Part shown: positions 1 to 64,000 of the stretch, in pieces
How positions within the stretch are numbered: the stretch's first letter is position 1
How the letters are laid out: each line of letters opens with the position of its first letter
The notes under the pieces: generated by a model
Databases searched by the model: none
What the model saw: the letters and a program-made list of their open reading frames with translations, nothing else
Told to the model about the DNA's origin: nothing
DNA from: a virus
Taxonomy: Duplodnaviria > Heunggongvirae > Uroviricota > Caudoviricetes
Strand: one strand, 5' to 3'
Length of the DNA: 64,000 bases
Virus record (IMG/VR): IMGVR_UViG_2718217789_000006
Made by a program: the position numbers and the translations under genes

Positions 1-332
1 TGACGGGGACGAAAGAAGAACTGGCGCTCCGTGTGGCAGAGCTGGAAGAGGAGCTTGATGACACGGATGAAACTGCCGGTCAGGACACCCCTCTCAGCCG
101 GGAAAATGTGCTGACCGGACATGAAAATGAGGTGGGATCAGCGCAGCCGGATACCGTGATTCTGGATACGTCTGAACTGGTCACGGTCGTGGCACTGGTG
201 AAGCTGCATACTGATGCACTTCACGTCACGCGGGATGAACCTGTGGCATTTGTGCTGCCGGGAACGGCGTTTCGTGTCTCTGCCGGTGTGGCAGCCGAAA
301 TGACAGAGCGCGGCCTGGCCAGAATGCAATAA
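1..332 (+). CDS. FI: Lambda FI-like DNA packaging protein, C-terminal part (5' end outside window)
   Basis: Reading frame open from the window edge; translation ...VAELEEELDDTDETAGQDTPLSRENVLTGHENEV...MTERGLARMQ matches lambda gpFI C-terminus as recalled; lies directly upstream of FII. Confidence 0.8.
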   Translation, partial: TGTKEELALRVAELEEELDDTDETAGQDTPLSRENVLTGHENEVGSAQPDTVILDTSELVTVVALVKLHTDALHVTRDEPVAFVLPGTAFRVSAGVAAEMTERGLARMQ

Positions 333-343
333 CGGGAGGCGCT

Positions 344-697
344 GTGGCTGATTTCGATAACCTGTTCGATGCTGCCATTGCCCGCGCCGATGAAACGATA
401 CGCGGGTACATGGGAACGTCAGCCACCATGACATCCGGTGAGCGGTCCGGCGCAGTAATACGTGGTGTTTTTGATGACCCTGAAAATATCAGCTATGCCG
501 GACAGGGCGTGCGCGTTGAAGGCTCCAGCCCGTCCCTGTTTGTCCGGACTGATGATGTGCGGCAACTGCGGCGTGGTGACACGCTGACCATTAACGGCGA
601 GATGTTCTGGGTGGACCGTGTTTCTCCGGATGACGGAGGGAGTTGTTATCTCTGGCTCAACCGTGGGCAACCACCGGCAGTTAACCGGCGACGATAA
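344..697 (+). CDS. FII: Head-tail joining protein FII
   Basis: 117 aa, MADFDNLFDAAIARADETIRGYMGTSATMTSGE...SPDDGGSCYLWL, near-identical to lambda gpFII as recalled. Confidence 0.9.
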   Translation: MADFDNLFDAAIARADETIRGYMGTSATMTSGERSGAVIRGVFDDPENISYAGQGVRVEGSSPSLFVRTDDVRQLRRGDTLTINGEMFWVDRVSPDDGGSCYLWLNRGQPPAVNRRR

Positions 698-711
698 ACG
701 CAGGGTGAATT

Positions 712-1245
712 ATGGCGATAAAAGGGCTTGATCAGGCGATTGAAAATCTGAGCCGGGTTCGTAAAAACGCCATTCCGGCGGCTTCAGCAATGGCCATTAA
801 CCGCGTGGCCACAACGGCGATTAATCAGTCTTCATCACAGGTTGCCCGGGAGACAAAGGTACGCCGGAAACTGGTAAAGGAACGGTCCAGACTGAAACGG
901 GCCACGGTCAGAAATCCGAATGCCAGAATTATCGTTAAACGCGGTGATCTCCCTGTGATTAAGCTGGGGATCAGGATGCTGGGCCGTCGTCCGGACAGCA
1001 TACTTAAAGCTGGTCAGCATCGGTATCAGCGGGCATTTATCCAGCGATTAAAAAATGGTCGCTGGCATGTCATGCAGCGTGTGGCCGGGAAAAACCGTTA
1101 CCCCATTGATGTGGTGAAAATCCCGATGGCGGCCCCACTGAAACAGGCGTTTGATGAGAATATTGACCGTATCCGGCGTGAACGTCTGCCCGGAGAACTG
1201 GCATACGCGCTGAAACAACAACTTAGGATTGCGATAAAACGATGA
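712..1245 (+). CDS. Z: Minor tail protein Z
   Basis: 177 aa, MAIKGLDQAIENLSRV...NGRWHVMQRVAGKNRYPIDVVKIPMA, lambda gpZ-like; lambda gene order. Confidence 0.9.
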   Translation: MAIKGLDQAIENLSRVRKNAIPAASAMAINRVATTAINQSSSQVARETKVRRKLVKERSRLKRATVRNPNARIIVKRGDLPVIKLGIRMLGRRPDSILKAGQHRYQRAFIQRLKNGRWHVMQRVAGKNRYPIDVVKIPMAAPLKQAFDENIDRIRRERLPGELAYALKQQLRIAIKR

Positions 1246-1637
1246 AACATACTGATATCCGTGCGGCAGTGCTGGATGCACTGGAGCTGCATGAACACGG
1301 GGCGACGCTGTTTGATGGTCGCCCCGTTGTTTTTGACGAAGAGGATTTTCCGGCCGTCGCGGTTTATCTGACGGATGCAGAGTATACCGGTGAAGAGCTG
1401 GATGCAGATACCTGGCGGGCCACACTGCATATTGAGGTGTTTTTACCGGCACAGGTACCGGATTCGGAGCTTGATCAGTGGATGGAAAGCCGGATTTATC
1501 CGGCGGTGACTGCGATCCCGGCACTGGCAGACCTGATTACGACGATGGTTACGCAGGGCTATGAGTATCGTCGTGATGACGATATGGCGTTATGGAGTTC
1601 TGCGGATCTGACTTATTCCATTACATACGAGATGTGA
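1242..1637 (+). CDS. U: Minor tail protein U (tail terminator)
   Basis: 131 aa, ...[23 protein letters not shown]...[16 protein letters not shown]..., lambda gpU-like; 4-nt overlap with Z. Confidence 0.9.
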
Positions 1638-1644
1638 GGACGAT

Positions 1645-2397
1645 ATGGCAACACCAAATCCCCTTGAGCCGGTAAAAGGTGCCGGTACCACTCTGTGGGT
1701 TTACAACGGCAAGGGTGATGCTTATGCAAACCCGTTGTCAGACGATGACTGGCAGCGACTGGCTAAGGTGAAGGATCTGACGCCGGGCGAGATGACGGCA
1801 GAACCCTACGATGATAACTACCTGGATGATGAAGACGCGGACTGGACCGCGACCGGGCAGGGGCAGAAGTCTGCAGGAGATACCAGTTTTACGCTGGCCT
1901 GGAAACCGGGAGAAGAAGGTCAGAAAGGGCTTATAGGCTGGTTTGAAAGCGGGGATGTGCGGGCCTATAAAATCCGTTTCCCAAATGGCACGGTGGATGT
2001 GTTCCGTGGCTGGGTCAGCAGTATCGGTAAGGCCGTGACGGCGAAAGAAGTGATCACCCGCACGGTGAAAGTCACTAACGTGGGCAAACCTTCCGTGGCG
2101 GAAGAACGCAGCGAAATTACGCCGGCCACTGCAATTAAGGTGACACCGACATCCGGTACGGTGGCAAAAGGGAAAACAACCACCCTGACTGTTTCTTTTG
2201 AGCCGGAAAGTGCAACCGACAAGACGTTCAGAGCGGTTTCCGCCGATCCGTCGAAAGCCACCATTAGTGTGAAAGATATGACAATTACGGTAAACGGCGT
2301 GGCGACAGGTAAGGTGCAGATCCCTGTGGTGAGCGGAAATGGTCAGTTCGCCGCAGTGGCTGAAGTCACCGTTACTGAAGCGGGCGCTGCAGGGTAA
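1645..2397 (+). CDS. V: Major tail tube protein V
   Basis: 250 aa, ...[39 protein letters not shown]...[25 protein letters not shown]..., lambda gpV-like with C-terminal Ig-like region. Confidence 0.95.
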
Positions 2398-2410
2398 ACG
2401 GAGGTAATAC

Positions 2411-2833
2411 ATGTTTCTGAAAACAGAACAATTTGAATATAACGGTGTGTCCGTCACGCTTTCCGAATTGTCTGCGCTGCAGCGGTTTGATTATATAAAG
2501 TTTGTTTCAGACGCAGAACAACAGGAGACAACGAAGCATGATGTCGTGCACATTAACCAGCGATATCTGGAAACGGCATCCCTGCTTGTGGCGATGTCGC
2601 TATGGCATTCCCATTCCCTCAAAGGCACTCTGGCCTCTCCGGAGACAGAGATGCAGCAGATCCGCCGTGAAGTGATGCTGGGATGGCCTGCTGATGCACT
2701 GAATCAGGCAACGAACCGGGTGCTTTATCTTTCAGGTATGCTGGATAACCGGCACGATGCCGATCCTGAACAAACCGGTAAAGCAGAAGCGACTGAGTCG
2801 GTAACATCAAAAAAGCATTCGAAGGCGAGCTGA
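2411..2833 (+). CDS. G: Tail assembly chaperone G
   Basis: 140 aa, MFLKTEQFEYNGVSVTLSELSALQR..., lambda gpG-like; ends just after a slippery heptamer. Confidence 0.9.
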   Translation: MFLKTEQFEYNGVSVTLSELSALQRFDYIKFVSDAEQQETTKHDVVHINQRYLETASLLVAMSLWHSHSLKGTLASPETEMQQIRREVMLGWPADALNQATNRVLYLSGMLDNRHDADPEQTGKAEATESVTSKKHSKAS

Positions 2834-3273
2834 ACTTTGTCCTGAAACTGGCGCGAGAGATGGGGAGACCCGACTGGCGCGCCATGCTTGCCGGGATGAC
2901 ATCCACCGAATATGCCGACTGGCGACGTTTTTACTGCACGCATTATTTTCAGGATACCCAACTGGACGCTCATTTTTCCGGGCTGATGTACGCCGTACTC
3001 AGCCTGTTTTTTGGCGATCCGGATATGCATCCGGCGGATTTCAGTCTGCTTGCTCCAGCGTGTGAGGAAGAGCAGACGGAGATGCCGGACGAGGAAGAAA
3101 TGCTGATGCAGAAAGCGACAGGAGTTGCCGGAGGCGTCCGGTTCGGAGGGGACGGAGGGCGCGATATTTCACCTTCTGCGGATGTGGTGGATGTCAGCGA
3201 GGATGATGTTGCATTAATGATGGCTTCAGCGGGGATTTCCGGAGGTGTGAGATATGTCCCAGCCAGCGGGTGA
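2411..3273 (+). CDS. T: Tail assembly protein G-T, product of programmed -1 ribosomal frameshift
   Basis: T frame (ending 3273) is the -1 frame relative to G and is open upstream of its first ATG through the heptamer A_AAA_AAG at 2809..2815; -1 reading gives ...KKAFEGELNFVLKLAREMGRPDWRAMLAGMTSTEYADWRRFY... Confidence 0.75.
2809..2815 (+). promoter_or_regulatory. Slippery heptamer A_AAA_AAG for the G to G-T -1 frameshift
   Basis: In-frame X_XXY_YYZ motif in the G reading frame at the G/T overlap; lambda uses G_GGA_AAG at the same position. Confidence 0.7.
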
Positions 3274-5866
3274 TCTGGTTATTGATTTGAGTCTGGATGC
3301 GGCCCGGTTTGATGAACAGATGGCCCGGGTACGCCGTCATTTTTCCAGTCTGGAGGCGGATGCCAGAAAAACCGCCAGTACTGTTGAACAGGGGCTGAGC
3401 CGACAGGCGCTGGCGGCACAAAAAGCCGGGATATCAGTCGGACAGTATAAGGCTGCCATGCGCACACTGCCCGCACAGTTCACGGATATTGTCACTCAGC
3501 TTGCCGGTGGTCAGAATCCCTTCCTTATCATGCTGCAGCAGGGGGGGCAGATCAGCGATTCATTCGGTGGACCGCTCAGCCTGCTTACCCTGCTGAAGGA
3601 GGAACTTCTCGGGATCAGGGATGCCTCTGAATCATCAGAGGAGTCGCTGTCAGATACGGCAAATGCACTGGCTGAAAATGCCCGGAATGCCGGTGAGCTG
3701 GGACGATTTATGTCGGTGGCCCGTGTGGCGGCAGGTGGCGGGGTTGCCGTACTGGCCGCGCTTGCTGCCGCCGCCTGGCAGGCAGAGCAGGCTGACCGGG
3801 CCTTATTGCGTTCACTGATCCTGACCGGAGGGGCGGCTGCCACCACAACGGCAGAATTGTGGAAAATGGCCGGGGTGATCAGCGATGAAGCCGGTGGTGG
3901 TATCAGACAGGCGGCAGAAAATCTGGCCCGTCTGGCAGAAAGCGGGAAATATACCGCCGGGCAGCTACGGATCATGGGGGAAACCTCTCAGAGATGGCTG
4001 CAGACGGTGGGGGACGATGCCGGGAAGGTGGAAAAAGCCTTTGAAGGGATTGCAGCAGATCTGGTGAAGGCGCTGGCCTCCCTGAATCAGCAGTATAACT
4101 TCCTGAGCGTTTCCCAGTTACGCCATATTGATGAGCTTGAGCGCACGAAAGGTAAACAGGTTGCGGTGACGGAGGCGATGTCCCTGTTTGCGGATGTCAT
4201 GAATGCACGTCTGGAGCAACTTGATAAAGCGGCCACGCCGGTGGAAAAAATCTGGGACGATGTTAAAACCTGGACTTCTGACGCATGGGCATGGATAGGT
4301 GATCATACACTGGGGGCACTCAGTCTGATCACTGACGTGGTGGCCGGAACCGTTGAACAAGTGAAGCTGCTGCTTGTGCAGGGGGATCTGGCGCTGGCTG
4401 AATTTATTCAGTCAGCCTGGGAAACGACAAAGAATGTGCCCGGCGTTGGTGCGTTGTTTGGTGAACTGGCAGAAGAGAACCGCGTATTTATTGAGAAAAC
4501 AAAACGCGATGAACTGGCGCTGAGAAAATCCATTGCGGAACGGGATGCGCGTATACGCCAGGGGGAAATGGGGTACATCAACCGCTCGCGTGCAACAGGC
4601 GTCAGCAAAGGTCCGGGGCAGCAGGAAGCCGTCAGCCGTCTGGCTGAAGAGCTGACAGGTAAAAAGCATACATCACCGAAAACGCGCTCTGCCGGGGAGA
4701 GGGAAGAGGAGCAGGCAAGAGAGGCTCTGCTTGCCCTTGAAGCTGAGCTCAGGACGCTGGAAAAACACAGCGGTGCGAATGAGAAAATCAGCCGGCAGCG
4801 CCGTGATTTATGGAAGGCGGAAAGTCAGTATGCGGTCCTGAAAGAGGCTGCCACGAAACGACAGTTATCTGAGCAGGAAAAATCCCTGCTGGCGCATAAA
4901 GACGAGACGCTGGAGTACAAACGCCAGCTGGCTGAGCTGGGCGACAAGGTTGAATACCAGAAACGCCTGAATGAGCTGGCACAGCAGGCGGTGCGGTTTG
5001 AAGAGCAGCAGAGCGCGAAGCAGGCCGCCATCAGCGCAAAAGCCCGCGGTCTCACTGACCGTCAGGCGCAGCGGGAGTCTGAAGCGCAGCGTCTTCGGGA
5101 CGTGTACGGTGATAATCCGGCTGCGCTGGCGAAGGCCACATCGGCACTGAAGAACACCAGGTCTGCGGAGGAGCAGCTTCGTGGAAGCTGGATGGCCGGG
5201 CTGAAGTCCGGCTGGGGCGAGTGGGCGGAAAGTGCGACGGACAGTTTTTCGCAGGTTAAAAGTGCTGCCACGCAGACCTTTGACGGTATTGCACAGAATA
5301 TGGCGGCGATGCTGACCGGTGCAGAGGCAGACTGGCGGGGATTCACCCGTTCGGTGCTGTCCATGATGACAGAAATCCTGCTTAAACAGGCCATGGTGGG
5401 CATTGTCGGGCGTATCGGCAGCGCCATTGGCGGTGCTTTCGGTGGTGGTGCATCTGCTTCCTCGGGGACGGCCATTCAGGCTGCGGCGGCGAACTTCCAT
5501 TTCGCGACCGGAGGATTTACGGGGACGGGCGGCAAATATGAGCCTGCGGGGATAGTTCACCGCGGGGAGTTTGTTTTCACGAAAGAGGCAACCAGCCGGA
5601 TAGGTGTGGGGAATCTTTACCGTCTGATGCGCGGCTATGCGGAAGGTGGTTATGTGGGTGGTGCCGGAAGTCCGGCGCAGATGCGGCGGGCGGAAGGTAT
5701 TAATTTTAATCAGAACAATCACGTGGTGATTCAGAACGACGGCACCAACGGACAGGCGGGGCCGCAGCTGATGAAGGCGGTGTATGACATGGCCCGCAAG
5801 GGGGCGCAGGATGAGCTCCGGCTGCAGTTGCGTGATGGCGGTATGTTATCGGGGAGCGGGCGATGA
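3254..5866 (+). CDS. H: Tail tape measure protein H
   Basis: 870 aa; N- and C-terminal regions (…LSRQALAAQKAGISVGQYKAAMRTLPAQFTD…; …AMVGIVGRIGSAIGG…HFATGGFTGTGGKYEPAGIVHRGEFVFTKEATSRIG…) match lambda gpH as recalled; GGAGG RBS; overlaps end of T. Confidence 0.9.
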   Translation: MSQPAGDLVIDLSLDAARFDEQMARVRRHFSSLEADARKTASTVEQGLSRQALAAQKAGISVGQYKAAMRTLPAQFTDIVTQLAGGQNPFLIMLQQGGQISDSFGGPLSLLTLLKEELLGIRDASESSEESLSDTANALAENARNAGELGRFMSVARVAAGGGVAVLAALAAAAWQAEQADRALLRSLILTGGAAATTTAELWKMAGVISDEAGGGIRQAAENLARLAESGKYTAGQLRIMGETSQRWLQTVGDDAGKVEKAFEGIAADLVKALASLNQQYNFLSVSQLRHIDELERTKGKQVAVTEAMSLFADVMNARLEQLDKAATPVEKIWDDVKTWTSDAWAWIGDHTLGALSLITDVVAGTVEQVKLLLVQGDLALAEFIQSAWETTKNVPGVGALFGELAEENRVFIEKTKRDELALRKSIAERDARIRQGEMGYINRSRATGVSKGPGQQEAVSRLAEELTGKKHTSPKTRSAGEREEEQAREALLALEAELRTLEKHSGANEKISRQRRDLWKAESQYAVLKEAATKRQLSEQEKSLLAHKDETLEYKRQLAELGDKVEYQKRLNELAQQAVRFEEQQSAKQAAISAKARGLTDRQAQRESEAQRLRDVYGDNPAALAKATSALKNTRSAEEQLRGSWMAGLKSGWGEWAESATDSFSQVKSAATQTFDGIAQNMAAMLTGAEADWRGFTRSVLSMMTEILLKQAMVGIVGRIGSAIGGAFGGGASASSGTAIQAAAANFHFATGGFTGTGGKYEPAGIVHRGEFVFTKEATSRIGVGNLYRLMRGYAEGGYVGGAGSPAQMRRAEGINFNQNNHVVIQNDGTNGQAGPQLMKAVYDMARKGAQDELRLQLRDGGMLSGSGR

Positions 5867-6192
5867 AAACCTTTCGCTGGAAAGTGAAGCCGGATATGGA
5901 GGTGAACTCGCAGCCATCGGTGCGTGAAGTGCGTTTTGGTGACGGGTACTCACAGCGTATGGCGGCAGGGCTGAATGCTGACCTGAAAACATACCGTGTG
6001 ACGCTTTCCGTGACCCGGGAGGAGGCCCGGCATCTGGAAGCGTTCCTGGCAGAGCACGGAGGCTGGAAGGCATTTTTGTGGAAGCCACCCTATGCATACC
6101 GGCAGATAAAGGTGACCTGTGCCGGGTGGTCTGCGCGGGTCGGGATGTTGCGCGTTGAGTTCAGCGCGGAGTTTAAGCAGGTGGTGAACTGA
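5863..6192 (+). CDS. M: Minor tail protein M
   Basis: 109 aa, MKTFRWKVKP...YRVTLSV...KVTCAGWSARVGMLRVEFSAEFKQVVN, lambda gpM-like. Confidence 0.9.
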   Translation: MKTFRWKVKPDMEVNSQPSVREVRFGDGYSQRMAAGLNADLKTYRVTLSVTREEARHLEAFLAEHGGWKAFLWKPPYAYRQIKVTCAGWSARVGMLRVEFSAEFKQVVN

Positions 6193-6890
6193 TGCAGGAT
6201 ATTCACGGGGAAAGCCTGATCGAGTCGGTTAAATCAGAGCAGTCACCGCGGGTGGTGCTCTGGGAAATCGACCTGACGGTGCAGGGTGGTGAGCGGTATT
6301 TTTTCTGCAATGAGCTGAATGAAAAAGGGGAGGCGGTTACCTGGCAGGGGCGGGAATATCAGGCATACCCGATTGACGGCAGCGGTTTTGAGATGAACGG
6401 GAAGGGCAGCAGTGCCCGCCCGTCGCTGACGGTGTCGAATCTGTTCGGTCTGGTCACCGGAATGGCGGAGGACCTGCAGAGCCTGGTGGGGGCCACGGTG
6501 GTCCGCCGCCGGGTGTATGCCCGTTTTCTGGATGCGGTGAATTTTGTGGCGGGCAATCCGGAAGCGGACCCGGAGCAGGAGCTGAGCGACCGCTGGGTGG
6601 TGGAGCAGATGTCAGAGCTGACGGCCATGACAGCCTCGTTTGTGCTGGCAACACCGACGGAGACGGACGGAGCGCTGTTTCCCGGTCGCATTATGCTGGC
6701 GAATACCTGTATGTGGGATTACCGGGGAGATGAATGCGGGTATAACGGTCCTGCGGTGGCGGATGAGTTCGACAACCCCACCACGGATATCCGTAAGGAC
6801 AGATGCAGCAAGTGCATGCGCGGGTGTGAGATGCGCGGCATGGTGGCTAATTTTGGCGGTTTCCTTTCCATCAATAAACTTTCGCAGTAA
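6192..6890 (+). CDS. L: Minor tail protein L
   Basis: 232 aa, ...VVLWEIDLT...GERYFFCNE...FPGRIMLANTCMWDYRGDECGY...FGGFLSINKLSQ, lambda gpL-like. Confidence 0.9.
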   Translation: MQDIHGESLIESVKSEQSPRVVLWEIDLTVQGGERYFFCNELNEKGEAVTWQGREYQAYPIDGSGFEMNGKGSSARPSLTVSNLFGLVTGMAEDLQSLVGATVVRRRVYARFLDAVNFVAGNPEADPEQELSDRWVVEQMSELTAMTASFVLATPTETDGALFPGRIMLANTCMWDYRGDECGYNGPAVADEFDNPTTDIRKDRCSKCMRGCEMRGMVANFGGFLSINKLSQ

Positions 6891-6900
6891 ATCCTGTTTT

Positions 6901-7644
6901 ATGACACAGACTGAATCAGCGATTCTGGTGCATGCCCGGCGGTGTGCGCCTGCGGAGTCGTGCGGCTTCGTGATAGGCACCCCGGAGGGCGAACGGTACC
7001 AGCCCTGCGTGAATATCTCCGCAGAGCCGGAGGCGTATTTTCGTATTGCGCCGGAAGACTGGCTGCAGGCAGAGATGCAGGGGGAGATTGTGGCGCTGGT
7101 TCACAGCCACCCTGGTGGTCTGCCCTGGCTGAGCGAGGCCGACCGGCGGCTGCAGATAAAGAGTGCCCTGCCCTGGTGGCTGGTCTGCCGGGGGGAAATT
7201 CATAAATTCCGCTGTGTGCCGCACCTGACCGGGCGTCGTTTTGAGCACGGGGTGACGGACTGTTACACCCTGTTCCGGGATGCATACCATCTGGCGGGGA
7301 TAACGCTGCCGGATTTTGAGCGTGAGGATGACTGGTGGCGCAACGGTCAGAACCTTTACCTGGACAATATGGCGGCGACTGGTTTTTACCGGGTGCCCCT
7401 GTCCTCTGCACAGGCGGGCGATATCCTGCTGTGCTGCTTTGGCGCATCGGTGGCCAATCATGCCGCCATATACTGCGGCAACGGTGAACTGCTTCACCAT
7501 CTGCCTGAACAACTGAGTAAACGGGAGAGGTATTCTGAAAAATGGCAACGACGAACGCATTCTGTCTGGCGTCACCGCCACTGGCACGCATCTGCCTTCA
7601 CGGGGATTTGCAACGATTTGGCCGCCGCCTCAGCCTGTACGTGA
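6901..7644 (+). CDS. K: Tail assembly protein K (JAB/MPN plus NlpC/P60-like domains)
   Basis: Starts at ATG 6901 (MTQTESAILVHARRCAPAESCGFV...HSHPGG...); the ORF-track start at 6640 is an upstream in-frame extension overlapping L and is rejected. Confidence 0.9.
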   Translation: MTQTESAILVHARRCAPAESCGFVIGTPEGERYQPCVNISAEPEAYFRIAPEDWLQAEMQGEIVALVHSHPGGLPWLSEADRRLQIKSALPWWLVCRGEIHKFRCVPHLTGRRFEHGVTDCYTLFRDAYHLAGITLPDFEREDDWWRNGQNLYLDNMAATGFYRVPLSSAQAGDILLCCFGASVANHAAIYCGNGELLHHLPEQLSKRERYSEKWQRRTHSVWRHRHWHASAFTGICNDLAAASACT

Positions 7645-8219
7645 ACACGGCAGCGGAAGCCATCCGTGCCCTGTCGCTGCAGATGCCGGGATTCCGCCGT
7701 CAGATGAACGAAGGCTGGTACCAGATACGTATTCGCGGTGAGGACACGGCACCGGAGGCGGTGTACGCCCGTCTTCACGAACCTCTGGGTGAGGGGGCGG
7801 TCATCCATATTGTGCCGCGACTGGCCGGAGCCGGAAAGGGCGGACTGCAGATTGTGCTGGGGGCAGCAGCCATCGTGGGCTCTTTCTTCACCGCCGGCGC
7901 AACGATGGCGTTGTGGGGCGCAGCCCTGAGTGCCGGAGGGCTGACTGCCACCACGATGCTGTTCTCACTGGGTGCCAGCATGATACTGGGCGGTGTGGCC
8001 CAGATGCTGGCACCGAAGGCAAAAACACCGGAGTACAGGGCGACGGATAACGGTAAACAGAACACGTATTTTTCGTCACTGGATAACATGATTGCCCAGG
8101 GGAACCCGATGCCGGTGCCTTATGGTGAAATGCTGGTTGGTTCACGACGGATATCCCAGGACATCAGCACCCGTGATGAGGGCGGAGACGGGAAAGTGGT
8201 GGTTATCGGGCGGGGATGA
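7542..8219 (+). CDS. I: Tail assembly protein I
   Basis: 225 aa, ...ICLHGDLQRFGRR...AVIHIVPRLAGAGKGG...GKQNTYFSSLDNMIAQGNPMPVPYGEM..., lambda gpI-like; overlaps 3' end of K. Confidence 0.85.
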   Translation: MATTNAFCLASPPLARICLHGDLQRFGRRLSLYVNTAAEAIRALSLQMPGFRRQMNEGWYQIRIRGEDTAPEAVYARLHEPLGEGAVIHIVPRLAGAGKGGLQIVLGAAAIVGSFFTAGATMALWGAALSAGGLTATTMLFSLGASMILGGVAQMLAPKAKTPEYRATDNGKQNTYFSSLDNMIAQGNPMPVPYGEMLVGSRRISQDISTRDEGGDGKVVVIGRG

Positions 8220-8264
8220 AAATAAAAAAATCCCGCAGAGTTAGCGGAGCTGCGGGAGAGAACG

Positions 8265-8384
8265 ATGAAGATTAACGTTATGGAGTTATTTTTCAGGCAT
8301 CAAAAAAGTAATGCAGCGTCATTATTGCGGCTACAGGCAATTGCCGGAAATGTGAAGAGTTTCAGAAATTTTATTCCGTCATGA
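8265..8384 (+). CDS. Hypothetical 39-aa protein in an AT-rich insert between I and J
   Basis: ATG with GGGAGAG upstream; MKINVMELFFRHQKSNAASLLRLQAIAGNVKSFRNFIPS; bracketed by two GC-rich hairpins; no homology recognised. Confidence 0.25.
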   Translation: MKINVMELFFRHQKSNAASLLRLQAIAGNVKSFRNFIPS

Positions 8385-8459
8385 CACAGGCACCCTCCGG
8401 GGTGCCTGTTGTTTTCTGGCATAAACAGATTCAGACATCAGACAGGAGAGGGGGACAGA

Positions 8460-18499: not shown

Positions 18500-20896
18500 T
18501 TAAGAATCAGCCTGACTCGGGATCAGTTTTTGCCAGATAACTGAAACGTATTTTGCCTGGTAACGGGCGTCATCAAGTGCATTATGGCGCTCACCTTCGA
18601 ATGGAATAGCCGTTCTGGCATCGAAGTCTATGGCTTTCCCCAGCTCAACGATTGTGCGCACATCGCGATCGTTGTAGTAACGCCACGGGCAGGGGATCCC
18701 CTGCCGTTCGTATGAACGGCGCAAAATCGTGTTGTCGAAGTTGGCTCCATTTCCCCAGACCTGAACAAAGAATTCACCGGAGTTTTCGTCGATAAATTCC
18801 CGCAATTGTAACAGTGCATCATCTAACGGGATTTCATCGGTCATAATGGCAGATTGCGCTTCGCGTGATTGCTTAAGCCACCATTTAATGGTGTCCCGAT
18901 CAATGACTCCGCCAGCAGTTTCCAGATCGATAGTCTTACTAAATTCCGGTCCCATATCTCCGGTTTGCGGATCGAAAAATATTGCACCTATTGAGATGAT
19001 CGGGGCATCAGGATTTTTTCCCATGGTTTCAAGGTCGATCATTAGATGGTCACACGTCCTGCTGGTGGATGTGATAACGTGATGACCGTTCACCTTAATT
19101 GAGTGATCTGCCGTCTCGCCAGTTTCATTATCGCTATCGTGATGCTGATTGCCGCCAGTGTTCTCCTTGTGTGGATGTTCAGCGCCTTCCATTTCCTCCG
19201 GATCATCTTCCTGAACTTCAACCAGGTTCTTGTCATCGAATGTTTCCTGGTATGTTGCGTCGCCCATCACCGCGCCACAATCAGGGCAGTTGCCGCCGCC
19301 GGTCTGACCGCAGGTGGTGCAGATCTTTTCCGGTTCCTGTTGCACTACTGGTTCAGGTTGTTTCGTTTCTGGCTGATTCTGGTACACAGAATCGCGGGTC
19401 TGGATCCCCTTAATCCATTTCGGATCATTCGGGTCGCTAATCCCTTCAACAAATTCTCCGCGAGAGGCAGCCAGTAATTTGTCTGCATCGACAGGATTTT
19501 GGGGCGGAATGTTTTTCCGGGCTTCATGGAGTTCTGCCCGCAGTTTCTGATATTTCGCATCAACAGAATTTACCTGTGACTGAGCATCCAGCGGCTGCGT
19601 GTCCTGATGATGTTCAGTTGCATCCGGTTCCACTGTTTCAGCCGTTGCCTGTTCATCTGCCATTGCGCAAGATGGTTGCGGTTTTTCTTCATCATTTTCT
19701 TCTTCTGTTTCCTGCTTAGCAGCCAGTTCGCGGTTAACTTCTTCCAGGATATCTTTTTCCGGTGTATGTCGTGCAGCAGTGAGAGTTTCCTTGCTGGGGT
19801 TCTCGTGATCAGTCTCCGTTAAGTAGGCGTTGATATACCCCTGAAGGCGTCCCGGGTAGTGATAAAACTCAGGGTGAGCGCTCCGGATAAGTGCAAAAAT
19901 AGCGGCGCGGGAATAGTCCAGAATACCCGGGGTTGCGCGAAGTGCTGCGGACCATTCTTTGAACGGACTTTCTCTTTTCAGGACGATTTCTTTTGCGCGA
20001 CGATAAACGCTGCCCGGAATTTCATAAATATTAAAATCCATCGGAAGTGTGGCTGCTGCAATCTCCACATCCAGCGTATCGAAGGTGTGTACTAAATTCG
20101 GATTGCGATCGGTTTTGTTCCCGCCACCGGCATTTGCACCGGAAGCCGTACGGGTGATACGCGAAACACGATTTCCTTTCATCCACTCTTTTGTCAGCAG
20201 ACCCCGATCAGTGTAGTCAGCGTCCAGGTATGCCTCGAAAAAAGCAGTTATCAGTCCCAGGTCTGAATTACCGGGATTAGGGAAAACTTTGTCAGTGTCG
20301 CGTGCCAGTTTATGAAGGTCGCGAATCTCCAGCGGGTCGAGCAGCTTTGTGTTGTGGGAAATGGCCAGGGCAGTAACAGCCGGCAGTTCTTCCGCCCGTG
20401 CTATATGTAATGCCTGAAGTTCTTCCCGTGCAACGTGCGTTACTGGTTTTTCGCTGCCGTGTTGCGCAAGCCAGCGAATGGGCAGCTCCTGACCAGAAAC
20501 CGGCAGGAGCATATTCTCCTCAATCTCCGTCATGTCTTCGCCGTTGACGTTGGTATTGTCAGTACTGGCTGGTTTCTCCTGCACGGAGGGAGAGGGCGCG
20601 ATAAATACCATTGTAATGCCATCTTCCCCGCCTTTTTCGTATCGGTTGCAGAATTCGGTATCAAACACGCCTTCAGGTGGAAGGTCATTCACAACGGGTA
20701 AATGGACGCGAACGGGTTTTTTAAAGTCGTCTTCATCATAATCGTTGTCATCCATTGCGGTAATGCAGCGGGAGATGGCAACAGATAATTTTTTTGCTGT
20801 AGTCCAGTAAAAACCACCTTTAATTCCCAGACGTTTTCTGACTTTGTCATTTTTTGCTTCGCAATATAGCGCAAATTCTTCTTTATCAGTGCTCAT
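18500..20896 (-). CDS. Putative phage exonuclease with C-terminal DnaQ-like (DEDDh) 3'-5' exonuclease domain
   Basis: 798 aa; C-terminal ...[26 protein letters not shown]...[15 protein letters not shown]...[12 protein letters not shown]... fits Exo I/II/III motifs; central CxxC...CxxC zinc-ribbon ([21 protein letters not shown]) and acidic linker. Confidence 0.7.
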
Positions 20897-21011
20897 TGAT
20901 AAACCTCATTACAGATTTAAGGGTGAACAAATCCCTGCCATTGCTGGCATTTTTAATCCGTTGGTATGGTGTTAATATGGCTGGAGGGTTATCCAGCCGG
21001 TGTTTCGTTAT

Positions 21012-21179
21012 TCAGGTACAGCGATACTTTTTTTTTACCGGGAGGCATTCACCAGAAATTTTTTGCTCGTCTCTTGCCTGGAGGCAGGATTCTTTACTGG
21101 CATAAATTCCGGTAATCACATTCTGTGATTCACCCGTTATAAGAAAAACCGTCATCATCAGTGCAAATGCTGAAGTCAT
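21012..21179 (-). CDS. YdfD-like small protein with hydrophobic N-terminus
   Basis: 55 aa (below ORF-track cutoff), MTSAFALMMTVFLITGESQNVITG...; start overlaps the dicB stop (ATGA); position matches ydfD after dicB in Qin. Confidence 0.45.
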   Translation of the reverse strand: MTSAFALMMTVFLITGESQNVITGIYASKESCLQARDEQKISGECLPVKKKYRCT

Positions 21180-21364
21180 TGACGTTCTCCGAAAATACCA
21201 AGTTCAAGAAGAGCAATTCGGGAAAGTATGGAATTATCATTGAGCAGATAAGGCTCATATTTCCTCATATTAATGGCATCTTCAGTAAACTCCCGGTTAC
21301 TGAGCAGAACACCAATATCAAAACAACCTTCAGACGTATTAACGTTTGGTAATAACGTTTCCAT
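21176..21364 (-). CDS. dicB: DicB-like cell division inhibitor
   Basis: 62 aa, METLLPNVNTSEGCFDIGVLLSNREFTEDAIN...; same length and N-terminus as K-12 DicB as recalled. Confidence 0.7.
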   Translation of the reverse strand: METLLPNVNTSEGCFDIGVLLSNREFTEDAINMRKYEPYLLNDNSILSRIALLELGIFGERQ

Positions 21365-21542
21365 TATCGCGTCCTCAACAATGAATTTTGTGATGCAGTG
21401 CCTGGTGCCTCCAGGTGACGTTAACCAGTTAACAATTAACGCCGGATTAGTTGATGCTCGTTACGCCCGTAAAATACCGCCTTACTGCTTTAACTGTTCC
21501 GCGTGCGCATAGCCGCATTCACCGCATCACAAAATTCACTTT

Positions 21543-21582
21543 AAAAAGGGCGGATATCCGTTTCCGCCGAATCACCAGAAAA
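21543..21582 (-). ncRNA. dicF: DicF-like small RNA (variant)
   Basis: Minus-strand UUUCUGGUGAUUCGGCGGAAACGGAUAUCCGCCCUUUUU: DicF-type 5' seed (UUUCUGGUGA) plus terminator hairpin and U-run, followed by UAAAGUGAAUUUUGUGAUG as downstream of K-12 dicF (recalled); lies between ydfC-like gene and dicB. Confidence 0.5.
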
Positions 21583-21883
21583 GTGATAACAGAGGGCGTT
21601 GCAGCGGGGTTGTCACTTAAGCGTATGGTCAACCTGACAACCCGGTGTCCTCAGCGGGGAAGGAATAACCCCGCCATACTTACCGCCGCGCCATTTCGCG
21701 GATTGCCACAACCGGAAGCGCACGGTCGAATTAAATTTAACGACTACCTACAGAGAGACGAACTTCGCCGTGCGCTTTCGCGTTATGCCCTGACTTTTCA
21801 GGGATATATCCTTTTCAGTAAACTGTCAGTGCCGGATTCTTATCCGTGTCCGGCGCACGCACTCTACCTCACCTGTGAATAAA

Positions 21884-22258
21884 TTAATGATTAATTGATA
21901 TTTTGTTGTTTGATTCAACTTTCCCATCGGATGTGTGATGCTTTAAATCACAGGAATTAATACTGCTTGCTGTAAAATGATTTTCAAGGGGAGCTATTCG
22001 AATCCCTTTCTTTTTCATTAACAAGCCAAATCCTTTATTAATGATGTTCATTAATTCCAGGAAGTATTTTTCATGTAAATTCTGGTTATCAGAGAGCTGC
22101 TTCTCTTCGCACAGACCGATAAAGGCACGACGCACGTTACCGGATATAGTATCGATGGTTTCTTTTTCTACGGTACTCAGGTCAAGAGTCGCCAGTTGGG
22201 AACGAACTATATTCGCTGCCATTTCCTGGAATTGCATTGGTAAATCTTTAAATTCCAT
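21884..22258 (-). CDS. Hypothetical 124-aa protein (AT-rich insertion in the dicB operon)
   Basis: GAGG RBS 7 nt upstream; start 22 nt after the ydfC-like stop; MEFKDLPMQFQEMAANIVRSQLATLDLS...; low GC versus flanks; no family recognised. Confidence 0.5.
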   Translation of the reverse strand: MEFKDLPMQFQEMAANIVRSQLATLDLSTVEKETIDTISGNVRRAFIGLCEEKQLSDNQNLHEKYFLELMNIINKGFGLLMKKKGIRIAPLENHFTASSINSCDLKHHTSDGKVESNNKISINH

Positions 22259-22280
22259 TATTAGCCTCGTTGGTTAGCTA

Positions 22281-22499
22281 TTAACGCGGGTATGTAATCA
22301 TTCTGGCAATGCTTAATGCCGCTGCTTTTTCCAGATTAGTGATATCCTGCTCCAGAGCGGACAGATTTTCAGCCTGCTTAGCCCTGGCTTCATTGGCCCA
22401 TTTCAGATCCTGCGCTGCATTAATTTTCTGGTGCATCCACTCATAAAGTTCATCATCGGTATAGTCTGGCGCGATGATGACGGGTTCTCGTTTCTGCAT
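22281..22499 (-). CDS. YdfC-like protein
   Basis: 72 aa (same length as K-12 YdfC), MQKREPVIIAPDYTDDELYEWMHQKINAAQ...; position in the dicB-type operon. Confidence 0.5.
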   Translation of the reverse strand: MQKREPVIIAPDYTDDELYEWMHQKINAAQDLKWANEARAKQAENLSALEQDITNLEKAAALSIARMITYPR

Positions 22500-22528
22500 A
22501 CTGATTCCTCGCGGTGCTGTTTCGCTTA

Positions 22529-22657
22529 TCAGCCGTTAGATTTTGCCGAACTGGAAAGCGCCTGTTTAAATTCGTTGAAGCTGAGAGCTTCTTCGCCTTC
22601 GGCAAGACCTTCGAAGTATTCTTCGTAAGCCTTTTCCATGATTGTGTCGAAATCCAT
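22529..22657 (-). CDS. YdfB-like small protein
   Basis: 42 aa (below ORF-track cutoff), MDFDTIMEKAYEEYFEGLAEGEEALSFNEFKQALSSSAKSNG; AGGTGAG RBS; same length and position as K-12 YdfB. Confidence 0.45.
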   Translation of the reverse strand: MDFDTIMEKAYEEYFEGLAEGEEALSFNEFKQALSSSAKSNG

Positions 22658-22658
22658 A

Positions 22659-22814
22659 TCACTCACCTGAGTTTCTTTCCAGCCAGCGACGGGCACCATT
22701 TTCGGTTTTAAACGTTTTGCTTTTGGTATACGTCATCGCGGTGAACGTACCGTCCTGGTTGGGGAACACGCCACATACCAGAGATTCGCTGTTGCCAAGA
22801 TCGATAGTATCCAT
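22659..22814 (-). CDS. YdfA-like small protein
   Basis: 51 aa from internal ATG with GAGG RBS (MDTIDLGNSESLVCGVFPNQDGTFTAMTYTKSKTFKTENGARRWLERNSGE); stop overlaps ydfB-like start. Confidence 0.5.
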   Translation of the reverse strand: MDTIDLGNSESLVCGVFPNQDGTFTAMTYTKSKTFKTENGARRWLERNSGE

Positions 22815-23000
22815 GCTGACCTCATTTCCCCTTAACGCCGGGGTAGCGGAACAAAAACCTGCTGCATAGTTATTAAAGTTGAACCCTGCCGTCATGTTCT
22901 TACGCCTCGGGCTGGCTACTTAACCCCTGACCACTGCCTGGTAACTCGAAGTATTGCCCTGCATTCTGTGGGGCGGGGTGGGTTGGTATGAAAAGAAGGA

Positions 23001-23037
23001 TACCCATAGGTATTTAAAAAGTAAATACCCATGGGTA
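23001..23037. promoter_or_regulatory. Pair of 12-bp palindromic operator-like sites between repressor gene and dicB-type operon
   Basis: TACCCATAGGTA (23001..23012) and TACCCATGGGTA (23026..23037), perfect palindromes 25 bp centre-to-centre, upstream of the ydfA-like gene. Confidence 0.45.
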
Positions 23038-23079
23038 AATTTTTGCGGTGTCTTAACTGGTGACTAGTTGTTTGGTGAG

Positions 23080-23499
23080 CTATGATGCGTTTTGTGCTTT
23101 CTTTTTACGGATTTCTTCGTAGATCATATTGTAATACTGTTTTTTCTCTTCAAGAGTTTTTAATAATTTATCCGCTTCACTTTCTGGCAGTTCGTCTAAG
23201 AGATCTAAAAAAATACGTTGTCGTGGCGTTAGAACCCTTGTTTCATAACTGGAGGCTGTGTTCGTTGATGATGAAACGATACCATCCATCCATCCCCGGG
23301 GTAACCCAAAGGACTCTTCGATAATCTCCACCATATCATCAGCGATCCGTTTTTTTCCCTTTTTCCCCTCTGGGTACAACATTCTTGATACATAAGAAGG
23401 CTCGCGCCCGATCTTTCTGGCCACGTTAACCGCTTTACCATCGCATTTCTCATCACGAATTTTGATGAGTTGCTGTCGTCTAAATTCATATTTGTCCAT
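23080..23499 (-). CDS. Prophage repressor (DicA/RacR/CI-type HTH protein)
   Basis: 139 aa; HTH-like ...AVNVARKIGREPSYVSRML...; C-terminal ...LDELPESEADKLL... resembles DicA ...ALPESEQD...; divergent from a Cro-like gene. Confidence 0.7.
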   Translation of the reverse strand: MDKYEFRRQQLIKIRDEKCDGKAVNVARKIGREPSYVSRMLYPEGKKGKKRIADDMVEIIEESFGLPRGWMDGIVSSSTNTASSYETRVLTPRQRIFLDLLDELPESEADKLLKTLEEKKQYYNMIYEEIRKKKAQNAS

Positions 23500-23580
23500 A
23501 GGTAAATAATAGATGCGATTACCGCAAGGTAAACAACCTGTGGGTATTGGCTTTTGTTTACCTGTGGGTATTCTTTGCTG
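23500..23580. promoter_or_regulatory. Divergent promoter/operator region between repressor and Cro-like gene
   Basis: CCATAGGTA half-site and two direct copies of CCTGTGGGTATT (reverse complement TACCCACAGG, a one-base variant of the palindrome core at 23001..23037). Confidence 0.4.
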
Positions 23581-23599
23581 TGTTTACTAAGGAGTAGCT

Positions 23600-23881
23600 A
23601 TGGAAGAATTAAGAATATTTCTCAATTCTCTTTCGTCAGATGAACAGCGTATGTTTGCATGCGAGTGTGGTACCAGCATCGGTTATCTAAGAAAGGCATT
23701 GAGTAAAGGTCAAGTGTTAGGGGCATCGTTATGTGTCCTTATTGAGCGAGCCAGTAATGGTGAAGTTACACGTCAGCAACTAAGGCCTTTTGATTGGATG
23801 AATATTTGGCCCGAGCTGGAAGATACCAAAACGTTAACACAACCACTTTCTAGGAGCTTGATTCATGAAAATCAAGCATGA
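23600..23881 (+). CDS. Cro/YdaS-like HTH regulator
   Basis: 93 aa, ...MFACECGTSIGYLRKALSKGQ...; divergent from the repressor, AGGAG RBS. Confidence 0.6.
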   Translation: MEELRIFLNSLSSDEQRMFACECGTSIGYLRKALSKGQVLGASLCVLIERASNGEVTRQQLRPFDWMNIWPELEDTKTLTQPLSRSLIHENQA

Positions 23882-24290
23882 ACACATCCGCATGGCGATG
23901 AATGCCTGGGCGCGTCCTGATGGCGAAAAAGTTCCAGCAGCTGGAATAACCCAGGCTTATTTTGAGTTGGGTATGACGTTCCCAGAACTGTATGACGACA
24001 GCCATCCGGAAGCCCTGGCTCGCAATACCCAGAAAATTTTCCGCTGGGTAGAGAAAGACACCCCTGATGCTGTTGAAAAAATGCAGGCTCTGTTACCGGC
24101 GATCGAAAAGGCGATGCCGCCTTTGCTGGTGGCCCGTATGCGCAGCCACAGTTCTGAATATTACCGTGAGATCGTCGAACGGAGGGATCGGCTGGTGAAG
24201 GATGTCGATGATTTTGTTGCGTCAGCGGTTGTTTTGTATGACCAGATGAATCGCGGCGGCCCGGCAGGGAATGCTGTGGTGATGCACTAA
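23865..24290 (+). CDS. YdaT-like regulatory protein
   Basis: 141 aa following the Cro-like gene with short overlap, as ydaS-ydaT in Rac-type immunity regions; assignment by position and general resemblance. Confidence 0.45.
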   Translation: MKIKHEHIRMAMNAWARPDGEKVPAAGITQAYFELGMTFPELYDDSHPEALARNTQKIFRWVEKDTPDAVEKMQALLPAIEKAMPPLLVARMRSHSSEYYREIVERRDRLVKDVDDFVASAVVLYDQMNRGGPAGNAVVMH

Positions 24291-24312
24291 AAGCACGGTG
24301 TTCGGGGGTTTT

Positions 24313-25275
24313 ATGAGCAGCAAGCTTCATGGTCTTGTCTGGGAAGGGTGCGCCTTCACCGGCATGATCTTATCCAGGGTGGCGGTTATGGCCCGTCTTG
24401 CAGACTACAGCAATGACGAGGGCGTGTCATGGCCTGCCATTGAAACTATCCGGCGTCAGATCGGTGCAAGAAGTGAATCCACAGTGAAATCGGCTATTGC
24501 AGAACTGGCGAAAGAGGGCTGGCTGACGAAGGAAGAGCGTAAGGTCGGTGGGCGTAATGTAAGCAATATCTATCGGCTTAATGTGGAAAAACTCGAAGCA
24601 GCTGCGGCGGCGGCGCGTGAGTCATATAAACCGAAAAGAAAAATTAGCCCGGCAAAAAATGACCCGTTAACAGTTGACCCGTCAAATATTGACCCCTCAA
24701 CGGTTGACCCGTCAAATTTTGATGGATCAACTGTTGATAACAAACTGCCGATTAGGGGGGCGATGATTGACCCCGATCCGTCAGTATTAAAACCTGATCC
24801 GTCAGATAAAAGATCTTCTTGTCCGGACGCTTCGCAACCGGACCCGCAGACGGCTGAACAGGATTTTTTAACCCGACACCCTGACGCGGTTGTGTTCAGT
24901 GCGAAAAAACGCCAGTGGGGAAGTCAGGAAGATTTGGTGTGCGCACAGTGGATCTGGGGACGAATCGTGAGTCTTTACGAGCAGGCGGCCAGCTATGATG
25001 GCGAGATCACTAGACCGAAAGAACCCAACTGGACAGCATGGGCCAATGACGTTCGCACAATGCGGATGCTGGATGGCAGAACTCACAGACAAATTTGTGA
25101 AATGTTTGGGCGTCTCCAGCGGGATTCGTTCTGGGTAAAAAACATCATGAGTCCGGCAAAACTCCGGGAAAAATGGGATGAACTGGTTATCCGCCTGGGG
25201 CGTTCGCCTGCGCAGCGTTGCGTGAATCACATTTCTGAACCGGACACTGAAATACCGCCGGGATTCAGGGGGTGA
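24313..25275 (+). CDS. Replication initiator (lambda O-like / replisome organiser)
   Basis: N-terminal winged-helix-like region; internal repeated DP(L/S)TVDPSN peptide coded by DNA direct repeats (iteron-like); upstream of the DnaC-like loader; ATG 24313 with GGGGG RBS preferred over GTG 24298. Confidence 0.7.
   Translation: MSSKLHGLVWEGCAFTGMILSRVAVMARLADYSNDEGVSWPAIETIRRQIGARSESTVKSAIAELAKEGWLTKEERKVGGRNVSNIYRLNVEKLEAAAAAARESYKPKRKISPAKNDPLTVDPSNIDPSTVDPSNFDGSTVDNKLPIRGAMIDPDPSVLKPDPSDKRSSCPDASQPDPQTAEQDFLTRHPDAVVFSAKKRQWGSQEDLVCAQWIWGRIVSLYEQAASYDGEITRPKEPNWTAWANDVRTMRMLDGRTHRQICEMFGRLQRDSFWVKNIMSPAKLREKWDELVIRLGRSPAQRCVNHISEPDTEIPPGFRG
24661..24740. repeat. Iteron-like direct repeats inside the replication initiator gene (candidate ori)
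   Basis: GACCCGTTAACAGTTGACCCGTCAAATATTGACCCCTCAACGGTTGACCCGTCAAATTTTGAT...: four or more copies of a TTGACCCGTCAA-type unit. Confidence 0.45.
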
Positions 25276-25281
25276 CGTGTC

Positions 25282-26028
25282 ATGAAAAACATTGCGGCAG
25301 TTGGGGTTCTTGAACGTATTCGCAGACTTGCACCACAGGGGCCGGTTCCACCGTACCGGACGGTGGAGGAGTGGCGGGAATGGCAACTTGCTGAAGGACG
25401 AAAACGCAGCGAGGAGATTAACCGCCAGAATCGCCAGTTGCGGGTGGAAAAAATCCTGAATCGTTCGGGCATCCAGCCTCTGCACAGCAAATGCTCGTTT
25501 GCAAATTATCAGGTGCAGAACGACGGGCAAAAATACGCGCTGAGCCAGGCCAAATCCATAGCTGACGAACTGATGACCGGGTGCACGAATTTTGTGTTCA
25601 GCGGTAAAACCGGCACCGGGAAAAATCACCTTGCAGCGGCGATGGGCAACCGGCTGATGGTGAAGGGGCGCAGCGTGATTATCGTCACCGTGTCTGACGT
25701 CATGAGCGTGTTGCATGACAGCTACGACAACGGCAAATCCGGGGAAAAATTTTTACAGGAGCTTTGCGGGGTTGATTTGCTGGTCCTGGATGAAATAGGC
25801 GTTCAGCGGGAGACGAAAAACGAGCAGGTGGTATTGCACCAGATAATTGATCGCCGGACAGCATCACTGTGCAGTGTCGGGATGTTAACAAACCTGAATC
25901 ATGCCGCAATGAGTACGCTTCTTGGTGAGAGGATTATGGACCGCATGACCATGAACGGTGGTCGATGGGTGACGTTTAACTGGGATAGCTGGCGTCCAAA
26001 TGTCAGCAATATGAGGGTTGTGAAGTAA
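25282..26028 (+). CDS. DnaC-like helicase loader (IstB-like AAA+ ATPase)
   Basis: 248 aa; Walker A GKTGTGKNHLAAA, Walker B DLLVLDEIG. Confidence 0.85.
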   Translation: MKNIAAVGVLERIRRLAPQGPVPPYRTVEEWREWQLAEGRKRSEEINRQNRQLRVEKILNRSGIQPLHSKCSFANYQVQNDGQKYALSQAKSIADELMTGCTNFVFSGKTGTGKNHLAAAMGNRLMVKGRSVIIVTVSDVMSVLHDSYDNGKSGEKFLQELCGVDLLVLDEIGVQRETKNEQVVLHQIIDRRTASLCSVGMLTNLNHAAMSTLLGERIMDRMTMNGGRWVTFNWDSWRPNVSNMRVVK

Positions 26029-26049
26029 TTTTGTCCGGAGGAAATTTTA

Positions 26050-26820
26050 ATGGAAACCGTATCTGACGCACTGAAAGCACTGAAAAAAGCCTCTTCACAT
26101 GTGGTGGCAGCTCGCCTTGGAATCAGTCGTGAAGAGGCTGTCAACGAGCTGTGGGAACTCAAAAGAAAAGGCGTCGTTGATAAAACTGGTCACACCTGGT
26201 TTCTGGCTGGCGAAGGTGAATCCCGGGTAACCGAAGAGCGGCCAGTAAAATCTGAAGCACAGGATATGCTGACCGGGGAGGTCGAACAAAAAGTTACCGC
26301 AGACATGATGATTGAGTTTATCGGTCAGGATGGGGCTAAAACGTGTGAGGAACTGGCGGGTAAGTTCGGTGTCAGTACTCGCAAGGTTGCTTCCACGCTG
26401 GCGGTGGTAACCGCAACGGGGCGGCTGGCACGCGTTAATCAGAACGGTAAATTTCGTTACTGCATGCCGGGCGATAATTTACCAGCAGAGCCGAAAGCCG
26501 CGCTGGTAACGGAAAGTGATGGTAAGGCCTTTCCTCAGCCAGCAGGTGCTGCGTTACCAGTCCGGGAAGCCGCAACACAGGAAGAAATTAAAACAGAAAC
26601 TGTGGCGGACATTGTGCAGCCGTTGCCATCGTTTACCGAAACGCAAGCAGATGAGCTGATTTTTCCGTCCCTTCGCAGGGCAAACCTGGCGCTGCGCAGG
26701 GCGAAAAGTGATGTTCAGAAGTGGGAGCGAGTCTGCGCCGCGCTGCGGGAGCTGAACAAGCACCGGGATATTGTTCGACAGATTACTGATTCTTCCCGCC
26801 GTGTTGTATCGGAAAAGTGA
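26050..26820 (+). CDS. Hypothetical protein with two winged-helix-like segments
   Basis: 256 aa; GGAGG RBS; no family recognised. Confidence 0.5.
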   Translation: METVSDALKALKKASSHVVAARLGISREEAVNELWELKRKGVVDKTGHTWFLAGEGESRVTEERPVKSEAQDMLTGEVEQKVTADMMIEFIGQDGAKTCEELAGKFGVSTRKVASTLAVVTATGRLARVNQNGKFRYCMPGDNLPAEPKAALVTESDGKAFPQPAGAALPVREAATQEEIKTETVADIVQPLPSFTETQADELIFPSLRRANLALRRAKSDVQKWERVCAALRELNKHRDIVRQITDSSRRVVSEK

Positions 26821-26835
26821 TTGCCGGAGGCGCTT

Positions 26836-27261
26836 ATGGCAAAAGCATTTACACAAGAAGAGCGGGAAAAAATTAAAGGGCAGGTTGTTGAACTTGTACG
26901 TCTGAGCGGTCGCGAGACGTTGCGGCAACTGGAAGCCAAGACAGGTGCGACAAGATATCTGATGAGTGTTCTCGCCAGAGAGCTGGTTGCCAGTGGCGAT
27001 GTATACAACTCTGGTTACGGGTTATTCCCGTCTGAACAGGCGCGTAAGGACTGGCAAAATGCTCGCAAAAAACTCTCAAGGGCAAAGGTGAAGAAACCTG
27101 CAGTGGTTGATCCGGACCTTATCTGGTCGTTACCAGACGGCGAAATACGCCGCTACGACAGGCGCCTGAATATAATCTGTCGCGAGTGCCGGAAGAGCGA
27201 AGCTATGCAGCGTGTACTGGCATTTTATCAAGGAAATGTTAGGTATTTTAGACGTTACTAG
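26836..27261 (+). CDS. Hypothetical protein
   Basis: 142 aa; GGAGG RBS 5 nt upstream of ATG 26836. Confidence 0.5.
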   Translation: MAKAFTQEEREKIKGQVVELVRLSGRETLRQLEAKTGATRYLMSVLARELVASGDVYNSGYGLFPSEQARKDWQNARKKLSRAKVKKPAVVDPDLIWSLPDGEIRRYDRRLNIICRECRKSEAMQRVLAFYQGNVRYFRRY

Positions 27262-27414
27262 ATTAAAGAGCATTAGTTCAGATGTGAATTGACATTTTCA
27301 TGGCGCAGGGTAGAGCCAGCGCGGTTGTCCGCTTTGCGTCAAAACCAGATATTACCAGATTTAGACATATATTCCCGATAGCCCTGCTCTGATGCTACAC
27401 TCTGTGCTATTTTC

Positions 27415-28101
27415 ATGACCCCAATAAAAATATTTATGACTATTGCTGATTTCAAACGGCCTAAATTGGAGCTCCCAAACGGGGCAAACAAACTACTACT
27501 GCACTCTTGCTGTGCTCCATGTTCCGGTGAAGTGATGGAGGCGCTTCAGGCCTCGGGAATCGACTACACCATCTTTTTCTACAACCCGAACATTCATCCT
27601 CAGAAAGAGTATTTAATTCGTAAGGATGAAAATATTCGCTTTGCTGAACAACACGGCGTGCCGTTTATCGATGCTGATTACGACACCGACAACTGGTTTG
27701 AACGTGCCAAAGGAATGGAATGGGAGCCTGAGAGGGGGATCCGTTGTACCATGTGTTTTGACATGCGTTTTGAGCGGACAGCGTTGTACGCTGCTGAAAA
27801 TGGTTTCAGTGTGATCAGCAGTTCACTGGGCATTTCACGCTGGAAAAATATGCAGCAGGTTAACGAGTGTGGGCGGCGAGCTGTTGCGCATTATCCGGGT
27901 ATGGTGTACTGGGATTATAACTGGCGCAAGCAGGGCGGCTCGTCCCGTATGATTGAAATCAGCAAGCGCGAAAAATTCTATCAGCAGGAATATTGTGGCT
28001 GTGTGTATTCTCTGCGCGATACCAATCTACACCGCAAATCTCAGGGACGCCCTCTTATCAAAATTGGCCAACTCCACTACGGAAAAGAAGAGAAGGAGTG
28101 A
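27415..28101 (+). CDS. QueH-like protein (DUF208, epoxyqueuosine reductase family)
   Basis: 228 aa; [11 protein letters not shown]...FFYNPNIHP...QEYCGCVYS motifs characteristic of QueH/DUF208 as recalled. Confidence 0.55.
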
Positions 28102-37681: not shown

Positions 37682-37758
37682 GCATGCGTCAGGGACCATC
37701 GGTGTGTGCCGGTGGTCTTTTTTATTGTTGTGAGCTTCCGGATTGCGGGAGGCGGGGT

Positions 37759-37974
37759 ATGAACCAGATGGAAAAAATCACAACAGGTGTGTCATACACC
37801 ACGTCAGCGGTGGGAACGGGCTACTGGTTCCTGCAGTTGCTGGACAGGGTTTCCCCGTCTCAGTGGGCGGCAATAGGCGTGCTGGGGAGTCTGCTGTTTG
37901 GTCTGCTGACGTACCTGACGAACCTGTATTTCAAAATCAGAGAGGACAGGCGTAAGGCGGCACGGGGAGAGTAA
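37759..37974 (+). CDS. Holin (phage 21/S21-type), dual-start
   Basis: [71 protein letters not shown]; two Met codons three codons apart; GGGAGG RBS. Confidence 0.8.
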
Positions 37975-37978
37975 GCTG

Positions 37979-38512
37979 ATGAGCAGGAAACTCCGCTATG
38001 GTTTATCGGCTGCCGTTCTGGCGCTGATTGCCGCAGGTGCTTCTGCGCCTGAAATCCTCGACCAGTTTCTGGATGAAAAGGAAGGTAACCACACCACGGC
38101 ATACCGTGATGGTGCGGGTATCTGGACCATCTGCCGAGGCACCATCATGGTGGATGGTAAGCCTGTGATTCCTGGCATGAAGCTGTCGAAGGAAAAATGC
38201 GACCGGGTTAACGCTATCGAACGGGATAAGGCGCTGGCATGGGTGGAGAAAAACATCAAAGTGCCGCTGACCGAACCCCAGAAAGCGGGGATCGCGTCAT
38301 TCTGTCCGTACAACATTGGTCCCGGTAAGTGTTTCCCGTCGACGTTTTACAGACGAATTAATGCAGGTGATCGAAAAGGTGCCTGCGAAGCGATTCGCTG
38401 GTGGATTAAGGACGGCGGCAGAGACTGCCGTATTCGCTCAAACAACTGCTACGGTCAGGTATCCCGTCGCGACCAGGAGAGTGCGCTGGCGTGCTGGGGA
38501 ATTGACAGATAA
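37979..38512 (+). CDS. SAR endolysin (lysozyme, T4/lambda lysozyme family)
   Basis: 177 aa; N-terminal signal-anchor-release segment (LSAAVLALIAAGASAPE), catalytic E...D...T triad region DEKEGNHTTAYRDGAGIWTICRGT. Confidence 0.85.
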   Translation: MSRKLRYGLSAAVLALIAAGASAPEILDQFLDEKEGNHTTAYRDGAGIWTICRGTIMVDGKPVIPGMKLSKEKCDRVNAIERDKALAWVEKNIKVPLTEPQKAGIASFCPYNIGPGKCFPSTFYRRINAGDRKGACEAIRWWIKDGGRDCRIRSNNCYGQVSRRDQESALACWGIDR

Positions 38513-38810
38513 GCAGAATATTTTGCTGAAAAATGCGGTTTGCTCACACGGACGGATAACACGAAATCCTGCGAACTGACAAAAACTAAGTGAATAAAAG
38601 TAAAAACCCCGTTTGTTGGCTGCAAGCGGGGTTTTGTGTTTCCTGACTCTGGAAAAGTCAAAGGAGAAAGTGTGTTTGATTTTAGCAAACTGATTCGGGA
38701 GATTCGAGTGATGGCTGAAAAATTATCCACCTGGAAGTTCATTCTTATCTGGCTGGTGTTTGTGATTATGGCCTCCGGTTATTTCATCGGTCAGATACGC
38801 TGGTGGTGAA

Positions 38811-39278
38811 ATGAACCGCGTACTGTGCGTGGTCATCATTGCCCTGCTGGTGGCCTGTGGTGCGCTTAGTCTGGGGCTGAATCATTACCGTGATAACGCC
38901 ATAACCTACAAAGAGCAGCGCGATAAAAAAGTCAGTGAGCTGGAGCAGGCAAATGCAACCATTACTGATATGCAGCAGCGCCAGCGTGATGTTGCTGCAC
39001 TCGATGCAAAATACTCGAGGGAATTAGCCGATGCGAGAGCTGAAAATGAAACTCTGCGTGCTGATGTTGCCGCTGGTCGTAAGCGCCTGCGGATCAACGC
39101 CACCTGCCCCGGTACCGTGCGTGAAGCCACCGGCACCTCCGGCGTGGATAATGCAACCGGCCCCCGACTGGCAGACACCGCTGAACGGGATTATTTCATC
39201 CTCAGAGAACGGTTGATGATGATGCAGAAGCAGCTGGAAGGGGCGCAGGAATATATCCGCACTCAGTGTATTAACTAG
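38811..39278 (+). CDS. Rz i-spanin
   Basis: 155 aa; N-terminal TM (VLCVVIIALLVACGAL), coiled-coil periplasmic domain. Confidence 0.8.
   Translation: MNRVLCVVIIALLVACGALSLGLNHYRDNAITYKEQRDKKVSELEQANATITDMQQRQRDVAALDAKYSRELADARAENETLRADVAAGRKRLRINATCPGTVREATGTSGVDNATGPRLADTAERDYFILRERLMMMQKQLEGAQEYIRTQCIN
39031..39216 (+). CDS. Rz1 o-spanin lipoprotein, embedded in Rz in the +1 frame
   Basis: 61 aa; lipobox LVVSAC then Pro-rich mature region (STPPAPVPCVKPPAPPAW). Confidence 0.7.
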   Translation: MRELKMKLCVLMLPLVVSACGSTPPAPVPCVKPPAPPAWIMQPAPDWQTPLNGIISSSENG

Positions 39279-39301
39279 TATTTTTGTTATCCGGAGAATG
39301 C

Positions 39302-39526
39302 ATGAAGAAATTACTGGTAACCGTAAAGCCTTTTCAGGGAACAATTCCGTTCCGTATTTTGCAGCGTGGTCGTGTTCTTGTTGAAGGTTCGTTCAGTGGT
39401 AAATGTACGCAATTACACTCCCGGACCTTTCAGGTGAATGCCACGAATGAAGAACTAACCGTGGAGTGTACGATGAATGCCGCTAAATGCCGCATGGCAT
39501 CCGCTGCATTACAGCCAGTGTGTTGA
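39302..39526 (+). CDS. Hypothetical protein downstream of the lysis cassette
   Basis: 74 aa from ATG 39302 with GGAGAA RBS. Confidence 0.35.
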   Translation: MKKLLVTVKPFQGTIPFRILQRGRVLVEGSFSGKCTQLHSRTFQVNATNEELTVECTMNAAKCRMASAALQPVC

Positions 39527-39944
39527 GCGACCTTATTATCCATGCGCGGTATTGTCGCCGTATTCCTGCATTAACAGAGACCGCAGCCCGACAGGGAGAC
39601 TCCTCTGCGCGAGTGTGCGGGGATAATCAAAAACGATACACACCGGGGTTTACCGCGTTAACGGAGCGCGGCGTTGTCCCCTCATAGTCGCCAGTCCGGT
39701 GCGATGGTGGAAGAAACTGGATTTTGTTGCAAATGATAACCATTATCATTTTGCGGGTCCTCCTGGTGGGGTGGGCCTGAACACGGGGCGGGCGGCGCGG
39801 AAAAAGGCGCATTTTTTGATTTTTATGGCACCATCACCACCAGTGTAAGTTATTGATATATAGAAAAATAAAAATTTTTAGTGTCGAATCTGGTTGTTTT
39901 TTGTTCATCACTGGTGTGTGTTTACATAATTTTCAGGGGGAGTT

Positions 39945-40421
39945 ATGGATCGTGAATTAAAAAATCTGCATCTGAATATTTCCCAACTGGCCGCATTATC
40001 CGGTGCTCATCGACAGACTGTTGCGGCTCGGGTAAAAAACATAAGCCCAGCCGGTGGTCATGAGAGCAATCTCAAACTGTACCGACTGACAGATATCCTT
40101 GCCGAGCTGATGAAAGCTCCTCTGCCTGTAGATAACGAGGAAATGGATCCTCATGCGCGTAAAGCATGGTACCAGTCAGAACGTGACCGACTGAAATTTG
40201 AGCAGGAAACTGGTCAGCTTGTGCCAGTCAGTGATGTCAGGCGGTCCTTTTCTGTCGTGGTGAAAGCGATAGTTCAGGTACTGGAAACCTGGCCTGACCG
40301 GCTGGAGAGGGACAGGGGGTGGACCGCATCACAACTGAATGAAGTACAGATTGTGGTTGATGAGATCCGCGACACACTGGAAAAGGCAGTCATTGACTGT
40401 TGTGATGAGGCCGATATGTGA
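39945..40421 (+). CDS. Terminase small subunit
   Basis: 158 aa with N-terminal HTH-like segment (LNISQLAALSGAHRQTVAARV); stop overlaps large-subunit start. Confidence 0.65.
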   Translation: MDRELKNLHLNISQLAALSGAHRQTVAARVKNISPAGGHESNLKLYRLTDILAELMKAPLPVDNEEMDPHARKAWYQSERDRLKFEQETGQLVPVSDVRRSFSVVVKAIVQVLETWPDRLERDRGWTASQLNEVQIVVDEIRDTLEKAVIDCCDEADM

Positions 40422-42541
40422 ATCAGGTGAACGAGAGCCATAGCCGCGCATCCGATATCTGGCGCGAAGTGGCCTCGCTGTTTCGCCCACCTGGCCGGTT
40501 ACCAGTAGCGGAAGCCATCAGGCGTTATATGCGGGTTCCACGGGGAGCCAATACTTCCGGTCCGTGGGAGTCATCGCTGACGCCCTATATGATTGACCCC
40601 ATTAATACATTATCAGCCCGTGAATATGACGCGGTGGTGTTTGTGGGACCTGCGCGAACCGGGAAAACCGAAGGGCTGATTGATGGCTGGATTGTGTACG
40701 GCATCATCTGTGATCCGGCGGATATGCTGGTGGTGCAGATGACTGAGACGAAGGCGCGTGAGCATTCCAGAACGCGTCTTTCCAGGACGTTTCGCCACAG
40801 TCCGGAGGTCAGCAAGCGCCTCAGTCCTTCCCGTAATGACAACAACGTCCACGATAAAATGTTTCTTGACGGCTCCTTCCTGAAGATTGGCTGGCCGTCG
40901 ATCACCGTCTTTTCCTCTTCGGATTACCGTCGTGTGGCGCTGACGGATTATGACCGTTTCCCTGAAAACGTGGACGGGGAAGGGGATGCCTTCACGCTGG
41001 CCTCAAAGCGTACCACCACCTTTATGTCCTCGGGGATGACCCTGGTCGAGAGTTCACCGGGGCGGGATATCACCGATACCAAATGGCGTTGTGGTGGCGC
41101 ACATGAGGCACCGCCAACAACGGGGATCCTGTCACTGTATAACCGGGGAGACCGCCGCCGGTGGTACTGGCCGTGTCCGCACTGCGGGGAATATTTTCAG
41201 CCGGTGATGGATAACATGACCGGATACCGGAATAACCCGGATTTTGTGGCTGCCGGTCAGGCTGCCCGTCTGATGTGTCCGCATTGTCGCGGGCTGATTG
41301 CCCCTGAGCAGAAACGCGAACTGAATAACCAGGGGATCTGGCTTCGTGAAGGTGAACGGGCGGCGGCGGACGGCAGTATCACCGGAACGCCACGAAACTC
41401 CCGGATTGCGTCATTTTGGATGGAGGGGCCAGCTGCGGCGTTTCAGACCTGGGAACAACTGATTTTTAAACTGCTGGCGGCAGAAGAAGAGTATGAGCGA
41501 ACCGGCAGTGAAGAGACTCTGAAAGCGGTGGTGAACACCGATATCGGACGACCCTATCTGCCCCGTTCAGCCACGGAACAGCGTAAAAGTGAACTGCTTG
41601 AACAGCGTGCCGAGCCGTTTCCCCGGCGATCTGTGCCGGATGGTGTGCGTTTTATTGAGGCAACGGTTGACGTACAGGGCGGTAAAAATCGCCGTTTTGT
41701 TGTGCAGATCACCGGATACGGAGAGCAGGGGGAACGCTGGATTGTTGATCGCTACAACATCCGGCATTCACTGCGCTGCAGTCCCAACGGTGAAAGTCTG
41801 CCGGTTGATCCGGCGGCATATCCGGAGGACTGGGATTTGTTGCTGACGGATGTGTTCCATAAAACATGGCCGCTGGCTTCTGATCCGGATGTGCGCATGC
41901 GTCTGATGGCCATGGCGGTGGATACGGGAGGGGAAGCCGGGGTGACAGATAACGCCTATCGTTTCTGGCGTCGTTGCCGGAGTGACGGACTGGGCAACAG
42001 GGTGTTTCTGTTCAAGGGGGATGGACTTCGCCGTGACAGGCTGATTAACCGAACCTTCCCGGATAATACCGGCAGAAGTGCCCGCCGTGCCAGAGCCAGT
42101 GGCGATGTCGCGCTGTGGCTGGTTCAGACGGATGCGTTTAAGGATCGTGTAAATAATGCCCTGTGGCGTGACACACCAGGGCCGAACTATATCCACTTTC
42201 CCGACTGGCTGGGGCGGTGGTTTTACGATGAGCTGACCTATGAAGAGCGCGGCAGTGACGGAAAATGGCGAAAACCGGGCAGGGGCGCTAACGAAGCGTT
42301 TGACCTGCTGGTTTATGCGGATGCGCTTGCCGTTCTGCATGGTTACGAAAAGATCCGCTGGCCCTCCGCACCGGACTGGGCACAGCGGGAAACGTGGCTC
42401 GTCTTCCCGCAGGAGCGTTCTGGTGAAACGGTATCCCCGGAACTGACGGCCGGGGCAGAAAAACGCCGTCGCCGGAAGAAAAAACTGTGGACGGAGCGTG
42501 CGGAAGATAATCCATGGATAACATCAGGAGGCTGGTTGTGA
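40418..42541 (+). CDS. Terminase large subunit (lambda gpA family)
   Basis: 707 aa; Walker A VGPARTGKTEG; CPHCGE motif as in lambda gpA (ACPHCGEE, recalled). Confidence 0.9.
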   Translation: MNQVNESHSRASDIWREVASLFRPPGRLPVAEAIRRYMRVPRGANTSGPWESSLTPYMIDPINTLSAREYDAVVFVGPARTGKTEGLIDGWIVYGIICDPADMLVVQMTETKAREHSRTRLSRTFRHSPEVSKRLSPSRNDNNVHDKMFLDGSFLKIGWPSITVFSSSDYRRVALTDYDRFPENVDGEGDAFTLASKRTTTFMSSGMTLVESSPGRDITDTKWRCGGAHEAPPTTGILSLYNRGDRRRWYWPCPHCGEYFQPVMDNMTGYRNNPDFVAAGQAARLMCPHCRGLIAPEQKRELNNQGIWLREGERAAADGSITGTPRNSRIASFWMEGPAAAFQTWEQLIFKLLAAEEEYERTGSEETLKAVVNTDIGRPYLPRSATEQRKSELLEQRAEPFPRRSVPDGVRFIEATVDVQGGKNRRFVVQITGYGEQGERWIVDRYNIRHSLRCSPNGESLPVDPAAYPEDWDLLLTDVFHKTWPLASDPDVRMRLMAMAVDTGGEAGVTDNAYRFWRRCRSDGLGNRVFLFKGDGLRRDRLINRTFPDNTGRSARRARASGDVALWLVQTDAFKDRVNNALWRDTPGPNYIHFPDWLGRWFYDELTYEERGSDGKWRKPGRGANEAFDLLVYADALAVLHGYEKIRWPSAPDWAQRETWLVFPQERSGETVSPELTAGAEKRRRRKKKLWTERAEDNPWITSGGWL

Positions 42542-42750
42542 GCACAGAAGAAGCCAGAGAAATGATACAGCGGTACCGTGAAGCGGAAATGGCCGTACTG
42601 GAGGGAAAGTCTGTCACCTTCAACGGGCAGCAACTGACGCTGGAAAGCCTTTCTCAGATCCGCGCCGGACGTCAGGAGTGGGAACGCAGGCTTGCCGCGA
42701 TGGTGAGCCGCAGGCGGGGAAAACCGGGATTTAAACTGGCGAGGTTTTAA
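42538..42750 (+). CDS. Head-tail joining protein, gpW-like
   Basis: 70 aa from GTG 42538 with AGGAGG RBS; ...GKSVTFNGQQLTLESLSQIRAGRQEW...RRRGKPGFK resembles lambda gpW (...RRRGPAGF...). Confidence 0.55.
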   Translation: MSTEEAREMIQRYREAEMAVLEGKSVTFNGQQLTLESLSQIRAGRQEWERRLAAMVSRRRGKPGFKLARF

Positions 42751-44252
42751 TGGCAATTATTGATGATGTGATCGGCGTGTTTTCCCCCGGGTGGAAAGCA
42801 GCCAGACTGCGTTCAAGGGCGTTAATCATGGCCTATGAGGCGGTGAAACCGACCCGGACACATAAAGCCCGGCGGGAAAATCGCTCTGCTGATCAGCTCA
42901 GTAAATACGGTGCGGTTTCCCTGCGGGAGCAGGCCCGTTTTCTGGATATCAATCATGACCTGGTGATTGGTGTGTTTGACAAGCTGGAAGAGCGGGTGAT
43001 TGGTGCCAGGGGAATTATTGTGGAGCCTCAGCCATTACGAAAAAACGGGGAAATGGCGGCTGAGCTGGCTGCGGATATCCGCCGTTTGTGGGCTGAATGG
43101 TCCGTGAGTCCGGATGTGACAGGGCAGTATACCCGTCCTGTGCTTGAACGTTTACTGCTGCGGACCTGGCTGCGGGATGGTGAAGTGTTTGCGCAGATGG
43201 TCAGTGGTGCGGGAAACGGTCTGGAACGGACGGCGGGAGTGCCATTCTGGCTTGAGGCGATGGAGCCGGATTTTGTTCCCATGCGCACTGATGAATCCGC
43301 CGGACTGAATCAGGGGGTTTTTCTTGATGAGTGGGGAAGACCGAAAAAATATCTGGTTTATAAAAATTATCCGGTCAGCGGCCGGCAGAGTGATACGAAA
43401 GAAATCGCTGCCGGAAAAATGATCCACCTGAAGTTCACTCGTCGTCTGCATCAGACGCGAGGCTCATCCATGTTATCGGGGGTGCTGATGCGGATCAGTG
43501 CCCTTAAGGAGTATGAGGATGCGGAACTGACAGCGGCGCGTATTGCTGCGGCGCTGGGACTGTATATCCGTAAAGGTGACGGACAGGACTATGAAGATCC
43601 GGGGAGCAAAGAGACCGAGCGGGAAGTCCATATCACCCCGGGTATTATTTATGACGATTTGCGCAAGGGCGAGGATATCGGCATGGTCAAATCTGACCGT
43701 CCCAATCCCAACCTTGAAACTTTCCGCAACGGCCAGTTGCGTGCAGTGGCAGCAGGCAGTCGTCTGAGTTTTTCCAGTGCGGCGCGTAACTATAACGGCA
43801 CCTACAGCGCCCAGCGGCAGGAGCTGGTCGAGTCCACGGATGGTTACCTGATCCTGCAGGACTGTTTTATTGGCGCGGTAACCCGCCCGGTGTACCGGAC
43901 ATGGCTGAATATGGTGGTTGCGGCAGGTCTGCTGAAAATTCCGGCGGATGTGGAGATGAAAACGCTATATAACGCGACGTATTCCGGTCCGGTGATGCCG
44001 TGGATCGACCCGGTTAAGGAAGCTGAAGCCTGGAGAATTCAGATCCGGGGTGGTGCAGCGACAGAATCTGACTGGGTGCGTGCTGGTGGGCGCAATCCGG
44101 ATGAGGTCAAACGTCGCCGCAAGGCTGAAATTGATGAAAACAGCAGACTGGGGCTGGTCTTTGATACTGACCCCGTCAACGACAAAGGAGGCAACAGTGC
44201 CGGAACTGAACGACAGTATCAGCGCGACACCGAAAGCCAGCATGAAGAATAA
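42750..44252 (+). CDS. Portal protein
   Basis: 500 aa between gpW-like gene and the protease-capsid gene. Confidence 0.8.
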   Translation: MAIIDDVIGVFSPGWKAARLRSRALIMAYEAVKPTRTHKARRENRSADQLSKYGAVSLREQARFLDINHDLVIGVFDKLEERVIGARGIIVEPQPLRKNGEMAAELAADIRRLWAEWSVSPDVTGQYTRPVLERLLLRTWLRDGEVFAQMVSGAGNGLERTAGVPFWLEAMEPDFVPMRTDESAGLNQGVFLDEWGRPKKYLVYKNYPVSGRQSDTKEIAAGKMIHLKFTRRLHQTRGSSMLSGVLMRISALKEYEDAELTAARIAAALGLYIRKGDGQDYEDPGSKETEREVHITPGIIYDDLRKGEDIGMVKSDRPNPNLETFRNGQLRAVAAGSRLSFSSAARNYNGTYSAQRQELVESTDGYLILQDCFIGAVTRPVYRTWLNMVVAAGLLKIPADVEMKTLYNATYSGPVMPWIDPVKEAEAWRIQIRGGAATESDWVRAGGRNPDEVKRRRKAEIDENSRLGLVFDTDPVNDKGGNSAGTERQYQRDTESQHEE

Positions 44253-46221
44253 ATCCTGGTTCAGGATGCTGGCGGGTAGTCAGGGTGAGGCAGATATTTA
44301 TATTTATGACGAGATTGGTTTCTGGGGAGTTACCGCGAAGCAGTTTGTCAGCGAACTGAATGCACTGGGTGATATCACCCACATTAATCTCCATATCAAT
44401 TCACCGGGTGGCGATGTCTTTGAAGGCATCGCCATTTTTAATGCCCTGAAAAATCAGGGGGCGACCATTACCGTGTATGTGGATGGCGTTGCCGCCTCGA
44501 TGGCATCTGTGATTGCGATGGCCGGTGATACGGTCATTATGCCGGAAAATGCCTTCATGATGATCCATAAGCCATGGGGATTCAGTGGCGGGGATGCTGA
44601 GGATATGCGCAGTTATGCCGATTTGCTGGATAAAGTCGAATCGGTACTGTTGCCAGCCTATGCGCAGAAAACCGGAAAAACCACCGATGAAATTGCCGCC
44701 ATGCTGGCGGATGAAACCTGGATGTCCGGTGCCGAATGTCTGGCACACGGATTTGCTGACCAGGTGACACCCGCTGTTGAGGCAATGGCATGTATTCAGT
44801 CAAAACGTACAGAGGAATTTAAAAAGATGCCGGAATCCATCCGAAACATGATTACTCCGCCACGCAACAGTGCCCCGCGTGATACCACAGTGACAATCCC
44901 TGCACCGGAGGTAACAGAACCATCACCGGTACCGGCAGTGTCTGATGAGGCGACCATTCGCGCCCGCGTTATGGCAGAACAGAAAGCCCGCATGTCAGGC
45001 ATTAACGATCTGTTTGCCATGTTCGGTGGTCGCTATCAGACGCTTCAGGCACAGTGCGTGGCTGATCCTGACTGTTCGCTGGAAATGGCCCGTGAACGAC
45101 TGCTGAATGAAATGGGCAAGGAGTCCTCGCCGACCAACAAAAATACACCGGCCCATATTTATGCCGGAAACGGCAATTTTGTGGGGGACGGGATCCGCCA
45201 GGCGATGCTGGCCCGTGCCGGATTTGAAAATGTCGAGAAGGATAACGCCTATAACGGGATGACCCTGCGTGAATGGGCTCGCATGTCACTGACGGAGCGC
45301 GGTATTGGGGTGGCCAGTTATAACCCCATGCAGATGGTCGGGCTGGCGCTGACGCACAGCACCTCTGATTTTGGCAATATTCTGCTGGATGTGTCGAACA
45401 AGGGGCTGATCCAGGGCTGGGAGGAATCAGAAGAAACCTTCCAGAAGTGGACCCGTAAGGGACGCCTGTCAGACTTCAAAACAGCGTATCGCGTGGGGAT
45501 GGGCGGTTTTGGTTCTCTGCGCCAGGTTCGTGAGGGGGCGGAGTATAAATACATCACCACCTCAGATCGCAAGGAGACCATTGCACTGGCCACTTACGGG
45601 GAGATTTTCTCCATCACCCGCCAGGCCATTATCAATGATGATCTGAATATGCTGGTGGACGTGCCGATGAAGATGGGGCGTGCGGCGAAGGCAACGATTG
45701 GTGACCTGGTCTACAAGGTGCTGACGGATAACCCGAAACTGTCCGACGGTAAGGCGCTGTTCCATGCCGATCACAAAAATATTGCCACCGGGGGGATCTC
45801 CGTTTCCGGACTGGATGCGGCCCGTCAGATGATGCGCCTGCAGAAAGAAGGCGATCGTGCCCTGAATATCCGTCCGGCCTTTATGCTGGTACCGGTGGCA
45901 CTGGAGACGGTGGCGAACCAGACCATCAAATCGGCCAGTGTGAAAGGGGCGGATGCAAACGCCGGTGTCATTAACCCTATCCAGAACTTTGCTGAGGTGA
46001 TTGCAGAAGCGCGTCTTGATGCGGCAGACCCGAAAACCTGGTATCTGGCGGCGGCACAGGGCACTGACACCATTGAAGTGGCCTGGCTGGATGGTGTGGA
46101 CACGCCATACATTGATCAGCAGGAAGGTTTCACCACTGACGGCATTGCCACAAAAATCCGTATTGATGCCGGAGTGGCACCACTTGACTGGCGCGGGCTG
46201 GTGCGTTCGTCGGTGGCCTGA
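44197..46221 (+). CDS. Prohead protease (ClpP-like, S14) fused to major capsid protein
   Basis: GTG start with AGGAGG RBS; N-terminal ClpP-like domain (INSPGGDVFEGIAIFNALKN...GVAASMASVIAMAGD) and C-terminal capsid-like domain; ORF-track start at 44050 overlaps portal and is rejected. Confidence 0.75.
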   Translation: MPELNDSISATPKASMKNKSWFRMLAGSQGEADIYIYDEIGFWGVTAKQFVSELNALGDITHINLHINSPGGDVFEGIAIFNALKNQGATITVYVDGVAASMASVIAMAGDTVIMPENAFMMIHKPWGFSGGDAEDMRSYADLLDKVESVLLPAYAQKTGKTTDEIAAMLADETWMSGAECLAHGFADQVTPAVEAMACIQSKRTEEFKKMPESIRNMITPPRNSAPRDTTVTIPAPEVTEPSPVPAVSDEATIRARVMAEQKARMSGINDLFAMFGGRYQTLQAQCVADPDCSLEMARERLLNEMGKESSPTNKNTPAHIYAGNGNFVGDGIRQAMLARAGFENVEKDNAYNGMTLREWARMSLTERGIGVASYNPMQMVGLALTHSTSDFGNILLDVSNKGLIQGWEESEETFQKWTRKGRLSDFKTAYRVGMGGFGSLRQVREGAEYKYITTSDRKETIALATYGEIFSITRQAIINDDLNMLVDVPMKMGRAAKATIGDLVYKVLTDNPKLSDGKALFHADHKNIATGGISVSGLDAARQMMRLQKEGDRALNIRPAFMLVPVALETVANQTIKSASVKGADANAGVINPIQNFAEVIAEARLDAADPKTWYLAAAQGTDTIEVAWLDGVDTPYIDQQEGFTTDGIATKIRIDAGVAPLDWRGLVRSSVA

Positions 46222-46243
46222 TAACCGCGTTATCACAATCACT

Positions 46244-46262
46244 GCCCGAAAGGGCTTTTTTT
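46244..46262 (+). terminator. Rho-independent terminator downstream of capsid gene
   Basis: GCCCGAAAGGGC hairpin followed by TTTTTTT. Confidence 0.6.
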
Positions 46263-46308
46263 ATGCCTGAAAAACAGCCCCACAGGGGCTGTCCGGAGAA
46301 ACAGCATT

Positions 46309-46635
46309 ATGGCGAAAAATTTTGTACAGGACGGTACCACCATTGAACTGGTGAATGCCGGAGATCAGACCATCCTGAGCGGTGCTGCGGTGGTGGTCGG
46401 CAGTATGGTGGCCGTGGCCATTACCGATATTCCTGCCGGTGAGGCCGGTGACGGTTTTGCCGAAGGCGTGTTCCTGCTGCCCAAACAGTCTGCTGACGAC
46501 ATTCAGTCCGGCGCGGTGGTTTATCTGAAGGACGGGGTTGTGCAGCTGGCTGCAGACGGTGCGGTGGCAGCGGGGGTAGCCTGGGAAAATGCCCCTGCAA
46601 ACAGCGCCACTGTGGCGGTAAAAATCAATGTCTGA
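46309..46635 (+). CDS. Small head protein (DUF2190-like, candidate head decoration/stabilisation protein)
   Basis: 108 aa Gly/Ala/Val-rich protein immediately after the capsid gene; family assignment tentative. Confidence 0.45.
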   Translation: MAKNFVQDGTTIELVNAGDQTILSGAAVVVGSMVAVAITDIPAGEAGDGFAEGVFLLPKQSADDIQSGAVVYLKDGVVQLAADGAVAAGVAWENAPANSATVAVKINV

Positions 46636-46909
46636 TCTGTTTACGCGAATGTGTTGCCGGATGGACGTGGCGACCGTTCGGGTGATGGGCAAACAGGCGG
46701 AGATTAACGGCGTCGTGTACGACGTGATGCCGGAGGAAGAGTCCGCGGAGATGGGGGCGCTTTCGGGCAGCCAGTTGTCACTGGTGGTGTTTTCAGCCCG
46801 GTACCGTCCGGCCCGTCATGATGTTGTTGTGTTTGCGGGGCGCACACTGACGGTGACCCGTTATGACACGTACAACGGTAAACCCCGGATTTTTGTCGAA
46901 CAGGAATGA
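46628..46909 (+). CDS. Putative head-tail adaptor/connector protein
   Basis: 93 aa between head protein and tail protein Z; by position. Confidence 0.45.
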   Translation: MSDLFTRMCCRMDVATVRVMGKQAEINGVVYDVMPEEESAEMGALSGSQLSLVVFSARYRPARHDVVVFAGRTLTVTRYDTYNGKPRIFVEQE

Positions 46910-46911
46910 GT

Positions 46912-47535
46912 ATGGCAATAAAAGGTCTGGCGCAGGCCATGAAAAATCTGGATGCAATTGATCGCCGTGCCGTTCCCCGGGCCTCTGCCACGACACTGAA
47001 CCGCGTGGCGGGGGCCATTATTGCGAAAACGGCCTCTTCAGTTGCCAGGGAGCTGGCCGTTCCCCGTCGTCTTATCCGTGCCCGCATCCGGTTAAGTCCG
47101 GCACGACCGGATAAGGTTTACGCAAAGGTTTACATCAATACCGGCAACCTGCCCGCCATCAAACTGGGGGAGGCCCGCGTTCGACTTTCCCGCAGAAAAC
47201 GGAGAAAGAAAGGACAGCGTGCGGCCCTGAAAGGGGGCGGCAGTGTGCTGATTGTGGGGAAAAGACGGATCCCGGACGCCTTTATCACCCGGCTGGCTAA
47301 CGGACGCTGGCATGTGATGCAGCGTATGCCGTGGGCATCATCATCCACCGGCGCGGACAGCAAAGGGAGGCCGAAACGCCACCGTCTGCCGATCGAAGTG
47401 GTGAAGATTACGACTGCCGGACCGCTGGCAGAAACCTTTGAACGTGAACGGGACCGGATGTACCGGGAAAAATTACCGGCGCAGATGATGAAAGCCATGA
47501 CGCATCAGTTACGCCTGGTGCTGAAAAGAAAATGA
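46912..47535 (+). CDS. Z: Minor tail protein Z (divergent from the prophage A copy)
   Basis: MAIKGLAQAMKNLD...NGRWHVMQRMPWASS...; AGGAA RBS. Confidence 0.85.
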   Translation: MAIKGLAQAMKNLDAIDRRAVPRASATTLNRVAGAIIAKTASSVARELAVPRRLIRARIRLSPARPDKVYAKVYINTGNLPAIKLGEARVRLSRRKRRKKGQRAALKGGGSVLIVGKRRIPDAFITRLANGRWHVMQRMPWASSSTGADSKGRPKRHRLPIEVVKITTAGPLAETFERERDRMYREKLPAQMMKAMTHQLRLVLKRK

Positions 47536-47547
47536 CTGGGAGGGTGT

Positions 47548-47946
47548 ATGAAACACCGTGAAATACGGGCGGCAGTTCTGTCTGCCCTGAAAGAAAATAT
47601 TTCTGAGAGGGTGAGCTGGTTTGACGGTCGCCCGGTTTTTATTGATGAACAGGAACTGCCTGCTGTTGCTGTTTACCTGACAGATGCGTCTGCTGCTGAC
47701 GAGTTCGTTGATGAGGGAACCTGGGAGGCGACACTGCATATTGAGGTTTTTCTCAGGGCAAAAGAACCGGACTCGGCACTGGATATGTGGATGGAAGAAA
47801 AAATTCTTCCTGCGCTGGAGGCAGTTCCCGGGCTCAGTGCATTACTGCTGAAGATGAATCTTCAGGGGTATGACTACCGCCGGGATGATGAGTTTATGAT
47901 GTGGGGATCGGCAGATCTCCTGTGGAAAATTACCTACGAGATGTGA
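47548..47946 (+). CDS. U: Minor tail protein U
   Basis: 132 aa, ...[17 protein letters not shown]...HIEVFL...; differs from the prophage A copy except at the 3' end. Confidence 0.85.
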
Positions 47947-47953
47947 GGACGAT

Positions 47954-48706
47954 ATGGCAACACCAAATCCCCTTGAGCCGGTAAAAGGTGCCGGTACCAC
48001 TCTGTGGGTTTACAACGGCAAGGGTGATGCTTATGCAAACCCGTTGTCAGACGATGACTGGCAGCGACTGGCTAAGGTGAAGGATCTGACGCCGGGCGAG
48101 ATGACGGCAGAACCCTACGATGATAACTACCTGGATGATGAAGACGCGGACTGGACCGCGACCGGGCAGGGGCAGAAGTCTGCAGGAGATACCAGTTTTA
48201 CGCTGGCCTGGAAACCGGGAGAAGAAGGTCAGAAAGGGCTTATAGGCTGGTTTGAAAGCGGGGATGTGCGGGCCTATAAAATCCGTTTCCCAAATGGCAC
48301 GGTGGATGTGTTCCGTGGCTGGGTCAGCAGTATCGGTAAGGCCGTGACGGCGAAAGAAGTGATCACCCGCACGGTGAAAGTCACTAACGTGGGCAAACCT
48401 TCCGTGGCGGAAGAACGCAGCGAAATTACGCCGGCCACTGCAATTAAGGTGACACCGACATCCGGTACGGTGGCAAAAGGGAAAACAACCACCCTGACGG
48501 TTTCTTTTGAGCCGGAAAGTGCAACCGACAAGACGTTCAGAGCGGTTTCCGCCGATCCGTCGAAAGCCACCATTAGTGTGAAAGATATGACAATTACGGT
48601 AAACGGCGTGGCGACAGGTAAGGTGCAGATCCCTGTGGTGAGCGGAAATGGTCAGTTCGCCGCAGTGGCTGAAGTCACCGTTACTGAAGCGGGCGCTGCA
48701 GGGTAA
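47954..48706 (+). CDS. V: Major tail tube protein V (identical to the prophage A copy)
   Basis: 250 aa, protein identical to 1645..2397. Confidence 0.95.
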
Positions 48707-48719
48707 ACGGAGGTAATAC

Positions 48720-49142
48720 ATGTTTCTGAAAACAGAACAATTTGAATATAACGGTGTGTCCGTCACGCTTTCCGAATTGTCTGCGCTGCAGCGGTTTGAT
48801 TATATAAAGTTTGTTTCAGACGCAGAACAACAGGAGACAACGAAGCATGATGTCGTGCACATTAACCAGCGATATCTGGAAACGGCATCCCTGCTTGTGG
48901 CGATGTCGCTATGGCATTCCCATTCCCTCAAAGGCACTCTGGCCTCTCCGGAGACAGAGATGCAGCAGATCCGCCGTGAAGTGATGCTGGGATGGCCTGC
49001 TGATGCACTGAATCAGGCAACGAACCGGGTGCTTTATCTTTCAGGTATGCTGGATAACCGGCACGATGCCGATCCTGAACCAACCGGGAAAACAGAAGCG
49101 ACTGAGCCGGTAACATCAAAAAAGCATTCGAAGGCGAGCTGA
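48720..49142 (+). CDS. G: Tail assembly chaperone G
   Basis: 140 aa, near-identical to 2411..2833. Confidence 0.9.
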   Translation: MFLKTEQFEYNGVSVTLSELSALQRFDYIKFVSDAEQQETTKHDVVHINQRYLETASLLVAMSLWHSHSLKGTLASPETEMQQIRREVMLGWPADALNQATNRVLYLSGMLDNRHDADPEPTGKTEATEPVTSKKHSKAS

Positions 49143-49477
49143 ACTTTGTCCTGAAACTGGCGCGTGAGATGGGGAGAGCCGACTGGCGCGCCATGCTTGC
49201 CGGGATGACATCCACCGAATATGCCGACTGGCGACGTTTTTACTGCACGCATTATTTTCAGGATACCCAGCTGGATATGCATTTTTCCGGGCTGATGTAC
49301 GCCGTACTCAGCCTGTTTTTTTGCGATCCGGATATGCATCCGGCGGATTTCAGCCTGTTCGCTCCGGAGGCAGAGGAAGGACAGGCGGAGACGCCGGACG
49401 AAAATGATGTACTGATGCAGAAGGCGGCGGGCCTCGCCGGTGGAGTCCGTTTCGGGGAGGAGGGAAGGAGGTTGTGA
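48720..49477 (+). CDS. T: Tail assembly protein G-T via -1 frameshift at A_AAA_AAG (49118..49124)
   Basis: Same slippery heptamer and frame relationship as copy A; the T C-terminus diverges and is shorter than in copy A. Confidence 0.7.
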
Positions 49478-49520
49478 CAGTTATTGATGGTATCAGAGGA
49501 CATTTCAGGAGGTGACCACG

Positions 49521-52166
49521 ATGGCAGGTAATTTTGCCGATCTGACAGCCGTGCTGACACTGGATTCTGCCCGTTTTTCTGAAGAGGCAGCGCGGGTAAA
49601 AAAAGAGCTGGGTGAAACCAGTGCGCTTGCTGATTTGATGTCCGGGAAAGTCAGTCAGTCTTTCAGAAAACAGGCTGATGCTGCTGAGCAGAGTCTGAGC
49701 CGACAGGCGCTGGCGGCACAAAAAGCCGGGATATCAGTCGGACAGTATAAGGCTGCCATGCGCACACTGCCCGCACAGTTCACGGATATTGTCACTCAGC
49801 TTGCCGGTGGTCAGAATCCCTTCCTTATCATGCTGCAGCAGGGGGGGCAGATCAGCGATTCATTCGGTGGACCGCTCAGCCTGCTTACCCTGCTGAAGGA
49901 GGAACTTCTCGGGATCAGGGATGCCTCTGAATCATCAGAGGAGTCGCTGTCAGATACGGCAAATGCACTGGCTGAAAATGCCCGGAATGCCGGTGAGCTG
50001 GGACGATTTATGTCGGTGGCCCGTGTGGCGGCAGGTGGCGGGGTTGCCGTACTGGCCGCGCTTGCTGCCGCCGCCTGGCAGGCAGAGCAGGCTGACCGGG
50101 CCTTATTGCGTTCACTGATCCTGACCGGAGGGGCGGCTGCCACCACAACGGCAGAATTGTGGAAAATGGCCGGGGTGATCAGCGATGAAGCCGGTGGTGG
50201 TATCAGACAGGCGGCAGAAAATCTGGCCCGTCTGGCAGAAAGCGGGAAATATACCGCCGGGCAGCTACGGATCATGGGGGAAACCTCTCAGAGATGGCTG
50301 CAGACGGTGGGGGACGATGCCGGGAAGGTGGAAAAAGCCTTTGAAGGGATTGCAGCAGATCCGGTGAAGGCGCTGGCCTCCCTGAATCAGCAGTATAACT
50401 TCCTGAGCGTTTCCCAGTTACGCCATATTGATGAGCTTGAGCGCACGAAAGGTAAACAGGCTGCGGTGACGGAGGCGATGTCCCTGTTTGCGGATGTCAT
50501 GAATGCACGTCTGGAGCAACTTGATAAAGCGGCCACGCCGGTGGAAAAAATCTGGGACGATGTTAAAACCTGGACTTCTGACGCATGGGCATGGATAGGT
50601 GATCATACACTGGGGGCACTCAGTCTGATCACTGACGTGGTGGCCGGAACCGTTGAACAGGTGAAGCTGCTGCTTGTGCAGGGGGATCTGGCGCTGGCTG
50701 AATTTATTCAGTCAGCCTGGGAAACGACAAAGAATGTGCCCGGCGTTGGTGCGTTGTTTGGTGAACTGGCAGAAGAGAACCGCGTATTTATTGAGAAAAC
50801 AAAACGCGATGAACTGGCGCTGAGAAAATCCATTGCGGAACGGGATGCGCGTATACGCCAGGGGGAAATGGGGTACATCAACCGCTCGCGTGCAACAGGC
50901 GTCAGCAAAGGTCCTGGGCAGCAGGAAGCCGTCAGCCGTCTGGCTGAAGAGCTGACAGGTAAAAAGTATACATCACCGAAAACGCGCTCTGCCGGGGAGA
51001 GGGAAGAGGAGCAGGCAAGAGAGGCTCTGCTTGCCCTTGAAGCTGAGCTCAGGACGCTGGAAAAACACAGCGGTGCGAATGAGAAAATTAGCCGGCAGCG
51101 CCGTGATTTATGGAAGGCGGAAAGTCAGTATGCGGTCCTGAAAGAGGCTGCCACGAAACGGCAGTTATCCGGGCAGGAAAAATCCCTGCTGGCCCATGAG
51201 AAAGAGACGCTGGAGTACAAACGCCAGCTGGCTGAGCTGGGCGACAAGGTTGAATACCAGAAACGCCTGAATGAGCTGGCACAGCAGGCGGTGCGGTTTG
51301 AAGAGCAGCAGAGCGCGAAGCAGGCCGCCATCAGCGCAAAAGCCCGCGGTCTCACTGACCGTCAGGCGCAGCGGGAGTCTGAAGCGCAGCGTCTTCGGGA
51401 CGTGTACGGTGATAATCCGCAGGCGCTGGCCCGGGTCACCGGGGCACTGAAACAGACATGGGCGGATGAAGACATGCTGCGCGGTGACTGGCTGGCCGGG
51501 CTGAAGTCCGGCTGGGGGGAGTGGGCGGAAAGTGCGACGGACAGTTTTTCGCAGGTTAAAAGTGCTGCCACGCAGACCTTTGACGGTATTGCACAGAATA
51601 TGGCGGCGATGCTGACCGGTGCAGAGGCAGACTGGCGGGGATTCACCCGTTCGGTGCTGTCCATGATGACAGAAATCCTGCTTAAACAGGCCATGGTGGG
51701 CATTGTCGGGCGTATCGGCAGCGCCATTGGCGGTGCTTTCGGTGGTGGTGCATCTGCTTCCTCGGGGACGGCCATTGAGGCTGCGGCGGCGAACTTCCAT
51801 TTCGCGACCGGAGGATTTACGGGGACGGGCGGCAAATATGAGCCTGCGGGGATAGTTCACCGCGGGGAGTTTGTTTTCACGAAAGAGGCAACCAGCCGGA
51901 TAGGTGTGGGGAATCTTTACCGTCTGATGCGCGGCTATGCGGAAGGTGGTTATGTGGGTGGTGCCGGAAGTCCGGCGCAGATGCGGCGGGCGGAAGGTAT
52001 TAATTTTAATCAGAACAATCACGTGGTGATTCAGAACGACGGTATCAACGGACAGGCGGGGCCGCAGCTGATGAAGGCGGTGTATGACATGGCCCGCAAG
52101 GGGGCGCAGGATGAGCTCCGGCTGCAGTTGCGTGATGGCGGTATGTTATCAGGGAGCGGGCGATGA
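49521..52166 (+). CDS. H: Tail tape measure protein H
   Basis: ATG 49521 with AGGAGGTG RBS; N-terminal ~60 aa differ from copy A, remainder near-identical. Confidence 0.9.
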   Translation: MAGNFADLTAVLTLDSARFSEEAARVKKELGETSALADLMSGKVSQSFRKQADAAEQSLSRQALAAQKAGISVGQYKAAMRTLPAQFTDIVTQLAGGQNPFLIMLQQGGQISDSFGGPLSLLTLLKEELLGIRDASESSEESLSDTANALAENARNAGELGRFMSVARVAAGGGVAVLAALAAAAWQAEQADRALLRSLILTGGAAATTTAELWKMAGVISDEAGGGIRQAAENLARLAESGKYTAGQLRIMGETSQRWLQTVGDDAGKVEKAFEGIAADPVKALASLNQQYNFLSVSQLRHIDELERTKGKQAAVTEAMSLFADVMNARLEQLDKAATPVEKIWDDVKTWTSDAWAWIGDHTLGALSLITDVVAGTVEQVKLLLVQGDLALAEFIQSAWETTKNVPGVGALFGELAEENRVFIEKTKRDELALRKSIAERDARIRQGEMGYINRSRATGVSKGPGQQEAVSRLAEELTGKKYTSPKTRSAGEREEEQAREALLALEAELRTLEKHSGANEKISRQRRDLWKAESQYAVLKEAATKRQLSGQEKSLLAHEKETLEYKRQLAELGDKVEYQKRLNELAQQAVRFEEQQSAKQAAISAKARGLTDRQAQRESEAQRLRDVYGDNPQALARVTGALKQTWADEDMLRGDWLAGLKSGWGEWAESATDSFSQVKSAATQTFDGIAQNMAAMLTGAEADWRGFTRSVLSMMTEILLKQAMVGIVGRIGSAIGGAFGGGASASSGTAIEAAAANFHFATGGFTGTGGKYEPAGIVHRGEFVFTKEATSRIGVGNLYRLMRGYAEGGYVGGAGSPAQMRRAEGINFNQNNHVVIQNDGINGQAGPQLMKAVYDMARKGAQDELRLQLRDGGMLSGSGR

Positions 52167-52492
52167 AAACATTTCGCTGGAAAGTGAAGCCGGATATGGA
52201 GGTGAACTCGCAGCCATCGGTGCGTGAAGTGCGTTTTGGTGACGGGTACTCACAGCGTATGGCGGCAGGGCTGAATGCTGACCTGAAAACATACCGTGTG
52301 ACGCTTTCCGTGACCCGGGAGGAGGCCCGGCATCTGGAAGCGTTCCTGGCAGAGCACGGAGGCTGGAAGGCATTTTTGTGGAAGCCACCCTATGCATACC
52401 GGCAGATAAAGGTGACCTGTGCCGGGTGGTCTGCGCGGGTCGGGATGTTGCGCGTTGAGTTCAGCGCGGAGTTTAAGCAGGTGGTGAACTGA
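52163..52492 (+). CDS. M: Minor tail protein M
   Basis: Identical protein to 5863..6192. Confidence 0.9.
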   Translation: MKTFRWKVKPDMEVNSQPSVREVRFGDGYSQRMAAGLNADLKTYRVTLSVTREEARHLEAFLAEHGGWKAFLWKPPYAYRQIKVTCAGWSARVGMLRVEFSAEFKQVVN

Positions 52493-53190
52493 TGCAGGAT
52501 ATTCACGGGGAAAGCCTGATCGAGTCGGTTAAATCAGAGCAGTCACCGCGGGTGGTGCTCTGGGAAATCGACCTGACGGTGCAGGGTGGTGAGCGGTATT
52601 TTTTCTGCAATGAGCTGAATGAAAAAGGGGAGGCGGTTACCTGGCAGGGGCGGGAATATCAGGCATACCCGATTGACGGCAGCGGTTTTGAGATGAACGG
52701 GAAGGGCAGCAGTGCCCGCCCGTCGCTGACGGTGTCGAATCTGTTCGGTCTGGTCACCGGAATGGCGGAGGACCTGCAGAGCCTGGTGGGGGCCACGGTG
52801 GTCCGCCGCCGGGTGTATGCCCGTTTTCTGGATGCGGTGAATTTTGTGGCGGGCAATCCGGAAGCGGACCCGGAGCAGGAGCTGAGCGACCGCTGGGTGG
52901 TGGAGCAGATGTCAGAGCTGACGGCCATGACAGCCTCGTTTGTGCTGGCAACACCGACGGAGACGGACGGAGCGCTGTTTCCCGGTCGCATTATGCTGGC
53001 GAATACCTGTATGTGGGATTACCGGGGAGATGAATGCGGGTATAACGGTCCTGCGGTGGCGGATGAGTTCGACAACCCCACCACGGATATCCGTAAGGAC
53101 AGATGCAGCAAGTGCATGCGCGGGTGTGAGATGCGCGGCATGGTGGCTAATTTTGGCGGTTTCCTTTCCATCAATAAACTTTCGCAGTAA
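52492..53190 (+). CDS. L: Minor tail protein L
   Basis: Identical protein to 6192..6890. Confidence 0.9.
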   Translation: MQDIHGESLIESVKSEQSPRVVLWEIDLTVQGGERYFFCNELNEKGEAVTWQGREYQAYPIDGSGFEMNGKGSSARPSLTVSNLFGLVTGMAEDLQSLVGATVVRRRVYARFLDAVNFVAGNPEADPEQELSDRWVVEQMSELTAMTASFVLATPTETDGALFPGRIMLANTCMWDYRGDECGYNGPAVADEFDNPTTDIRKDRCSKCMRGCEMRGMVANFGGFLSINKLSQ

Positions 53191-53200
53191 ATCCTGTTTT

Positions 53201-53944
53201 ATGACACAGACTGAATCAGCGATTCTGGTGCATGCCCGGCGGTGTGCGCCTGCGGAGTCGTGCGGCTTCGTGATAGGCACCCCGGAGGGCGAACGGTACC
53301 AGCCCTGCGTGAATATCTCCGCAGAGCCGGAGGCGTATTTTCGTATTGCGCCGGAAGACTGGCTGCAGGCAGAGATGCAGGGGGAGATTGTGGCGCTGGT
53401 TCACAGCCACCCTGGTGGTCTGCCCTGGCTGAGCGAGGCCGACCGGCGGCTGCAGATAAAGAGTGCCCTGCCCTGGTGGCTGGTCTGCCGGGGGGAAATT
53501 CATAAATTCCGCTGTGTGCCGCACCTGACCGGGCGTCGTTTTGAGCACGGGGTGACGGACTGTTACACCCTGTTCCGGGATGCATACCATCTGGCGGGGA
53601 TAACGCTGCCGGATTTTGAGCGTGAGGATGACTGGTGGCGCAACGGTCAGAACCTTTACCTGGACAATATGGCGGCGACTGGTTTTTACCGGGTGCCCCT
53701 GTCCTCTGCACAGGCGGGCGATATCCTGCTGTGCTGCTTTGGCGCATCGGTGGCCAATCATGCCGCCATATACTGCGGCAACGGTGAACTGCTTCACCAT
53801 CTGCCTGAACAACTGAGTAAACGGGAGAGGTATTCTGAAAAATGGCAACGACGAACGCATTCTGTCTGGCGTCACCGCCACTGGCACGCATCTGCCTTCA
53901 CGGGGATTTGCAACGATTTGGCCGCCGCCTCAGCCTGTACGTGA
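53201..53944 (+). CDS. K: Tail assembly protein K
   Basis: Identical to 6901..7644. Confidence 0.9.
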   Translation: MTQTESAILVHARRCAPAESCGFVIGTPEGERYQPCVNISAEPEAYFRIAPEDWLQAEMQGEIVALVHSHPGGLPWLSEADRRLQIKSALPWWLVCRGEIHKFRCVPHLTGRRFEHGVTDCYTLFRDAYHLAGITLPDFEREDDWWRNGQNLYLDNMAATGFYRVPLSSAQAGDILLCCFGASVANHAAIYCGNGELLHHLPEQLSKRERYSEKWQRRTHSVWRHRHWHASAFTGICNDLAAASACT

Positions 53945-54519
53945 ACACGGCAGCGGAAGCCATCCGTGCCCTGTCGCTGCAGATGCCGGGATTCCGCCGT
54001 CAGATGAACGAAGGCTGGTACCAGATACGTATTCGCGGTGAGGACACGGCACCGGAGGCGGTGTACGCCCGTCTTCACGAACCTCTGGGTGAGGGGGCGG
54101 TCATCCATATTGTGCCGCGACTGGCCGGAGCCGGAAAGGGCGGACTGCAGATTGTGCTGGGGGCAGCAGCCATCGTGGGCTCTTTCTTCACCGCCGGCGC
54201 AACGATGGCGTTGTGGGGCGCAGCCCTGAGTGCCGGAGGGCTGACTGCCACCACGATGCTGTTCTCACTGGGTGCCAGCATGATACTGGGCGGTGTGGCC
54301 CAGATGCTGGCACCGAAGGCAAAAACACCGGAGTACAGGGCGACGGATAACGGTAAACAGAACACGTATTTTTCGTCACTGGATAACATGATTGCCCAGG
54401 GGAACCCGATGCCGGTGCCTTATGGTGAAATGCTGGTTGGTTCACGACGGATATCCCAGGACATCAGCACCCGTGATGAGGGCGGAGACGGGAAAGTGGT
54501 GGTTATCGGGCGGGGATGA
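53842..54519 (+). CDS. I: Tail assembly protein I
   Basis: Identical to 7542..8219. Confidence 0.85.
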   Translation: MATTNAFCLASPPLARICLHGDLQRFGRRLSLYVNTAAEAIRALSLQMPGFRRQMNEGWYQIRIRGEDTAPEAVYARLHEPLGEGAVIHIVPRLAGAGKGGLQIVLGAAAIVGSFFTAGATMALWGAALSAGGLTATTMLFSLGASMILGGVAQMLAPKAKTPEYRATDNGKQNTYFSSLDNMIAQGNPMPVPYGEMLVGSRRISQDISTRDEGGDGKVVVIGRG

Positions 54520-54759
54520 AAATAAAAAAATCCCGCAGAGTTAGCGGAGCTGCGGGAGAGAACGATGAAGATTAACGTTATGGAGTTATTTTTCAGGCAT
54601 CAAAAAAGTAATGCAGCGTCATTATTGCGGCTACAGGCAATTGCCGGAAATGTGAAGAGTTTCAGAAATTTTATTCCGTCATGACACAGGCACCCTCCGG
54701 GGTGCCTGTTGTTTTCTGGCATAAACAGATTCAGACATCAGACAGGAGAGGGGGACAGA

Positions 54760-57700
54760 GTGGGTAAAGGGGGCGGCAAGGGGCACACGCCGGTAGAGGC
54801 AAAGGACAATCTTAAGTCCACGCAGATGATGAGCGTGATTGACGCCATTGGTGAAGGGCCGATTGAAGGTCCGGTGAAGGGGCTGCAGAGTATTCTGGTG
54901 AACAAAACCCCACTGACGGACACGGACGGCAATCCCGTGATACATGGTGTGACAGCGGTCTGGCGCGCCGGGGAGCAGGAGCAGACACCACCTGAAGGCT
55001 TTGAGTCCTCCGGGGCGGAAACCGCACTGGGCGTGGAAGTGACGAAGGCAAAGCCGGTGACGCGCACCATTACGTCCGCGAACATTGACCGCCTGCGGGT
55101 CACCTTCGGGGTGCAGTCACTGTTGGAGACCACCTCAAAGGGCGACCGTAATCACTCTTCTGTCCGACTGCTGATTCAGTTGCAGCGTAACGGTAACTGG
55201 GTGACGGAAAAGGATGTCACCATTAACGGCAAGACCACCTCGCAGTTTCTGGCGTCGGTGATTCTGGATAATCTGCCTGAGCGGCCCTTTAACATCCGGA
55301 TGGTCCGGGAGACAGCGGACAGCACCTCGGACCAGCTGCAGAATAAGACGCTCTGGTCGTCATACACCGAAATCATCGATGTGAAACAGTGCTACCCGAA
55401 CACGGCGATTGTGGGGCTGCAGGTGGATGCGGAGCAGTTTGGCGGTCAGCAGATGACGGTGAACTACCATATCCGCGGTCGCATCATCCAGGTACCGTCA
55501 AACTATGACCCGGAAAAACGCACGTACAGCGGCATCTGGGACGGCAGCCTGAAACCGGCATACAGCAACAACCCTGCCTGGTGCCTGTGGGACATGCTGA
55601 CCCACCCGCGCTACGGAATGGGAAAACGCCTGGGGGCGGCGGATGTGGACAAGTGGGCGCTGTATGCCATTGCGCAGTACTGCGACCAGACGGTCCCGGA
55701 TGGTTTCGGGGGCACAGAGCCGCGGATGACTTTCAATGCGTACCTGTCACAACAGCGTAAGGCGTGGGACGTTCTCAGTGATTTCTGCTCGGCGATGCGC
55801 TGTATGCCGGTATGGAACGGGCAGACGCTGACGTTTGTGCAGGACCGTCCGTCAGATGTGGTGTGGCCCTACACCAGCAGTGATGTGGTGGTGGATGATA
55901 ACGGCGTGGGGTTTCGCTACAGCTTCAGCGCCCTGAAGGACCGCCACACGGCGGTGGAGGTGAATTACACCGACCCGCAGAACGGCTGGCAGACCTCCAC
56001 GGAACTGGTGGAAGACCCGGAAGCCATACTGCGCTACGGACGCAACCTGCTGAAGATGGATGCGTTCGGCTGCACCAGTCGCGGTCAGGCCCACCGTGCC
56101 GGGCTGTGGGTGATAAAGACCGGACTGCTGGAAACGCAGACGGTGGATTTCACGCTCGGGTCACAGGGGCTGCGTCACACACCCGGTGACATTATTGAAA
56201 TCTGTGATAACGACTATGCCGGGACCATGACCGGCGGACGTATCCTGTCCATCGATGCCGCCAGCCGCACCCTGACACTGGACCGTGAGGTGACCCTGCC
56301 GGAGACCGGTGCCGCCACGGTGAACCTGATTAACGGCAGCGGTAAGCCGGTGAGCGTGGCCATCACTGCACACCCCGCGCCGGACCGGATACAGGTCAGC
56401 ACCCTGCCTGATGGCGTGGAGACATACGGTGTGTGGGGGCTCTCCCTGCCGTCACTGCGCCGTCGCCTGTTCCGCTGTGTCTCCGTCCGGGAAAACACGG
56501 ACGGCACCTTTGCCATCACGGCGGTGCAGCACGTACCGGAAAAAGAAGCCATCGTGGATAACGGGGCGCACTTTGACGGCGACCAGAGCGGCACCCTGAA
56601 CAGCGTCATCCCTCCGGCAGTGCAGCACCTGACGGTGGAGGTGAGTGCAGCTGACAGCCAGTATCTGGCGCAGGCGAAATGGGACACGCCGCGGGTGGTG
56701 AAGGGCGTGCGCTTCAGTCTGCGCCTGACCAGTGGAAGCGGTCAGGACAGCCGTCTGGTGACCACCGCCATCACTGCGGATACAGAGCATCGTTTCAGTG
56801 GTCTGCCGCTCGGGGAATACACCCTGACAGTCAGGGCAATTAACAGTTATGGCCAGCAGGGGGAACCGGCCATCACCACCTTCCGGATTAACGCGCCAGC
56901 AAAACCCGCCACCATTGAACTGACGCCGGGGTATTTTCAGATAACGGCGGTACCGGTGCTGGCGGTGTATGACCCGACGGTGCAGTTTGAGTTCTGGTTT
57001 TCGGAAAAAACGCATCACGAACACGGCACAGGTGGAAAAATCTGCCCGTTATCTGGGGAGCGGCAGTCAGTGGACTGTCCAGGGAAGCCGGATTAAGCCG
57101 GGGACGGATTTCTGGTTTTACGTGCGCAGCGTCAACCTGGTGGGGAAATCTGCGTTTGTGGAAGTCAGCGGGCAGCCCAGCAATGATGGTGAAGGGTATC
57201 TGGAATTTTTCCGGGAAAAAATAGGAAAACTGCATCTGGCTCAGGGGCTATGGGAGCTGATAGACAACAGCCAGCTTGCGGATGAGATGGCGGAGATGAA
57301 GACCACCATCACGGAAACCCGCAATGAAATCACACAGACGGTCAGTAAAACGCTGGAGAACCAGAGCGCCACTATACAGCAGATACAGCGCGTGCAGAAG
57401 GACACAAATGATGACCTGGCTGCGCTGTACATGCTGAAGGTTCAAAAAACGAAAGACGGCATTCCCTATGTGGCCGGGATTGGTGCAGGGATTGAGGATA
57501 CTGATGGCCAGCCACTGAGCAACATACTGCTGCTGGCTGACCGTATCGCGATGATAAATCCGGAGAGCGGCAACAGCACGCCGTTATTTGTGGCGCAGGG
57601 GAATCAGCTGTTCATGAACGACGTGTTCCTGAAGCGACTGTTTGCGGTGAGTATCACCTCGTCCGGCAATCCCCCGACGTTTTCCCTGACGCCGGACGGG

Positions 57701-58240
57701 CGACTGACGGCGAAAAATGCGGATATCAGTGGCAGTGTGAATGCGAACTCAGGGACGCTCAACAACGTCACGATTAATGAGAACTGTCAGATTAAGGGGA
57801 AACTGTCAGCCAACCAGATTGAAGGCGATATTGTCAAAACGGTCAGCAAGTCTTTCCCCCGCACGAGCACTTATGCCAGTGGCACCATCACGGTAAGAAT
57901 CAGTGATGATCAGAAGTTTGACCGGCAGGTCATGATACCGCCAGTGTTATTCCGCGGTGGTAAGCATGAGAATTTCAACAGTAATAACCAACAGTCATAC
58001 TGGTATTCAACCTGCCGGTTAAGAGTGACCCGCAATGGTCAGGAGATTTTTAATCAGTCCACGACGGATGCTCAGGGCGTATTTTCCTCAGTTATAGATA
58101 TGCCTGCCGGACAGGGGACGCTGACACTGACATTCACCGTATCTTCATCAGGAGCGAATAACTGGACACCAACAACCAGTATCAGCGATCTGCTGGTTGT
58201 GGTGATGAAAAAATCCACAGCAGGTATCAGTATCAGCTGA
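54760..58240 (+). pseudogene. J: Tail tip protein J disrupted by a +1 frameshift in a poly-A tract
   Basis: Co-linear with 8460..11939, but the A5 run at 10705..10709 is A6 at 57005..57010; the N-terminal reading frame stops at 57096 and the C-terminal part continues in another frame to 58240. Confidence 0.8.
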
Positions 58241-58307
58241 ATTTTATAACCCATATACGGGCGCCAGAAATGGCGCCTTTTTTATTGCAGAAAAGCGAGA
58301 GGTAATT

Positions 58308-58907
58308 ATGCGTAAACTTTATGCCGCCATTTTGTCCGCAGCCATCTGTCTGGCCGTATCCGGCGCGCCTGCATGGGCGTCTGAGCAGCAGGCCACGCTG
58401 AGCGCGGGGTATCTTCATGCCCGGACGAGCGCTCCCGGTAGCGATAATCTTAACGGGATTAACGTGAAATACCGTTATGAGTTTACGGACACACTGGGGA
58501 TGGTGACGTCATTCAGCTATGCAGGAGACAGGAATCGCCAGCTTACCCGTTACAGCGATACCCGCTGGCATGAAGATTCCGTGCGTAACCGCTGGTTCAG
58601 CGTGATGGCGGGGCCCTCTGTGCGCGTGAATGAATGGTTCAGCGCGTATGCGATGGCGGGTGTGGCTTACAGCCGTGTGTCGACTTTCTCCGGGGATTAT
58701 CTCCGCGTAACTGACAACAAGGGGAAAACGCATGATGTGCTGACCGGAAGTGATGACGGTCGCCACAGCAACACGTCTCTGGCGTGGGGAGCTGGCGTGC
58801 AGTTTAACCCGACCGAATCCGTGGCCATTGATATTGCTTATGAAGGCTCCGGCAGTGGCGACTGGCGCACTGACGGCTTCATCGTGGGTGTCGGCTATAA
58901 ATTCTGA
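58308..58907 (+). CDS. lom: Outer membrane protein Lom
   Basis: Identical protein to 12007..12606. Confidence 0.9.
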
Positions 58908-58971
58908 TTAGCCAGGTAACACAGTGTTATGACAGCCCGCCGGTTCAGGCGGGCTTTTTTGTGGGGTGAAT

Positions 58972-60285
58972 ATGGCAGTAAAGATTTCAGGTGTACTGAA
59001 AGACGGCACAGGAAAACCGGTAGAGAACTGCACCATTCAACTGAAAGCCAGACGGACCAGCAGCACGGTGGTGGTGAACACGGTGGCCTCTGAAAATCCG
59101 GATGAAGCCGGTCGTTACAGCATGGACGTTGAGTACGGTCAGTACAGCGTCATTCTGTTGGTGGAAGGATTCCCGCCGTCACATGCCGGGACTATCACCG
59201 TGTATGAAGATTCTCAACCCGGTACGCTGAATGATTTTCTCGGTGCCATGTCGGAGGATGACGTCCGGCCGGAGGCACTGCGTCGTTTTGAACTGATGGT
59301 GGAAGAAGCGGCGCGTCACGCTGAGGAGGCGAAGAAGAATGCCGGAGAGGCGGAGACGTCCGCGAGGAATGCCGGCATATCAGCCAGTCAGGCAGAAGAG
59401 AGCGCGGCAAATGCTGACACTTCAGCAGGGGATGCATCGGAGTCAGCCCGGCAGGCGGCAGAAAGTGCAGCCGCTGCAAAGCAGTCAGAGGAGGCGTCCT
59501 CGTCCTCGGCCTCTGCGGCCGCTCAAAAAGCCAGTGAGTCATCACAAAGTGCAGCAGATGCTGAGTTGTCAAAAAAGACGGCAGAAAGTGCAGCCGGTAA
59601 TGCAGCCAGGGATGCAACGACCGCAACAGAAAAAGCCCGGGAGTCAGCAGAAAGCGCACAGTCAGCGGAACAAAGCAGGATAGCGGCGGAAGAGGCCGTA
59701 AACCGAATCCCCACGGTGGTGGGGCCTCCCGGGCCAAAGGGGGAACCGGGTCCCGCGGGTCCTCAGGGGCCGAAGGGAGATAAAGGAGAGCGTGGAGACA
59801 CCGGCCCGGCAGGGGCAACCGGTGAAAGGGGACCGGCAGGTGATGCTGGTCCGGCAGGCCCGCAGGGGCCGAAAGGTGACAGGGGAGGGCGGGGAGAGAC
59901 CGGTCTGACGGGAAATGCAGGTCCACAGGGTCCAAAGGGAGATACCGGTGCGGCAGGCCCGGCAGGCCCACAGGGACCGAAAGGAGAAACAGGTGCGGCT
60001 GGCCCGGTGGGGGCAACCGGACCTCAGGGGCCGAAGGGCGACCCGGGGGAGACGCAAATACGGTTCCGTCTGGGGCCGGGAAACATTATTGAGACAAACA
60101 GCCATGGCTGGTTCCCGGATACAGATGGCGCACTCATCACCGGACTGACCTTTCTTGACCCCAAAGATGCCACACGGGTTCAGGGTTTTTTTCAGCATTT
60201 GCAGGTCAGGTTTGGTGACGGGCCGTGGCAGGATGTTAAGGGGCTGGATGAAGTGGGCAGTGATACAGGCAGAACAGGAGAATGA
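58972..60285 (+). CDS. stf: Side tail fibre protein with collagen-like repeats (30 aa longer than copy A)
   Basis: Same N- and C-termini as 12671..13894 with an extra block of Gly-X-Y triplets. Confidence 0.85.
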
Positions 60286-60286
60286 C

Positions 60287-64000: not shown

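What the first reader, a model, noticed from the sequence alone, without database searches (positions are those of the whole stretch)
2805..2820. G to G-T frameshift uses A_AAA_AAG rather than lambda's G_GGA_AAG
The T reading frame is in -1 relative to G and is open upstream of its first ATG through an in-frame A_AAA_AAG heptamer (2809..2815; 49118..49124 in copy B). This is the dnaX-type slippery sequence and would be expected to give a different frameshift efficiency than lambda's site.
Basis: partly seen in the sequence, partly recalled or inferred. Interest (0 to 1): 0.45.

Follow-up and report, generated by a model that had tools for sequence, protein, structure and literature searches.

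The report
Prophage tail-chaperone G/GT frameshift site
Two lambda-like prophages in this E. coli O157:H7 stretch carry the well-known ribosomal frameshift that makes the tail-assembly protein GT, using the slippery sequence A_AAA_AAG at exactly the position of lambda's G_GGA_AAG; this is an ordinary variant of a known signal and published measurements rate the two sequences as equally slippery.

Summary
A_AAA_AAG lies at 2809-2815 and at 49118-49124, in phase with gene G (codons AAA AAG). It is the only canonical heptamer in the 37-nt G/T overlap. The T frame is -1 and open from 2797.

The site aligns column for column with lambda's proven G_GGA_AAG. G, T, V and H match the lambda Pfam families in lambda order.

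The T-frame peptide upstream of the "first ATG" is conserved. That ATG has no Shine-Dalgarno sequence and is replaced by a Phe codon in distant relatives. T is therefore made as a G-T fusion, not on its own.

Across 61 non-redundant relatives AAAG is invariant and only the first three bases vary: GGG, AAA or, most often, GGA.

Sharma et al. 2014 measured AAAAAAG and GGGAAAG as near-equal in three contexts. The dnaX stimulators (upstream SD-like sequence, adjacent stem-loop) are absent.

A_AAA_AAG tail-chaperone frameshifts are already published for the unrelated HK97-type chaperone of O157 prophages, measured at 6-7%.

Verdict: real, functional in all likelihood, and ordinary. The only practical point is that database annotation splits G and T into separate genes.

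The parts
2411..2833 (+). Gene G, copy A: tail assembly chaperone, 140 aa, zero-frame product
   Evidence: ORF. Pfam PF06894 Phage_TAC_2, E = 6e-35. 42% identical to lambda gpG over 140 aa, E = 4e-36.
2809..2815 (+). Slippery heptamer A_AAA_AAG, copy A: site of the -1 ribosomal slip
   Evidence: In phase with G. Orthologous column to lambda G_GGA_AAG. The AAAG part is invariant in 61 non-redundant relatives.
2797..2833 (+). G/T overlap, the only stretch where a -1 shift joins G to T
   Evidence: T-frame stop TGA at 2794-2796 and G stop at 2831-2833. It contains one canonical heptamer.
2809..3273 (+). T-frame (-1) part of the predicted GT fusion, copy A: 154 codons from the heptamer, giving a predicted GT of 287 aa
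   Evidence: Translation. Pfam PF06223 Phage_tail_T, E = 1e-11. The peptide AFEGELNFVLKLARE upstream of the ATG is conserved with lambda and distant relatives.
2860..2862 (+). First ATG of the T frame, used as the T start in PGAP annotation; most likely an internal Met codon of GT
   Evidence: No SD: best duplex -3.0 kcal/mol, against -5.9 to -13.1 for V, G, H, M and L. The codon is TTT/TTC (Phe) in all 80 G_GAA_AAG relatives of the second scan and in Kluyvera/Atlantibacter.
2816..2816 (+). Base immediately 3' of the heptamer (C here, U in lambda)
   Evidence: Always a pyrimidine in 61 of 61 non-redundant relatives, C 32 and T 29. Published work shows that the 3' context modulates X_XXA_AAG slipping up to 12.4-fold (Sharma 2014 discussion; Atkins 2016).
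2824..2892 (+). Possible long-range stem: arms 2824-2830 GGCGAGC and 2886-2892 GCUUGCC, 8 nt after the heptamer, enclosing an inner GGCGCG/CGCGCC hairpin. Its status is unproven.
   Evidence: MFE fold, z = -2.4. A similar fold forms in lambda, z = -1.6. The outer helix is 95% paired in 61 sequences, with GC 28 and AU 30 at one pair, but 12 G-G mismatches at another pair.
1645..2397 (+). Major tail protein V, copy A (upstream neighbour)
   Evidence: Pfam PF16461 lambda tail tube protein, E = 1e-68, plus a Big_2 domain.
3254..5866 (+). Tape measure protein H, copy A (downstream neighbour; overlaps the T end)
   Evidence: Pfam PF06791 TMP_2 and PF09718 Tape_meas_lam_C.
48720..49142 (+). Gene G, copy B (second, tandem prophage)
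49118..49124 (+). Slippery heptamer A_AAA_AAG, copy B
49118..49477 (+). T-frame part of the predicted GT fusion, copy B: short form, 119 codons, giving a predicted GT of 252 aa
   Evidence: The same short form occurs in VT1-Sakai. PGAP flags it as incomplete.

Best explanation
This is the programmed -1 ribosomal frameshift of the lambda-type tail assembly chaperone genes G and T. It is present once in each of two tandem lambdoid prophages of E. coli O157:H7.

Mechanism (inferred by orthology with lambda):
- Most ribosomes translate G to its stop at 2831-2833 and release gpG (140 aa).
- A few per cent slip back one base when tRNA-Lys occupies both the P site (AAA, 2810-2812) and the A site (AAG, 2813-2815). 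Both tRNAs re-pair with AAA AAA (2809-2814).
- Translation then continues in the T frame to 3273, or to 49477 in copy B. The result is a G-T fusion of 287 aa (252 aa in copy B).
- By analogy with lambda, the G part binds the tape measure protein and the T part recruits the major tail protein.

The A-site A_AAG slip is the conserved core. The P-site triplet is interchangeable within the family (G_GG in lambda, A_AA here, G_GA in most relatives).

Shown here: sequence, phase, orthology, family membership, T-frame conservation upstream of the ATG, and absence of an independent start signal.

Inferred: that the slip occurs, and that it occurs at a lambda-like low level rather than a dnaX-like 50%.
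For: (1) Gene order V-G-T-H, with Pfam matches to the lambda families for all four.

(2) The heptamer is in phase and is the only canonical one in a 37-nt overlap.

(3) It is column-for-column orthologous to lambda's G_GGA_AAG, 22 nt before the G stop. Lambda's site is experimentally established: Levin 1993 as cited in Atkins 2016 and Maynard 2012, about 4% slipping and a 30:1 ratio.

(4) The T-frame peptide between the heptamer and the ATG is conserved: K/G-K-x-x-x-G/S-E-L-x-F-x-L/M-K-L-A-R-E. Between the G stop and the ATG, variable columns concentrate at T-frame third positions: 6 of 9, against 2 of 8 and 3 of 9.

(5) The ATG has no SD and is a Phe codon in more than 80 relatives. No ATG, GTG or TTG lies in the T frame between 2797 and 2860.

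(6) AAAG is invariant in 61 non-redundant relatives, and the following base is always a pyrimidine.

(7) A_AAA_AAG and G_GGA_AAG measure equally slippery in E. coli (PMC4066793 Table S3).

(8) An A_AAA_AAG tail-chaperone cluster gave 6-7% frameshifting experimentally (PMC3711429). The same swap is seen in the HK97 family: HK97 has G_GAA_AAG and O157 Sp9 ECs1801 has A_AAA_AAG at the aligned position.
Against: There is no direct protein evidence for the GT fusion from these prophages.

Public annotation (PGAP, GenBank) lists G and T as separate genes.

The prophages may not be inducible or may be partly defective, so the site may currently be unused in this host. Copy B's T is flagged as incomplete by PGAP.

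The efficiency is unmeasured in the native context. The 3' base differs from lambda (C against U), and the P-site tRNA differs (Lys against Gly).
Confidence: 0.9

Rival explanations
1. T is a separate gene that starts at the ATG at 2860 (49169 in copy B), as annotated by PGAP. The in-phase heptamer would then be incidental.
For: An ORF of 137 aa starts at 2860. RefSeq and GenBank records annotate it that way.
Against: No SD precedes the ATG: -3.0 kcal/mol, against -5.9 to -13.1 for neighbouring genes.

The codon is Phe in more than 80 relatives, while the 15 residues upstream of it stay conserved in the T frame.

From my own knowledge of Levin et al. 1993 (not held in the library): in lambda, T is made only as GT.
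Confidence: 0.05
2. The frame change is made by RNA polymerase slippage on the A6 run, which would insert one extra A into the mRNA, rather than by the ribosome.
For: The variant has six consecutive A's. Homopolymeric A runs are known sites of transcriptional slippage (Antonov 2013; Atkins 2016).
Against: Published cases need longer runs: 'An, n > 7' (PMC3711429).

The orthologous sites in relatives have only three or four A's (GGGAAAG, GGAAAAG) and keep the same function and position.

The invariant feature is A_AAG in a fixed phase, which matters for ribosomes and not for RNA polymerase.
Confidence: 0.03
3. The site works as a dnaX-like high-efficiency signal (tens of per cent), giving a G:GT ratio very different from lambda's.
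For: The heptamer is identical to that of dnaX. A long-range stem can be drawn 8 nt downstream.
Against: No upstream SD-like element.

No compact stem-loop in the 60 nt after the site: -10.3 kcal/mol scattered pairs, against -19.1 for the dnaX hairpin in a sequence I supplied from memory.

No Rfam frameshift element.

The same downstream sequence occurs in lambda, which shifts at about 4%.

The heptamers are intrinsically equal.

An excess of GT harms lambda production (Maynard 2012).
Confidence: 0.05

Closest known systems
Bacteriophage lambda G/GT programmed -1 frameshift (G_GGA_AAG; Levin, Hendrix & Casjens 1993; Xu, Hendrix & Duda 2004, 2013, 2014)
   Same: Homologous G (42% identity) and T proteins and the same V-G-T-H gene order. 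The slip site is in the same alignment column, 22 nt before the G stop. The A-site A_AAG is the same, as is the downstream T-frame sequence (ELxFxLKLAREMGRPDWRAMLAGM).
   Different: The P-site triplet is A_AA (tRNA-Lys) instead of G_GG (tRNA-Gly). The junction dipeptide is Lys-Lys instead of Gly-Lys. The base after the heptamer is C instead of U. The GTG that lambda's record uses as the nominal T start is GCA here.
HK97-type tail assembly chaperone frameshift in O157 prophage Sp9 (ECs1801; cluster A_AAA_AAG_25 of Sharma et al. 2014; GeneTack cluster #10 of Antonov et al. 2013, measured 6-7%)
   Same: Same host lineage, same heptamer A_AAA_AAG, same functional slot (between the major tail and tape measure genes), and a longer -1 product.
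   Different: The chaperone protein is not detectably homologous to the window's G (BLASTP E = 0.99). The heptamer there abuts the stop codon directly.
G_GAA_AAG sites of the same gpG/T family (Kluyvera, Atlantibacter and many IMG/VR contigs; annotated as 'minus-one programmed translational frameshift site GGAAAAG' in phage LLS, PQ299149) and of HK97 itself
   Same: Orthologous position, invariant AAAG, a pyrimidine after it, and the same T-frame continuation.
   Different: The P-site codon is GAA (tRNA-Glu re-pairing to GGA with a G-U in the middle position). This is not a canonical X_XXY_YYZ heptamer.
E. coli dnaX tau/gamma frameshift signal
   Same: Identical heptamer A_AAA_AAG, decoded by tRNA-Lys(mnm5s2UUU) in both sites.
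   Different: No upstream SD-like stimulator, no adjacent stable stem-loop and no Rfam match. The product is extended rather than truncated. The expected efficiency is a few per cent, not about 50%.

Membership tests
Lambda-type G/GT tail assembly chaperone frameshift | Upstream ORF is a gpG-family chaperone | tested here: met
   PF06894, E = 6e-35. 42% identity to lambda gpG.
Lambda-type G/GT tail assembly chaperone frameshift | Downstream -1 ORF is a gpT-family domain overlapping the 3' end of G | tested here: met
   PF06223, E = 1e-11. -1 frame with a 37-nt overlap.
Lambda-type G/GT tail assembly chaperone frameshift | Located between the major tail protein gene and the tape measure gene | tested here: met
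   V at 1645-2397 and H at 3254-5866. The order is the same in copy B.
Lambda-type G/GT tail assembly chaperone frameshift | In-phase slippery sequence inside the overlap, conserved in position among relatives | tested here: met
   A_AAA_AAG at 2809-2815. Same column as lambda's site. AAAG invariant in 61 sequences.
Lambda-type G/GT tail assembly chaperone frameshift | T-frame sequence upstream of any start codon is under protein-coding constraint (T has no start of its own) | tested here: met
   Conserved peptide upstream of the ATG, ATG replaced by Phe in relatives, no SD.
Lambda-type G/GT tail assembly chaperone frameshift | A GT fusion protein is actually produced at a low, fixed ratio to G (about 1:30 in lambda) | not testable with these tools
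   Needs expression with immunoblot or mass spectrometry, or a reporter assay.
dnaX-type frameshift signal | A_AAA_AAG heptamer in phase | tested here: met
dnaX-type frameshift signal | Internal Shine-Dalgarno-like stimulator about 10 nt upstream | tested here: not met
   Best anti-SD duplex in the 25 nt upstream is -3.6 kcal/mol, against -7.4 for a dnaX sequence I supplied from memory.
dnaX-type frameshift signal | Stable stem-loop starting about 5-6 nt downstream | tested here: not met
   No compact hairpin in the first 60 nt. There is only a long-range 7-bp stem at +8 nt enclosing 55 nt, of uncertain significance. No Rfam hit.
dnaX-type frameshift signal | The frameshift product is a truncated protein made at about 50% | tested here: not met
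   The -1 frame stays open for 154 codons, so the product is longer. The efficiency itself is not testable here.
Programmed transcriptional slippage | Homopolymer run long enough for RNA polymerase realignment (published cases have more than 7 A's) | tested here: not met
   The run is A6. Orthologous sites have A3 or A4. The threshold is quoted from PMC3711429.

The most novel reading that the evidence does not exclude
The gpG/T family shares an unrecognised stimulatory context, and this context rather than the heptamer sets the G:GT ratio. It would consist of an obligatory pyrimidine after AAG plus a conserved long-range stem 8 nt downstream (2824-2830 pairing with 2886-2892, with GC/AU covariation at its closing pair).

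This would explain how heptamers that give about 0.3% slipping on their own reach about 4% in phage. It would also explain why the P-site triplet can drift freely among GGG, AAA and GGA.
Probability: 0.15. Interest if true: 0.35.

Novelty: new member of a known kind. Interest (0 to 1): 0.12.

Why it matters
It matters mainly for annotation. In this locus and in the close-relative phage records I inspected, G and T are listed as two separate genes. Sequences at least 99% identical occur in more than 500 complete E. coli genomes. In one copy T is even flagged as a pseudogene. The real products are almost certainly gpG and a G-T fusion.

Biologically it adds one small point. Within one chaperone family the P-site half of the slippery heptamer is interchangeable (GGG, AAA, GGA), while A_AAG plus a following pyrimidine is fixed.

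It does not change the understanding of frameshifting or of tail assembly.

Tried and rejected
- I first took the published cluster A_AAA_AAG_25 (ECs1801) of Sharma 2014 to be this very gene. Fetching Sakai Sp9 showed it is an HK97-type chaperone with no detectable similarity to the window's G. It is therefore a parallel case, not the same one.
- dnaX-like stimulators: the upstream SD scan and the local downstream folding were negative, and Rfam was negative.
- Downstream structure: RNAalifold plus pair counting on 12 and then 61 sequences gave a well-paired outer stem. Its covariation is essentially one GC/AU split that may be a single evolutionary event. One clade has a G-G mismatch, and the arms encode conserved residues (GEL, MLAG). 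I left this as inconclusive.
- Xu, Hendrix & Duda 2013 (PMC3762263) is not held in the library. I did not try to fetch Xu 2004 or Levin 1993. I therefore could not check whether their tables list this exact variant.
- The first matching genome, NZ_CP030767.1, turned out to carry copy A next to the trp operon rather than next to a second prophage. The true source context was found in strain Z570.
- Many GTDB hits in unrelated organisms (Bacillus-like, Pseudomonas, Shewanella and others) carry a G protein 100% identical to lambda's, on contigs whose names show very low coverage. I take them to be lambda DNA contamination and did not count them as independent evidence.

Full report
**What is in the sequence**

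The G-frame reading around the finding is ...GTA ACA TCA AAA AAG CAT TCG AAG GCG AGC TGA. Gene G runs 2411-2833 and encodes 140 aa. The heptamer AAAAAAG occupies 2809-2815, with G codons AAA at 2810-2812 and AAG at 2813-2815. That is the X_XXY_YYZ phase needed for a tandem -1 slip.

The -1 frame carries a TGA at 2794-2796 and is then open to 3273. Its first ATG is at 2860. The stretch where a -1 shift can join G to T is therefore only 37 nt (2797-2833). Of its ten in-phase heptamer positions, only this one is canonical.

Copy B is the same: G 48720-49142, heptamer 49118-49124, T frame open 49106-49477.

AAAAAAG occurs 30 times on both strands of the window, against 11.4 expected. Even at that rate, a chance hit among ten in-phase positions has an expectation of about 0.002.

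**What the genes are**

Pfam assigns the four consecutive ORFs as follows:
- lambda tail tube protein V (PF16461, E = 1e-68);
- tail assembly chaperone G (PF06894, E = 6e-35);
- minor tail protein T (PF06223, E = 1e-11);
- lambda-type tape measure protein (PF06791, PF09718).

G is 42% identical to lambda gpG over its full length.

The first 50 kb of the window differs by one base from E. coli O157:H7 strain Z570 (NZ_CP062771.1, 2661320-2711319). The layout there is the tail end of one lambdoid prophage, then an integrase at 16861-18156, then a second complete lambdoid prophage. Copies A and B therefore belong to two tandem prophages.

The G-T segment is at least 99% identical in 514 E. coli genome records and 99.5-99.7% identical in Stx1a-converting phages.

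**Orthology with lambda's proven site**

In a DNA alignment of both copies, lambda and VT1-Sakai, the heptamer falls in the same columns as lambda's GGGAAAG. The G stop lies 22 nt after the start of the heptamer in every case.

After the slip, the T frame reads KKAFEGELNFVLKLAREMGRPDW here and GKVFDGELSFALKLAREMGRPDW in lambda.

Lambda's site is experimentally established. It gives about 4% slipping and a G:GT ratio near 30:1 that matters for tail assembly (Atkins 2016, PMC5009743; Maynard 2012, PMC3296357).

**Is T made on its own?**

Four observations argue that it is not.
- The ATG at 2860 has no Shine-Dalgarno sequence. Its best duplex is -3.0 kcal/mol, against -5.9 to -13.1 for V, G, H, M and L.
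- No ATG, GTG or TTG lies in the T frame between 2797 and 2860.
- The fifteen T-frame residues upstream of the ATG are conserved across the family. Between the G stop and the ATG, substitutions concentrate at T-frame third positions: 6 of 9, against 2 of 8 and 3 of 9.
- In Kluyvera and Atlantibacter prophages, and in all 80 loci of a second IMG/VR scan, the Met codon is Phe (LAREF...). The upstream peptide is still kept in those sequences.

The database annotation of T as a separate gene is therefore an annotation convention, not evidence.

**Family survey of the slip site**

From GTDB and IMG/VR loci found with G, 37 loci carry A_AAA_AAG. These are the O157-type G plus one G that is 53% identical to lambda's. 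About 60 loci carry G_GGA_AAG; many carry a G protein 100% identical to lambda's, on low-coverage contigs of unrelated organisms' assemblies, and I take those to be lambda contamination. The Kluyvera and Atlantibacter prophages carry G_GAA_AAG.

A second scan seeded with divergent T sequences returned 80 loci, and all 80 have G_GAA_AAG.

In 61 non-redundant sequences, AAAG is invariant. The first three bases are GGA in 53, AAA in 4 and GGG in 4 (the sample was seeded with divergent T, so these are not population frequencies). The base after the heptamer is always a pyrimidine, C in 32 and T in 29.

The conserved core is thus the A-site A_AAG slip plus a 3' pyrimidine, and the P-site triplet is free to change.

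The same swap occurs in the unrelated HK97-type chaperone family. HK97 has G_GAA_AAG, and its 63%-identical O157 Sp9 homologue ECs1801 has A_AAA_AAG at the aligned position. GGAAAAG is explicitly annotated as a -1 frameshift site in phage LLS.

Sharma et al. 2014 (PMC4066793, Table S3) measured all 64 heptamers in E. coli.

| Heptamer | No stimulator | IS911 stimulators | IS3 pseudoknot |
|---|---|---|---|
| AAAAAAG | 0.291% | 4.255% | 39.0% |
| GGGAAAG | 0.277% | 3.801% | 43.0% |

The two are equal within about 10% in every context. The same paper notes that the 3' context can raise V_VVA_AAG motifs up to 12.4-fold, to 3.7%. That is the range of lambda's native value.

Antonov et al. 2013 (PMC3711429) measured 6-7% for two genes of the HK97-like chaperone cluster. 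Sharma 2014 lists that cluster as A_AAA_AAG_25 / GeneTack #10.

The high efficiency of dnaX comes from its flanking stimulators, and these are missing here:
- The best upstream anti-SD duplex is -3.6 kcal/mol, against -7.4 for a dnaX sequence I supplied from memory.
- The first 60 nt downstream hold no compact hairpin: -10.3 kcal/mol of scattered pairs, against -19.1 for the dnaX hairpin in the same memory-supplied sequence.
- Rfam finds nothing relevant.

The expected outcome is a lambda-like few per cent. One real difference is that both slipping tRNAs are tRNA-Lys here, whereas lambda uses Gly and Lys. The site may therefore depend more strongly on the mnm5s2U34 modification state that Maynard 2012 showed to modulate lambda's G:GT ratio. 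This last point is my inference and is untested.

**Downstream structure**

The 100 nt after the heptamer fold with a 7-bp outer stem (2824-2830 with 2886-2892). It starts 8 nt after the site and encloses a GGCGCG/CGCGCC hairpin (z = -2.4). Lambda folds similarly (z = -1.6).

On 61 sequences the outer stem is 95% paired, and its closing pair is GC in 28 and AU in 30. However, that split may be one evolutionary event. Another pair is G-G in 12 sequences. The arms also encode conserved residues. I regard the stem as unproven.

**Rivals**

- Independent initiation of T: about 0.05, for the reasons given above.
- Transcriptional slippage: about 0.03. The run is only A6, published cases need more than 7, and the orthologous sites have A3 or A4.
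- A dnaX-like high-efficiency signal: about 0.05. The stimulators are absent, the same downstream sequence occurs in lambda, and excess GT harms phage production.

**Novelty**

The G/GT frameshift is textbook knowledge, and A_AAA_AAG is the commonest bacterial -1 heptamer. A_AAA_AAG chaperone frameshifts in O157 prophages are already published and measured, though in the non-homologous HK97-type chaperone.

I found no paper or record that annotates the A_AAA_AAG site in this lambda-type G. The key tail-chaperone papers (Xu 2004, Xu 2013, Levin 1993) were not available to me (a look-up of Xu 2013 failed).

I file it as a new member of a known kind, with low interest.

Noticed in passing
window 1-64000 (integrase at 16861-18156; tail modules at 1-14165 and from 46912): The window is E. 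coli O157:H7 chromosome carrying two lambdoid prophages in tandem. The first 50 kb differs by one base from strain Z570, NZ_CP062771.1 2661320-2711319. Their V and G genes are nearly identical, but their T ends and H genes differ.
   Followed up: partly
window 49169-49477 (copy B T) compared with 2860-3273 (copy A T): Copy B's T is 35 codons shorter, and PGAP flags it as 'incomplete, missing C-terminus'. The short form ends just after the first GGVR[FY]G motif. It is shared by VT1-Sakai and by Kluyvera/Atlantibacter homologues. The long forms (copy A, lambda) carry a second GGVRY motif. The short form therefore looks like a natural variant rather than a pseudogene.
   Followed up: partly
L121-L200 position 701-707; L021-L026; HK97 L118 535-541: Most relatives found in these scans use G_GAA_AAG at the orthologous site (80 of 80 loci in the second scan). 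It is not a canonical X_XXY_YYZ heptamer, because P-site tRNA-Glu must re-pair GAA to GGA. HK97 uses the same letters, and phage LLS annotates them as the frameshift site.
   Followed up: partly
window 2816, and column 22 of alignment A5: The base directly 3' of the heptamer is a pyrimidine in 61 of 61 non-redundant family members. This fits published 3'-context effects on X_XXA_AAG slipping.
   Followed up: partly
window 2824-2830 pairing with 2886-2892: A possible conserved long-range stem lies 8 nt downstream of the slip site. Its closing pair is GC in 28 and AU in 30 of 61 sequences. This is confounded by coding constraint and possibly by a single evolutionary event.
   Followed up: partly
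window 28286-30296: The second prophage carries a DNA cytosine methyltransferase followed by an NgoMIV-family type II restriction endonuclease, that is, a restriction-modification pair as cargo. A QueH-like epoxyqueuosine reductase lies just upstream at 27436-28101 (annotation of the near-identical record).
   Followed up: no
window 14279-16279: Three consecutive DUF1076 (NleG-like effector) genes sit at the right end of the first prophage, followed by a DinI-like gene at 16441-16683 on the minus strand.
   Followed up: no
L006-L018, L024, L028-L033 (GTDB contigs): A G gene whose protein is 100% identical to lambda's turns up on contigs, many short and with very low coverage in their names, in assemblies of unrelated organisms (Neobacillus, Shewanella, Kitasatospora, Paenibacillus and others). 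This is almost certainly lambda DNA contamination of sequencing libraries.
   Followed up: no
window 6901-7644: In strain 2017C-4109 the homologous C40-family peptidase (lambda K-like) gene is marked as a pseudogene with an internal stop, whereas in Z570 it is intact. The mechanical ORF list for the window shows a long ORF from 6640 in that frame.
   Followed up: no

What the first reader, a model, noticed from the sequence alone, without database searches (positions are those of the whole stretch)
3050..3400. Divergent recombination patch spanning the T 3' end and H 5' end inside otherwise identical modules
Copies A and B are identical through V, G and most of T, then diverge over about 350 bp (T C-terminus 137 versus 102 aa; H N-terminus MSQPAGDLVIDLSLDAARFDEQ... 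versus MAGNFADLTAVLTLDSARFSEE...) and become identical again within H. The equivalent region in copy B is ~49360..49700. This is a localised mosaic exchange at the chaperone/tape-measure interface, the part of GT that binds H.
Basis: seen in the sequence. Interest (0 to 1): 0.4.

Follow-up and report, generated by a model that had tools for sequence, protein, structure and literature searches.

The report
Swappable tape-measure N-terminus in lambdoid prophages
Two neighbouring lambda-like prophages of E. coli O157:H7 share almost identical tail genes except for a 350-base cassette at the start of the tape-measure gene, and across many phages this cassette goes with the genes that finish the top of the tail, not with the genes next to it.

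Summary
Window copies A (3045-3395) and B (49354-49695) are about 51-63% identical with four indels. The flanks are 99-100% identical: V-G-T on the left and H onwards on the right. The window is E. coli O157:H7 and holds two tandem lambdoid prophages.

It is a discrete mosaic cassette, but it is not "the part of GT that binds H". Published work assigns H binding to the G domain and V binding to the T domain.

Copy B's short T results from a 1-nt frameshift plus a 41-nt deletion. It keeps the whole TIGR01715 domain and also occurs in the infectious phage Phi1720a-02.

The class-defining part is the first 47 (lambda-class) or 58 (B-class) residues of tape-measure protein H.

In 94 unique haplotypes this N-terminus co-varies with Z and U, the tail completion and terminator genes (r = 0.84-0.86). 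It does not co-vary with V, G, the T core or the H body (r = 0.12-0.17), whereas G co-varies with the H body (0.77). A second, independent pair of phages shows the same patch with the same boundaries.

Best reading: a bi-allelic H N-terminal cassette kept matched to Z/U. Rare discordant prophages exist. It is ordinary lambdoid mosaicism with an interesting linkage pattern.

The parts
712..1245 (+). Copy A gene Z (tail completion protein), lambda-type class
   Evidence: Pfam Minor_tail_Z, E = 2e-58. It is 40% identical to Z of copy B. Its class co-varies with the H N-terminal class.
1242..1637 (+). Copy A gene U (tail terminator), lambda-type class
   Evidence: Pfam Phage_tail_U, E = 2e-60. About 58% aa identity to U of copy B.
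1645..2397 (+). Copy A gene V (major tail tube protein). Near-identity with copy B starts here.
   Evidence: Pfam Phage_TTP_12 plus Big_2. There is 1 SNP against copy B.
2411..2833 (+). Copy A gene G (tail assembly chaperone)
   Evidence: Pfam Phage_TAC_2 and TIGR01674. 99% identical to copy B.
2809..2815 (+). Slippery heptamer A_AAA_AAG for the -1 G-to-T frameshift, copy A
   Evidence: The heptamer is in the correct phase of G. The -1 frame continues as AFEGELNFVLKLAREMGR... and gives a 287-aa GT protein that matches TIGR01674 plus TIGR01715. Use of this site is inferred, not demonstrated.
2815..3273 (+). T reading frame of copy A (-1 frame; annotated T ORF 2860-3273), full length with two LM..AGGVR[FY] repeats (3100-3147 and 3208-3258)
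   Evidence: (TIGR01715 matches in two stretches).
3045..3395 (+). Divergent patch, copy A allele (lambda class): T C-terminal tail, T/H overlap and H codons 1-47
   Evidence: It is 72-100% identical to lambda, PhiR5_1, PhiR12_1 and Stx1_9793.
3241..3247 (+). GGAGGTG Shine-Dalgarno-like sequence for H, copy A. It also encodes the GGV of the second T repeat.
   Evidence: Read directly from the sequence. It ends 6 nt upstream of ATG 3254.
3254..3394 (+). H N-terminal variable module, lambda class (aa 1-47). It lies upstream of the Pfam TMP_2 domain.
   Evidence: TMP_2 starts matching at H residue 54. Boundary at LSRQALAAQ.
3254..5866 (+). Copy A gene H (tape measure protein, 870 aa)
   Evidence: Pfam TMP_2 and Tape_meas_lam_C; TIGR01541.
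46906..47535 (+). Copy B gene Z (tail completion protein), B class
   Evidence: Pfam Minor_tail_Z, E = 2e-54.
47548..47946 (+). Copy B gene U (tail terminator), B class
   Evidence: Pfam Phage_tail_U, E = 3e-52.
48720..49142 (+). Copy B gene G, with slippery heptamer A_AAA_AAG at 49118-49124
49124..49477 (+). T reading frame of copy B, truncated after the first GGVRFG repeat (...GEEGRRL, stop TGA 49475-49477)
   Evidence: Relative to the full-length B2 allele (L042) there is a 1-nt deletion that shifts the frame into a TGA stop, followed by a 41-nt deletion. PGAP marks it as a pseudogene, but TIGR01715 positions 1-110 of 111 are present.
49354..49695 (+). Divergent patch, copy B allele (B1 class)
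   Evidence: It is 98-100% identical to VT1-Sakai and Phi1720a-02.
49478..49520 (+). Untranslated remnant of the second T repeat (would read QLLMVSEDISGGDHDG). It still holds the GGAGGTG Shine-Dalgarno-like sequence for H at 49508-49514.
49521..49694 (+). H N-terminal variable module, B class (aa 1-58). About 34-40% identical to the lambda class, with an 11-residue insertion.
49521..52166 (+). Copy B gene H (tape measure protein, 881 aa from ATG)
   Evidence: PGAP uses the same start.

Best explanation
The patch is one of two allelic versions of a small recombination cassette. The cassette holds the dispensable C-terminal tail of assembly protein T, the T/H translational junction and, above all, the first 47 (lambda class) or 58 (B class) residues of tape-measure protein H.

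Shown: the cassette is bounded by two blocks that are conserved in all lambda-like tails. These are the T core ending ...DPDMHPADFSL and the H block starting LSRQALAAQKAG.

Inferred: homologous recombination between lambdoid (pro)phages crosses over in these blocks.

Shown: in this E. coli O157:H7 window the two tandem prophages have the same V, G, T core and H body through J, but different head, Z, U and cassette.

Shown: across about 190 loci the cassette class follows the class of Z (tail completion protein) and U (tail terminator), which lie 1.4-2.5 kb upstream. The intervening V, G and T core and the adjacent H body reassort freely.

Inferred: the N-terminus of H sits at the head-proximal end of the tail. 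It has to fit its own Z, and perhaps U, as the tape-measure N-termini do with the tail completion protein in the phage 80alpha neck structure. Recombinants that mismatch the cassette and Z/U would therefore be selected against in phages that must form infectious particles. They can persist for a while in resident prophages.

Shown: copy B's shortened T is a secondary frameshift truncation. It is carried by the infectious phage Phi1720a-02, so it is evidently tolerated.
For: Patch anatomy
- Discrete patch and boundaries.
- The patch lies between the conserved T domain (TIGR01715 positions 1-110 present in both copies) and Pfam TMP_2, which starts at H residue 54.

Allele distribution
- Allele A is the common lambda type. 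Allele B is rare: it covers the full query in 12 of 184 matching phage records, including VT1-Sakai, CP-1639 and Phi1720a-02.

Four samplings of IMG/VR
- By B-class H N-terminus: 45 loci with B-type U, 1 with A-type.
- By lambda-class H N-terminus: 69 with A-type U, 1 with B-type.
- By Z of copy B: 47 B-class H N-termini, 4 lambda-class.
- By Z of copy A: 61 lambda-class, 0 B-class.

Co-variation in 94 unique haplotypes
- Pearson r of pairwise identity with the H N-terminus: Z 0.84, U 0.86, V 0.15, G 0.15, T core 0.17, next 70 residues of H 0.15, H middle 0.12.
- G with H middle is 0.77.
- The class table is 55 / 35 concordant against 2 / 2 discordant, Fisher p = 5e-21.
- Both cassette classes occur on each of three G/H-body backgrounds.

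Independent replicate
- L123 and L173 come from different sources and have a different G and H body from the window. They are 99-100% identical through V-G-T core and again in H, with a divergent patch of about 330 nt ending at the same LSRQALAAQ codon and with mismatched Z/U classes.

Structural precedent
- In 80alpha, residues 1-37 of three tape-measure chains form a beta-sheet and helix bundle with the tail completion protein, the gpZ equivalent (PMC11661146).

T truncation tolerated
- Phi1720a-02 carries the same short T and infects E. coli K-12 (PMC6328086).
Against: - The association is not absolute. Seventeen complete genomes (O145:H28, O111:H8, O121:H19, UTAK-8) carry B-type U with the lambda-class patch over a full 2322-nt probe.
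- At least 12 O157:H7 genomes (EC4115, TW14359, SS52 and others) carry the reverse combination.
- Four of 94 unique haplotypes are discordant.
- There are only two cassette classes and two Z/U classes, so the number of truly independent recombination events behind the correlation is small, perhaps 3-6. The loci are phylogenetically related and the Fisher and Mantel p-values overstate significance.
- No physical contact between lambda gpH and gpZ or gpU has been seen. Neither gpZ nor the H N-terminus is resolved in the lambda virion structures.
- Z and U are themselves tightly linked to the head genes, so the real partner could lie further upstream.
Confidence: 0.5

Rival explanations
1. Neutral mosaic leftover. 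The two tail modules descend from diverged ancestors. Two separate gene-conversion or recombination tracts (V to T core, and H to J) homogenised the flanks among co-circulating EHEC prophages, and the patch is simply the stretch that was not converted. Its association with Z/U reflects shared ancestry and short physical distance, not function.
For: - Lambdoid prophages of EHEC share many near-identical segments, with up to 8 lambda-like places per genome.
- Further micro-patches exist inside H at 4861-4903 and 5120-5218.
- Discordant Z/U-patch combinations exist in complete genomes.
- Only two classes exist, so there are few independent events.
Against: - The same patch, with the same boundaries and the same Z/U association, recurs on a different G/H-body background in phages from different sources.
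- Correlation with the H N-terminus is high for Z/U but near zero for the physically closer V, G, T core and H body. That is the opposite of decay with distance.
- A single crossover anywhere in the 1.4 kb of shared V-G-T would break the association, yet 92-100% of loci are concordant in the four samplings.
Confidence: 0.3
2. One reading: the patch is the co-evolving contact surface between the T part of gpGT and the N-terminus of H, so the two ends must be exchanged together.
For: - The two segments are adjacent and overlap translationally.
- The T C-tail and the H N-terminus correlate at r = 0.74.
Against: - Literature: the G domain binds H and the T domain binds V.
- G, not the T tail, co-varies with the H body.
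- Lambda combines a B2-like T end with a lambda-class H N-terminus, so the two parts separate at the T stop / H start.
- The B1 allele has lost the second T repeat altogether and still occurs in an infectious phage.
Confidence: 0.07
3. Diversifying selection from host or prophage defences that sense the tape-measure protein. The N-terminal cassette is swapped to escape recognition.
For: Defence systems that act through the tape-measure protein are known: Tab (PMC10884400) and SNIPE (bioRxiv 10.1101/2025.11.03.685801).
Against: - The known sensitive regions are residues 100-150 or the C-terminus, not residues 1-58.
- Escape does not predict linkage to Z/U.
- There are only two old, internally conserved classes, with 81-100% identity within the B class, and no hypervariability.
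Confidence: 0.05
4. Expression tuning. The cassette matters because it carries the T stop / H start junction. Allele A has a 20-nt overlap and allele B a 43-nt gap, so the alleles set different H : GT translation ratios.
For: The junction geometry differs, while the GGAGGTG Shine-Dalgarno-like sequence is kept in both copies, even in the untranslated remnant of copy B.
Against: - The full-length B2 allele has an 11-nt overlap like the lambda class (lambda itself has 8 nt), yet it keeps the B-class H N-terminus. Junction geometry is therefore not what defines the classes.
- This view does not explain the linkage to Z/U.
Confidence: 0.05
5. Assembly artefact: a collapsed or chimeric repeat in the source assembly.
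For: Draft contigs often break at the start of V, where the shared repeat begins.
Against: Both copies are 100% identical over 1.5 kb to many complete genomes and lie at the expected 46.3-kb spacing in strain 9000. Both alleles also occur in independent phage records.
Confidence: 0.01

Closest known systems
Mosaic gene modules of lambdoid phages (Hendrix/Casjens model; from my own knowledge)
   Same: Sharp transitions between near-identical and highly diverged sequence. The same alleles are found in other phages in other combinations. The boundaries fall at the edges of conserved protein blocks.
   Different: The exchanged unit is very small (about 350 bp), lies inside two genes and has only two classes. 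Its class tracks non-adjacent genes (Z, U) and not its neighbours.
Pool of lambda-like prophages in E. coli O157:H7 (Sp/CP-933 prophages). Copy B's allele is that of VT1-Sakai / Sp15.
   Same: The window is 100% identical to O157:H7 strain 9000 over the two 1.5-kb stretches tested. Copy B's patch is 99.8-100% identical to VT1-Sakai. These genomes hold several prophages with near-identical tail genes.
   Different: The prophage in the window is not Sp15 itself: it sits in tandem directly after another lambdoid prophage. I found no published description of the T/H patch in the searches I ran.
Tape-measure N-terminus bound to the tail completion protein in the Staphylococcus phage 80alpha neck (PMC11661146)
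   Same: The variable module is the extreme N-terminus of the tape measure, of similar length (47-58 aa against 37 modelled). The co-varying partner includes the gpZ-family tail completion protein.
   Different: There is no sequence similarity to 80alpha and no structure for lambda gpZ or the H N-terminus. The contact is inferred here from co-variation only. Lambda has six H chains by one account, against three in 80alpha.
Lambda gpG / gpGT frameshift chaperones
   Same: G and T match TIGR01674 and TIGR01715. A -1 slippery heptamer lies near the end of G, and T ends overlapping the start of H.
   Different: The heptamer here is A_AAA_AAG and not lambda's G_GGA_AAG (the lambda site is from my own knowledge). 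Copy B's T lacks the second C-terminal repeat.

Membership tests
Lambda-type tail assembly chaperones G and GT | The G protein matches the gpG family model. | tested here: met
   TIGR01674 E = 1e-33 and Pfam Phage_TAC_2 E = 4e-34, in both copies.
Lambda-type tail assembly chaperones G and GT | A -1 slippery heptamer near the 3' end of G opens into a T frame that matches the gpT family. | tested here: met
   A_AAA_AAG at 2809-2815 and 49118-49124, in phase. The fused products match TIGR01715 at E = 4e-59 (A) and 6e-51 (B), positions 1-110 of 111. Frameshifting itself was not tested.
Lambda-family tape measure protein | TMP_2 N-terminal domain and lambda-type C-terminal domain. | tested here: met
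   PF06791, PF09718 and TIGR01541 (E = 8e-106 and 1e-107) in both copies.
gpZ tail completion protein / gpU tail terminator | Full-length match to Minor_tail_Z and Phage_tail_U. | tested here: met
   all four proteins match at E <= 3e-52. Z of copy A and Z of copy B are 40% identical.
Lambdoid mosaic module | Discrete boundaries with near-identity on both sides. | tested here: met
Lambdoid mosaic module | Each allele is found elsewhere joined to different flanking alleles. | tested here: met
   Phi1720a-02 has the B patch with a lambda-type H body and a different V. Both classes occur on three G/H backgrounds.
The literature places H binding in the G domain and V binding in T.
   Lambda pairs a B2-like T end with a lambda-class H N-terminus. 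B1 has lost the second T repeat, while B2 keeps it with the same H class.
Tape-measure N-terminus / tail completion protein interface (80alpha type) | The tape-measure N-terminal segment co-varies with the tail completion protein independently of intervening genes. | tested here: met
   r = 0.84 (Z) and 0.86 (U), against 0.12-0.17 for V, G, T core and H body. Concordance is 92-100% in four samplings. Rare discordant prophages exist.
Tape-measure N-terminus / tail completion protein interface (80alpha type) | Physical contact between the two proteins in the virion. | not testable with these tools
   gpZ and the H N-terminus are unresolved in the lambda structures. No multimer prediction was available.

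The most novel reading that the evidence does not exclude
Lambda-like tail gene clusters consist of two physically interleaved co-adapted sets: {Z, U, first ~50 residues of H} and {G, T core, H body}. V is free to pair with either. The small H N-terminal cassette is the specificity element that fits a tape measure to its own tail completion and terminator proteins. This amounts to a sequence-based prediction that lambda gpZ, whose place in the virion is still unresolved, contacts the N-terminus of gpH.
Probability: 0.45. Interest if true: 0.6.

Novelty: new member of a known kind. Interest (0 to 1): 0.42.

Why it matters
Taken alone, the patch is one more example of lambdoid mosaicism in EHEC prophages.

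The population pattern behind it is more useful. It marks a 47-58-residue segment of the tape-measure protein whose ancestry follows the tail completion and terminator genes and not its neighbours. That gives a concrete, testable prediction for where gpZ acts in lambda-like tails. The prediction can be tested by swapping the cassette with and without Z/U.

It also shows which tail parts can be freely exchanged (V, G with the H body, and the distal tail) and which must travel together. This matters for engineering hybrid phages and for judging whether recombinant Stx prophages are likely to be viable.

It also cautions against reading PGAP's 'pseudogene' flag on the short T as loss of function.

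Tried and rejected
- My first global nucleotide aligner settings gave meaningless 0-3% values for strongly diverged segments. I read those only as 'not alignable' and used protein identities afterwards.
- My first regular expression for the H motif missed most loci and was corrected.
It returned mostly lambda control-DNA contamination and only about five real relatives, so it could not be used.
- I first read the '>=99%: 85 records' band of the chimera probe as 85 discordant genomes. That was wrong, because concordant A-type copies also reach 99% at partial coverage. Listing the best rows showed exactly 17 records with full coverage.
- I considered predicting a Z + H N-terminus complex. The structure tool takes single chains from the window only and returns no contact information, so I did not run it.
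- I considered that the two IMG/VR exceptions, L028 and L083, were assembly chimeras. Complete genomes show that discordant haplotypes are real.
- I did not use the search for homologous proteins or the search of protein representatives, because wider homologues without genomic context would not test the linkage.
Full report
**What the window is**

Stretches of 1.5 kb around both copies are 100% identical to many complete E. coli O157:H7 genomes. In strain 9000 (NZ_CP018252.2) the two copies lie 46.3 kb apart, as they do in the window.

The annotation shows two lambdoid prophages in tandem.
- Prophage A has lambda-type head genes and Z, U, V, G, T, H ... J. These are followed by three DUF1076 genes and dinI.
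- The integrase of prophage B comes directly after. Prophage B has a fused protease/capsid head gene, its own Z and U, and then the same tail genes.

**Check of the observation**

Self-BLAST and MAFFT alignments show the following.
- The copies differ upstream of V, at about 65% identity in U.
- They become essentially identical at the first base of V (1642 / 47951).
- They diverge strongly over 3045-3395 (A) = 49354-49695 (B).
- They are 100% identical again from 3396 / 49696, and no further difference appears until 4062.

The patch is 351 nt in A and 342 nt in B. It has 196 identical columns out of 384, and 75 gap columns in four indels. The contrast with the flanks is overwhelming (p = 7e-127 and 5e-140).

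One refinement concerns the left flank. It has 1 SNP in 1642-2771 but 12 SNPs in 2772-3044 (p = 2.6e-8). The differing tract therefore probably starts at the 3' end of G. It only looks identical through the T core because that core is conserved in all lambda-like phages, at 84-100% nucleotide identity.

**Anatomy**

G and T:
- G matches the gpG family models in both copies.
- A slippery heptamer A_AAA_AAG lies in the correct phase at 2809-2815 and 49118-49124.
- The -1 frame gives GT fusion proteins of 287 aa (A) and 252 aa (B). Both match TIGR01715 over positions 1-110 of 111.

Extra C-terminal residues in copy A:
- Copy A has 35 more residues at the T C-terminus. These are a second copy of a motif..LM..A.G..GGVR[FY], that is also duplicated in lambda T.
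- The codons for GGV in that second repeat (GGAGGTG) also serve as the Shine-Dalgarno-like sequence for H in both copies.
- In copy A the T frame overlaps the start of H by 20 nt.

Truncation in copy B:
- In copy B, T stops 43 nt before H.
- I aligned copy B with a sub-class I call B2 (for example L042). B2 has the same kind of H N-terminus but a full-length T. The alignment shows that copy B carries a 1-nt deletion that shifts the frame into a TGA stop, followed by a 41-nt deletion.
- PGAP therefore calls this T a pseudogene.
- The same short T is present in Phi1720a-02 (KF030445). That phage is described as functional and able to infect E. coli K-12 (PMC6328086).
- The truncation is therefore a tolerated secondary change and is not what defines the allele.

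Position of the patch in H: Pfam TMP_2 begins to match only at residue 54. The patch thus occupies the gap between the conserved T domain and the conserved tape-measure domain.

**Distribution of the two alleles**

- Allele A is the common lambda type. Lambda, PhiR5_1, PhiR12_1 and Stx1a phages are 72-100% identical to it across the patch.
- Allele B covers the full query in only 12 of 184 matching phage records, including VT1-Sakai, CP-1639, several Stx2 phages and Phi1720a-02.
- Phi1720a-02 joins the B patch and the same G to a lambda-type H body and a different V. The right edge of the patch is therefore a recombination joint in more than one context.

Papers that summarise the work on lambda state that gpG and the G part of gpGT bind the tape measure, and that the T domain binds the major tail protein V (PMC4493119 and PMC5009743).

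The T C-tail and the H N-terminus also separate from each other. Lambda has a B2-like T end with a lambda-class H N-terminus. 'Mosaic exchange' is therefore correct, but 'the part of GT that binds H' is not supported.

**What the cassette goes with**

I fetched IMG/VR loci in four ways and classified the neighbouring genes.

| Loci selected by | Result |
|---|---|
| B-class H N-terminus (all 52 loci) | 45 B-type U, 1 A-type U |
| Lambda-class H N-terminus (best 80 of 490) | 69 A-type U, 1 B-type U |
| Z of copy B (all 72 loci) | 47 B-class, 4 lambda-class H N-termini |
| Z of copy A (best 80 of at least 590) | 61 lambda-class, 0 B-class H N-termini |

V, G and H-body types are shared between the two classes.

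For 94 unique haplotypes I correlated pairwise protein identity in the H N-terminus with that in each other segment.

| Segment | r with the H N-terminus |
|---|---|
| Z | 0.84 |
| U | 0.86 |
| V | 0.15 |
| G | 0.15 |
| T core | 0.17 |
| T tail | 0.74 |
| Next 70 residues of H | 0.15 |
| H middle | 0.12 |

A second linkage group appears in the same matrix. G correlates with the next 70 residues of H and with the H middle at 0.77 each, and with the T core at 0.69. V correlates with nothing.

The gene order Z U | V | G T-core | T-tail H-N | H-body therefore holds two interleaved linkage groups. The G / H-body group agrees with the known G-H binding.

For the Z/U / H N-terminus group there is a structural precedent. 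In the 80alpha neck, residues 1-37 of the three tape-measure chains form a beta-sheet and a helix bundle with the tail completion protein, the gpZ equivalent (PMC11661146). In lambda neither gpZ nor the H N-terminus has been resolved.

**Independent replicate**

L123 has a lambda-class cassette and lambda-type Z/U. L173 has a B-class cassette and B-type Z/U. They come from different sources, and their G and H body differ from those in the window.

They are 99-100% identical from the start of V through the T core. They then diverge for about 330 nt up to exactly the LSRQALAAQ codon, and are 99-100% identical again afterwards. The pattern in the window is therefore recurrent and is not a one-off event between two co-resident prophages.

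**Limits**

- The association is strong but not absolute.
- A synthetic probe joining B-type U-V-G-T core to the A patch matches 17 complete genomes over its full length. These are O145:H28, O111:H8, O121:H19 and UTAK-8.
- The reverse probe matches at least 12 O157:H7 genomes, including EC4115 and TW14359.
- These discordant copies are nearly identical to the O157-type sequences and look like recent recombinants. I do not know whether they are viable phages.
- With two classes on each side, the number of independent events behind the correlation is small. The p-values (Mantel 5e-4; Fisher 5e-21) ignore relatedness.
- Z and U are also linked to the head genes, so the true partner could lie further upstream.

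**Verdict**

The patch is real. It is a small, bi-allelic recombination cassette centred on the tape-measure N-terminus.

I hold the recombination part with high confidence. I put the co-adaptation with Z/U at about one in two, with neutral leftover mosaicism as the main rival. As a kind of thing it is ordinary lambdoid mosaicism. Its value lies in the testable prediction about the gpZ / gpH N-terminus contact.

Noticed in passing
window 4861-4903 and 5120-5218 (copy B 51161-51203 and 51420-51518): Two further mosaic micro-patches lie inside H between the otherwise identical copies: 8 SNPs, and 30 SNPs in 99 nt without indels. In the second one copy A resembles VT1-Sakai and the PhiR phages, while copy B resembles Stx1_9793.
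   Followed up: partly
loci L213-L235 (genome-contig scan): Lambda-type H sequence turns up in low-coverage contigs of unrelated taxa (Pseudomonas, Shewanella, Neobacillus, Oceanobacillus, Kitasatospora, Bradyrhizobium, Legionella and others). Several of these contigs are about 48.4 kb long. This looks like lambda control-DNA contamination of public assemblies.
   Followed up: no
window 49169-49477: PGAP marks T of copy B as an incomplete pseudogene. The same allele keeps the whole TIGR01715 domain and is present in the infectious phage Phi1720a-02.
   Followed up: yes
window 14279-18156: The junction of the two tandem prophages holds three DUF1076 genes (14279-16279; NleG-like effectors by my own knowledge), dinI (16441-16683) and then directly the integrase of prophage B (16861-18156).
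   Followed up: no
window 27436-30296: The early region of prophage B carries an NgoMIV-family restriction endonuclease (29418-30296) with a C5 cytosine methyltransferase (28286-29404), and next to them a QueH epoxyqueuosine reductase gene (27436-28101).
   Followed up: no
window 2809-2815 and 49118-49124: The G-to-T frameshift site here is A_AAA_AAG, the dnaX-type heptamer, and not lambda's G_GGA_AAG (lambda site from my own knowledge). It is identical in both copies.
   Followed up: partly
loci L146, L149, L150, L156, L157, L160, L161, L163 and others: Many draft-assembly contigs that carry B-type Z/U end close to the start of V. The shared V-G-T repeat is evidently a common break point for short-read assemblies of EHEC genomes.
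   Followed up: no
locus L211 (O145:H28 RM12581): The discordant prophage (B-type Z/U with the lambda-class patch) has its portal, capsid-fusion, adaptor-like and J genes all annotated as frameshifted. This reflects either a decaying prophage or homopolymer errors in an older assembly.
   Followed up: no

What the first reader, a model, noticed from the sequence alone, without database searches (positions are those of the whole stretch)
8220..8459. AT-rich 240-bp insert between I and J bounded by two perfect GC-rich hairpins, with a 39-codon ORF
In lambda I and J are adjacent. Here an insert separates them in both copies (also 54520..54759). It begins with an A-run plus CCCGCAG...CTGCGGG hairpin (reads as an intrinsic terminator on the minus strand). 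It contains a 39-codon ORF with an SD. It ends with ACAGGCACCC-TCCG-GGGTGCCTGT followed by TGTTTTCT (terminator-like on the plus strand) just before the J ribosome-binding site. This could be a small protein or sRNA cassette, or an attenuator that tunes J expression relative to upstream tail genes.
Basis: seen in the sequence. Interest (0 to 1): 0.55.

Follow-up and report, generated by a model that had tools for sequence, protein, structure and literature searches.

The report
Known prophage small RNA gene (PasB/EcOnc22)
The AT-rich insert between tail genes I and J is an already described prophage cassette that makes a small Hfq-binding regulatory RNA (PasB in EPEC, EcOnc22-24 in E. coli O157) from the opposite strand; the 39-codon reading frame in it is not a gene.

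Summary
In detail: both copies (8220-8459, 54520-54759) are identical, AT-rich (GC 0.45 against about 0.60 in I and J) and bounded by two strong hairpins.

The I-proximal hairpin plus U7 run is the terminator of a minus-strand small RNA, about 8299 to 8224. This RNA is homologous to PasB of EPEC E2348/69, which lies at the same I-J position on the same strand. The spacer is 100% identical to the three Sakai loci where Tree et al. 2014 mapped the Hfq-bound sRNAs EcOnc22/23/24 (about 85 nt, destabilised without Hfq).

The 39-codon ORF is not conserved: its ATG is ACG or ACA in about half of the variants, and length and frame vary.

The J-proximal hairpin is a conserved plus-strand terminator-like element. 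It is not part of the sRNA; lambda has an analogous hairpin in its own 60-nt I-J gap.

New here, by inference only:
- Every cassette carries an invariant CRP-like site (8351-8366) about 60 bp upstream of the mapped 5' end.
- Related prophages stack two to four such cassettes, or a sodC gene, at this junction.

Verdict: already known, and ordinary for EHEC/EPEC lambdoid prophages.

The parts
8224..8299 (-). PasB/EcOnc22-type Hfq-dependent small RNA gene, about 76 nt in this variant. The 5' end is placed by homology to the mapped E2348/69 PasB 5' end; an alternative start near 8314 is not excluded.
   Evidence: Published PasB (NC_011601.1 1466343->1466261, minus strand) aligned to the window. 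blastn of PasB hits 8293->8224 at 81.7% over 71 nt, E = 5e-14. The spacer is 100% identical to the Sakai Sp11/Sp14/Sp15 spacers that hold EcOnc22-24.
8224..8257 (-). Intrinsic terminator of the sRNA. The stem pairs 8231-8238 with 8250-8257, the loop is 11 nt, and the U7 tail is 8230->8224.
   Evidence: The stem arms and the A/U run are invariant in all variants, while the loop varies in sequence and in length. The PasB northern probe AATCCCGCAGTGATCGCGGAGCT covers this element.
8267..8276 (-). Most conserved single-stranded stretch of the sRNA body (GUUAAUCUUC on the RNA), a candidate seed just upstream of the terminator.
   Evidence: Alignments. Zhu et al. [quoted passage not shown]
8305..8310 (-). 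Candidate -10 hexamer TACTTT (pattern TAnnnT).
   Evidence: TAnnnT is present at this position in all 59 distinct promoter modules collected on the site motif. The mapped E2348/69 5' end is the 7th nt after it.
8329..8334 (-). Weak -35-like element (GTAGCC here; GTGGCG or GTGGCA in most variants), 18 nt upstream of the -10.
   Evidence: The block CtGTgGc is conserved. The promoter scan calls GTGGCA-18-TACAAT in a paralogous cassette.
8321..8326 (-). Alternative -10-like hexamer AATAAT (TATAAT in E2348/69). It would give a start near 8314.
   Evidence: The hexamer is lost in several cassettes (AACCTT, GTGCAT, GATAAA), so it is the less likely core promoter.
8351..8366 (.). CRP-like site TGTGA-AGAGTT-TCAGA, centred 8358.5, which is about -59.5 to -60.5 from the inferred start.
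   Evidence: 1 mismatch to TGTGA-N6-TCACA. The half-sites are invariant and the central 6 nt variable in every sRNA cassette found without reference to the site. The distance to the -10 is fixed.
8386..8417 (+). Plus-strand terminator-like hairpin (10 bp, loop UCCG) followed by UGUUUUCU. It lies between the sRNA promoter and the J ribosome-binding site.
   Evidence: -25.8 kcal/mol, z = -5.6. 98% of cells are paired in 11 distinct variants, with one compensatory pair and two G.U changes that fit the plus strand only. The ~342-nt spacer class replaces it with a different terminator-like hairpin. Lambda has an analogous hairpin.
8265..8384 (+). 39-codon ORF, judged spurious.
8445..8462 (+). J Shine-Dalgarno (GGAGAGGGGG) and GTG start codon at 8460 (context).
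   Evidence: The N-terminus MGKGGGKG matches lambda J, MGKGSSKG.
54524..54599 (-). Second, identical copy of the sRNA gene. Its CRP-like site is 54651-54666 and its plus-strand hairpin is 54686-54717.

Best explanation
The I-J spacer is a moron-type insertion that carries a small, independently transcribed gene on the strand antisense to the tail operon. The gene encodes an Hfq-dependent, trans-acting small RNA. It was described as EcOnc22/23/24 in E. coli O157:H7 Sakai and as PasB in EPEC E2348/69.

Transcription starts near 8299 (minus strand). It runs through a variable 5' part and a conserved single-stranded stretch (GUUAAUCUUC). It ends at the CCCGCAG/CTGCGGG hairpin plus U7, five bases beyond the stop codon of I.

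The RNA is made in the lysogen, is stabilised by Hfq, and pairs with host and island mRNAs. This is shown for PasB by RIL-seq; the individual targets of this variant are unknown.

Inferred here, not shown: the promoter is weak (-35 GTAGCC, 18-nt spacer, -10 TACTTT). It is probably activated by cAMP-CRP bound to the invariant site at about -60, a class I arrangement.

The second hairpin is not part of the sRNA. It is a plus-strand terminator-like element that precedes J in these phages and, in another sequence, in lambda. It most likely stops non-antiterminated sense transcription before J in the lysogen, or stabilises upstream late mRNA. Q-modified polymerase would read through it.

The 39-codon ORF is a by-product of the AT-rich sequence.
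For: Position, strand and homology:
- PasB lies between the tail assembly gene and gpJ of prophage PP6, on the antisense strand. It is 83 nt, and its northern probe matches the hairpin.
- The whole spacer aligns with the window at 84%, and blastn gives E = 5e-14.

Experimental evidence carried by identical sequence:
- The window spacer is 100% identical to the Sakai Sp15, Sp14 and Sp11 spacers.
- Table S2 of Tree 2014 lists Hfq-CRAC peaks EcOnc22/23/24 in those three prophages. All three are on the chromosomal strand opposite to I and J, with a northern band of ~85 nt that is destabilised in delta-hfq.
- The coordinate shift between NC_002695.1 and NC_002695.2 was calibrated with AgvB (+137 to +146) and with StxS = EcOnc15 (+123 to +130). 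After conversion the EcOnc22 peak falls at window 8313-8230 on the minus strand.
- PasB is strongly Hfq-dependent (log2 fold change -6.8 and -2.4 in delta-hfq). It is almost always the second RNA in RIL-seq chimeras and has 37 interactions.

Structure:
- A terminator with a U7 tail is preceded by a U-rich single strand.

Promoter inference:
- The TAnnnT, GTGGC and TGTGA-N6-TCAGA blocks keep fixed spacing across cassettes.
- PasB is higher in overnight LB than in DMEM, the opposite of the CRP-repressed Spot 42.

By elimination, Zhu et al. [quoted passage not shown] NC_049945 is 100% identical to the window here.
Against: - No expression data exist for this window itself; everything rests on identical or homologous sequence in other strains.
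- The EcOnc coordinates refer to an older genome version. The conversion is bracketed by two calibrators but is not exact.
- The predicted length in this variant (about 76-80 nt) is a little below the reported ~85 nt. A start near 8314 from the AATAAT hexamer (91 nt) is not excluded.
- The -35 and -10 of this particular variant are poor, and the simple sigma-70 scan found no promoter in 7900-8800.
- The CRP-like site has a mismatch at a strongly contacted position (TCAGA instead of TCACA). Its centre is 1-2 bp off the canonical -61.5.
- The LB-versus-DMEM difference could equally reflect stationary phase or oxygen limitation.
- There is no Rfam family to confirm membership.
Confidence: 0.9

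Rival explanations
1. The insert encodes a 39-residue small protein translated from the plus strand (8265-8384) as part of the late operon or from its own promoter.
For: An ATG-initiated ORF with a GGGAGAG motif 6 nt upstream exists in both copies. Between the window and E2348/69, four of the five differences in the first nine codons are synonymous.
Against: Among 41 distinct spacers, the aligned start codon is ACG or ACA in about half. ORF lengths from that position range from 7 to 54 codons in the short class, and indels shift the frame so that the peptides are unrelated after about 10 residues. There is no Pfam or PHROG family. The only annotated 'hypothetical protein' in this region (phage 1720a-02) is a different ORF that overlaps the end of I. 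The 'SD' is the terminator stem.
Confidence: 0.03
2. The functional core of the insert is the plus-strand hairpin: an attenuator or terminator that lowers transcription or changes mRNA stability so that J is made in smaller amounts than upstream tail proteins. On this view the rest is passenger DNA.
For: The hairpin plus U tract is strong and conserved, with one compensatory change and G.U changes that fit the plus strand. The ~342-nt class replaces it with another terminator-like hairpin. Lambda has an analogous hairpin in its 60-nt I-J gap. In tandem arrays only the J-proximal unit carries it.
Against: It explains only about 35 of the 240 nt and none of the conserved minus-strand features. 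Late transcription in lambdoid phages is Q-antiterminated and resistant to intrinsic terminators (established lambda biology), so an attenuating effect in lytic growth is doubtful. There is no measurement of 3' ends or of J levels. One variant (L035) has a C.A mismatch on the plus strand.
Confidence: 0.3
3. The sRNA acts mainly in cis as an antisense RNA against the I-J junction of late mRNA. It would target its own prophage and the other prophages that carry the identical spacer, and so modulate tail production or interfere with co-resident or superinfecting phages.
For: The RNA is perfectly complementary to the late transcript over its whole length. The window has two identical copies, and genomes carry a median of 3 and up to 9. 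The promoter and the late operon are convergent.
Against: PasB behaves as a classical trans-acting Hfq sRNA, with 37 partners in RIL-seq. The sRNA body is the most variable part of the cassette, with only a short core conserved; that pattern fits seed-based trans pairing better than cis antisense control. No cis effect has been reported.
Confidence: 0.1

Closest known systems
PasB sRNA of EPEC E2348/69 (Pearl Mizrahi et al. 2021, PMC8550237; distribution study by Zhu, Shabalina and Storz 2026, bioRxiv 10.64898/2026.05.13.724894)
   Same: Same genomic slot (tail assembly gene I - gpJ spacer of a lambdoid prophage) and same antisense strand. Same terminator stem and U7 tail, same conserved AUCUUC core, and the same upstream promoter blocks. 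blastn E = 5e-14.
   Different: 81.7% identity over 71 nt. The 5' third is a different mosaic segment, and this variant is about 7 nt shorter. The loop of the terminator differs at 3 positions, which are mismatches to the published probe.
EcOnc22 / EcOnc23 / EcOnc24 of E. coli O157:H7 Sakai (Tree et al. 2014, PMC4104026, Table S2; listed with 'targets unknown' in Sy and Tree 2021, PMC7873438)
   Same: The DNA of the three Sakai loci is 100% identical to the window spacer. The strand is the same. After coordinate conversion the Hfq-CRAC peak covers 8313-8230. Northern band ~85 nt, destabilised without Hfq.
   Different: Nothing at the sequence level. Neither paper read here that lists EcOnc22-24 places it between I and J. 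The PasB table does not list these as EHEC homologues of PasB, so the equivalence EcOnc22-24 = PasB variant is drawn here.
Other prophage sRNAs of EHEC: AgvB/AsxR anti-sRNAs, StxS, HnrS (EcOnc10-12), STnc100
   Same: All are Hfq-binding sRNAs carried as small independent units ('morons') in lambdoid prophages, often in several copies per genome.
   Different: Their positions differ: AgvB and AsxR sit downstream of PR', and HnrS is a different 66-nt RNA in Sp9, Sp10 and Sp12. Their sequences differ too; Rfam models for AgvB, AsxR and STnc100 do not hit this region.
Class I CRP-dependent promoters (lac P1 type; textbook knowledge)
   Same: A TGTGA-N6-TCACA-like site about 60 bp upstream of the start, combined with weak -35 and -10 elements.
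   Different: The site has one core mismatch and is centred at about -59.5 to -60.5 rather than -61.5. CRP dependence is untested.

Membership tests
PasB / EcOnc22-24 sRNA | Located in the I-J intergenic spacer of a lambdoid prophage, on the strand antisense to the tail genes | tested here: met
PasB / EcOnc22-24 sRNA | Sequence homology to the published sRNA | tested here: met
   blastn gives 81.7% over 71 of 83 nt, E = 5e-14, for both copies. The spacer is 100% identical to the Sakai EcOnc22-24 loci.
PasB / EcOnc22-24 sRNA | Rho-independent terminator with a long U tail (Hfq-binding module) | tested here: met
   8-bp GC-rich stem plus U7.
PasB / EcOnc22-24 sRNA | Expressed as a discrete ~80-nt RNA that binds Hfq and depends on it for stability | not testable with these tools
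   Shown in the literature for identical DNA (EcOnc22: Hfq-CRAC, northern ~85 nt, destabilised in delta-hfq) and for the EPEC homologue. No data exist for the strain of this window.
Intrinsic (Rho-independent) terminator, plus strand, upstream of J | GC-rich hairpin immediately followed by a U-rich tract, conserved as a structure | tested here: met
   Actual termination was not measured.
Small protein gene | Start codon, reading frame and length conserved among homologues | tested here: not met
Class I CRP-activated promoter | Match to the CRP consensus half-sites TGTGA-N6-TCACA | tested here: met
   9 of 10 core positions match. The half-sites are invariant and the spacer variable across cassettes chosen independently of the site.
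Class I CRP-activated promoter | Site centred near -61.5 (or one or more helical turns further upstream) relative to the start | tested here: inconclusive
   The centre is at -59.5 to -60.5 from the homology-inferred start. It would be at -44.5 if the alternative AATAAT hexamer is used.
Class I CRP-activated promoter | Transcription depends on cAMP-CRP | not testable with these tools
   Only circumstantial: PasB is higher in overnight LB than in DMEM, opposite to Spot 42.
Moron (independent transcription unit inserted between two phage genes; Juhala et al. 2000 concept) | Present or absent between otherwise adjacent conserved genes, deviant base composition, own promoter and terminator | tested here: met
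   The lambda I-J gap is 60 nt. Spacer GC is 0.40-0.45 against 0.60 in the flanks. The cargo at this site varies: 1-4 sRNA cassettes or sodC. The unit has its own terminator and a putative promoter.

The most novel reading that the evidence does not exclude
The I-J junction of EHEC/STEC lambdoid prophages is a dedicated landing site for a modular family of sRNA cassettes. These share one CRP-responsive promoter module and one terminator but carry different seeds. They can be stacked two to four deep, or swapped for sodC. Carbon-source status would then switch on a strain-specific set of prophage sRNAs, and those sRNAs may also act in cis on the late I-J mRNA of every prophage with the same spacer.
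Probability: 0.3. Interest if true: 0.5.

Novelty: already known. Interest (0 to 1): 0.27.

Why it matters
The feature itself is a rediscovery. Its value is mostly in annotation. RefSeq leaves this spacer blank in about 800 of 5,426 complete E. coli genomes, and Rfam 15 has no model for it.

Two names in the literature can now be tied to the same locus and the same I-J position: EcOnc22-24 in EHEC and PasB in EPEC.

Three further points are not mentioned in the papers read here. They are the invariant CRP-like site at about -60 in every cassette, the tandem arrays of paralogous cassettes, and the alternative sodC cargo. If confirmed, they would give this sRNA of unknown function a testable regulatory input (glucose/cAMP). 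They would also provide a clear example of modular sRNA evolution at a phage moron site.

Tried and rejected
- Rfam. No family reaches threshold in the spacer, at the gathering score or at E up to 10. The window's only hits are STnc100 and sok, elsewhere.
- AgvB/AsxR anti-sRNAs were my first guess from memory. Rejected: they lie downstream of PR', are 51-60 nt, and their models do not match.
- HnrS, a multicopy prophage sRNA with up to nine copies, looked promising. It is EcOnc10-12 in other prophages.
- The window is not a single circular genome read twice. At offset 46300 only 3395-10709 repeats.
- The small-protein reading was rejected on conservation and on family searches.
- The AATAAT/TATAAT hexamer (8321-8326) as the core -10, with a class II CRP site, fits less well. 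The spacing would put the site at -44.5, the hexamer is lost in several cassettes, and the mapped 5' end is 15 nt further downstream. It is kept as an alternative.
- A sigma-54 reading of the conserved TGGC block has the wrong GG/GC spacing (read directly from the sequences).
- A plus-strand promoter that would make a second, sense sRNA ending at the 8386-8417 hairpin: none found by scan or by eye.
- TSS and Term-seq tables of Sy et al. 2020 are not held. The full PasB target list in the RIL-seq table was too large to read within the look-up cap.

Full report
**1. What is in the sequence**

Gene I (tail assembly) ends with TGA at 8217-8219. J starts at GTG 8460, behind a GGAGAGGGGG Shine-Dalgarno.
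- an A-run (8224-8230);
- the CCCGCAG/CTGCGGG inverted repeat (8232-8238 and 8250-8256);
- a 39-codon ATG ORF (8265-8384);
- the perfect 10-bp palindrome ACAGGCACCC-TCCG-GGGTGCCTGT (8386-8409), followed by TGTTTTCT.

The copy at 54520-54759 is identical. It lies in a longer repeat, 3395-10709 = 49695-57009, which is exact from 5872 to 10709. The window therefore holds the tail regions of two lambdoid prophages and is not one genome read twice.

The spacer has 44.6% GC, against about 60% in I and J. In lambda the I-J gap is only 60 nt. A consensus scan calls the first hairpin a minus-strand terminator and the second a plus-strand terminator. Both fold far better than shuffled sequence.

**2. 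Identity of the insert**

The spacer is common. It is 100% identical in VT1-Sakai, CP-1639 and Stx2a_WGPS6, and 80-88% identical in about 90 other Stx and lambdoid phages. It is present in 802 of 5,426 complete E. coli genomes, with a median of three copies and up to nine. It is never annotated. Rfam 15 has no match.

The literature gave the identification. Table S6 of Pearl Mizrahi et al. 2021 lists PasB, an 83-nt sRNA of EPEC E2348/69. It lies in prophage PP6 on the minus strand at 1466343->1466261, between E2348C_1436 and E2348C_1437. Its northern probe is AATCCCGCAGTGATCGCGGAGCT.
- Those two genes are the tail assembly protein and gpJ.
- The E2348/69 spacer aligns with the window spacer over its whole length at 84% identity.
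- The probe is the window's first hairpin with three loop differences.
- The published PasB ends map to window 8299 (5') and 8224 (3', the last U of the U7 run).
- blastn of PasB hits both window copies, at 8293->8224 and 54593->54524 (E = 5e-14).

**3. The same locus in O157**

The window spacer is 100% identical to the I-J spacers of Sakai prophages Sp15, Sp14 and Sp11. Table S2 of Tree et al. 2014 lists three homologous orphan Hfq-binding sites in those prophages: EcOnc22 (Sp15), EcOnc23 (Sp14) and EcOnc24 (Sp11). All three are on the chromosomal plus strand, while I and J are on the minus strand there. The northern band is ~85 nt and is destabilised in delta-hfq.

Those coordinates refer to NC_002695.1; the copy available here is NC_002695.2. 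I calibrated the shift with two sRNAs of known position:
- AgvB: Rfam hit at 1941920-1941981 against a listed peak of 1941783-1941835, giving +137 to +146.
- StxS = EcOnc15: its 74-nt 3' fragment ends at the tR' terminator, 2926079-2926152 in version 2, against a listed peak of 2925956-2926022, giving +123 to +130.

The three I-J loci lie between these calibrators and show the same offset relative to J. With any shift from +123 to +146, the EcOnc22 peak falls at window 8313-8230 on the minus strand, on the body of the PasB-like RNA. Without a shift it would fall on 8436-8376. Both calibrators exclude that.

EcOnc22-24 is therefore the O157 variant of PasB. The PasB table did not note this equivalence, and a 2021 review still lists the targets of EcOnc22 as unknown. 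Zhu et al. [quoted passage not shown] By elimination, their RefSeq representative for it is NC_049945, which is identical to the window here.

**4. Anatomy from comparison**

I fetched eighty IMG/VR loci with the J N-terminus and eighty more with the terminator pattern. Together they give 41 distinct spacers and 59 distinct promoter modules.

The following are invariant or nearly so, read on the minus strand from upstream to downstream:
- ATAAAAnT;
- TCTGAAnnTCTTCACA;
- TTT;
- a CtGTgGc block;
- a TATAAT-like block, lost in several cassettes;
- ctgcGTTAnnnT, followed by a T-run;
- further downstream, a short core (U/C)UAAUCUU(C/U);
- the terminator stem and U-run.

The 5' third of the RNA, the terminator loop (9-16 nt) and the DNA between the promoter blocks are mosaic and highly variable.

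The mapped E2348/69 5' end is the seventh base after the TAnnnT hexamer. GTGGC(G/A) sits 18 nt upstream of that hexamer. The promoter scan reports exactly this pair (GTGGCA-18-TACAAT) in one paralogous cassette. I therefore take 8310-8305 (TACTTT) as the -10 and 8334-8329 as a weak -35. The start is then at 8297-8300, giving a 74-80-nt RNA in this variant.

The reported ~85 nt is slightly larger. A start near 8314 from the AATAAT hexamer (91 nt) remains possible.

**5. A CRP-like site**

The invariant 16-mer is TGTGA-AGAGTT-TCAGA on the plus strand (8351-8366). It matches the CRP consensus TGTGA-N6-TCACA with one mismatch. The 64-kb window has six such matches against 2.1 expected, and two of the six are these sites.

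Several observations support it as a binding site:
- In loci chosen without reference to the site, the two half-sites never vary while the central six bases do (AGAGTT, AGATAT, AGAAAT, AGAATT, ATAAAC, AGAAAA).
- The distance from its centre to the -10 is fixed at 53.5 nt, with one exception at 52.5. That places it at about -60 from the start, close to the class I position of lac P1 (-61.5, textbook value).
- PasB is more abundant in overnight LB than in exponential DMEM, while the CRP-repressed Spot 42 behaves the opposite way in the same data.

None of the papers I read mentions CRP or a promoter for PasB. This remains an inference. The mismatch lies at a strongly contacted position, the phasing is 1-2 bp off, and stationary phase or low oxygen could explain the expression pattern equally well.

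**6. The ORF**

From the aligned start position the codon is ATG in roughly half of the distinct spacers and ACG or ACA in the rest. ORF lengths are 7-54 codons in the short class. Indels change the frame, so the peptides share only MKIN/TKIN...ELF at the start. That conserved piece is the complement of the sRNA's conserved core. There is no Pfam or PHROG family. The ORF is not a gene.

**7. The second hairpin**

It is conserved. In 11 distinct variants 98% of cells are paired. There is one compensatory C-G to U-A pair. Two one-sided changes give G.U on the plus strand, which would be A.C on the minus strand. One recombinant-looking variant fits the minus strand only. The U tract is on the plus strand.

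Four observations show it is not part of the sRNA unit:
- It lies upstream of the sRNA promoter.
- In spacers with several cassettes only the J-proximal one is followed by it.
- The ~342-nt spacer class has a different, bidirectional-looking terminator at the same place.
- Lambda's own 60-nt gap contains AACCGCC-TGCG-GGCGGTT followed by TTTGTCATTT.

A plus-strand hairpin with a U tract in front of J is therefore a feature of the tail operon, and the sRNA cassette sits between the stop codon of I and that hairpin. Its role could not be tested. Candidate roles are stopping non-antiterminated transcription in the lysogen, or acting as a 3' stabiliser of processed late mRNA.

**8. A variable cargo site**

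Besides the ~240-nt form there are three others:
- a ~342-nt form;
- an 851-nt form in which a Cu,Zn superoxide dismutase gene (Pfam Sod_Cu, E = 3.9e-32) lies antisense, upstream of the same sRNA body and terminator, with the CRP-like module replaced;
- arrays of two to four sRNA cassettes with different bodies, and in one type a different terminator, each with its own CRP-like module.

The four-cassette array of L139 occurs in 67 complete E. coli genomes, mainly LEE-negative STEC serotypes, and is unannotated.

**9. Verdict**

The insert is a known prophage sRNA gene (PasB = EcOnc22-24) on the minus strand, followed by a separate, conserved plus-strand hairpin in front of J. The small-protein reading is rejected.

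The promoter architecture, the possible CRP control and the modular arrays are new inferences of moderate interest that need simple experiments.

Noticed in passing
window 34708-34908 (+) and 28169-28349 (+): Rfam gathering-level hits to STnc100 (148 bits) and to the sok antitoxin RNA of a hok/sok-type module (61 bits). They lie in the region between the two tail-gene copies.
   Followed up: no
window 3395-10709 and 49695-57009: A 7.3-kb direct repeat at an offset of 46,300 bp, exact from 5872 to 10709. It covers tail genes through the first two thirds of J, so the window contains two lambdoid prophage tail regions that diverge inside J.
   Followed up: partly
L011, L022, L033, L044, L046 (I-J spacer, 851 nt): A Cu,Zn superoxide dismutase gene (sodC; Pfam Sod_Cu E = 3.9e-32) is inserted antisense at the same I-J junction. 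It keeps the PasB-type -10, body and terminator downstream of its own terminator, but lacks the CRP-like module.
   Followed up: partly
L139:318-1260; L129:4414-4900; L134; L145:4018-4500; L091; L105: Two to four tandem PasB-like cassettes lie between I and J. Each has its own terminator, a different body or seed, and the same CRP-like promoter module. One paralogue uses a different terminator (TCTCCCGT...ACGGGAGA). The L139 array is present in 67 of 5,426 complete E. coli genomes, mostly O91, O178:H19, O22:H8 and similar STEC, and is unannotated.
   Followed up: partly
L088:146-205 (phage lambda 15445-15504): Lambda's own short I-J gap contains a plus-strand hairpin with a U-rich tail (AACCGCC-TGCG-GGCGGTT, then TTTGTCATTT). 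It is analogous in position to the window's 8386-8417 element.
   Followed up: no
window 8424-8443; L016: A short heptamer repeat (CAGATTC / CAGACAT / CAGACAG) lies just upstream of the J Shine-Dalgarno. One variant (L016) has two extra CAGACAT units, so the copy number varies.
   Followed up: no
window 12007-12606 (+): A 199-codon ORF immediately after J has a signal-peptide-like start and resembles Lom-family outer-membrane proteins in position and sequence style. This was judged by eye only.
   Followed up: no
NC_002695.2 against NC_002695.1 (Sakai): Coordinates in the 2014 EcOnc table are shifted by about +123 to +146 bp relative to the current RefSeq version in the 1.9-2.9 Mb region. Anyone reusing that table on the current record will misplace the sRNAs.
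   Followed up: yes

Follow-up and report, generated by a model that had tools for sequence, protein, structure and literature searches.

The locus

The DNA analysed here is one stretch of 64,000 nucleotides (the window; IMG/VR record IMGVR_UViG_2718217789_000006), which carries a Qin-like O157:H7 prophage with the gene order dicB, DUF1482, a gene for a 798-residue protein, xis and int (Table 1). The gene of interest is a complete coding sequence with an ATG start and 798 codons plus stop, with GAGG 8-11 nt 5' of the ATG, and it is present once in the window. It is the last gene of the leftward early-left operon, directly before xis and int, so the early-left placement proposed in a sequence-only reading was right. 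A DicF-like sRNA lies in the same operon, and the dicB and ydfD-like genes stand in the order seen in K-12 Qin. Because the prophage occupies the same ydfJ site as K-12 Qin and shares with it the order dicA-ydfABC-dicF-dicB-ydfD, the gene could have been expected to be the intact form of the Qin pseudogene ydfE, but BLASTP found no similarity between the two and this identity was ruled out. A weak consensus scan found no promoter-like site directly upstream of the gene; with a scan of this kind, expression in the lysogen independent of the operon could still occur.

At 100% identity the product matches RefSeq WP_072643151.1 (‘exonuclease’) and a protein returned by our homologous-protein search (P0002), and the gene has 100% DNA matches in many O157:H7 chromosomes, where it is annotated. 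DNA coding for its C-terminal DEDDh domain was found in 4069 of 5426 complete E. coli genomes (~75%), with up to 7 copies per O157:H7 genome. Many copies of the protein are named ‘3'-5' exoribonuclease’ by NCBI, and precomputed Pfam domain lists already record the two-domain architecture of these proteins. A literature search on the protein (Rv2179c with phage, the Pfam accessions, RecE with DEDD) found nothing. The gene is very common in E. coli prophages and annotated already, and its mosaic structure is real but fairly ordinary.

Table 1. Features of the gene for the 798-residue protein and its neighbours, in positions of the window
Feature	Residues	Position	Strand	Basis
Tyrosine integrase gene, left end of prophage		16861..18156	-	Pfam, RefSeq annotation
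Excisionase gene (DUF1233), directly downstream		18176..18427	-	Pfam, RefSeq annotation
Complete coding sequence	1-798 + stop	18500..20896	-	ORF list
Stop codon		18500-18502	-	ORF list
DEDDh (DnaQ-like) predicted 3'-5' exonuclease domain	616-798	18503..19051	-	Pfam, phmmer, AF2, Foldseek
Predicted catalytic codon	D776	18569-18571	-	
Predicted catalytic codon	H771	18584-18586	-	
Predicted catalytic codon	D721	18734-18736	-	
Predicted catalytic codon	E623	19028-19030	-	
Predicted catalytic codon	D621	19034-19036	-	
Second acidic disordered linker and fusion junction	541-615	19052..19276	-	pLDDT 27-33
Putative zinc ribbon, C-x2-C-x7-C-x2-C	526-540	19277..19321	-	Sequence
Conserved middle segment, near-identical to RecE	438-525	19322..19585	-	BLASTP
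First acidic linker, predicted disordered	361-437	19586..19816	-	Composition, pLDDT below 50
RecE-type folded core, three subdomains, including Exonuc_VIII (57-189)	58-360	19817..20725	-	
N-terminal leader, part of first alpha/beta subdomain	1-57	20726..20896	-	pLDDT 86-97
ydfD-like DUF1482 gene, directly upstream, same operon		21012-21179	-	Pfam, RefSeq annotation
dicB, upstream, same leftward operon		21176-21364	-	Pfam, RefSeq annotation

The first 600 residues are those of RecE

Residues 58-600 align with residues 50-591 of K-12 RecE at 64% identity over 552 positions (BLASTP), and the aligned stretch of RecE takes in its folded core, its putative zinc ribbon motif and both acidic linkers. 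The sequence-only reading had described a domain at the N terminus without known function, a long acidic region, a CxxC...CxxC motif and a DEDDh domain. All four are present, but the parts ahead of the DEDDh domain are together RecE's own N-terminal 600 residues. Its further claims, that there is no lambda Exo/Bet pair and that the arrangement is not RecE/RecT, hold in that this prophage has no gene annotated for an annealing protein, RecT among them; the protein itself is nevertheless still a RecE derivative. A 2023 review still gives the function of these 600 residues in RecE as unknown (PMC11611040). A result on ‘miniRecE E121-T222’ (PMC12825301) was considered as a sign of activity in the RecE N-terminal region and dropped, because full-length K-12 RecE has P at residue 121 and L at residue 222; the numbers make sense in a RecE587-type truncation, as E706-T807, which lies inside the RecE nuclease domain.

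The Pfam model Exonuc_VIII (PF06630) matches residues 57-189 (E 7e-34). The NCBIfam exodeoxyribonuclease VIII model (NF007259) covers query residues 1-600 with only positions 1-602 of its 877, and the equivalog score of 991.1 bits falls below the cutoff of 1269. Residues 1-360 are folded in the AlphaFold2 (AF2) model (mean pLDDT 85), and no similarity of this folded region to any solved or viral predicted structure was detected. The first 57 residues are unlike residues 1-49 of K-12 RecE, as the BLASTP alignment begins at query residue 58, and this segment is present in family representatives of either nuclease type.

Residues 361-615 are mostly predicted to be disordered, with pLDDT below 50. 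The first acidic linker has 24 D+E against 6 K+R (pI 4.2) and is homologous to RecE 352-426, and residues 546-615 of the second have 18 D+E against 4 K+R. The middle segment contains a predicted helix at residues 438-461 (pLDDT 66-79 in the AF2 model of residues 361-798) and an ISDPNDPKW motif in the alignment consensus, and the cysteines of the putative zinc ribbon are C526, C529, C537 and C540. K-12 RecE carries the same Cys4 motif, and the conserved helix and the DPNDPKW segment are also common to both proteins. The Cys4 segment is modelled with low confidence, and the four cysteines are kept only in E. coli-like members, being absent from divergent homologues.

A predicted DEDDh exonuclease in place of the RecE nuclease

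The similarity to RecE stops at query residue 600 and RecE residue 591, where the PD-(D/E)XK nuclease of RecE begins; BLASTP found none past that point, and phmmer with RecE 595-866 as query found no match to DEDDh-type proteins. Residues 617-788 match the Pfam family PF16473 (Rv2179c-like) over positions 2-177 of the 177 in the profile (E 1.9e-67; 226.8 bits against a cutoff of 27). The AF2 model of residues 616-795 has pLDDT 75-94 and adopts the RNase H-like DnaQ fold, with Foldseek matches in the PDB to DexA, RNase T, a DnaQ domain, Orn and REXO2 (probability 1.00, target-normalised TM-score 0.63-0.74).

Exo I (D621/E623), Exo II (D721) and Exo III (H771/D776) are all present. The five residues align with D7, E9, D119, H186 and D191 of T4 DexA (the paper that lists the DexA catalytic residues prints the glutamate as E12; PMC12153337), and they are invariant in an alignment with T4 DexA, an EcD-like protein and six stand-alone homologues. 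The earlier DEDDh assignment had been staked on these residues being found on alignment, and it survives. They are also kept in all complete sequences of the fused family except one (P0141). As judged from these alignments, the 798-residue protein is a RecE derivative whose catalytic domain has been replaced by a DEDDh domain of the T4 DexA/EcD family.

Comparison with characterised and stand-alone relatives

Like the gene described here, recE of the K-12 Rac prophage lies late in an early-left operon near xis and int. The two differ in that the PD-(D/E)XK 5'-3' dsDNA exonuclease of RecE (residues ~595-866) has given way to a predicted DEDDh 3'-5' exonuclease and that no recT follows downstream.

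T4 DexA and EcD are the closest characterised relatives of the DEDDh domain. DexA (PDB 8KEL/8KEN) is the best PDB match in both sequence and structure (phmmer E 1.7e-6 to 8kel; Foldseek E 8e-11), but identity is only about 25%, and whereas DexA, from a virulent phage, consists of a single domain in 227 residues and has extra loops and a tetramer/dimer switch (PMC12153337), the domain here forms the C-terminus of a 798-residue protein that a temperate phage encodes. Two DexA residues, W152 and D169, have been proposed to read 5hmC. The counterpart of W152 is Y741, in a column where members of the fused family variously have Y, C, V, W, R or H, and the equivalent of D169 aligns to an A/K-rich LGKAI stretch with no clear acidic match, the alignment being uncertain at 25% identity.

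A 2025 paper describes EcD (‘HREX’; GenBank HAK9828821.1) as an exonuclease with specificity for 5hmC-modified DNA (PMC12153337). We identified it from the primers in that paper as a 189-residue protein on viral contigs, with A78 as the paper states. It belongs to the same DEDDh family, with 38% identity over residues 619-791 (E 2e-37), and occurs on prophage-like contigs with an integrase nearby, but it is a stand-alone protein of about 189 residues without the RecE-type scaffold, and its proposed 5hmC-reading Trp is not kept here. EcD is the one close relative of the nuclease domain that has been characterised, and its reported role is in defence, not anti-defence (PMC12153337).

Stand-alone DEDDh exonucleases of lambdoid prophages (~185-200 residues) are 56-60% identical to residues 616-798, and many lie at the same spot, closing the leftward operon directly upstream of xis and int, but they are without the 600-residue N-terminal region. 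An Erf-type recombination module was found at 4 of 58 such loci. One stand-alone example, XSB42806.1 of phage PhiR47_1, is annotated ‘exodeoxyribonuclease VIII’. The match to the family founded on Rv2179c of Mycobacterium tuberculosis is full-length, but Rv2179c is a cellular exoribonuclease related at family-profile level only, and it was not among the PDB sequences that phmmer found at E<0.01.

The fused family and its neighbours

The homologous-protein search gave near-identical E. coli copies only, and diversity was supplied by a representative search. The fusion of RecE scaffold and DEDDh domain is old and maintained: intact fused reading frames are seen in Escherichia, Klebsiella, Kluyvera, Citrobacter, Enterobacter, Pluralibacter, Buttiauxella and Phytobacter, each time immediately upstream of (xis-)int. 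RecT, Bet or Erf was found in the flanks of none of 19 fused loci from species representatives and none of 54 fused viral contigs (the latter being near-identical E. coli prophages and not independent events), whereas RecT is present at 85 of 88 loci with a RecE-type nuclease. The screen covered RecT, Bet and Erf among annealing proteins, a class that also includes Sak, Sak4 and gp2.5-type proteins. Other O157:H7 prophages could supply annealing partners in trans.

The N-terminal module is autonomous. It is seen joined to the RecE nuclease, to DEDDh or to other C-terminal domains, and it also stands by itself, upstream of gam-recT-exo in Shigella phage 75/02 Stx. The third class of C-terminal domain gave no match to P22 Erf or lambda Bet by hhalign. 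Two proteins, P0200 and P0130, carry a putative Rad52-like C-terminal domain.

Discussion

The gene alone matters little, since the protein is in RefSeq, its architecture is in Pfam lists and most E. coli genomes have the gene. What it offers is a natural domain swap on the N-terminal 600 residues of RecE. The 798-residue protein is most likely a Mg-dependent 3'-5' exonuclease tethered by a RecE scaffold. The position of the gene suggests that it would be transcribed, after derepression of the prophage, last in the dicB-type leftward operon. The conserved residues and the fold point to a C-terminal domain that would employ D621, E623, D721, H771 and D776 in two-metal-ion catalysis to take nucleotides off free 3' ends, and the RecE-type N-terminal region may serve in targeting or assembly, as it presumably does in RecE. 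The substrate is most plausibly DNA, but RNA is also conceivable, given that the Pfam family takes its name from an exoribonuclease and that NCBI calls many copies ‘3'-5' exoribonuclease’. Because the predicted polarity is opposite to that of RecE and there is no adjacent annealing gene, the protein is not a RecET- or Red-type two-component recombinase. We think it probable that it is a modular early-left nuclease, with a RecE-type scaffold and a DEDDh head, in an accessory end-processing or degradative role outside RecET and Red recombination; its targets might be DNA ends of competing phages, of the host or of the phage itself.

The role of the closest characterised homologue invites a different account. 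EcD is reported to digest T4 DNA but not unmodified DNA and, when expressed from a plasmid, to protect against T4, and the genera in which bacterial DexA homologues were reported (Escherichia, Citrobacter and Klebsiella; PMC12153337) match the distribution found here, so the protein might be an HREX-type nuclease, carried by the prophage for defence, that selectively degrades the 5hmC DNA of invading T-even phages, with the scaffold helping it to reach ends. We nonetheless consider this unlikely. EcD and most stand-alone homologues have Trp at the position of DexA W152, the proposed 5hmC stacker, where Tyr stands here, and the equivalent of DexA D169 is not clearly conserved. The gene is also distal in a repressed leftward operon and has no promoter-like site of its own, which would be unusual for a defence gene expressed in the lysogen; PADLOC, whose library is older than HREX, found no match to a defence gene; and the HREX claim itself comes from one overexpression study. 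The protein could also be a 3'-5' exoribonuclease that trims or degrades phage or host transcripts, sRNAs like the DicF precursor, or short oligoribonucleotides, as might be read from the naming of PF16473 after the exoribonuclease Rv2179c, from the NCBI names, from structural neighbours that include RNase T, Orn and REXO2, and from the DicF-like sRNA in the operon. This too seems improbable to us, as T4 DexA and EcD are DNA exonucleases and the scaffold derives from a DNA recombination nuclease, and because RNase T and Orn, both of the DEDDh type, take DNA as well as RNA, the fold alone does not decide the substrate.

That the N-terminal 600 residues are those of RecE lends itself to readings closer to RecE's own roles. 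Full-length RecE outperforms its nuclease domain alone in linear-linear recombination (review PMC11611040), and O157:H7 genomes carry many prophages, with multiple copies of the DEDDh-coding DNA in some, so that the protein might act in recombination with annealing partners in trans or with host RecA. It might also be an anti-defence nuclease, for example against retron msDNA, since Rac RecE is described as degrading msDNA and triggering retron-Sen2 (preprint 10.1101/2020.06.22.160242). This pair of roles, recombination and anti-defence, which the sequence-only reading had also raised, strikes us as very unlikely: 3'-5' digestion destroys rather than makes the 3' tails used by RecT, Bet and RecA, and an adjacent annealing gene, in the screen for RecT, Bet and Erf, is found at no fused locus but almost always at loci with the RecE nuclease. 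There is, finally, a slim chance that the RecE N-terminal region is a general module for targeting DNA ends or recombination intermediates, with interchangeable heads (PD-(D/E)XK 5'-3', DEDDh 3'-5', a possible Rad52-like annealase, or none), and that the DEDDh chimera is a nuclease of inter-phage warfare or anti-defence, whose specificity would come from the scaffold and not from the 5hmC-reading residues of EcD.

For the accessory nuclease that we favour, the practical consequence is one of annotation. Phage records that name such proteins ‘exodeoxyribonuclease VIII’ need correcting, as there is neither a RecE nuclease domain nor a RecT partner, and because the predicted polarity is opposite to that of RecE, these proteins should not be counted as RecET-type recombination modules. 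The use of one scaffold on mechanistically opposite nucleases argues for an autonomous targeting or assembly module in the N-terminal region of RecE. With the 2025 report of T4 restriction by the 38%-identical, stand-alone EcD, a defence role becomes testable for a family that is present in about three quarters of complete E. coli genomes.

Results

A RecE-type N-terminus on a DexA-like nuclease

The 798-aa protein carries the N-terminal region of RecE (exodeoxyribonuclease VIII of the K-12 Rac prophage) in front of a C-terminal DEDDh exonuclease domain. The sequence GAGG lies 8-11 nt 5' of its ATG. In an AlphaFold2 (AF2) model residues 1-360 are folded (mean pLDDT 85) and most of residues 361-615 are predicted to be disordered. 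Residues 361-437 (D+E=24 vs K+R=6) and 546-615 (D+E=18 vs K+R=4) are strongly acidic in composition, C526, C529, C537 and C540 form a C-x2-C-x7-C-x2-C motif, and residues 617-788 match Pfam PF16473 (Rv2179c-like, E 1.9e-67). The acidic region, CxxC...CxxC motif and C-terminal DEDDh domain described in a sequence-only reading are thus all present. Its N-terminal domain without known function also exists and is folded in the model, but the N-terminal three-quarters of the protein is recognisable as RecE-type by NCBIfam, Pfam and BLASTP. The observation was confirmed, and its interpretation was right in part.

The NCBIfam exodeoxyribonuclease VIII model aligns with residues 1-600 over positions 1-602 of 877 (991 bits, under the 1269 cutoff), and Pfam Exonuc_VIII matches residues 57-189. 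By BLASTP against the Rac copy of RecE, residues 58-600 correspond to RecE 50-591 at 64% identity, a stretch that takes in both acidic linkers and the Cys4 motif (CNACGQTGGDNCPDCG in K-12 RecE) and ends where the RecE PD-(D/E)XK nuclease domain begins. Although this region is common to the two proteins, the 798-aa protein lacks the RecE nuclease domain and a RecT partner and falls below the equivalog cutoff, and so fails the defining features of RecE.

From residue 616 to the C-terminus the protein is a DnaQ-like exonuclease whose sole sequence match in the PDB is T4 DexA (8KEL/8KEN, E 1.7e-6). Foldseek searches with the AF2 domain model (pLDDT 75-94) ranked DexA first, followed by RNase T, a DnaQ domain, Orn and REXO2. 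When the domain was aligned with DexA, an EcD-like protein (EcD is the E. coli DexA homologue) and six stand-alone DEDDh homologues, D621, E623, D721, H771 and D776 were invariant, corresponding to D7, E9, D119, H186 and D191 of the DexA catalytic set (PMC12153337, where the glutamate is printed as E12). These residues are kept in all complete sequences of the fused family, which joins the RecE-type core to DEDDh, except P0141. The DEDD residues, whose absence would have refuted the sequence-only reading, are therefore present, and the protein belongs fully to the DEDDh PF16473 family. P0141, with E623-to-K and D721-to-A changes, may have lost catalysis and kept the scaffold.

The RecE-type core as a module

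Residues 1-610, searched against 1.84 billion representative proteins (E<=1e-3), matched only 270 clusters, which were then sorted by phmmer. The core is joined to the RecE nuclease in about 20 representatives, to a DEDDh domain in about 16, and to further C-terminal regions with no Pfam match at E<=0.001. It also stands alone, as a 682-aa protein of Shigella phage 75/02 Stx whose gene lies 5' of gam, recT and exo, each a separate gene. Because it occurs with different C-termini and by itself, the RecE-type N-terminal region is an autonomous module. Only E. coli-like members retain the four cysteines, which divergent homologues lack, so the putative zinc ribbon is a lineage feature and does not define the family.

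A third class (P0130, P0166, P0200, P0201, P0208 and P0261) shares a conserved C-terminal domain, about 270 aa long, with the motif DGEAxKKSLTDAxKKALSxLGFxADIxxGLYD. This domain matches Pfam Rad52_Rad22 below threshold in five of the six members (best E 0.0025, 18.2 bits vs a gathering score of 20.3) and gave no hhalign match to Erf or Bet; it may be an annealase joined to the RecE scaffold. In a fourth class (P0193, P0243 and 16 others) the C-terminus matches only phrog_26058, of unknown function, and nothing in Pfam.

Genomic setting, distribution and partners

The window comes from an E. coli O157:H7-type chromosome with two lambdoid prophages in tandem. The second, at ydfJ, holds the 798-aa gene and has the leftward order of the K-12 cryptic Qin prophage: repressor, DUF1391/ydfA, ydfB, ydfC, DicF-like RNA, dicB, DUF1482/ydfD, 798-aa gene, xis, int. 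A promoter scan found no sigma-70-like site directly 5' of the gene. The annotation of the entire second prophage contains no RecT, Bet or Erf gene, in agreement with the earlier view that this is neither a lambda Exo/Bet nor a RecE/RecT arrangement.

This is a common prophage gene that has already been annotated. RefSeq WP_072643151.1 ('exonuclease') is identical to the protein, PHROGs places it in 'exonuclease' families, and megablast detects the DEDDh-coding 600 bp in 4069 of 5426 complete E. coli genomes, a single genome having as many as seven copies. The literature searched yielded no paper on the RecE-N/DEDDh chimera.

Among 80 loci in species-representative genomes, 19 have an intact fused gene, maintained across Escherichia, Klebsiella, Kluyvera, Citrobacter, Enterobacter, Pluralibacter, Buttiauxella and Phytobacter, and another three have degraded copies. 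All 19 intact genes are followed directly by (xis-)int, and their flanks are free of RecT, Bet, Erf, lambda-type Exo and Gam. At the remaining 58 loci the DEDDh gene stands alone and in most cases encodes about 185-200 aa; many of these genes are likewise placed before int, and four have Erf nearby. On viral contigs, RecT accompanies 85 of 88 RecE-type-nuclease loci, and RecT, Bet or Erf none of 54 DEDDh-fusion loci. As these contigs are near-identical prophages of E. coli, the species-level loci are evidence of greater independence.

Discussion

The best-supported reading, which we consider probable, is that derepression would switch on the gene as part of the early-left operon and its product would act on DNA as a Mg-dependent 3'-5' exonuclease tethered by the RecE-type scaffold. 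Given the opposite polarity and the absent annealing partner, such a protein would not belong to a RecET- or Red-type recombinase. The domain identities, intact catalytic residues, fold, gene position, lack of a partner and maintenance across genera are observed here; the activity, DNA as its substrate, the timing of expression and any part played by the scaffold are inferred. A recombination or anti-defence nuclease, as the sequence-only reading suggested, with partners in trans or acting on msDNA as reported for Rac RecE (preprint 10.1101/2020.06.22.160242), is very unlikely.

T4 DexA and EcD (HAK9828821.1) are reported to recognise 5hmC DNA, and plasmid-borne EcD to protect against T4, for which the authors use the term 'HREX' (PMC12153337, NAR 2025). 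With the primers of that study we found on viral contigs an EcD-like 189-aa protein that starts MIDTET and, as reported, has Ala at 78; the 3' end of its gene equals the reverse primer, in whose printed form there is one additional A. This EcD-like protein shares 38% identity with residues 619-791 of the 798-aa protein (E 2e-37). The EcD-like protein and most stand-alone homologues have Trp at the position of DexA W152, the proposed 5hmC-stacking residue (PMC12153337), whereas the 798-aa protein has Tyr741 and the fused family Y, C, V, W, R or H. HREX specificity therefore cannot be carried over to the 798-aa protein, and a role as an HREX-like defence nuclease is unlikely. We regard an exoribonuclease as similarly improbable, though many database names say so. 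Near-identical copies are called '3'-5' exoribonuclease' or 'exodeoxyribonuclease VIII'. The present analysis corrects the latter, a frequent mislabel, and this natural domain swap offers a probe for the unexplained RecE N-terminal region.

Other features of the window

Coordinates of the 798-aa gene and of other features in the window
Feature	Position	Strand	Remarks
798-aa ORF	18500-20896	-	ATG start; ORF list
ydfD-like DUF1482 gene	21012-21179	-	5' of exonuclease; flagged frameshifted by RefSeq in identical O157:H7 sequence
DicF-like sRNA variant	21543-21581	-	between ydfC-like gene and dicB
Tail-gene modules, near-duplicate between the tandem prophages	1-14000 vs about 47000-60300		ORF sizes, order and GC profile similar
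Type III secretion effector cargo at prophage ends	14138-16279; 60986-61972	+; +	
QueH-like epoxyqueuosine reductase, Dcm-type cytosine methyltransferase, NgoMIV-family type II restriction endonuclease	27415-30296	+	RefSeq; early-right region of second prophage
sok antitoxin RNA	28169-28349		Rfam, 61 bits vs threshold 59, barely above; overlaps methyltransferase ORF start
sRNA STnc100	34708-34908	+	strong Rfam match, 148 bits; late-regulatory region of second prophage
Truncated ydfJ	62717-64000		end of second prophage; ydfJ is the attachment site of K-12 cryptic Qin

Rfam reported no DicF in the window at its gathering threshold. The DicF-like variant aligns with K-12 dicF with 17-nt and 2-nt internal deletions, retains the 5' TTTCTGGTGA and has a new terminator hairpin, GGCGGAAACGGATATCCGCC, with a T-run after it. 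The K-12 annotation of YdfD is that of a lysis protein. Three DUF1076 (NleG-type) genes lie 3' of the prophage 1 tail fibres, and nleC lies 3' of those of prophage 2.

Follow-up and report, generated by a model that had tools for sequence, protein, structure and literature searches.

A shortened, unannotated dicF-type allele in Qin-like prophages of Escherichia coli O157:H7, predicted to have lost the pairing regions of DicF

The window analyzed here, a 64,000-nucleotide stretch of viral DNA from IMG/VR, is E. coli O157:H7 DNA and carries two lambdoid prophages in tandem at ydfJ, the site that Qin occupies in K-12. Its segment from 12000 to 30000 (18 kb) is 100% identical to O157:H7 strain 9000 and to a series of UK "Z" strains. 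The second prophage extends from an integrase gene (16861-18156, minus strand) through nleC, a DinI-family gene, and a truncated ydfJ. Its minus strand carries, in this order, a repressor gene in the DicA position (23080..23499), which lies upstream of the left operon, a ydfA-like DUF1391 gene (22659-22814), ydfB (22529-22657), ydfC (22281-22499), a hypothetical open reading frame (ORF) of 124 amino acids (21884-22258), the short allele described in this work (21543-21582), dicB (21176..21364), a ydfD-like gene, an exonuclease gene, xis, and int. A divergent gene in the cro/dicC position lies at 23600-23881 on the plus strand. Operon genes were assigned from the ORF list and the RefSeq annotation of the identical DNA, and the two regulatory genes from RefSeq annotation compared with the K-12 layout. 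The arrangement matches dicA-ydfABC-dicF-dicB-ydfD of K-12 Qin: in this Qin-like lambdoid prophage from O157:H7, the short allele occupies the ydfC-dicB interval that holds dicF in K-12. Translation shows that dicB, which encodes a cell division inhibitor of 62 amino acids, is intact downstream of the short allele.

Several other features of the prophage merit description. K-12 Qin has no equivalent of the 124-amino-acid ORF that separates ydfC from the DicF slot; there, the dicF precursor comes directly after ydfC. The ydfD-like gene, which encodes a DUF1482 protein just downstream of dicB (20989-21179, minus strand), is frameshifted in the identical RefSeq record, which suggests some decay in the operon. 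A match to the sok antitoxin RNA (28169-28349, plus strand; 61 bits versus a threshold of 59) extends over the beginning of a gene for a DNA cytosine methyltransferase, which is followed by an NgoMIV-family restriction endonuclease gene (approximately 28286-30296, plus strand); a type II restriction-modification module appears to have been inserted where other such prophages carry hok/sok.

Read from the letters of the window, minus-strand positions 21543-21582 are UUUUCUGGUGAUUCGGCGGAAACGGAUAUCCGCCCUUUUU; from 21582 to 21543, the strand is TTTTCTGGTGATTCGGCGGAAACGGATATCCGCCCTTTTT, a leading T followed by UUUCUGGUGA as the first ten bases. The predicted short DicF RNA, UUUCUGGUGAUUCGGCGGAAACGGAUAUCCGCCCUUUUU (21543..21581, minus strand; from the sequence and its alignment to K-12 dicF), is 34 nt long through the last base of the stem, or 39 nt when the U-tail is included. 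Its 5′ end is placed at the RNase E end of K-12 DicF, and we infer both termini from K-12 biogenesis. The terminator hairpin, GGCGGA-AACGGAUA-UCCGCC (21549..21568, minus strand), has 6 bp and an 8-nt loop, is listed by a consensus terminator scan, and is followed by a U5 tail at 21543-21547. A pattern scan and folding thus both predict a Rho-independent terminator at the 3′ end, as in DicF. Alone, the 39-mer folds at −10.7 kcal/mol into this hairpin preceded by an unpaired 5′ end of 13 nt, UUUCUGGUGAUUC (21569..21581, minus strand; alignment and minimum free energy fold). The first 10 nt of this segment are those of DicF, and nt 11 to 13 differ (K-12, CGUUU). An earlier note on this DNA, made from its letters, had reported the sequence and coordinates of the locus and a terminator hairpin with a U-run; all are accurate, and the stem is a G+C-rich one of 6 bp followed by U5.

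The resemblance to K-12 extends well beyond the RNA itself. Over the 601 nt around the short allele, alignment to K-12 ydfC-dicF-dicB gave a mean column identity of 89%, with approximately 150 nt upstream and approximately 60 nt downstream of the sRNA nearly identical. The earlier note had described the downstream flank (AAAGTGAATTTTGTGATG...) as matching K-12, and the alignment bears this out. Synteny, comparison with the K-12 annotation, and alignment also place the locus at the dicF position, in line with the DicF-like variant that the note proposed. The upstream precursor segment (21582..21720, minus strand), also near-identical to K-12, is the equivalent of the extra ∼137 nt in the 190-nt RNase III-generated DicF species of K-12. 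Short allele and DicF (RF00039) have in common the slot, the precursor and leader, the first 10 nt (UUUCUGGUGA), the hairpin base GGCGG/CCGCC, the U5 tail, and presumably their biogenesis.

Within the sRNA body, the two differ by a 2-nt gap (GA--UUCGG versus GACGUUUGG), a 17-nt gap, and substitutions in the hairpin, which leaves the short allele 19 nt below the length of DicF (34 versus 53 nt to the stem end and 39 versus 58 nt with the U-tail). The inner stem-loop (DicF nt ∼21 to 47) is absent and nt 11 to 15 are changed. We describe the allele as one that is missing the upper two-thirds of the hairpin terminating DicF, along with 2 nt from the 5′ arm. The shortening that the earlier note described is real, although the note had located it between the 5′ seed and the terminator, and the missing part is the upper terminator hairpin and not a spacer. 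Of the 5′ seed, only half is retained: nt 6 to 10 of the validated xylR seed (nt 6 to 15) are kept, and the sequence diverges from nt 11 onward.

The Rfam DicF model does not recognize this locus. At the RF00039 gathering threshold of 48 bits, where the K-12 DicF control scored 76.7 bits, no DicF match was found in the whole window, nor was there one at an E value of ≤10 in the 601 nt around the allele. In a 71-nt slice, the DicF model aligned end to end (16.6 bits, E value of 0.074). The earlier note had held that the lack of an Rfam hit together with the lack of a transcript would speak against DicF; the former is what was found at the gathering threshold, and homology nevertheless holds because of synteny and flank identity. 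The feature is real, a dicF homologue by position and flanks that fails the family model. A chance resemblance, in which an unrelated terminator happens to follow UUUCUGGUGA, might draw on the missing Rfam match and on a 9-mer of the locus, TTCTGGTGA, that recurs in the window. Set against it are the end-to-end alignment to the DicF model in the local search, the synteny, and the near-identical flanks over hundreds of bases, and we consider it practically excluded. The 9-mer occurs five times in the window (positions 8593, 21049, 21572, 42418, and 54893) versus 0.64 expected from shuffles; one copy lies inside the ydfD-like gene just downstream of dicB, and others may reflect duplicated tail genes of the two tandem prophages.

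A simple one-step deletion of K-12 DicF does not explain the allele, since the bases left in the loop, AAACGGAUAU, do not form an unbroken stretch of K-12 sequence. Judged by its letters, the hairpin has a closer resemblance to one of the GGCGGCAUCGG...GAUGUCCGCC type that has lost its interior; comparison of GGCGGCAUCGG|AUGUCCGCC with GGCGGAAACGG|AUAUCCGCC gives three mismatches.

Between the sRNA slot and dicB lies a structured leader (21365..21542, minus strand), delineated by alignment, Rfam, and a complement scan. It has weak similarity to STnc100 (31.2 bits, below the gathering threshold of 47) and contains a long-range complement, 21528-21542 with 21378-21392, that adjoins the dicB Shine-Dalgarno sequence. 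The leader is kept behind every slot allele, including the kil-linked ones in Stx phages, and may be a translational or antitermination element. Similar leaders in other phage contigs (L168 at 1510-1708, L018, L027, and L165) score 29 to 34 bits against STnc100, again below the gathering threshold of 47. The same prophage also carries a full-length Rfam match to STnc100 (148 bits; 34708-34908, plus strand), which lies downstream of the Q antiterminator gene of this non-Stx prophage and ahead of a DUF6645 gene, not of stx.

DicF of K-12 is processed from the dicBp transcript, RNase III giving a 190-nt species and RNase E a 53-nt species, and no transcript reaching into dicB was detected (bioRxiv 10.1101/2023.04.14.536235). 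A sequence scan directly upstream of the short allele found no sigma-70-like promoter site, which is consistent with processing from the operon transcript. If the K-12 pathway, the only one in which these cuts have been shown, applies here, RNase III would cut the operon transcript approximately 137 nt upstream and RNase E would cut it immediately 5′ of UUUCUGG, yielding RNAs of ∼34 to 39 nt and ∼171 to 176 nt that would end at the 6-bp hairpin and U5. The RNase E site expected from K-12 falls in the loop of a small predicted precursor hairpin of modest energy, AUCACU/GGUGAU (21571..21587, minus strand), as it does in the K-12 allele, where the predicted counterpart has 8 bp in another register. 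The 6-bp GC hairpin and U5 would still serve as an intrinsic terminator and insulator ahead of the toxic dicB, and what is left of the sRNA would be a 13-nt single-stranded 5′ end on a minimal scaffold of seed, terminator, and U-tail. The short hairpin is the weakest among 14 alleles of this slot (6 bp and −10.7 kcal/mol versus −14.6 to −23.9 kcal/mol), so termination may be leaky.

Table S2 of Tree et al. 2014 lists no orphan Hfq-CRAC peak at 2.706 to 2.708 Mb of the Sakai genome, and the tables of that study contain no DicF entry either; because the operon is normally repressed, the absence of a peak is weak negative evidence. A known RNA offers a partial parallel: StxS, from the PR′-tR′ transcript and assigned to STnc100, is likewise released by an intrinsic terminator that gates downstream phage genes (PMC7547250). 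StxS, however, has its own promoter and is ∼200 nt long, whereas the short DicF RNA would be cut from a polycistronic mRNA and is 5 to 6 times shorter.

The regions of DicF that contact its targets have been mapped. The 3′ region pairs with the ftsZ ribosome-binding site (RBS) and the 5′ end pairs with xylR through a validated seed at DicF nt 6 to 15, GGUGACGUUU (PMC5069750); the 3′ end pairs with manX (PMC5861419), and the DicF23 position also controls pykA, according to the literature. We compared the alleles by a windowed duplex scan with an opening-energy (accessibility) correction and 60 shuffled seeds as the control, covering five targets: ftsZ, xylR, pykA, manX, and, from the pchA/pchC pair, pchC. 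On canonical DicF, the scan recovered the four published sites: ftsZ (mRNA −28 to −7 with DicF nt 32 to 53, −8.0 kcal/mol), xylR (mRNA +10 to +19 with DicF nt 6 to 15, −10.6 kcal/mol), manX (mRNA +34 to +52 with DicF nt 35 to 54, −10.4 kcal/mol), and pykA (the RBS with DicF nt 26 to 43, −12.1 kcal/mol).

On the short allele, all four sites were gone, and the best values, −3.5 to −6.5 kcal/mol, fell within the range of the 60 shuffled seeds. Pairing with xylR reached about −4.5/−4.9 kcal/mol (−10.6 kcal/mol for canonical DicF), within the shuffled-seed background, and the best value for ftsZ was −4.8 kcal/mol versus a shuffled mean of −4.6 kcal/mol, the region complementary to ftsZ, pykA, and manX having been deleted. 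The short allele keeps only DicF nt 1 to 10 and the terminator base; loss or change has affected exactly the nucleotides used for pairing with ftsZ, pykA, and manX (DicF nt ∼26 to 54) as well as nt 11 to 15, which form the 3′ half of the seed for xylR. The known functions of DicF, including division inhibition via ftsZ, should therefore be gone, and the short allele probably no longer blocks cell division, a prediction that, like the loss of targets as a whole, is drawn from pairing energies. The earlier note had suggested that the target-pairing region may differ, and the duplex scan agrees, with predicted pairing to ftsZ, xylR, and pykA lost.

Among the known DicF targets, the scan found no convincing partner for the remaining 13-nt 5′ end. 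Prophage Sp14 of strain Sakai also carries pchC (ECs_2737; L170, 30474-30788), a paralogue of the DicF target pchA. The segment GGUGAUUC pairs with pchC codons 3 to 6 at −5.3 kcal/mol in the first scan and −6.9 kcal/mol in the shuffle-control run; the sequence of these codons, UGAUCACC, complements GGUGAUU(C) in the short allele and does so a little better than it complements canonical DicF. The value of −6.9 kcal/mol was reached by 2 of the 60 shuffled seeds and loses significance after correction for five targets, and we treat the pairing as a lead only. Inside the window, six sites, including the locus itself, are complementary to the seed at ≤2 mismatches, a number matched in 1 of 100 shuffles; none of the six is a compelling target.

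The short form is common in O157:H7. With a specific 52-nt query, it was found at 524 places in 441 of 5,426 complete E. coli genomes, many of them O157:H7; canonical DicF occurs at 6,401 places in 3,969 of the complete genomes. Sakai carries it, unannotated, in prophage Sp14 (inserted at tRNA-Ser/mtfA), between ECs_2767 and dicB (ECs_2768) at approximately 2,707,677 to 2,707,716. Among near relatives of the window, Z892, Z1769, and Z1832 have two short copies each, and Z1766 has three canonical copies. A search of one genome per species returned the exact sequence only in the type strain of E. albertii, where dicB is identical as well. A search of the full-text literature with the sequence as DNA, RNA, and reverse complement returned no paper. 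Canonical E. coli-type DicF, together with the leader and the first four dicB codons, is also present in the 254-kb T4-like Aeromonas phage AP1 (L169, 1440-1690; MT713136.1, ∼249.9 to 250.2 kb), which could reflect assembly contamination or a recent transfer.

Three subtypes of the short form were distinguished in IMG/VR: S1 is the form of the window, S2 has a U in the loop, an A after the stem, and diverged flanks, and S3 has a C-to-U change in the loop, as in Sakai. Neither S2 nor S3 gave a match to the DicF covariance model. The main subtypes differ at just two positions, one in the loop and one directly following the stem, and two single loci have one stem change each. The 42-nt core is identical at 40 or 41 of 42 positions between subtypes and the upstream flanks are 79 to 92% identical; the core sits on at least three different flank backgrounds, and for every short subtype, some locus with canonical DicF has a flank closer to its own than another short subtype does. 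Near-identical cores combined with flanks closer to canonical loci point to recombination of the core onto different backgrounds, although most short-allele loci were retrieved by patterns holding part of the core, an ascertainment bias. A gapped pattern defined by the flanks only returned discrete interior lengths, 41 and 58 to 62 nt, and no intermediate or further-decayed lengths between conserved flanks. Across 19 haplotypes, a 29-nt run over the processing site and seed shows no variation, versus approximately 9 variable sites in the 25 nt upstream, and conservation of the core is inseparable from that of neighboring blocks common to canonical loci.

The short allele is one of many occupants of the dicF slot. 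We searched phage contigs for a noncanonical 3′ arm ahead of the conserved downstream leader and found at least 10 further seed/hairpin types besides the short allele (IMG/VR loci L171 to L278, e.g., L171, L173, L184, L176, L193, L172, and L212; also L168, 1468-1516). All have a common base, (U/C)UUGGCGG...CCGCC(C)UUUUU, and the same leader, followed by a DicB-type, Kil-type, or other small ORF (MLNVAIENQ type). We refer to this grouping, defined in this analysis, as DicF-slot terminator-hairpin alleles of lambdoid prophages; the short allele belongs to it by its GGCGG...CCGCC(C)UUUUU hairpin, its AAAGUGAAUUUUGUGAUGCGGUGAAUG leader, and its position upstream of dicB/kil. Class T, a DicF allele described below, and the kil-linked hairpins found in Stx phages and other lambdoid phages (Shigella phage 75/02 Stx is one) have the upstream block, the leader, and a downstream toxic ORF (dicB, kil, or other) in common with the short allele. 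In contrast to it, they have hairpins of 11 to 17 bp (−14.6 to −23.9 kcal/mol) and mostly other 5′ segments; a bare 6-bp stem is found only in the short allele among the 14. RNAalifold on the 14 alleles predicted only the invariant 5-bp base, with the inner stems unaligned, and gave no evidence of covariation.

DicF is a textbook prophage sRNA, and its four copies in enterohemorrhagic E. coli (EHEC) are said to link oxygen sensing to virulence and filamentation. The noncoding RNA table of EHEC strain EDL933 lists four copies, DicF_1 to DicF_4, as Rfam-type features of 52 to 56 nt (PMC5331693). The short allele is absent from these four annotated copies and invisible to the Rfam model, from which we infer that it is an additional, uncounted dicF-type locus. 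The class T allele, UUUCUGGUGACGUUUGGCGG followed by CAUCUGUUUGCCCAUGAACUGAUGUCCGCCC (L018, 1570-1619; EDL933, NZ_CP008957.1, 1847266-1847321), combines DicF nt 1 to 22 with a different hairpin and is present in EDL933 and other strains, 290 complete E. coli genomes in all. Its score is 43.5 bits, just under the Rfam gathering threshold of 48, and its loop lacks the ftsZ-complementary CUCC; it may be one of the four EDL933 copies.

Taken as a whole, we read the locus as a dicF allele in a repressor-controlled left operon that has kept its cis terminator and lost the known DicF functions, a reading to which we assign a probability of roughly 0.6. The function most likely kept is a cis one, that of an operon-internal terminator and processing point limiting read-through into dicB; action in trans on the known DicF targets has most likely been lost, as the modeled pairing suggests, and a new trans function of the short RNA, though possible, is less likely. 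Were that function real, the allele would be a stable, Hfq-dependent trans regulator of 34 to 39 nt whose 13-nt 5′ end, UUUCUGGUGAUUC, addresses a regulon other than that of DicF. Its layout of single-stranded seed, GC hairpin, and U-tail would suit such a role, since it resembles a minimal Hfq-binding sRNA scaffold in predicted architecture, and minimal scaffolds of this kind are reportedly functional in SgrS truncation studies. The invariant 29-nt run over the processing site and seed, the spread to different prophage backbones and to E. albertii, and the marginal pairing of GGUGAUUC with pchC also fit. Yet no target stands out, with pchC failing the correction for five targets; canonical alleles show the same invariance of the seed, which may be due to the RNase E processing hairpin and not to pairing; the U-tail has a length of just 5 nt; and the published Sakai data show no Hfq peak. 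We regard a neofunctionalized regulator of this kind as unlikely. A broader proposal makes the dicF position a cassette with swappable seeds: lambdoid prophages of Escherichia place at least 10 seed/hairpin variants on one conserved scaffold of processing, termination, and leader elements just ahead of dicB or kil, and each variant would be a distinct host-directed sRNA; we advance it tentatively, as somewhat improbable.

The opposite reading, in which an internal deletion destroyed DicF and the remnant hitchhikes in prophages while selection maintains no terminator or trans role, would account for the 19-nt shortening, the failure of the Rfam model, and the loss of every validated pairing region. 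The frameshifted neighboring ydfD-like gene, suggestive of decay, and a hairpin that we interpret as the family hairpin (GGCGGCAUCGG...AUGUCCGCC) minus its interior and plus a few substitutions, are in keeping with it. An inert relic, however, is hard to reconcile with the clean 6-bp GC stem, 8-nt loop, and intact U-tract that remain after the deletion, with the intact dicB downstream, and with the recurrence of the same core on at least three diverged flank backgrounds and in 441 genomes. Nor does it sit well with subtypes that differ only at the loop and post-stem bases, apart from the two loci with a single stem change, or with the lack of intermediate or further-decayed lengths between conserved flanks. 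We therefore consider it decidedly unlikely and retain the reading of a dicF allele with its terminator kept and its known functions lost.

The locus is a truncated, probably "disarmed" dicF allele that is common in O157:H7 and unannotated. Many O157:H7 genomes, Sakai with its Sp14 copy among them, hold a further dicF-type locus that is invisible to Rfam-based annotation and is without the nucleotides used against the four validated K-12 targets, and statements of DicF copy number, as well as "all-dicF" deletion strains, may be incomplete. Were the cassette proposal true, EHEC would have a fifth, functionally different dicF-type locus, which quadruple dicF deletions may have spared if aimed at the four Rfam-detectable copies. 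The short allele would then be one of two things: a new sRNA of minimal size that governs a regulon of its own, or a disarmed allele under selection that abolishes silencing of ftsZ, pykA, and manX in polylysogens already carrying several dicF copies. The current understanding of DicF is not overturned by the short allele. As a natural separation-of-function variant, with its terminator and processing context kept and its pairing regions gone, it would be useful for probing the cis role of the slot in dicB control, and together with the many other slot variants it suggests that phage sRNAs evolve in a modular way around a scaffold that stays fixed.

Follow-up and report, generated by a model that had tools for sequence, protein, structure and literature searches.

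ORF124, an optional gene with a conserved N-terminal domain in a variable slot of the dicB-type operon of lambdoid prophages

The window, a stretch of 64,000 nucleotides from a virus of the Caudoviricetes (IMG/VR record IMGVR_UViG_2718217789_000006), contains an early-left operon of the dicB type with a small gene, here called ORF124, between ydfC and the DicF region. The genes and features at this locus are, in the direction of transcription:

23080-23499, minus strand: repressor-like gene, 139 aa, with a DicA-like C-terminus (NCBIfam DicA C-terminal match with E = 1.9e-5, below the family cut-off)
23000..23037, no strand assigned: inverted repeat resembling an operator (TACCCATAGGTATTTA / TAAATACCCATGGGTA), located from the repressor gene towards ydfA in the intervening DNA (sequence scan)
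22659-22814 as annotated in RefSeq, minus strand: ydfA (DUF1391; Pfam and RefSeq)
22529-22657, minus strand: ydfB (RefSeq annotation of an identical genome)
22281-22499, minus strand: ydfC (RefSeq annotation; PHROG 1744)
22265..22268, minus strand: Shine-Dalgarno sequence GAGG, 6 nt 5' of the ORF124 ATG (sequence reading)
21884..22258, minus strand: ORF124 coding sequence, 124 aa plus TAA stop, ATG start (identical to RefSeq WP_000394532.1; PHROG 6937 match)
22094..22258, minus strand: ORF124 codons 1-55, conserved N-terminal domain (MEFKDLP...NVRRAFIGL..EEK; alignments, PHROG matches and AlphaFold2)
21887..22093, minus strand: ORF124 codons 56-124, allele-specific C-terminal module (AlphaFold2, dN/dS and GC content)
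21582-21883, minus strand: untranslated leader from ORF124 to DicF (alignment with the homologous ydfC-dicF spacer of K-12)
21543-21581, minus strand: short DicF-like RNA, 39 nt (sequence comparison with K-12)
21176-21364, minus strand: dicB (Pfam DicB, PF05358, E = 6.4e-37)
21012-21179, minus strand: ydfD-like DUF1482 gene (Pfam DUF1482, E = 2.3e-14)
18500-20896, minus strand: exonuclease gene, 798 aa (Pfam)

The repressor gene and the operon share one orientation, as is the case for dicA in Qin. Over the queried 1.3-kb stretch (21400-22700) the sequence is 100% identical to E. coli 2013C-4991, a genome in which RefSeq names the neighbours ydfB, ydfC and dicB and labels ORF124 'hypothetical protein' (WP_000394532.1).

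Only 22 nt separate the ydfC stop from the ORF124 start. A consensus scan, the outcome of which is suggestive, revealed as a possible promoter of ORF124 itself one weak 9-of-12 match overlapping the ydfC stop, and from the end of the gene to the DicF hairpin it found no terminator. The numbers of promoter- and terminator-like sites around ORF124 were no higher than in shuffled sequence, and the sole terminator-like site 3' of the gene is the DicF hairpin itself. The idea of a classical moron, an autonomous transcription unit, was rejected on the same suggestive grounds, since neither a convincing promoter nor a terminator of its own was found in the scan. Related copies of the operator-like repeat occur at 23536-23572, so that repeats lie on both sides of the repressor gene, and the repeat at 23000..23037 is presumed to be the control region of the early-left promoter. 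From the tight spacing, the missing promoter and terminator and the operator-like repeats next to the repressor gene, it follows that ORF124 is probably co-transcribed with ydfA, ydfB, ydfC and the DicF precursor. Because the promoter would be under the control of the adjacent repressor, the position of the gene suggests that it is silent in the lysogen and would be expressed on derepression together with DicF, DicB and YdfD.

ORF124 is a genuine protein-coding gene under purifying selection in its frame, and the signal is clear. Orthologues were taken from 80 viral-contig loci of IMG/VR, all of them full-length and with 82-100% protein identity, and from E. albertii and E. coli loci; the 124-codon frame was intact in 83 of the 83 orthologues fetched. 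For 34 distinct nucleotide alleles, averages over non-independent pairs gave pS = 0.154, pN = 0.036 and dN/dS = 0.21. When the segments were taken separately, dN/dS was 0.18 both in codons 1-55 and in codons 56-89, and 0.27 in the tail (codons 90-124). A preliminary description of this DNA had already noted an extra gene with a good ribosome-binding site, which is borne out by the GAGG 6 nt before the ATG, by the intact frames and by the overall dN/dS. If ORF124 were instead a spurious or non-functional reading frame, junk left in a mosaic junction, the lack of a characterised homologue and a very AT-rich C-terminal half with predicted disorder would be readily explained. The selection data make this very unlikely, as the frame is kept in every orthologue and dN/dS is about 0.2 in each segment. 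The canonical ribosome-binding site, the low chance of 124 stop-free codons in AT-rich DNA and an N-domain motif that is kept across genera down to about 25-30% identity also argue against junk. A convergent antisense reading frame, annotated at the 3' end of ORF124 in some RefSeq genomes, was rejected as a conserved protein, since indels of 1-3 nt shift its frame between alleles.

The GC content of ORF124 is 36.8%, compared with 47.0% for ydfC, 45.0% for ydfB, 49.4% for ydfA and ~55% for the leader. The AT-richness resides mostly in codons 56-124, with 30.9% GC versus 44.8% in codons 1-55. It had been proposed that the GC content lies far below that of the neighbours, and this holds for ydfA, ydfB, ydfC and the leader but not for the downstream genes, as dicB (37.6%) and ydfD (41.7%) are as AT-rich as ORF124.

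Alignment with Qin of K-12 revealed a clean presence/absence difference of ~375 bp directly 3' of ydfC, with flanks that are ~90% identical. ORF124 is thus an extra gene relative to the K-12 Qin order, in agreement with the preliminary description. Some part of a 1.3-kb dicB-operon query was matched in 4739 of 5426 complete E. coli genomes. ORF124 itself was present at 80% coverage or more in 723 of the 5426, and a partial or full match occurred in 1357, about 630 of which had only the 5' part encoding the N-terminus. The gene is therefore not a constant member of dicB-type operons, many of which lack it; K-12, CFT073, ST131 and UTI89 have the arrangement without the cassette. A filamentation screen in UTI89 covers a dicB operon of this kind, without the ORF124 cassette. 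When one genome per species was scanned, the ORF124 gene was found only in E. albertii. Among 50,697 sequenced phage records the 124-aa allele was found in none, and 54 records had proteins that share only residues 1-49/59. Because the 124-aa allele is absent from these phage records, it may matter mainly in resident or defective prophages.

The 80 related loci have ydfA/B/C genes upstream and, on contigs that reach that far, the DicF leader with dicB, or in one case kilR, downstream. About half of them have no ydfB and ydfC, and the gene lies directly 3' of ydfA with its start overlapping the ydfA stop (ATGA). The description of ORF124 as inserted between ydfC and DicF therefore applies to the window but not to these other loci, and from the comparison an insertion is indistinguishable from a deletion. 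Likewise, the gene does lie upstream of DicF, as had been stated, but at a distance of ~300 nt and not immediately next to it. Other members of the ORF124 family, with different C-termini, occupy the same slot after ydfC, namely a 135-aa protein of O157:H7 and a protein of PPompW. A 212-aa family member of STEC383 is found in the same slot too, with an upstream neighbour that is annotated only as hypothetical. In Stx2a phages, a 147-aa member resides in the early-left accessory region, where a DUF2303 gene and a PAPS-reductase gene flank it. ORF124 is an optional mosaic cassette in a variable slot of the early-left dicB-type operon of lambdoid prophages.

No family had been recognised for the protein when only the sequence was read, and this remains true for the curated libraries: Pfam, NCBIfam and PADLOC (PADLOC-DB 2.0, E<=1) gave no family match. 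The claim does not extend to PHROGs. PHROG 6937 matches ORF124 with E = 4.5e-76, aligning residues 1-124 to profile positions 1-124 of 124, and the N-terminal 50-64 aa additionally match PHROGs 1363, 2151 and 9419 (E = 8e-24, 1e-10 and 2e-8). PHROG 33007 likewise shares the N-domain, and all five are annotated 'unknown function'. The 135-aa, 147-aa and 212-aa relatives from O157:H7, Stx2a phage and STEC383 fall in PHROGs 1363 and 2151. All source names are 'hypothetical protein', so that there is no named homologue, and nothing on ORF124 turned up in the literature under the RefSeq accessions, the PHROG ids or the neighbourhood of ydfA/B/C.

When 1.84 billion representative proteins were searched with a profile (E<=1e-3), only 58 clusters were obtained. 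Nearly all of them carry the N-domain at residues 1-50/65, followed by diverse and unrelated C-termini, with total lengths of up to 208 aa; at least ten unrelated C-terminal modules are found in the N-domain family. The invariant or near-invariant positions of the N-domain are M1, F3, K4, D5, L6, P7, A14, V42, R43, F46 and L49. All hosts are enterobacterial (Escherichia, Salmonella, Enterobacter, Providencia and Atlantibacter). Some other classes have C-modules that recur in PHROGs without the N-domain, which indicates that the domains are really shuffled; a search with the C-module of ORF124 alone retrieved it in no protein without this N-domain. In one metagenomic relative a YdfC-like protein is fused to the N-domain, and when 61 family members were scanned with Pfam for an informative domain fusion, all matches were noise below the threshold.

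In E. coli and Salmonella, divergent members are located 3' of a DicA-like HTH repressor, with DicB or KilR and a gene of the exonuclease VIII type on their own 3' side. An early-left location 3' of an immunity repressor is thus common to the window, the 80 IMG/VR loci and the divergent members, and the Stx2a-phage gene is early-left as well. That the N-terminal DNA is conserved could in part be due to its serving mosaic phages as a recombination junction and not to a shared protein function. Against junction use as the only reason, the N-domain motif persists in relatives that are only 25-40% identical.

The product of ORF124 is predicted to be a small, soluble, helical protein. AlphaFold2 with a 61-sequence alignment models residues 8-23 and 32-55 as a helical hairpin (pLDDT 86-92) and residues 59-84 as a third helix (pLDDT 60-73). 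Residues 90-124 are predicted to form a disordered tail (pLDDT below 50), which ends in a conserved ISINH. With a pI of 4.65 the hairpin domain is acidic, and with a pI of 9.7 the third helix is basic. No transmembrane segment is predicted, with a maximum of 0.53 in a 19-residue Kyte-Doolittle window and a GRAVY of -0.40. Foldseek searches of the PDB with two AlphaFold2 models (pLDDT 63 and 69) gave E-values above 2, and a profile search of PDB sequences with ORF124 had a best E-value of 0.2. The only match in a fold search of BFVD was a 52-aa uncharacterised phi191 protein, which is itself a member of the family. Neither a catalytic motif nor a DNA- or RNA-binding fold was detected in ORF124.

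Downstream of the gene, the leader of ~300 nt shows stronger conservation than the genes next to it, with a per-column variability that is mostly below 3% and with frame-shifting indels, and its fold has a z-score of -3.7. The DicF-like RNA that follows comprises 39 nt (TTTCTGGTGATTCGGCGGAAACGGATATCCGCCCTTTTT). It retains the 5' TTTCTGGTGA seed as well as the terminator hairpin and T-run, and is without 19 nt that belong to the body of K-12 DicF. The Rfam DicF model did not match the DicF of the window even at E<=1, and the K-12 DicF control scored 76.7 bits. DicF pairs with ftsZ and pykA through its 3' region and with xylR through its 5' end (PMC5069750). Because it is the 3' region that pairs with ftsZ, the short variant may have lost the control of ftsZ.

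A leader that is highly conserved and strongly folding, as seen 3' of the gene in the fetched dicB-type loci with an examinable spacer, would be in line with ORF124 being a phage-internal regulator, either of the repressor/anti-repressor switch or of the processing or stability of the DicF precursor. Members of the family also lie near the immunity region, and one of them, from a Salmonella prophage, is the first gene after the repressor. However, one N-domain allele occurs with two types of repressor, the K-12-type DicA and the 139-aa type, and is therefore not matched to immunity specificity. In Stx2a phages the members lie a long way from both the immunity region and any DicF, and the missing nucleic-acid-binding fold counts against a regulator as well. 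Such a function is thus regarded as quite improbable.

The company of ORF124 brings to mind a growth or cell-division inhibitor, a toxin of the kil type that would arrest the host on induction. The gene shares one operon with three known toxic products (DicB, DicF and YdfD), its protein is in the small size class of DicB and KilR, and it is optional and repressor-controlled. Yet ORF124 is not a member of the KilR or DicB families: it has no homology to either and no Pfam match, and the DicB match in the window (E = 6.4e-37) belongs to the gene at 21176-21364. The preliminary description had placed kilR of Rac at the analogous position, which turned out to be wrong. kil or kilR sits in the slot of dicB, 3' of DicF, and co-occurs with the family; a family member lies upstream of it in TW11681, in a Salmonella prophage and at one of the 80 IMG/VR loci. 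The place typical of KilR, directly upstream of the exonuclease/recE block, is not where ORF124 is found. Since kil/kilR and dicB co-occur with the family in a slot of their own, a further division inhibitor would be redundant, and the many unrelated C-terminal classes argue against a single conserved target such as FtsZ. A kil-type toxin is therefore considered unlikely.

The gene order in Rac of K-12 is racR, ydaG, ydaF (the YdfA homologue), sieB on the opposite strand, and kilR. As sieB fills the slot after the ydfA homologue ydaF, sieB is the positional analogue of ORF124 in Rac. A search for an ORF124 homologue in Rac or Qin of K-12, including ydaF and ydaG, was made with a six-frame profile search at maximum sensitivity, and no candidate fell below E = 1.

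That the slot from ydaF to kilR holds sieB lends some weight to ORF124 being a superinfection-exclusion or defence gene that shields the lysogen, with a variable C-terminus tracking different invaders. Genes in an arms race typically show presence/absence polymorphism and swapping of modules, and DicB has been reported to protect against phage infection. SieB is a membrane protein, however, and ORF124 has no membrane segment. The gene is located on the repressed early-left strand without a promoter of its own, and sieB lies on the opposite strand, so that expression of ORF124 in a stable lysogen is not expected. Together with the negative PADLOC search, these points leave exclusion of other phages a doubtful role for ORF124.

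The preferred reading for ORF124 is host takeover or counter-defence, with a probability of about 0.3-0.4. More specifically, ORF124 would be a small soluble protein that is made on prophage derepression and binds a protein of the host or of a rival phage, with host takeover or counter-defence as its most likely role; this proposal, drawn from sequence and genomic context, is tentatively put at 0.4. In the absence of a catalytic motif, the protein would act by stoichiometric binding to a protein of the host or of a competing phage. The hairpin shared at the N-terminus might provide a scaffold or oligomerisation module common to the family, and the target might be set by the swappable C-terminus. 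The operon neighbours DicF and DicB are host-directed effectors (PMC5069750). The preliminary description had named host-killing or anti-defence functions as frequent among genes inserted in this operon, and the results speak neither for nor against such a function of ORF124.

A more far-reaching version of host takeover or counter-defence, which appears rather improbable at present, assigns the N-terminal hairpin the function of a common adaptor. It would dock on one conserved partner, either a hub protein of the host or a phage neighbour such as YdfC, and the at least ten swappable C-modules would form a polymorphic repertoire of effectors, each directed against a different defence or function of the host. 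If this were true, the proteins would constitute a previously unrecognised family of modular effectors in enterobacterial temperate phages, including O157:H7 prophages and Stx2a phages.

ORF124 is an already catalogued, uncharacterised accessory gene and one of many small prophage genes. What is added here is the selection on its frame, the modular architecture, a narrow family with an early-left context, and corrected positional analogies. The dicB locus occurs in most E. coli genomes, and its genes nearest the promoter (ydfA, ydfB and ydfC) are still without an assigned role. A host-directed ORF124 would be a new player in an operon that already encodes three growth-affecting products. The family is found in O157:H7 prophages and Stx2a-converting phages, and a role in induction, takeover or phage-phage competition could bear on the biology of Shiga-toxin phages. 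In addition, the conserved N-terminus with its exchangeable C-termini offers a natural experiment for mapping function to modules.

Among known systems, sieB of Rac resembles ORF124 in occupying the equivalent slot between ydaF and kilR, but it is encoded on the opposite strand and is unrelated in sequence. DicB (PF05358) and KilR/Kil are, like ORF124, small, repressor-controlled products of the early-left operon that are optional in prophages. They differ from it in that they share no sequence similarity with ORF124, have their own slot 3' of DicF and co-occur with the family. The accessory genes of the lambdoid early-left region, such as ral, cIII and kil of lambda, the exo-xis/ea region and the modular Ea22-like proteins, are small and non-essential and show mosaic presence/absence. 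The ORF124 family is comparable to them by its place in the early-left transcript, and the Stx2a-phage member even lies beside an Ea22-like gene. No homology of these genes to ORF124 was detected, however, and the combination of an N-terminal hairpin with a swapped C-terminus is specific to the ORF124 family.

The C-terminal modules of three other classes of the ORF124 family, namely the Stx2a-phage 147-aa, the O157:H7 135-aa and the 133-aa class, were searched using two fetched loci (L003 5001-5444 and L008 2235-2642) and one fetched protein (P0100) as sources. These modules match PHROGs without the N-terminal domain of the family (phrog_25397, 23433, 30817, 12693, 2982 and 32391), all of which are annotated as unknown function. 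The comparison shows that domains are indeed being shuffled among the small proteins of phage early regions. A metagenomic relative of 149 aa, P0166 (L010 1037-1486, a Logan SRR23513778 contig), carries a YdfC-like N-terminus joined to the N-terminal domain of the ORF124 family within a single ORF, and its YdfC-like part matches the YdfC of the window with E = 1e-9 (BLASTP). P0166 may be a true fusion or may result from read-through; under both readings it indicates that the adjacency of ydfC to the ORF124 family is conserved in a divergent lineage.

Elements of the window around ORF124 and other RNA elements.
21332-21550, (-), DicF-dicB spacer with a weak STnc100 match
21543-21581, (-), DicF-like RNA, short variant of 39 nt
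21582-21883, (-), untranslated leader between ORF124 and DicF, ~300 nt
22659-22895, (-), ydfA open frame from an upstream ATG, 78 codons
23000-23037 and 23536-23572, operator-like repeats on both sides of the 139-aa repressor gene
28169-28349, (+), sok antitoxin RNA
34708-34908, (+), full STnc100 copy

Compared with the coding genes on either side, the leader downstream of ORF124 is better conserved (per-column variability mostly below 3%), and it has a folding z of -3.7. In some genomes, RefSeq annotates a convergent antisense ORF here (WP_000202162.1, WP_000920491.1), but indels of 1-3 nt in the leader shift its frame, and it is thus probably not a real protein.

Compared with K-12 DicF, the DicF-like RNA that follows has retained the terminator and the 5' TTTCTGGTGA seed, while 19 nt of the body are missing; the pairing region for ftsZ and pykA reported in PMC5069750 falls within these 19 nt. 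The Rfam DicF model did not match the 39-nt RNA even at E<=1; the K-12 DicF control scored 76.7 bits. The same short variant was found in 11 fetched loci, among them E. albertii, and an O157:H7 variant, which differs in its body, is likewise below the Rfam threshold.

Further RNA elements were found by Rfam. The DicF-dicB spacer scored 31 bits for the sRNA STnc100, which is below the gathering score of 47, and the full copy scored 148 bits. Since both match STnc100, the spacer and the 34.7-kb region have an RNA or sequence element in common. The sok match (61 bits) suggests a hok/sok locus at 28.2 kb.

One of the operator-like repeats is a 16-nt inverted repeat (TACCCATAGGTATTTA / TAAATACCCATGGGTA) and the other consists of two direct ACCTGTGGGTATT copies spaced by 24 nt; these repeats probably represent the OL- and OR-type control sites in the immunity region of the window.

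For ydfA, the RefSeq annotation covers only the last 51 codons (22659-22814), corresponding to the DUF1391 domain, and YdaF of Rac is a close homologue of YdfA (DUF1391). In the K-12 Rac locus (L094, NZ_CP010440.1 2170000-2182000), the early-left order is racR, ydaG, ydaF, sieB (on the opposite strand) and kilR, which shows that dicB and kilR share one slot and that the slot of ORF124 is an accessory hot-spot.

What the first reader, a model, noticed from the sequence alone, without database searches (positions are those of the whole stretch)
22995..23585. Repressor gene flanked by two sets of related operator sites
Perfect palindromes TACCCATAGGTA and TACCCATGGGTA lie between the 3' end of the repressor gene and the dicB-type operon, and related CCATAGGTA / CCTGTGGGTATT sites lie in the divergent repressor-Cro intergenic region. 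This suggests one repressor controls both the lytic switch and the dicB-type operon, possibly with looping between the two clusters about 500 bp apart.
Basis: inference. Interest (0 to 1): 0.45.

Follow-up and report, generated by a model that had tools for sequence, protein, structure and literature searches.

The report
Prophage repressor flanked by OL/OR operators
This is the ordinary immunity switch of a lambda-like prophage of E. coli O157:H7: a short repressor gene flanked by two sets of the same binding site (TACC-N4-GGTA), one over the cro/repressor promoters and one over the promoter of the dicB cell-division-inhibitor operon. The design is already known from lambda and from the K-12 Qin prophage.

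Summary
The sites are real and far from chance. Exact TACC-N4-GGTA occurs 5 times in 64 kb (0.41 expected), and 4 of the 5 lie in 23001-23570.
- TACCCATAGGTA is not a perfect palindrome.
- The CCATAGGTA site over the repressor ATG is not significant on its own and is not conserved.

The layout is OL1/OL2 (23001, 23026), then the repressor (23080-23499, minus strand), then OR3/OR2/OR1 (23520, 23535, 23559), then cro.

In 41 loci from gamma- and betaproteobacteria that encode the same N-terminal DNA-binding domain, the exact motif occurs 115 times (about 4 expected). Nearly all copies sit at -73 and -33 from the repressor ATG, or as a pair 25-26 bp apart downstream. Promoter hexamers lie in the same register as in the window.

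The left operon is the Qin dicBF operon (YdfA, YdfB, YdfC 96-99% identical). The repressor joins an mEp043-like N-terminal domain to a DicA-like, non-cleavable C-terminal domain.

So one repressor controlling both arms is well supported, but it is the classical lambda and DicA design. Binding and looping remain untested. This is a new member of a known kind, of low to moderate interest.

The parts
23001..23012 (.). OL1, TACCCATAGGTA. It is an imperfect dyad and overlaps the spacer and the first two bases of the inferred PL -10.
   Evidence: Exact motif hit. It holds the same position relative to the -10 as the promoter-proximal site in 33 related loci and mEp043.
23026..23037 (.). OL2, TACCCATGGGTA. 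It is a perfect 12-bp palindrome lying immediately upstream of the inferred PL -35.
   Evidence: Exact motif hit. The 25-bp start-to-start spacing to OL1 matches the 25-26 bp spacing in relatives.
22997..23025 (-). Inferred PL, the analogue of dicBp. The -35 is TTTACT (23025-23020), the spacer is 17 bp, and the -10 is TATCCT (23002-22997). Transcription runs leftward into ydfA-ydfB-ydfC-dicF-dicB.
   Evidence: The geometry is identical to mEp043's annotated putative PL and to the conserved OL2 / -35 / OL1 / -10 register in related loci. It matches only 8 of 12 consensus positions, so the simple scan did not report it. No transcription start site data are available.
22991..23037 (-). Hairpin formed by OL2 and OL1 plus 4 flanking base pairs on each side. 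It has a 16-bp stem and a 5-nt loop and is followed by UCCUUCUUUU. It may act as a terminator or roadblock for the repressor transcript.
   Evidence: Terminator-like hit. RNA fold -22 to -23 kcal/mol, z = -4.9. Any such function is inference only.
23080..23499 (-). Repressor gene, 139 aa. Residues 1-72 form an HTH DNA-binding domain of the MDKYE...REPSYVSRMLY family. Residues 73-91 are a disordered linker. Residues 92-138 form a DicA-type helical C-terminal domain with no S24 peptidase.
   Evidence: ORF. phrog_5736, transcriptional regulator, E = 6e-70. No Pfam hit. N-terminal domain 65% identical to mEp043 cI. C-terminal domain homologous to DicA and to Tritos CI. AF2 model with mean pLDDT 85.
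23493..23504 (.). Doubtful fourth site, TGTCCATAGGTA, with 2 mismatches. It overlaps the repressor ATG and the PRM +1.
   Evidence: family D1/D6. It is absent at this position in all related loci and is not significant alone (my calculation).
23506..23533 (-). Inferred PRM. The -35 is TTTACC (23533-23528), the spacer is 16 bp, and the -10 is TATTAT (23511-23506). The -10 ends 6 nt before the ATG and there is no Shine-Dalgarno sequence, so the repressor mRNA would be leaderless.
   Evidence: The only promoter-like hit of the scan. The same register is found in 34 loci.
23520..23531 (.). OR3, TACCGCAAGGTA. It overlaps the PRM -35.
   Evidence: Exact hit. It lies at -32 from the ATG, as in relatives (-32/-33).
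23535..23546 (.). OR2, AACCTGTGGGTA, which reads TACCCACAGGTT on the repressor strand. It abuts the PR -35 and lies just upstream of the PRM -35.
   Evidence: 1-mismatch hit. The family OR2 consensus carries the same GGTT deviation and sits at -47/-48.
23559..23570 (.). OR1, TACCTGTGGGTA. It lies in the PR spacer and overlaps the PR -10.
   Evidence: Exact hit. It lies at -71 from the repressor ATG, against -71 to -75 in relatives.
23547..23574 (+). Inferred PR. The -35 is TTGGCT (23547-23552), the spacer is 16 bp, and the -10 is TATTCT (23569-23574). Transcription runs rightward into the cro-like gene.
   Evidence: Read directly from the sequence. The conserved TTGA... immediately after OR2 and the OR1/-10 overlap are seen in the family alignment. 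There is no transcription start site evidence.
23600..23881 (+). Cro-like gene, 93 aa, of the YdaS/phrog_35 type.
   Evidence: It is 73% identical to mEp043 gp51. A homologue lies divergent from the repressor in 33 of 42 loci.
21012..22895 (-). Early-left dicBF-type operon. It comprises ydfA (22662-22814, or from 22895), ydfB (22532-22657), ydfC (22281-22499), a 124-aa ORF (21884-22258), a dicF-like region (21489-21663), dicB (21176-21364) and a ydfD-like DUF1482 gene (21012-21179).
   Evidence: RefSeq annotation of an identical O157:H7 locus. tblastn and blastn against K-12 Qin genes.

Best explanation
The region is the immunity module of a lambdoid (Qin/Rac-like) prophage of E. coli O157:H7. 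The 139-aa repressor probably binds as a dimer to 12-bp dyads of the form TACC-N4-GGTA.

Three sites lie in the repressor-cro intergenic region.
- OR1 sits over the PR -10 and OR2 next to the PR -35. Together they shut off cro and the rightward replication genes.
- OR3 sits over the -35 of PRM and gives negative autoregulation of a leaderless repressor mRNA.

Two sites lie directly after the repressor stop codon. OL1 sits over the -10 of PL and OL2 just upstream of its -35. Together they shut off the leftward early operon ydfABC-dicF-dicB-ydfD-exo-xis-int. One protein therefore silences both arms.

The repressor lacks an S24 autocleavage domain and carries a DicA-type C-terminal domain. Induction is therefore probably by an antirepressor or another non-RecA route, not by self-cleavage.

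What is shown: the sites, their non-randomness, their conserved positions, and the gene identities. What is inferred: binding itself, the promoter assignments, the leaderless start, and the mode of induction.
For: - Motif enrichment: 5 exact hits against 0.41 expected, 4 of them clustered.
- Family-wide test: 41 loci were found through the N-terminal domain alone. They hold 115 exact motifs in 245.5 kb, where 4^-8 per position predicts about 4. Sixty lie in the -90 to -25 window upstream of the repressor ATG, 54 lie downstream and 1 lies elsewhere.
- The OR alignment shows the window fitting the conserved string TTTACC-N4-GGTAA...CAATACC-N4-GGTT-ATTTACC-N4-GGTAA.
- OL pairs 25-26 bp apart enclose a TTGACx-like -35 and overlap a TAnnnT -10 in 33 loci. 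Many have near-consensus hexamers, such as TTGACG/TAATAT.
- The PRM register is conserved in 34 loci.
- The recognition helix REPSYVSRMLY is nearly invariant.
- mEp043 has the same layout with a homologous cI N-terminal domain and Cro.
- Six loci lack the Cro homologue but keep the motif, so the motif follows the repressor domain.
- The heteroimmune phage Tritos has the same C-terminal domain and the same ydfA leader. It carries a different motif (GTAC-based), again at both OR and OL.
- The left operon is the Qin dicBF operon.
- Precedent: DicA represses dicBp and dicCp through operators in both intergenic regions (PMC10448788).
Against: - No binding, transcription start site or expression data exist for this locus.
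- The window's own PL and PR hexamers are weak (4/6 + 4/6), and the simple promoter scan reported only PRM.
- The N-terminal domain matches no Pfam family and no solved structure by sequence. The fold matches to XRE-type HTH proteins are weak (E > 1e-3).
- The Cro-like protein co-occurs with the motif in most loci, so which protein binds which site with what affinity cannot be separated by computation.
- Many E. coli copies of this repressor are frameshifted, so some copies of the module are decaying.
Confidence: 0.85

Rival explanations
1. The left pair is not only an operator pair. Its transcript also forms a hairpin that ends the repressor (PRM) mRNA, or repressor bound there blocks read-through. 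Either way the toxic dicF/dicB genes would be kept off in the lysogen even though they lie 42 bp downstream on the same strand.
For: - Terminator-like hit on the minus strand: 16-bp stem, 5-nt loop, tail TCCTTCTTTT.
- RNA fold of -22 to -23 kcal/mol, z = -4.9, with 0 of 200 shuffles folding as well.
- The complementarity extends 4 bp beyond the two sites into the spacer (I4).
- No other hairpin lies between the stop codon (23080) and OL2.
- Klebsiella relatives also have T-rich tails after OL1.
Against: - Two similar palindromes 25 bp apart always form a hairpin, so the fold is partly a by-product.
- The stem is A/U-rich (5 G-C pairs) and the U-tract is interrupted next to the stem.
- In most relatives the tail is not T-rich, and the OL pair lies 0.4-2 kb beyond the repressor, behind other genes. 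In mEp043 it also lies behind a separate GC-rich terminator.
Confidence: 0.3
2. Repressor bound at OL and at OR interacts through a DNA loop of about 500 bp that tightens repression or tunes PRM.
For: - Two operator clusters lie 494-558 bp apart.
- Looping is established for lambda CI (my own knowledge). The best fold match (5d50) is the SPC32H phage repressor, described as an oligomer (my own knowledge), though this is only a weak match.
Against: - The OL-OR distance is not conserved. OL starts +462 to about +2900 bp from the repressor ATG across relatives.
- The oligomeric state of the DicA-type C-terminal domain is unknown, and the model shows only a helical hairpin.
- For 933W, which has the same 3 + 2 layout, PMC3317979 reports that the repressor apparently does not bind adjacent sites cooperatively. 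My recollection of Bullwinkle & Koudelka 2011 is that its loop has no effect on PRM.
Confidence: 0.25
3. The sites are recognised mainly by the Cro-like (YdaS-type) protein or another factor, not by the 139-aa protein.
For: A Cro homologue accompanies the motif in 33 of 42 loci. In lambda-type switches Cro does share the operators.
Against: - Six loci (Klebsiella L007, L009-L012; Orbus L036) keep the motif at the same positions without a detectable Cro homologue.
- The motif positions are fixed relative to the repressor ATG.
- The putative recognition helix of the repressor domain is nearly invariant.
- Sharing operators with Cro would not contradict the main explanation.
Confidence: 0.05
4. 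The similarity between the sites is chance or a by-product of AT-rich intergenic DNA.
For: Only the weak site over the ATG (23493) is compatible with chance.
Against: - 0 of 100 shuffles reached the observed count.
- 115 exact sites occur at conserved positions in 41 independent loci, against about 4 expected.
Confidence: 0.01

Closest known systems
Qin cryptic prophage immunity locus of E. coli K-12 (dicA / dicC / dicBp-ydfABC-dicF-dicB)
   Same: - The gene order and orientation are the same: cro-like gene divergent, and the repressor followed on the same strand by ydfA-ydfB-ydfC-dicF-dicB-ydfD.
- YdfA, YdfB and YdfC are 96-99% identical and DicB 67%.
- The repressor is short (139 vs 135 aa), lacks the RecA-cleavage domain and shares the C-terminal domain (33% identity, E = 2e-7).
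- Operators for one repressor lie in both intergenic regions, and DicA represses dicBp and dicCp (PMC10448788).
   Different: - The N-terminal DNA-binding domain is unrelated to DicA's (there is no alignment outside residues 89-134).
- The operator sequence is different: TACC-N4-GGTA here against TTAGC/GTTA-type repeats in Qin.
- The paper describes three operators at each Qin promoter. Here there are two at PL.
- No Rem antirepressor homologue is present in the window.
Coliphage mEp043 immunity region (cI gp50 / cro gp51)
   Same: - The cI N-terminal domain is 65% identical and Cro is 73% identical.
- The operator motif, number and spacing are the same: OR sites spaced 25 and 15 bp, against 24 and 15 bp here, and OL sites spaced 25 bp in both.
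- The overlap with the annotated putative PL is the same.
- The two are probably of the same or a closely related immunity specificity.
   Different: - mEp043 cI is 228 aa. Its record calls it 933W-CI-like, and the long relatives of this family carry an S24 peptidase domain, so it is presumably SOS-cleavable.
- Its OL is separated from cI by an extra gene and a terminator.
- Its PL drives an N-kil-cIII-type operon, not dicBF.
- No operator experiments on mEp043 were found.
Lambda cI / OL-OR switch
   Same: - Repressor and cro are divergent around a tripartite OR.
- The same operators are reused at PL.
- OR3 lies over the PRM -35.
- The repressor mRNA starts leaderless from PRM.
- The operators overlap the -35 and -10 hexamers.
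   Different: - There are two OL sites rather than three.
- The operator is a 12-bp dyad rather than 17 bp.
- There is no S24 C-terminal domain, so cooperativity, octamer looping and RecA-dependent induction are not implied.
- OL lies 42 bp after the repressor stop, rather than beyond rexAB.
Phage 933W repressor/operators (Koudelka laboratory)
   Same: Three OR and two OL sites. The paper describes five naturally occurring sites (PMC3317979).
   Different: The 933W site is 15 bp, with a central base pair and a different half-site (positions 2-5 are G, A, A, C; PMC3317979). That is not TACC-N4-GGTA, so the specificity is different.
Non-cleavable, antirepressor-controlled phage repressors (Gifsy prophages; Salmonella phage SPC32H Rep-Ant, PDB 5d50)
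   Same: Both are short two-domain repressors without S24. 5d50 is the best fold match (E = 1.6e-3, TMq 0.44-0.47). DicA, which shares the C-terminal domain, is relieved by the antirepressor Rem (PMC10448788).
   Different: The structural match is weak, and no antirepressor gene was identified in the window.

Membership tests
Lambdoid CI/Cro immunity switch with OL and OR | Divergently transcribed repressor and cro-like genes, separated by a short region holding several copies of one dyad-symmetric site | tested here: met
   The repressor is at 23080-23499 (minus strand) and cro at 23600-23881 (plus strand). Three sites lie at 23520, 23535 and 23559.
Lambdoid CI/Cro immunity switch with OL and OR | The same site is reused at the early-left promoter | tested here: met
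   OL1 and OL2 lie at 23001 and 23026. The arrangement is conserved in 33 related loci with a promoter in register.
Lambdoid CI/Cro immunity switch with OL and OR | The sites overlap the -35 and -10 hexamers of PL, PR and PRM | tested here: inconclusive
   The geometry is conserved and PRM was found by the scan. However, the PL and PR hexamers in the window are weak and no transcription start sites are known.
Lambdoid CI/Cro immunity switch with OL and OR | The repressor binds the sites | not testable with these tools
   This needs EMSA or footprinting. Only co-occurrence of domain and motif is shown.
LexA/CI-type self-cleaving repressors (S24 peptidase C-terminal domain) | A C-terminal PF00717 domain with an Ala-Gly cleavage site | tested here: not met
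   No Pfam hit. The protein is 139 aa with a helical C-terminal domain. Relatives with the same N-terminal domain do carry PF00717.
DicA-type short repressor / dicBF control module (Qin) | A DicA-like C-terminal domain | tested here: met
   Residues 89-134 against DicA 84-129: 33% identity, E = 2e-7.
DicA-type short repressor / dicBF control module (Qin) | The repressor is immediately followed on the same strand by ydfABC-dicF-dicB | tested here: met
DicA-type short repressor / dicBF control module (Qin) | A DicA-like N-terminal HTH domain and Qin operator sequences | tested here: not met
   No N-terminal alignment to DicA. The Qin intergenic regions lack TACC-N4-GGTA.
DicA-type short repressor / dicBF control module (Qin) | A Rem antirepressor encoded by the same prophage | tested here: not met
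   tblastn of Rem against the whole window found no hit at E <= 1e-3.
933W-type operators | A 15-bp site with a central base pair and a conserved G-A-A-C block at positions 2-5 | tested here: not met
   The sites here are 12-bp dyads with TACC/GGTA ends and an even centre, as compared with PMC3317979.
Intrinsic (Rho-independent) terminator | A stable stem-loop immediately followed by a U-tract at the 3' end of a gene | tested here: inconclusive
   There is a stable 16-bp stem (-22 kcal/mol) and the scan reports a hit. But the stem is A/U-rich, the proximal U-tract is interrupted, and the hairpin is an automatic consequence of two similar palindromes.

The most novel reading that the evidence does not exclude
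In this compact version of the module the OL pair does double duty. As DNA it is the operator of PL. As RNA, or as a repressor-bound roadblock, it stops the leaderless PRM transcript 42 bp after the repressor stop codon, so the toxic dicF/dicB genes stay silent. In addition, the DicA-type C-terminal domain lets OL- and OR-bound dimers bridge a loop of about 500 bp. More broadly, one operator specificity (TACC-N4-GGTA, with a nearly invariant recognition helix) would be shared by prophages from Xanthomonas and Neisseria to E. coli. It would be combined with either SOS-cleavable or antirepressor-controlled C-terminal domains, which would be an unusually conserved immunity type.
Probability: 0.2. 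Interest if true: 0.45.

Novelty: new member of a known kind. Interest (0 to 1): 0.25.

Why it matters
The finding gives a concrete, testable operator map (five sites and three promoters) for an uncharacterised immunity type. A 1.4-kb stretch spanning it (22600-24000) is at least 80% covered in 822 of 5,426 complete E. coli genomes, including many O157:H7 strains. This immunity type controls one of the O157:H7 copies of the dicF/dicB cell-division inhibitors.

It also shows that the DNA-binding domain and operator set form a widely conserved unit that has been recombined with two different C-terminal control domains. That bears on how this prophage is, or is not, induced by DNA damage.

It does not reveal a new regulatory principle.

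Tried and rejected
- **933W equivalence.** mEp043 cI is annotated as 933W-like, so I checked the published 933W operators (PMC3317979). They are 15-bp sites with a different half-site, so this was rejected.
- **Pfam and PDB sequence search** on the repressor gave no significant hit. Only PHROGs named it a regulator.
- **Literature searches** for the exact site strings and for TACC-N4-GGTA-style notations found nothing relevant. One call failed on syntax. A search for mEp043 found no operator work.
- **Megablast against the phage collection** matched only the flanks, not the immunity cassette.
- **Rfam.** No DicF at the gathering threshold or at E <= 1. BLAST shows a deleted dicF variant instead.
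- **Rem antirepressor.** No homologue in the window.
- **The fourth site over the ATG** was treated as unproven, because it is not conserved and is statistically weak.
- **The exact motif at 34988** lies inside a 114-aa ORF and is consistent with the 0.41 chance hits expected, so it was ignored.
- **Helical phasing of OL against OR** was considered but not used, because the distances vary among relatives.
Full report
**What is in the sequence**

The window around 21-26 kb is the early region of a lambdoid prophage. It is 100% identical over 22600-24000 to many E. coli O157:H7 chromosomes. At least 80% of that stretch is present in 822 of 5,426 complete E. coli genomes.

RefSeq annotation of an identical locus and my ORF list give the following order:
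- int, xis, exonuclease, DUF1482, dicB, a hypothetical gene, ydfC, ydfB and ydfA, all leftward;
- a 139-aa 'hypothetical protein' at 23080-23499, also leftward;
- then, rightward, a 93-aa transcriptional regulator (23600-23881), a YdaT/cII-like protein, an O-like protein and a DnaC-like protein.

**Checking the observation**

When generalised to TACC-N4-GGTA, the motif has 5 exact matches in 64 kb, against 0.41 +/- 0.64 in dinucleotide shuffles. None of 100 shuffles reached 5. Four of the five lie at 23001, 23026, 23520 and 23559. A one-mismatch copy (AACCTGTGGGTA) lies at 23535.

Four corrections are needed:
- TACCCATAGGTA is not a perfect palindrome. Its reverse complement is TACCTATGGGTA. 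TACCCATGGGTA is perfect.
- The 'CCATAGGTA' site over the repressor ATG (TGTCCATAGGTA, 23493-23504) has two mismatches. By my own arithmetic such a match is expected about 0.46 times in a 110-bp spacer. It has no counterpart in any relative.
- The fifth exact hit, at 34988, lies inside an ORF and fits the chance expectation.

**Who the proteins are**

The 139-aa protein has no Pfam match and no solved relative by sequence. It matches phrog_5736, 'transcriptional regulator', over its full length at E = 6e-70.

Residues 1-86 are 65% identical to the N-terminal part of the cI repressor of coliphage mEp043. In the large protein database the first ~72 residues (MDKYE...REPSYVSRMLY...GWMD) are 65-82% identical to hundreds of 220-242-aa 'LexA family/S24 peptidase' prophage repressors. 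These come from Salmonella, Edwardsiella, Yersinia, Klebsiella, Pantoea and others. Short forms of 135-140 aa without S24 occur in E. coli, Salmonella, Serratia and Yersinia.

Residues 89-134 are homologous to the C-terminal part of DicA of the K-12 Qin prophage (33% identity, E = 2e-7). They are much closer to the C-terminal part of the 'CI repressor' of phage Tritos.

An AlphaFold model (mean pLDDT 85) has three parts: a four-helix N-terminal domain with an HTH at 23-40, a disordered linker at 73-91, and a helical hairpin at 92-138. Foldseek finds only weak matches. The best is the Rep-Ant repressor of a Salmonella phage (5d50, E = 1.6e-3), followed by XRE-type HTH proteins.

The protein is therefore a chimera of an mEp043-type DNA-binding domain and a DicA-type, non-cleavable C-terminal domain.

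The rightward 93-aa protein is 73% identical to mEp043's Cro.

The leftward genes are the Qin dicBF operon. YdfA is 96% identical, YdfB 98%, YdfC 99%, DicB 67% and YdfD 44%. The dicF region is 85% identical at the nucleotide level.

**The decisive comparison**

mEp043 carries three TACC-N4-GGTA-type sites between cro and cI (starts spaced 25 and 15 bp), one of them ending GGTT. It carries two exact sites spaced 25 bp at the promoter its authors annotated as putative PL. The window has spacings of 24 and 15 bp at OR and 25 bp at OL.

I then searched one genome per species for the N-terminal domain alone (alignment A1; scan). This gave 41 loci from Enterobacterales, Aeromonas, Neisseria, Burkholderiales, Nitrosomonas, Xanthomonas and Stenotrophomonas. 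In their 245.5 kb the exact motif occurs 115 times, where about 4 are expected at 4^-8 per position.
- 60 copies lie 25-90 bp upstream of the repressor ATG, clustered at -73/-72 and -33/-32.
- 54 lie downstream of the repressor.
- 1 lies elsewhere.

The window's sites fall at -71, -47, -32, +462 and +487, which is the same plan.

The aligned OR regions share the string TTTACC-N4-GGTAA...CAATACC-N4-GGTT-ATTTACC-N4-GGTAA, and the window fits it base for base. That includes the GGTT deviation of the middle site.

**Promoters**

Promoter assignments are inferred and rest on conserved geometry.

- *PL.* Downstream of the repressor, 33 loci have a pair of sites 25-26 bp apart. A -35-like hexamer (often TTGACx) directly follows the distal site. 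A TAnnnT -10 begins with the last two bases of the proximal site. In the window this gives PL = TTTACT, 17 bp, TATCCT (23025-22997, minus strand).
- *PRM.* The -35 TTTACC is part of OR3. The -10 ends 5-7 nt before the ATG, and no Shine-Dalgarno sequence is present in 31 of 34 loci. In the window PRM = TTTACC, 16 bp, TATTAT, then 6 nt, then ATG. It is the only promoter the simple scan reported. This implies a leaderless repressor mRNA, as for lambda cI.
- *PR.* Read from the sequence as TTGGCT, 16 bp, TATTCT (23547-23574). OR1 lies over the -10 and OR2 abuts the -35.

**Further support**

Phage Tritos has the same ydfA leader and the same repressor C-terminal domain but a different N-terminal domain. 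It carries a different repeated motif (GTAC-based), again both between cro and cI and just before the shared ydfA leader. The operator set therefore changes with the DNA-binding domain at both places at once.

Six loci lack a detectable homologue of the Cro protein yet keep the motif in place. The motif thus follows the repressor domain.

**Comparison with what is known**

For Qin it is published that DicA, a 135-aa repressor lacking the RecA cleavage site, represses dicBp (the PL analogue) and dicCp. Both intergenic regions hold operator sequences, and the antirepressor Rem relieves repression (PMC10448788).

The window is therefore a heteroimmune version of that module. It has the same C-terminal domain and the same controlled operon, but a different DNA-binding domain and different operators.

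The 933W system shares the three-plus-two site count, but its operator is different, being 15 bp with another half-site (PMC3317979).

I found no paper describing the TACC-N4-GGTA operator or experiments on mEp043's switch. That search covers only the held library.

**Rival and additional readings**

*Terminator or roadblock.* On the repressor strand the two left sites plus four flanking pairs form a 16-bp hairpin of -22 to -23 kcal/mol (z = -4.9), followed by UCCUUCUUUU. The repressor stop codon is only 42 bp upstream and no other hairpin intervenes. The hairpin, or repressor bound there, may therefore also stop PRM read-through into the toxic dicF/dicB genes.

The hairpin cannot be the sole explanation. 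In relatives the same pair lies up to about 2 kb beyond the repressor and is wrapped around consensus promoter hexamers. A hairpin is also automatic for two similar palindromes. I give the dual-function idea about 0.3.

*Looping.* This cannot be tested here. OL-OR distances are not conserved, and the oligomeric state of the C-terminal domain is unknown.

*Chance.* Excluded.

**Verdict**

The interpretation that one repressor controls both arms is well supported by comparative evidence. It is the classical design, already described for lambda and, for this very operon type, for DicA in Qin.

What is new is only the identity of the operator (TACC-N4-GGTA), its five-site map, and the chimeric repressor. 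This makes it a new member of a known kind, with interest of about 0.25.

Noticed in passing
window 3395-10709 vs 49695-57009: Two long segments of the window are near-identical at an offset of about 46,300 bp (offsets 46300, 46301, 46309 and 46391). The window therefore seems to span two related prophages, or a repeated prophage segment.
   Followed up: partly
window 21489-21663 (minus strand): The dicF region is 85% identical to K-12, but the DicF core carries a 19-nt internal deletion. It keeps the 5' UUUCUGGUGA and a shortened terminator stem. Rfam reports no DicF even at E <= 1, only a sub-threshold STnc100 hit at 21332-21550.
   Followed up: partly
window 23229-23489 (minus strand, alternative frame) and proteins P0007-P0019: Many E. 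coli database copies of this repressor begin MNLDDSNSSKFVMRN..., which is the +1-frame ORF fused to the normal C-terminal part. These are frameshifted alleles whose DNA-binding domain is destroyed, which suggests decay of the immunity module in some strains.
   Followed up: no
window 28169-28349 (plus strand): A sok antitoxin RNA (RF01794, 61 bits, above the gathering score) indicates a hok/sok-type toxin-antitoxin locus. It lies in the same relative position as hokD in Qin.
   Followed up: no
loci L005-L045 (e.g. L029 Paraburkholderia, L031 Neisseria, L042 Xanthomonas): The repressor N-terminal domain, its nearly invariant REPSYVSRMLY helix, the Cro partner and the TACC-N4-GGTA operator layout are conserved across gamma- and betaproteobacteria. 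That is unusually wide for a phage immunity specificity. The C-terminal domain varies: S24 peptidase in most, short helical forms in some.
   Followed up: partly
window 22814-22895 (minus strand): The ydfA ORF can be extended to 78 aa from an ATG at 22895, while RefSeq and K-12 use the 51-aa start at 22814. The leader from 22896 to about 22985 (roughly 90 nt, reaching the edge of PL) is shared with phage Tritos but absent from Qin.
   Followed up: no
L001 11687-13401 (O157:H7 Z570; window about 29.3-31 kb): The same prophage carries a DNA cytosine methyltransferase, an NgoMIV-family restriction endonuclease and a QueH-like gene downstream of the replication genes.
   Followed up: no
window 23038-23050 and the OL2-upstream flanks: An A-tract (CAAAAAxTT) immediately upstream of OL2 recurs in many related loci. 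It could be an UP-like element of PL, or the tail of a terminator on the opposite strand.
   Followed up: no
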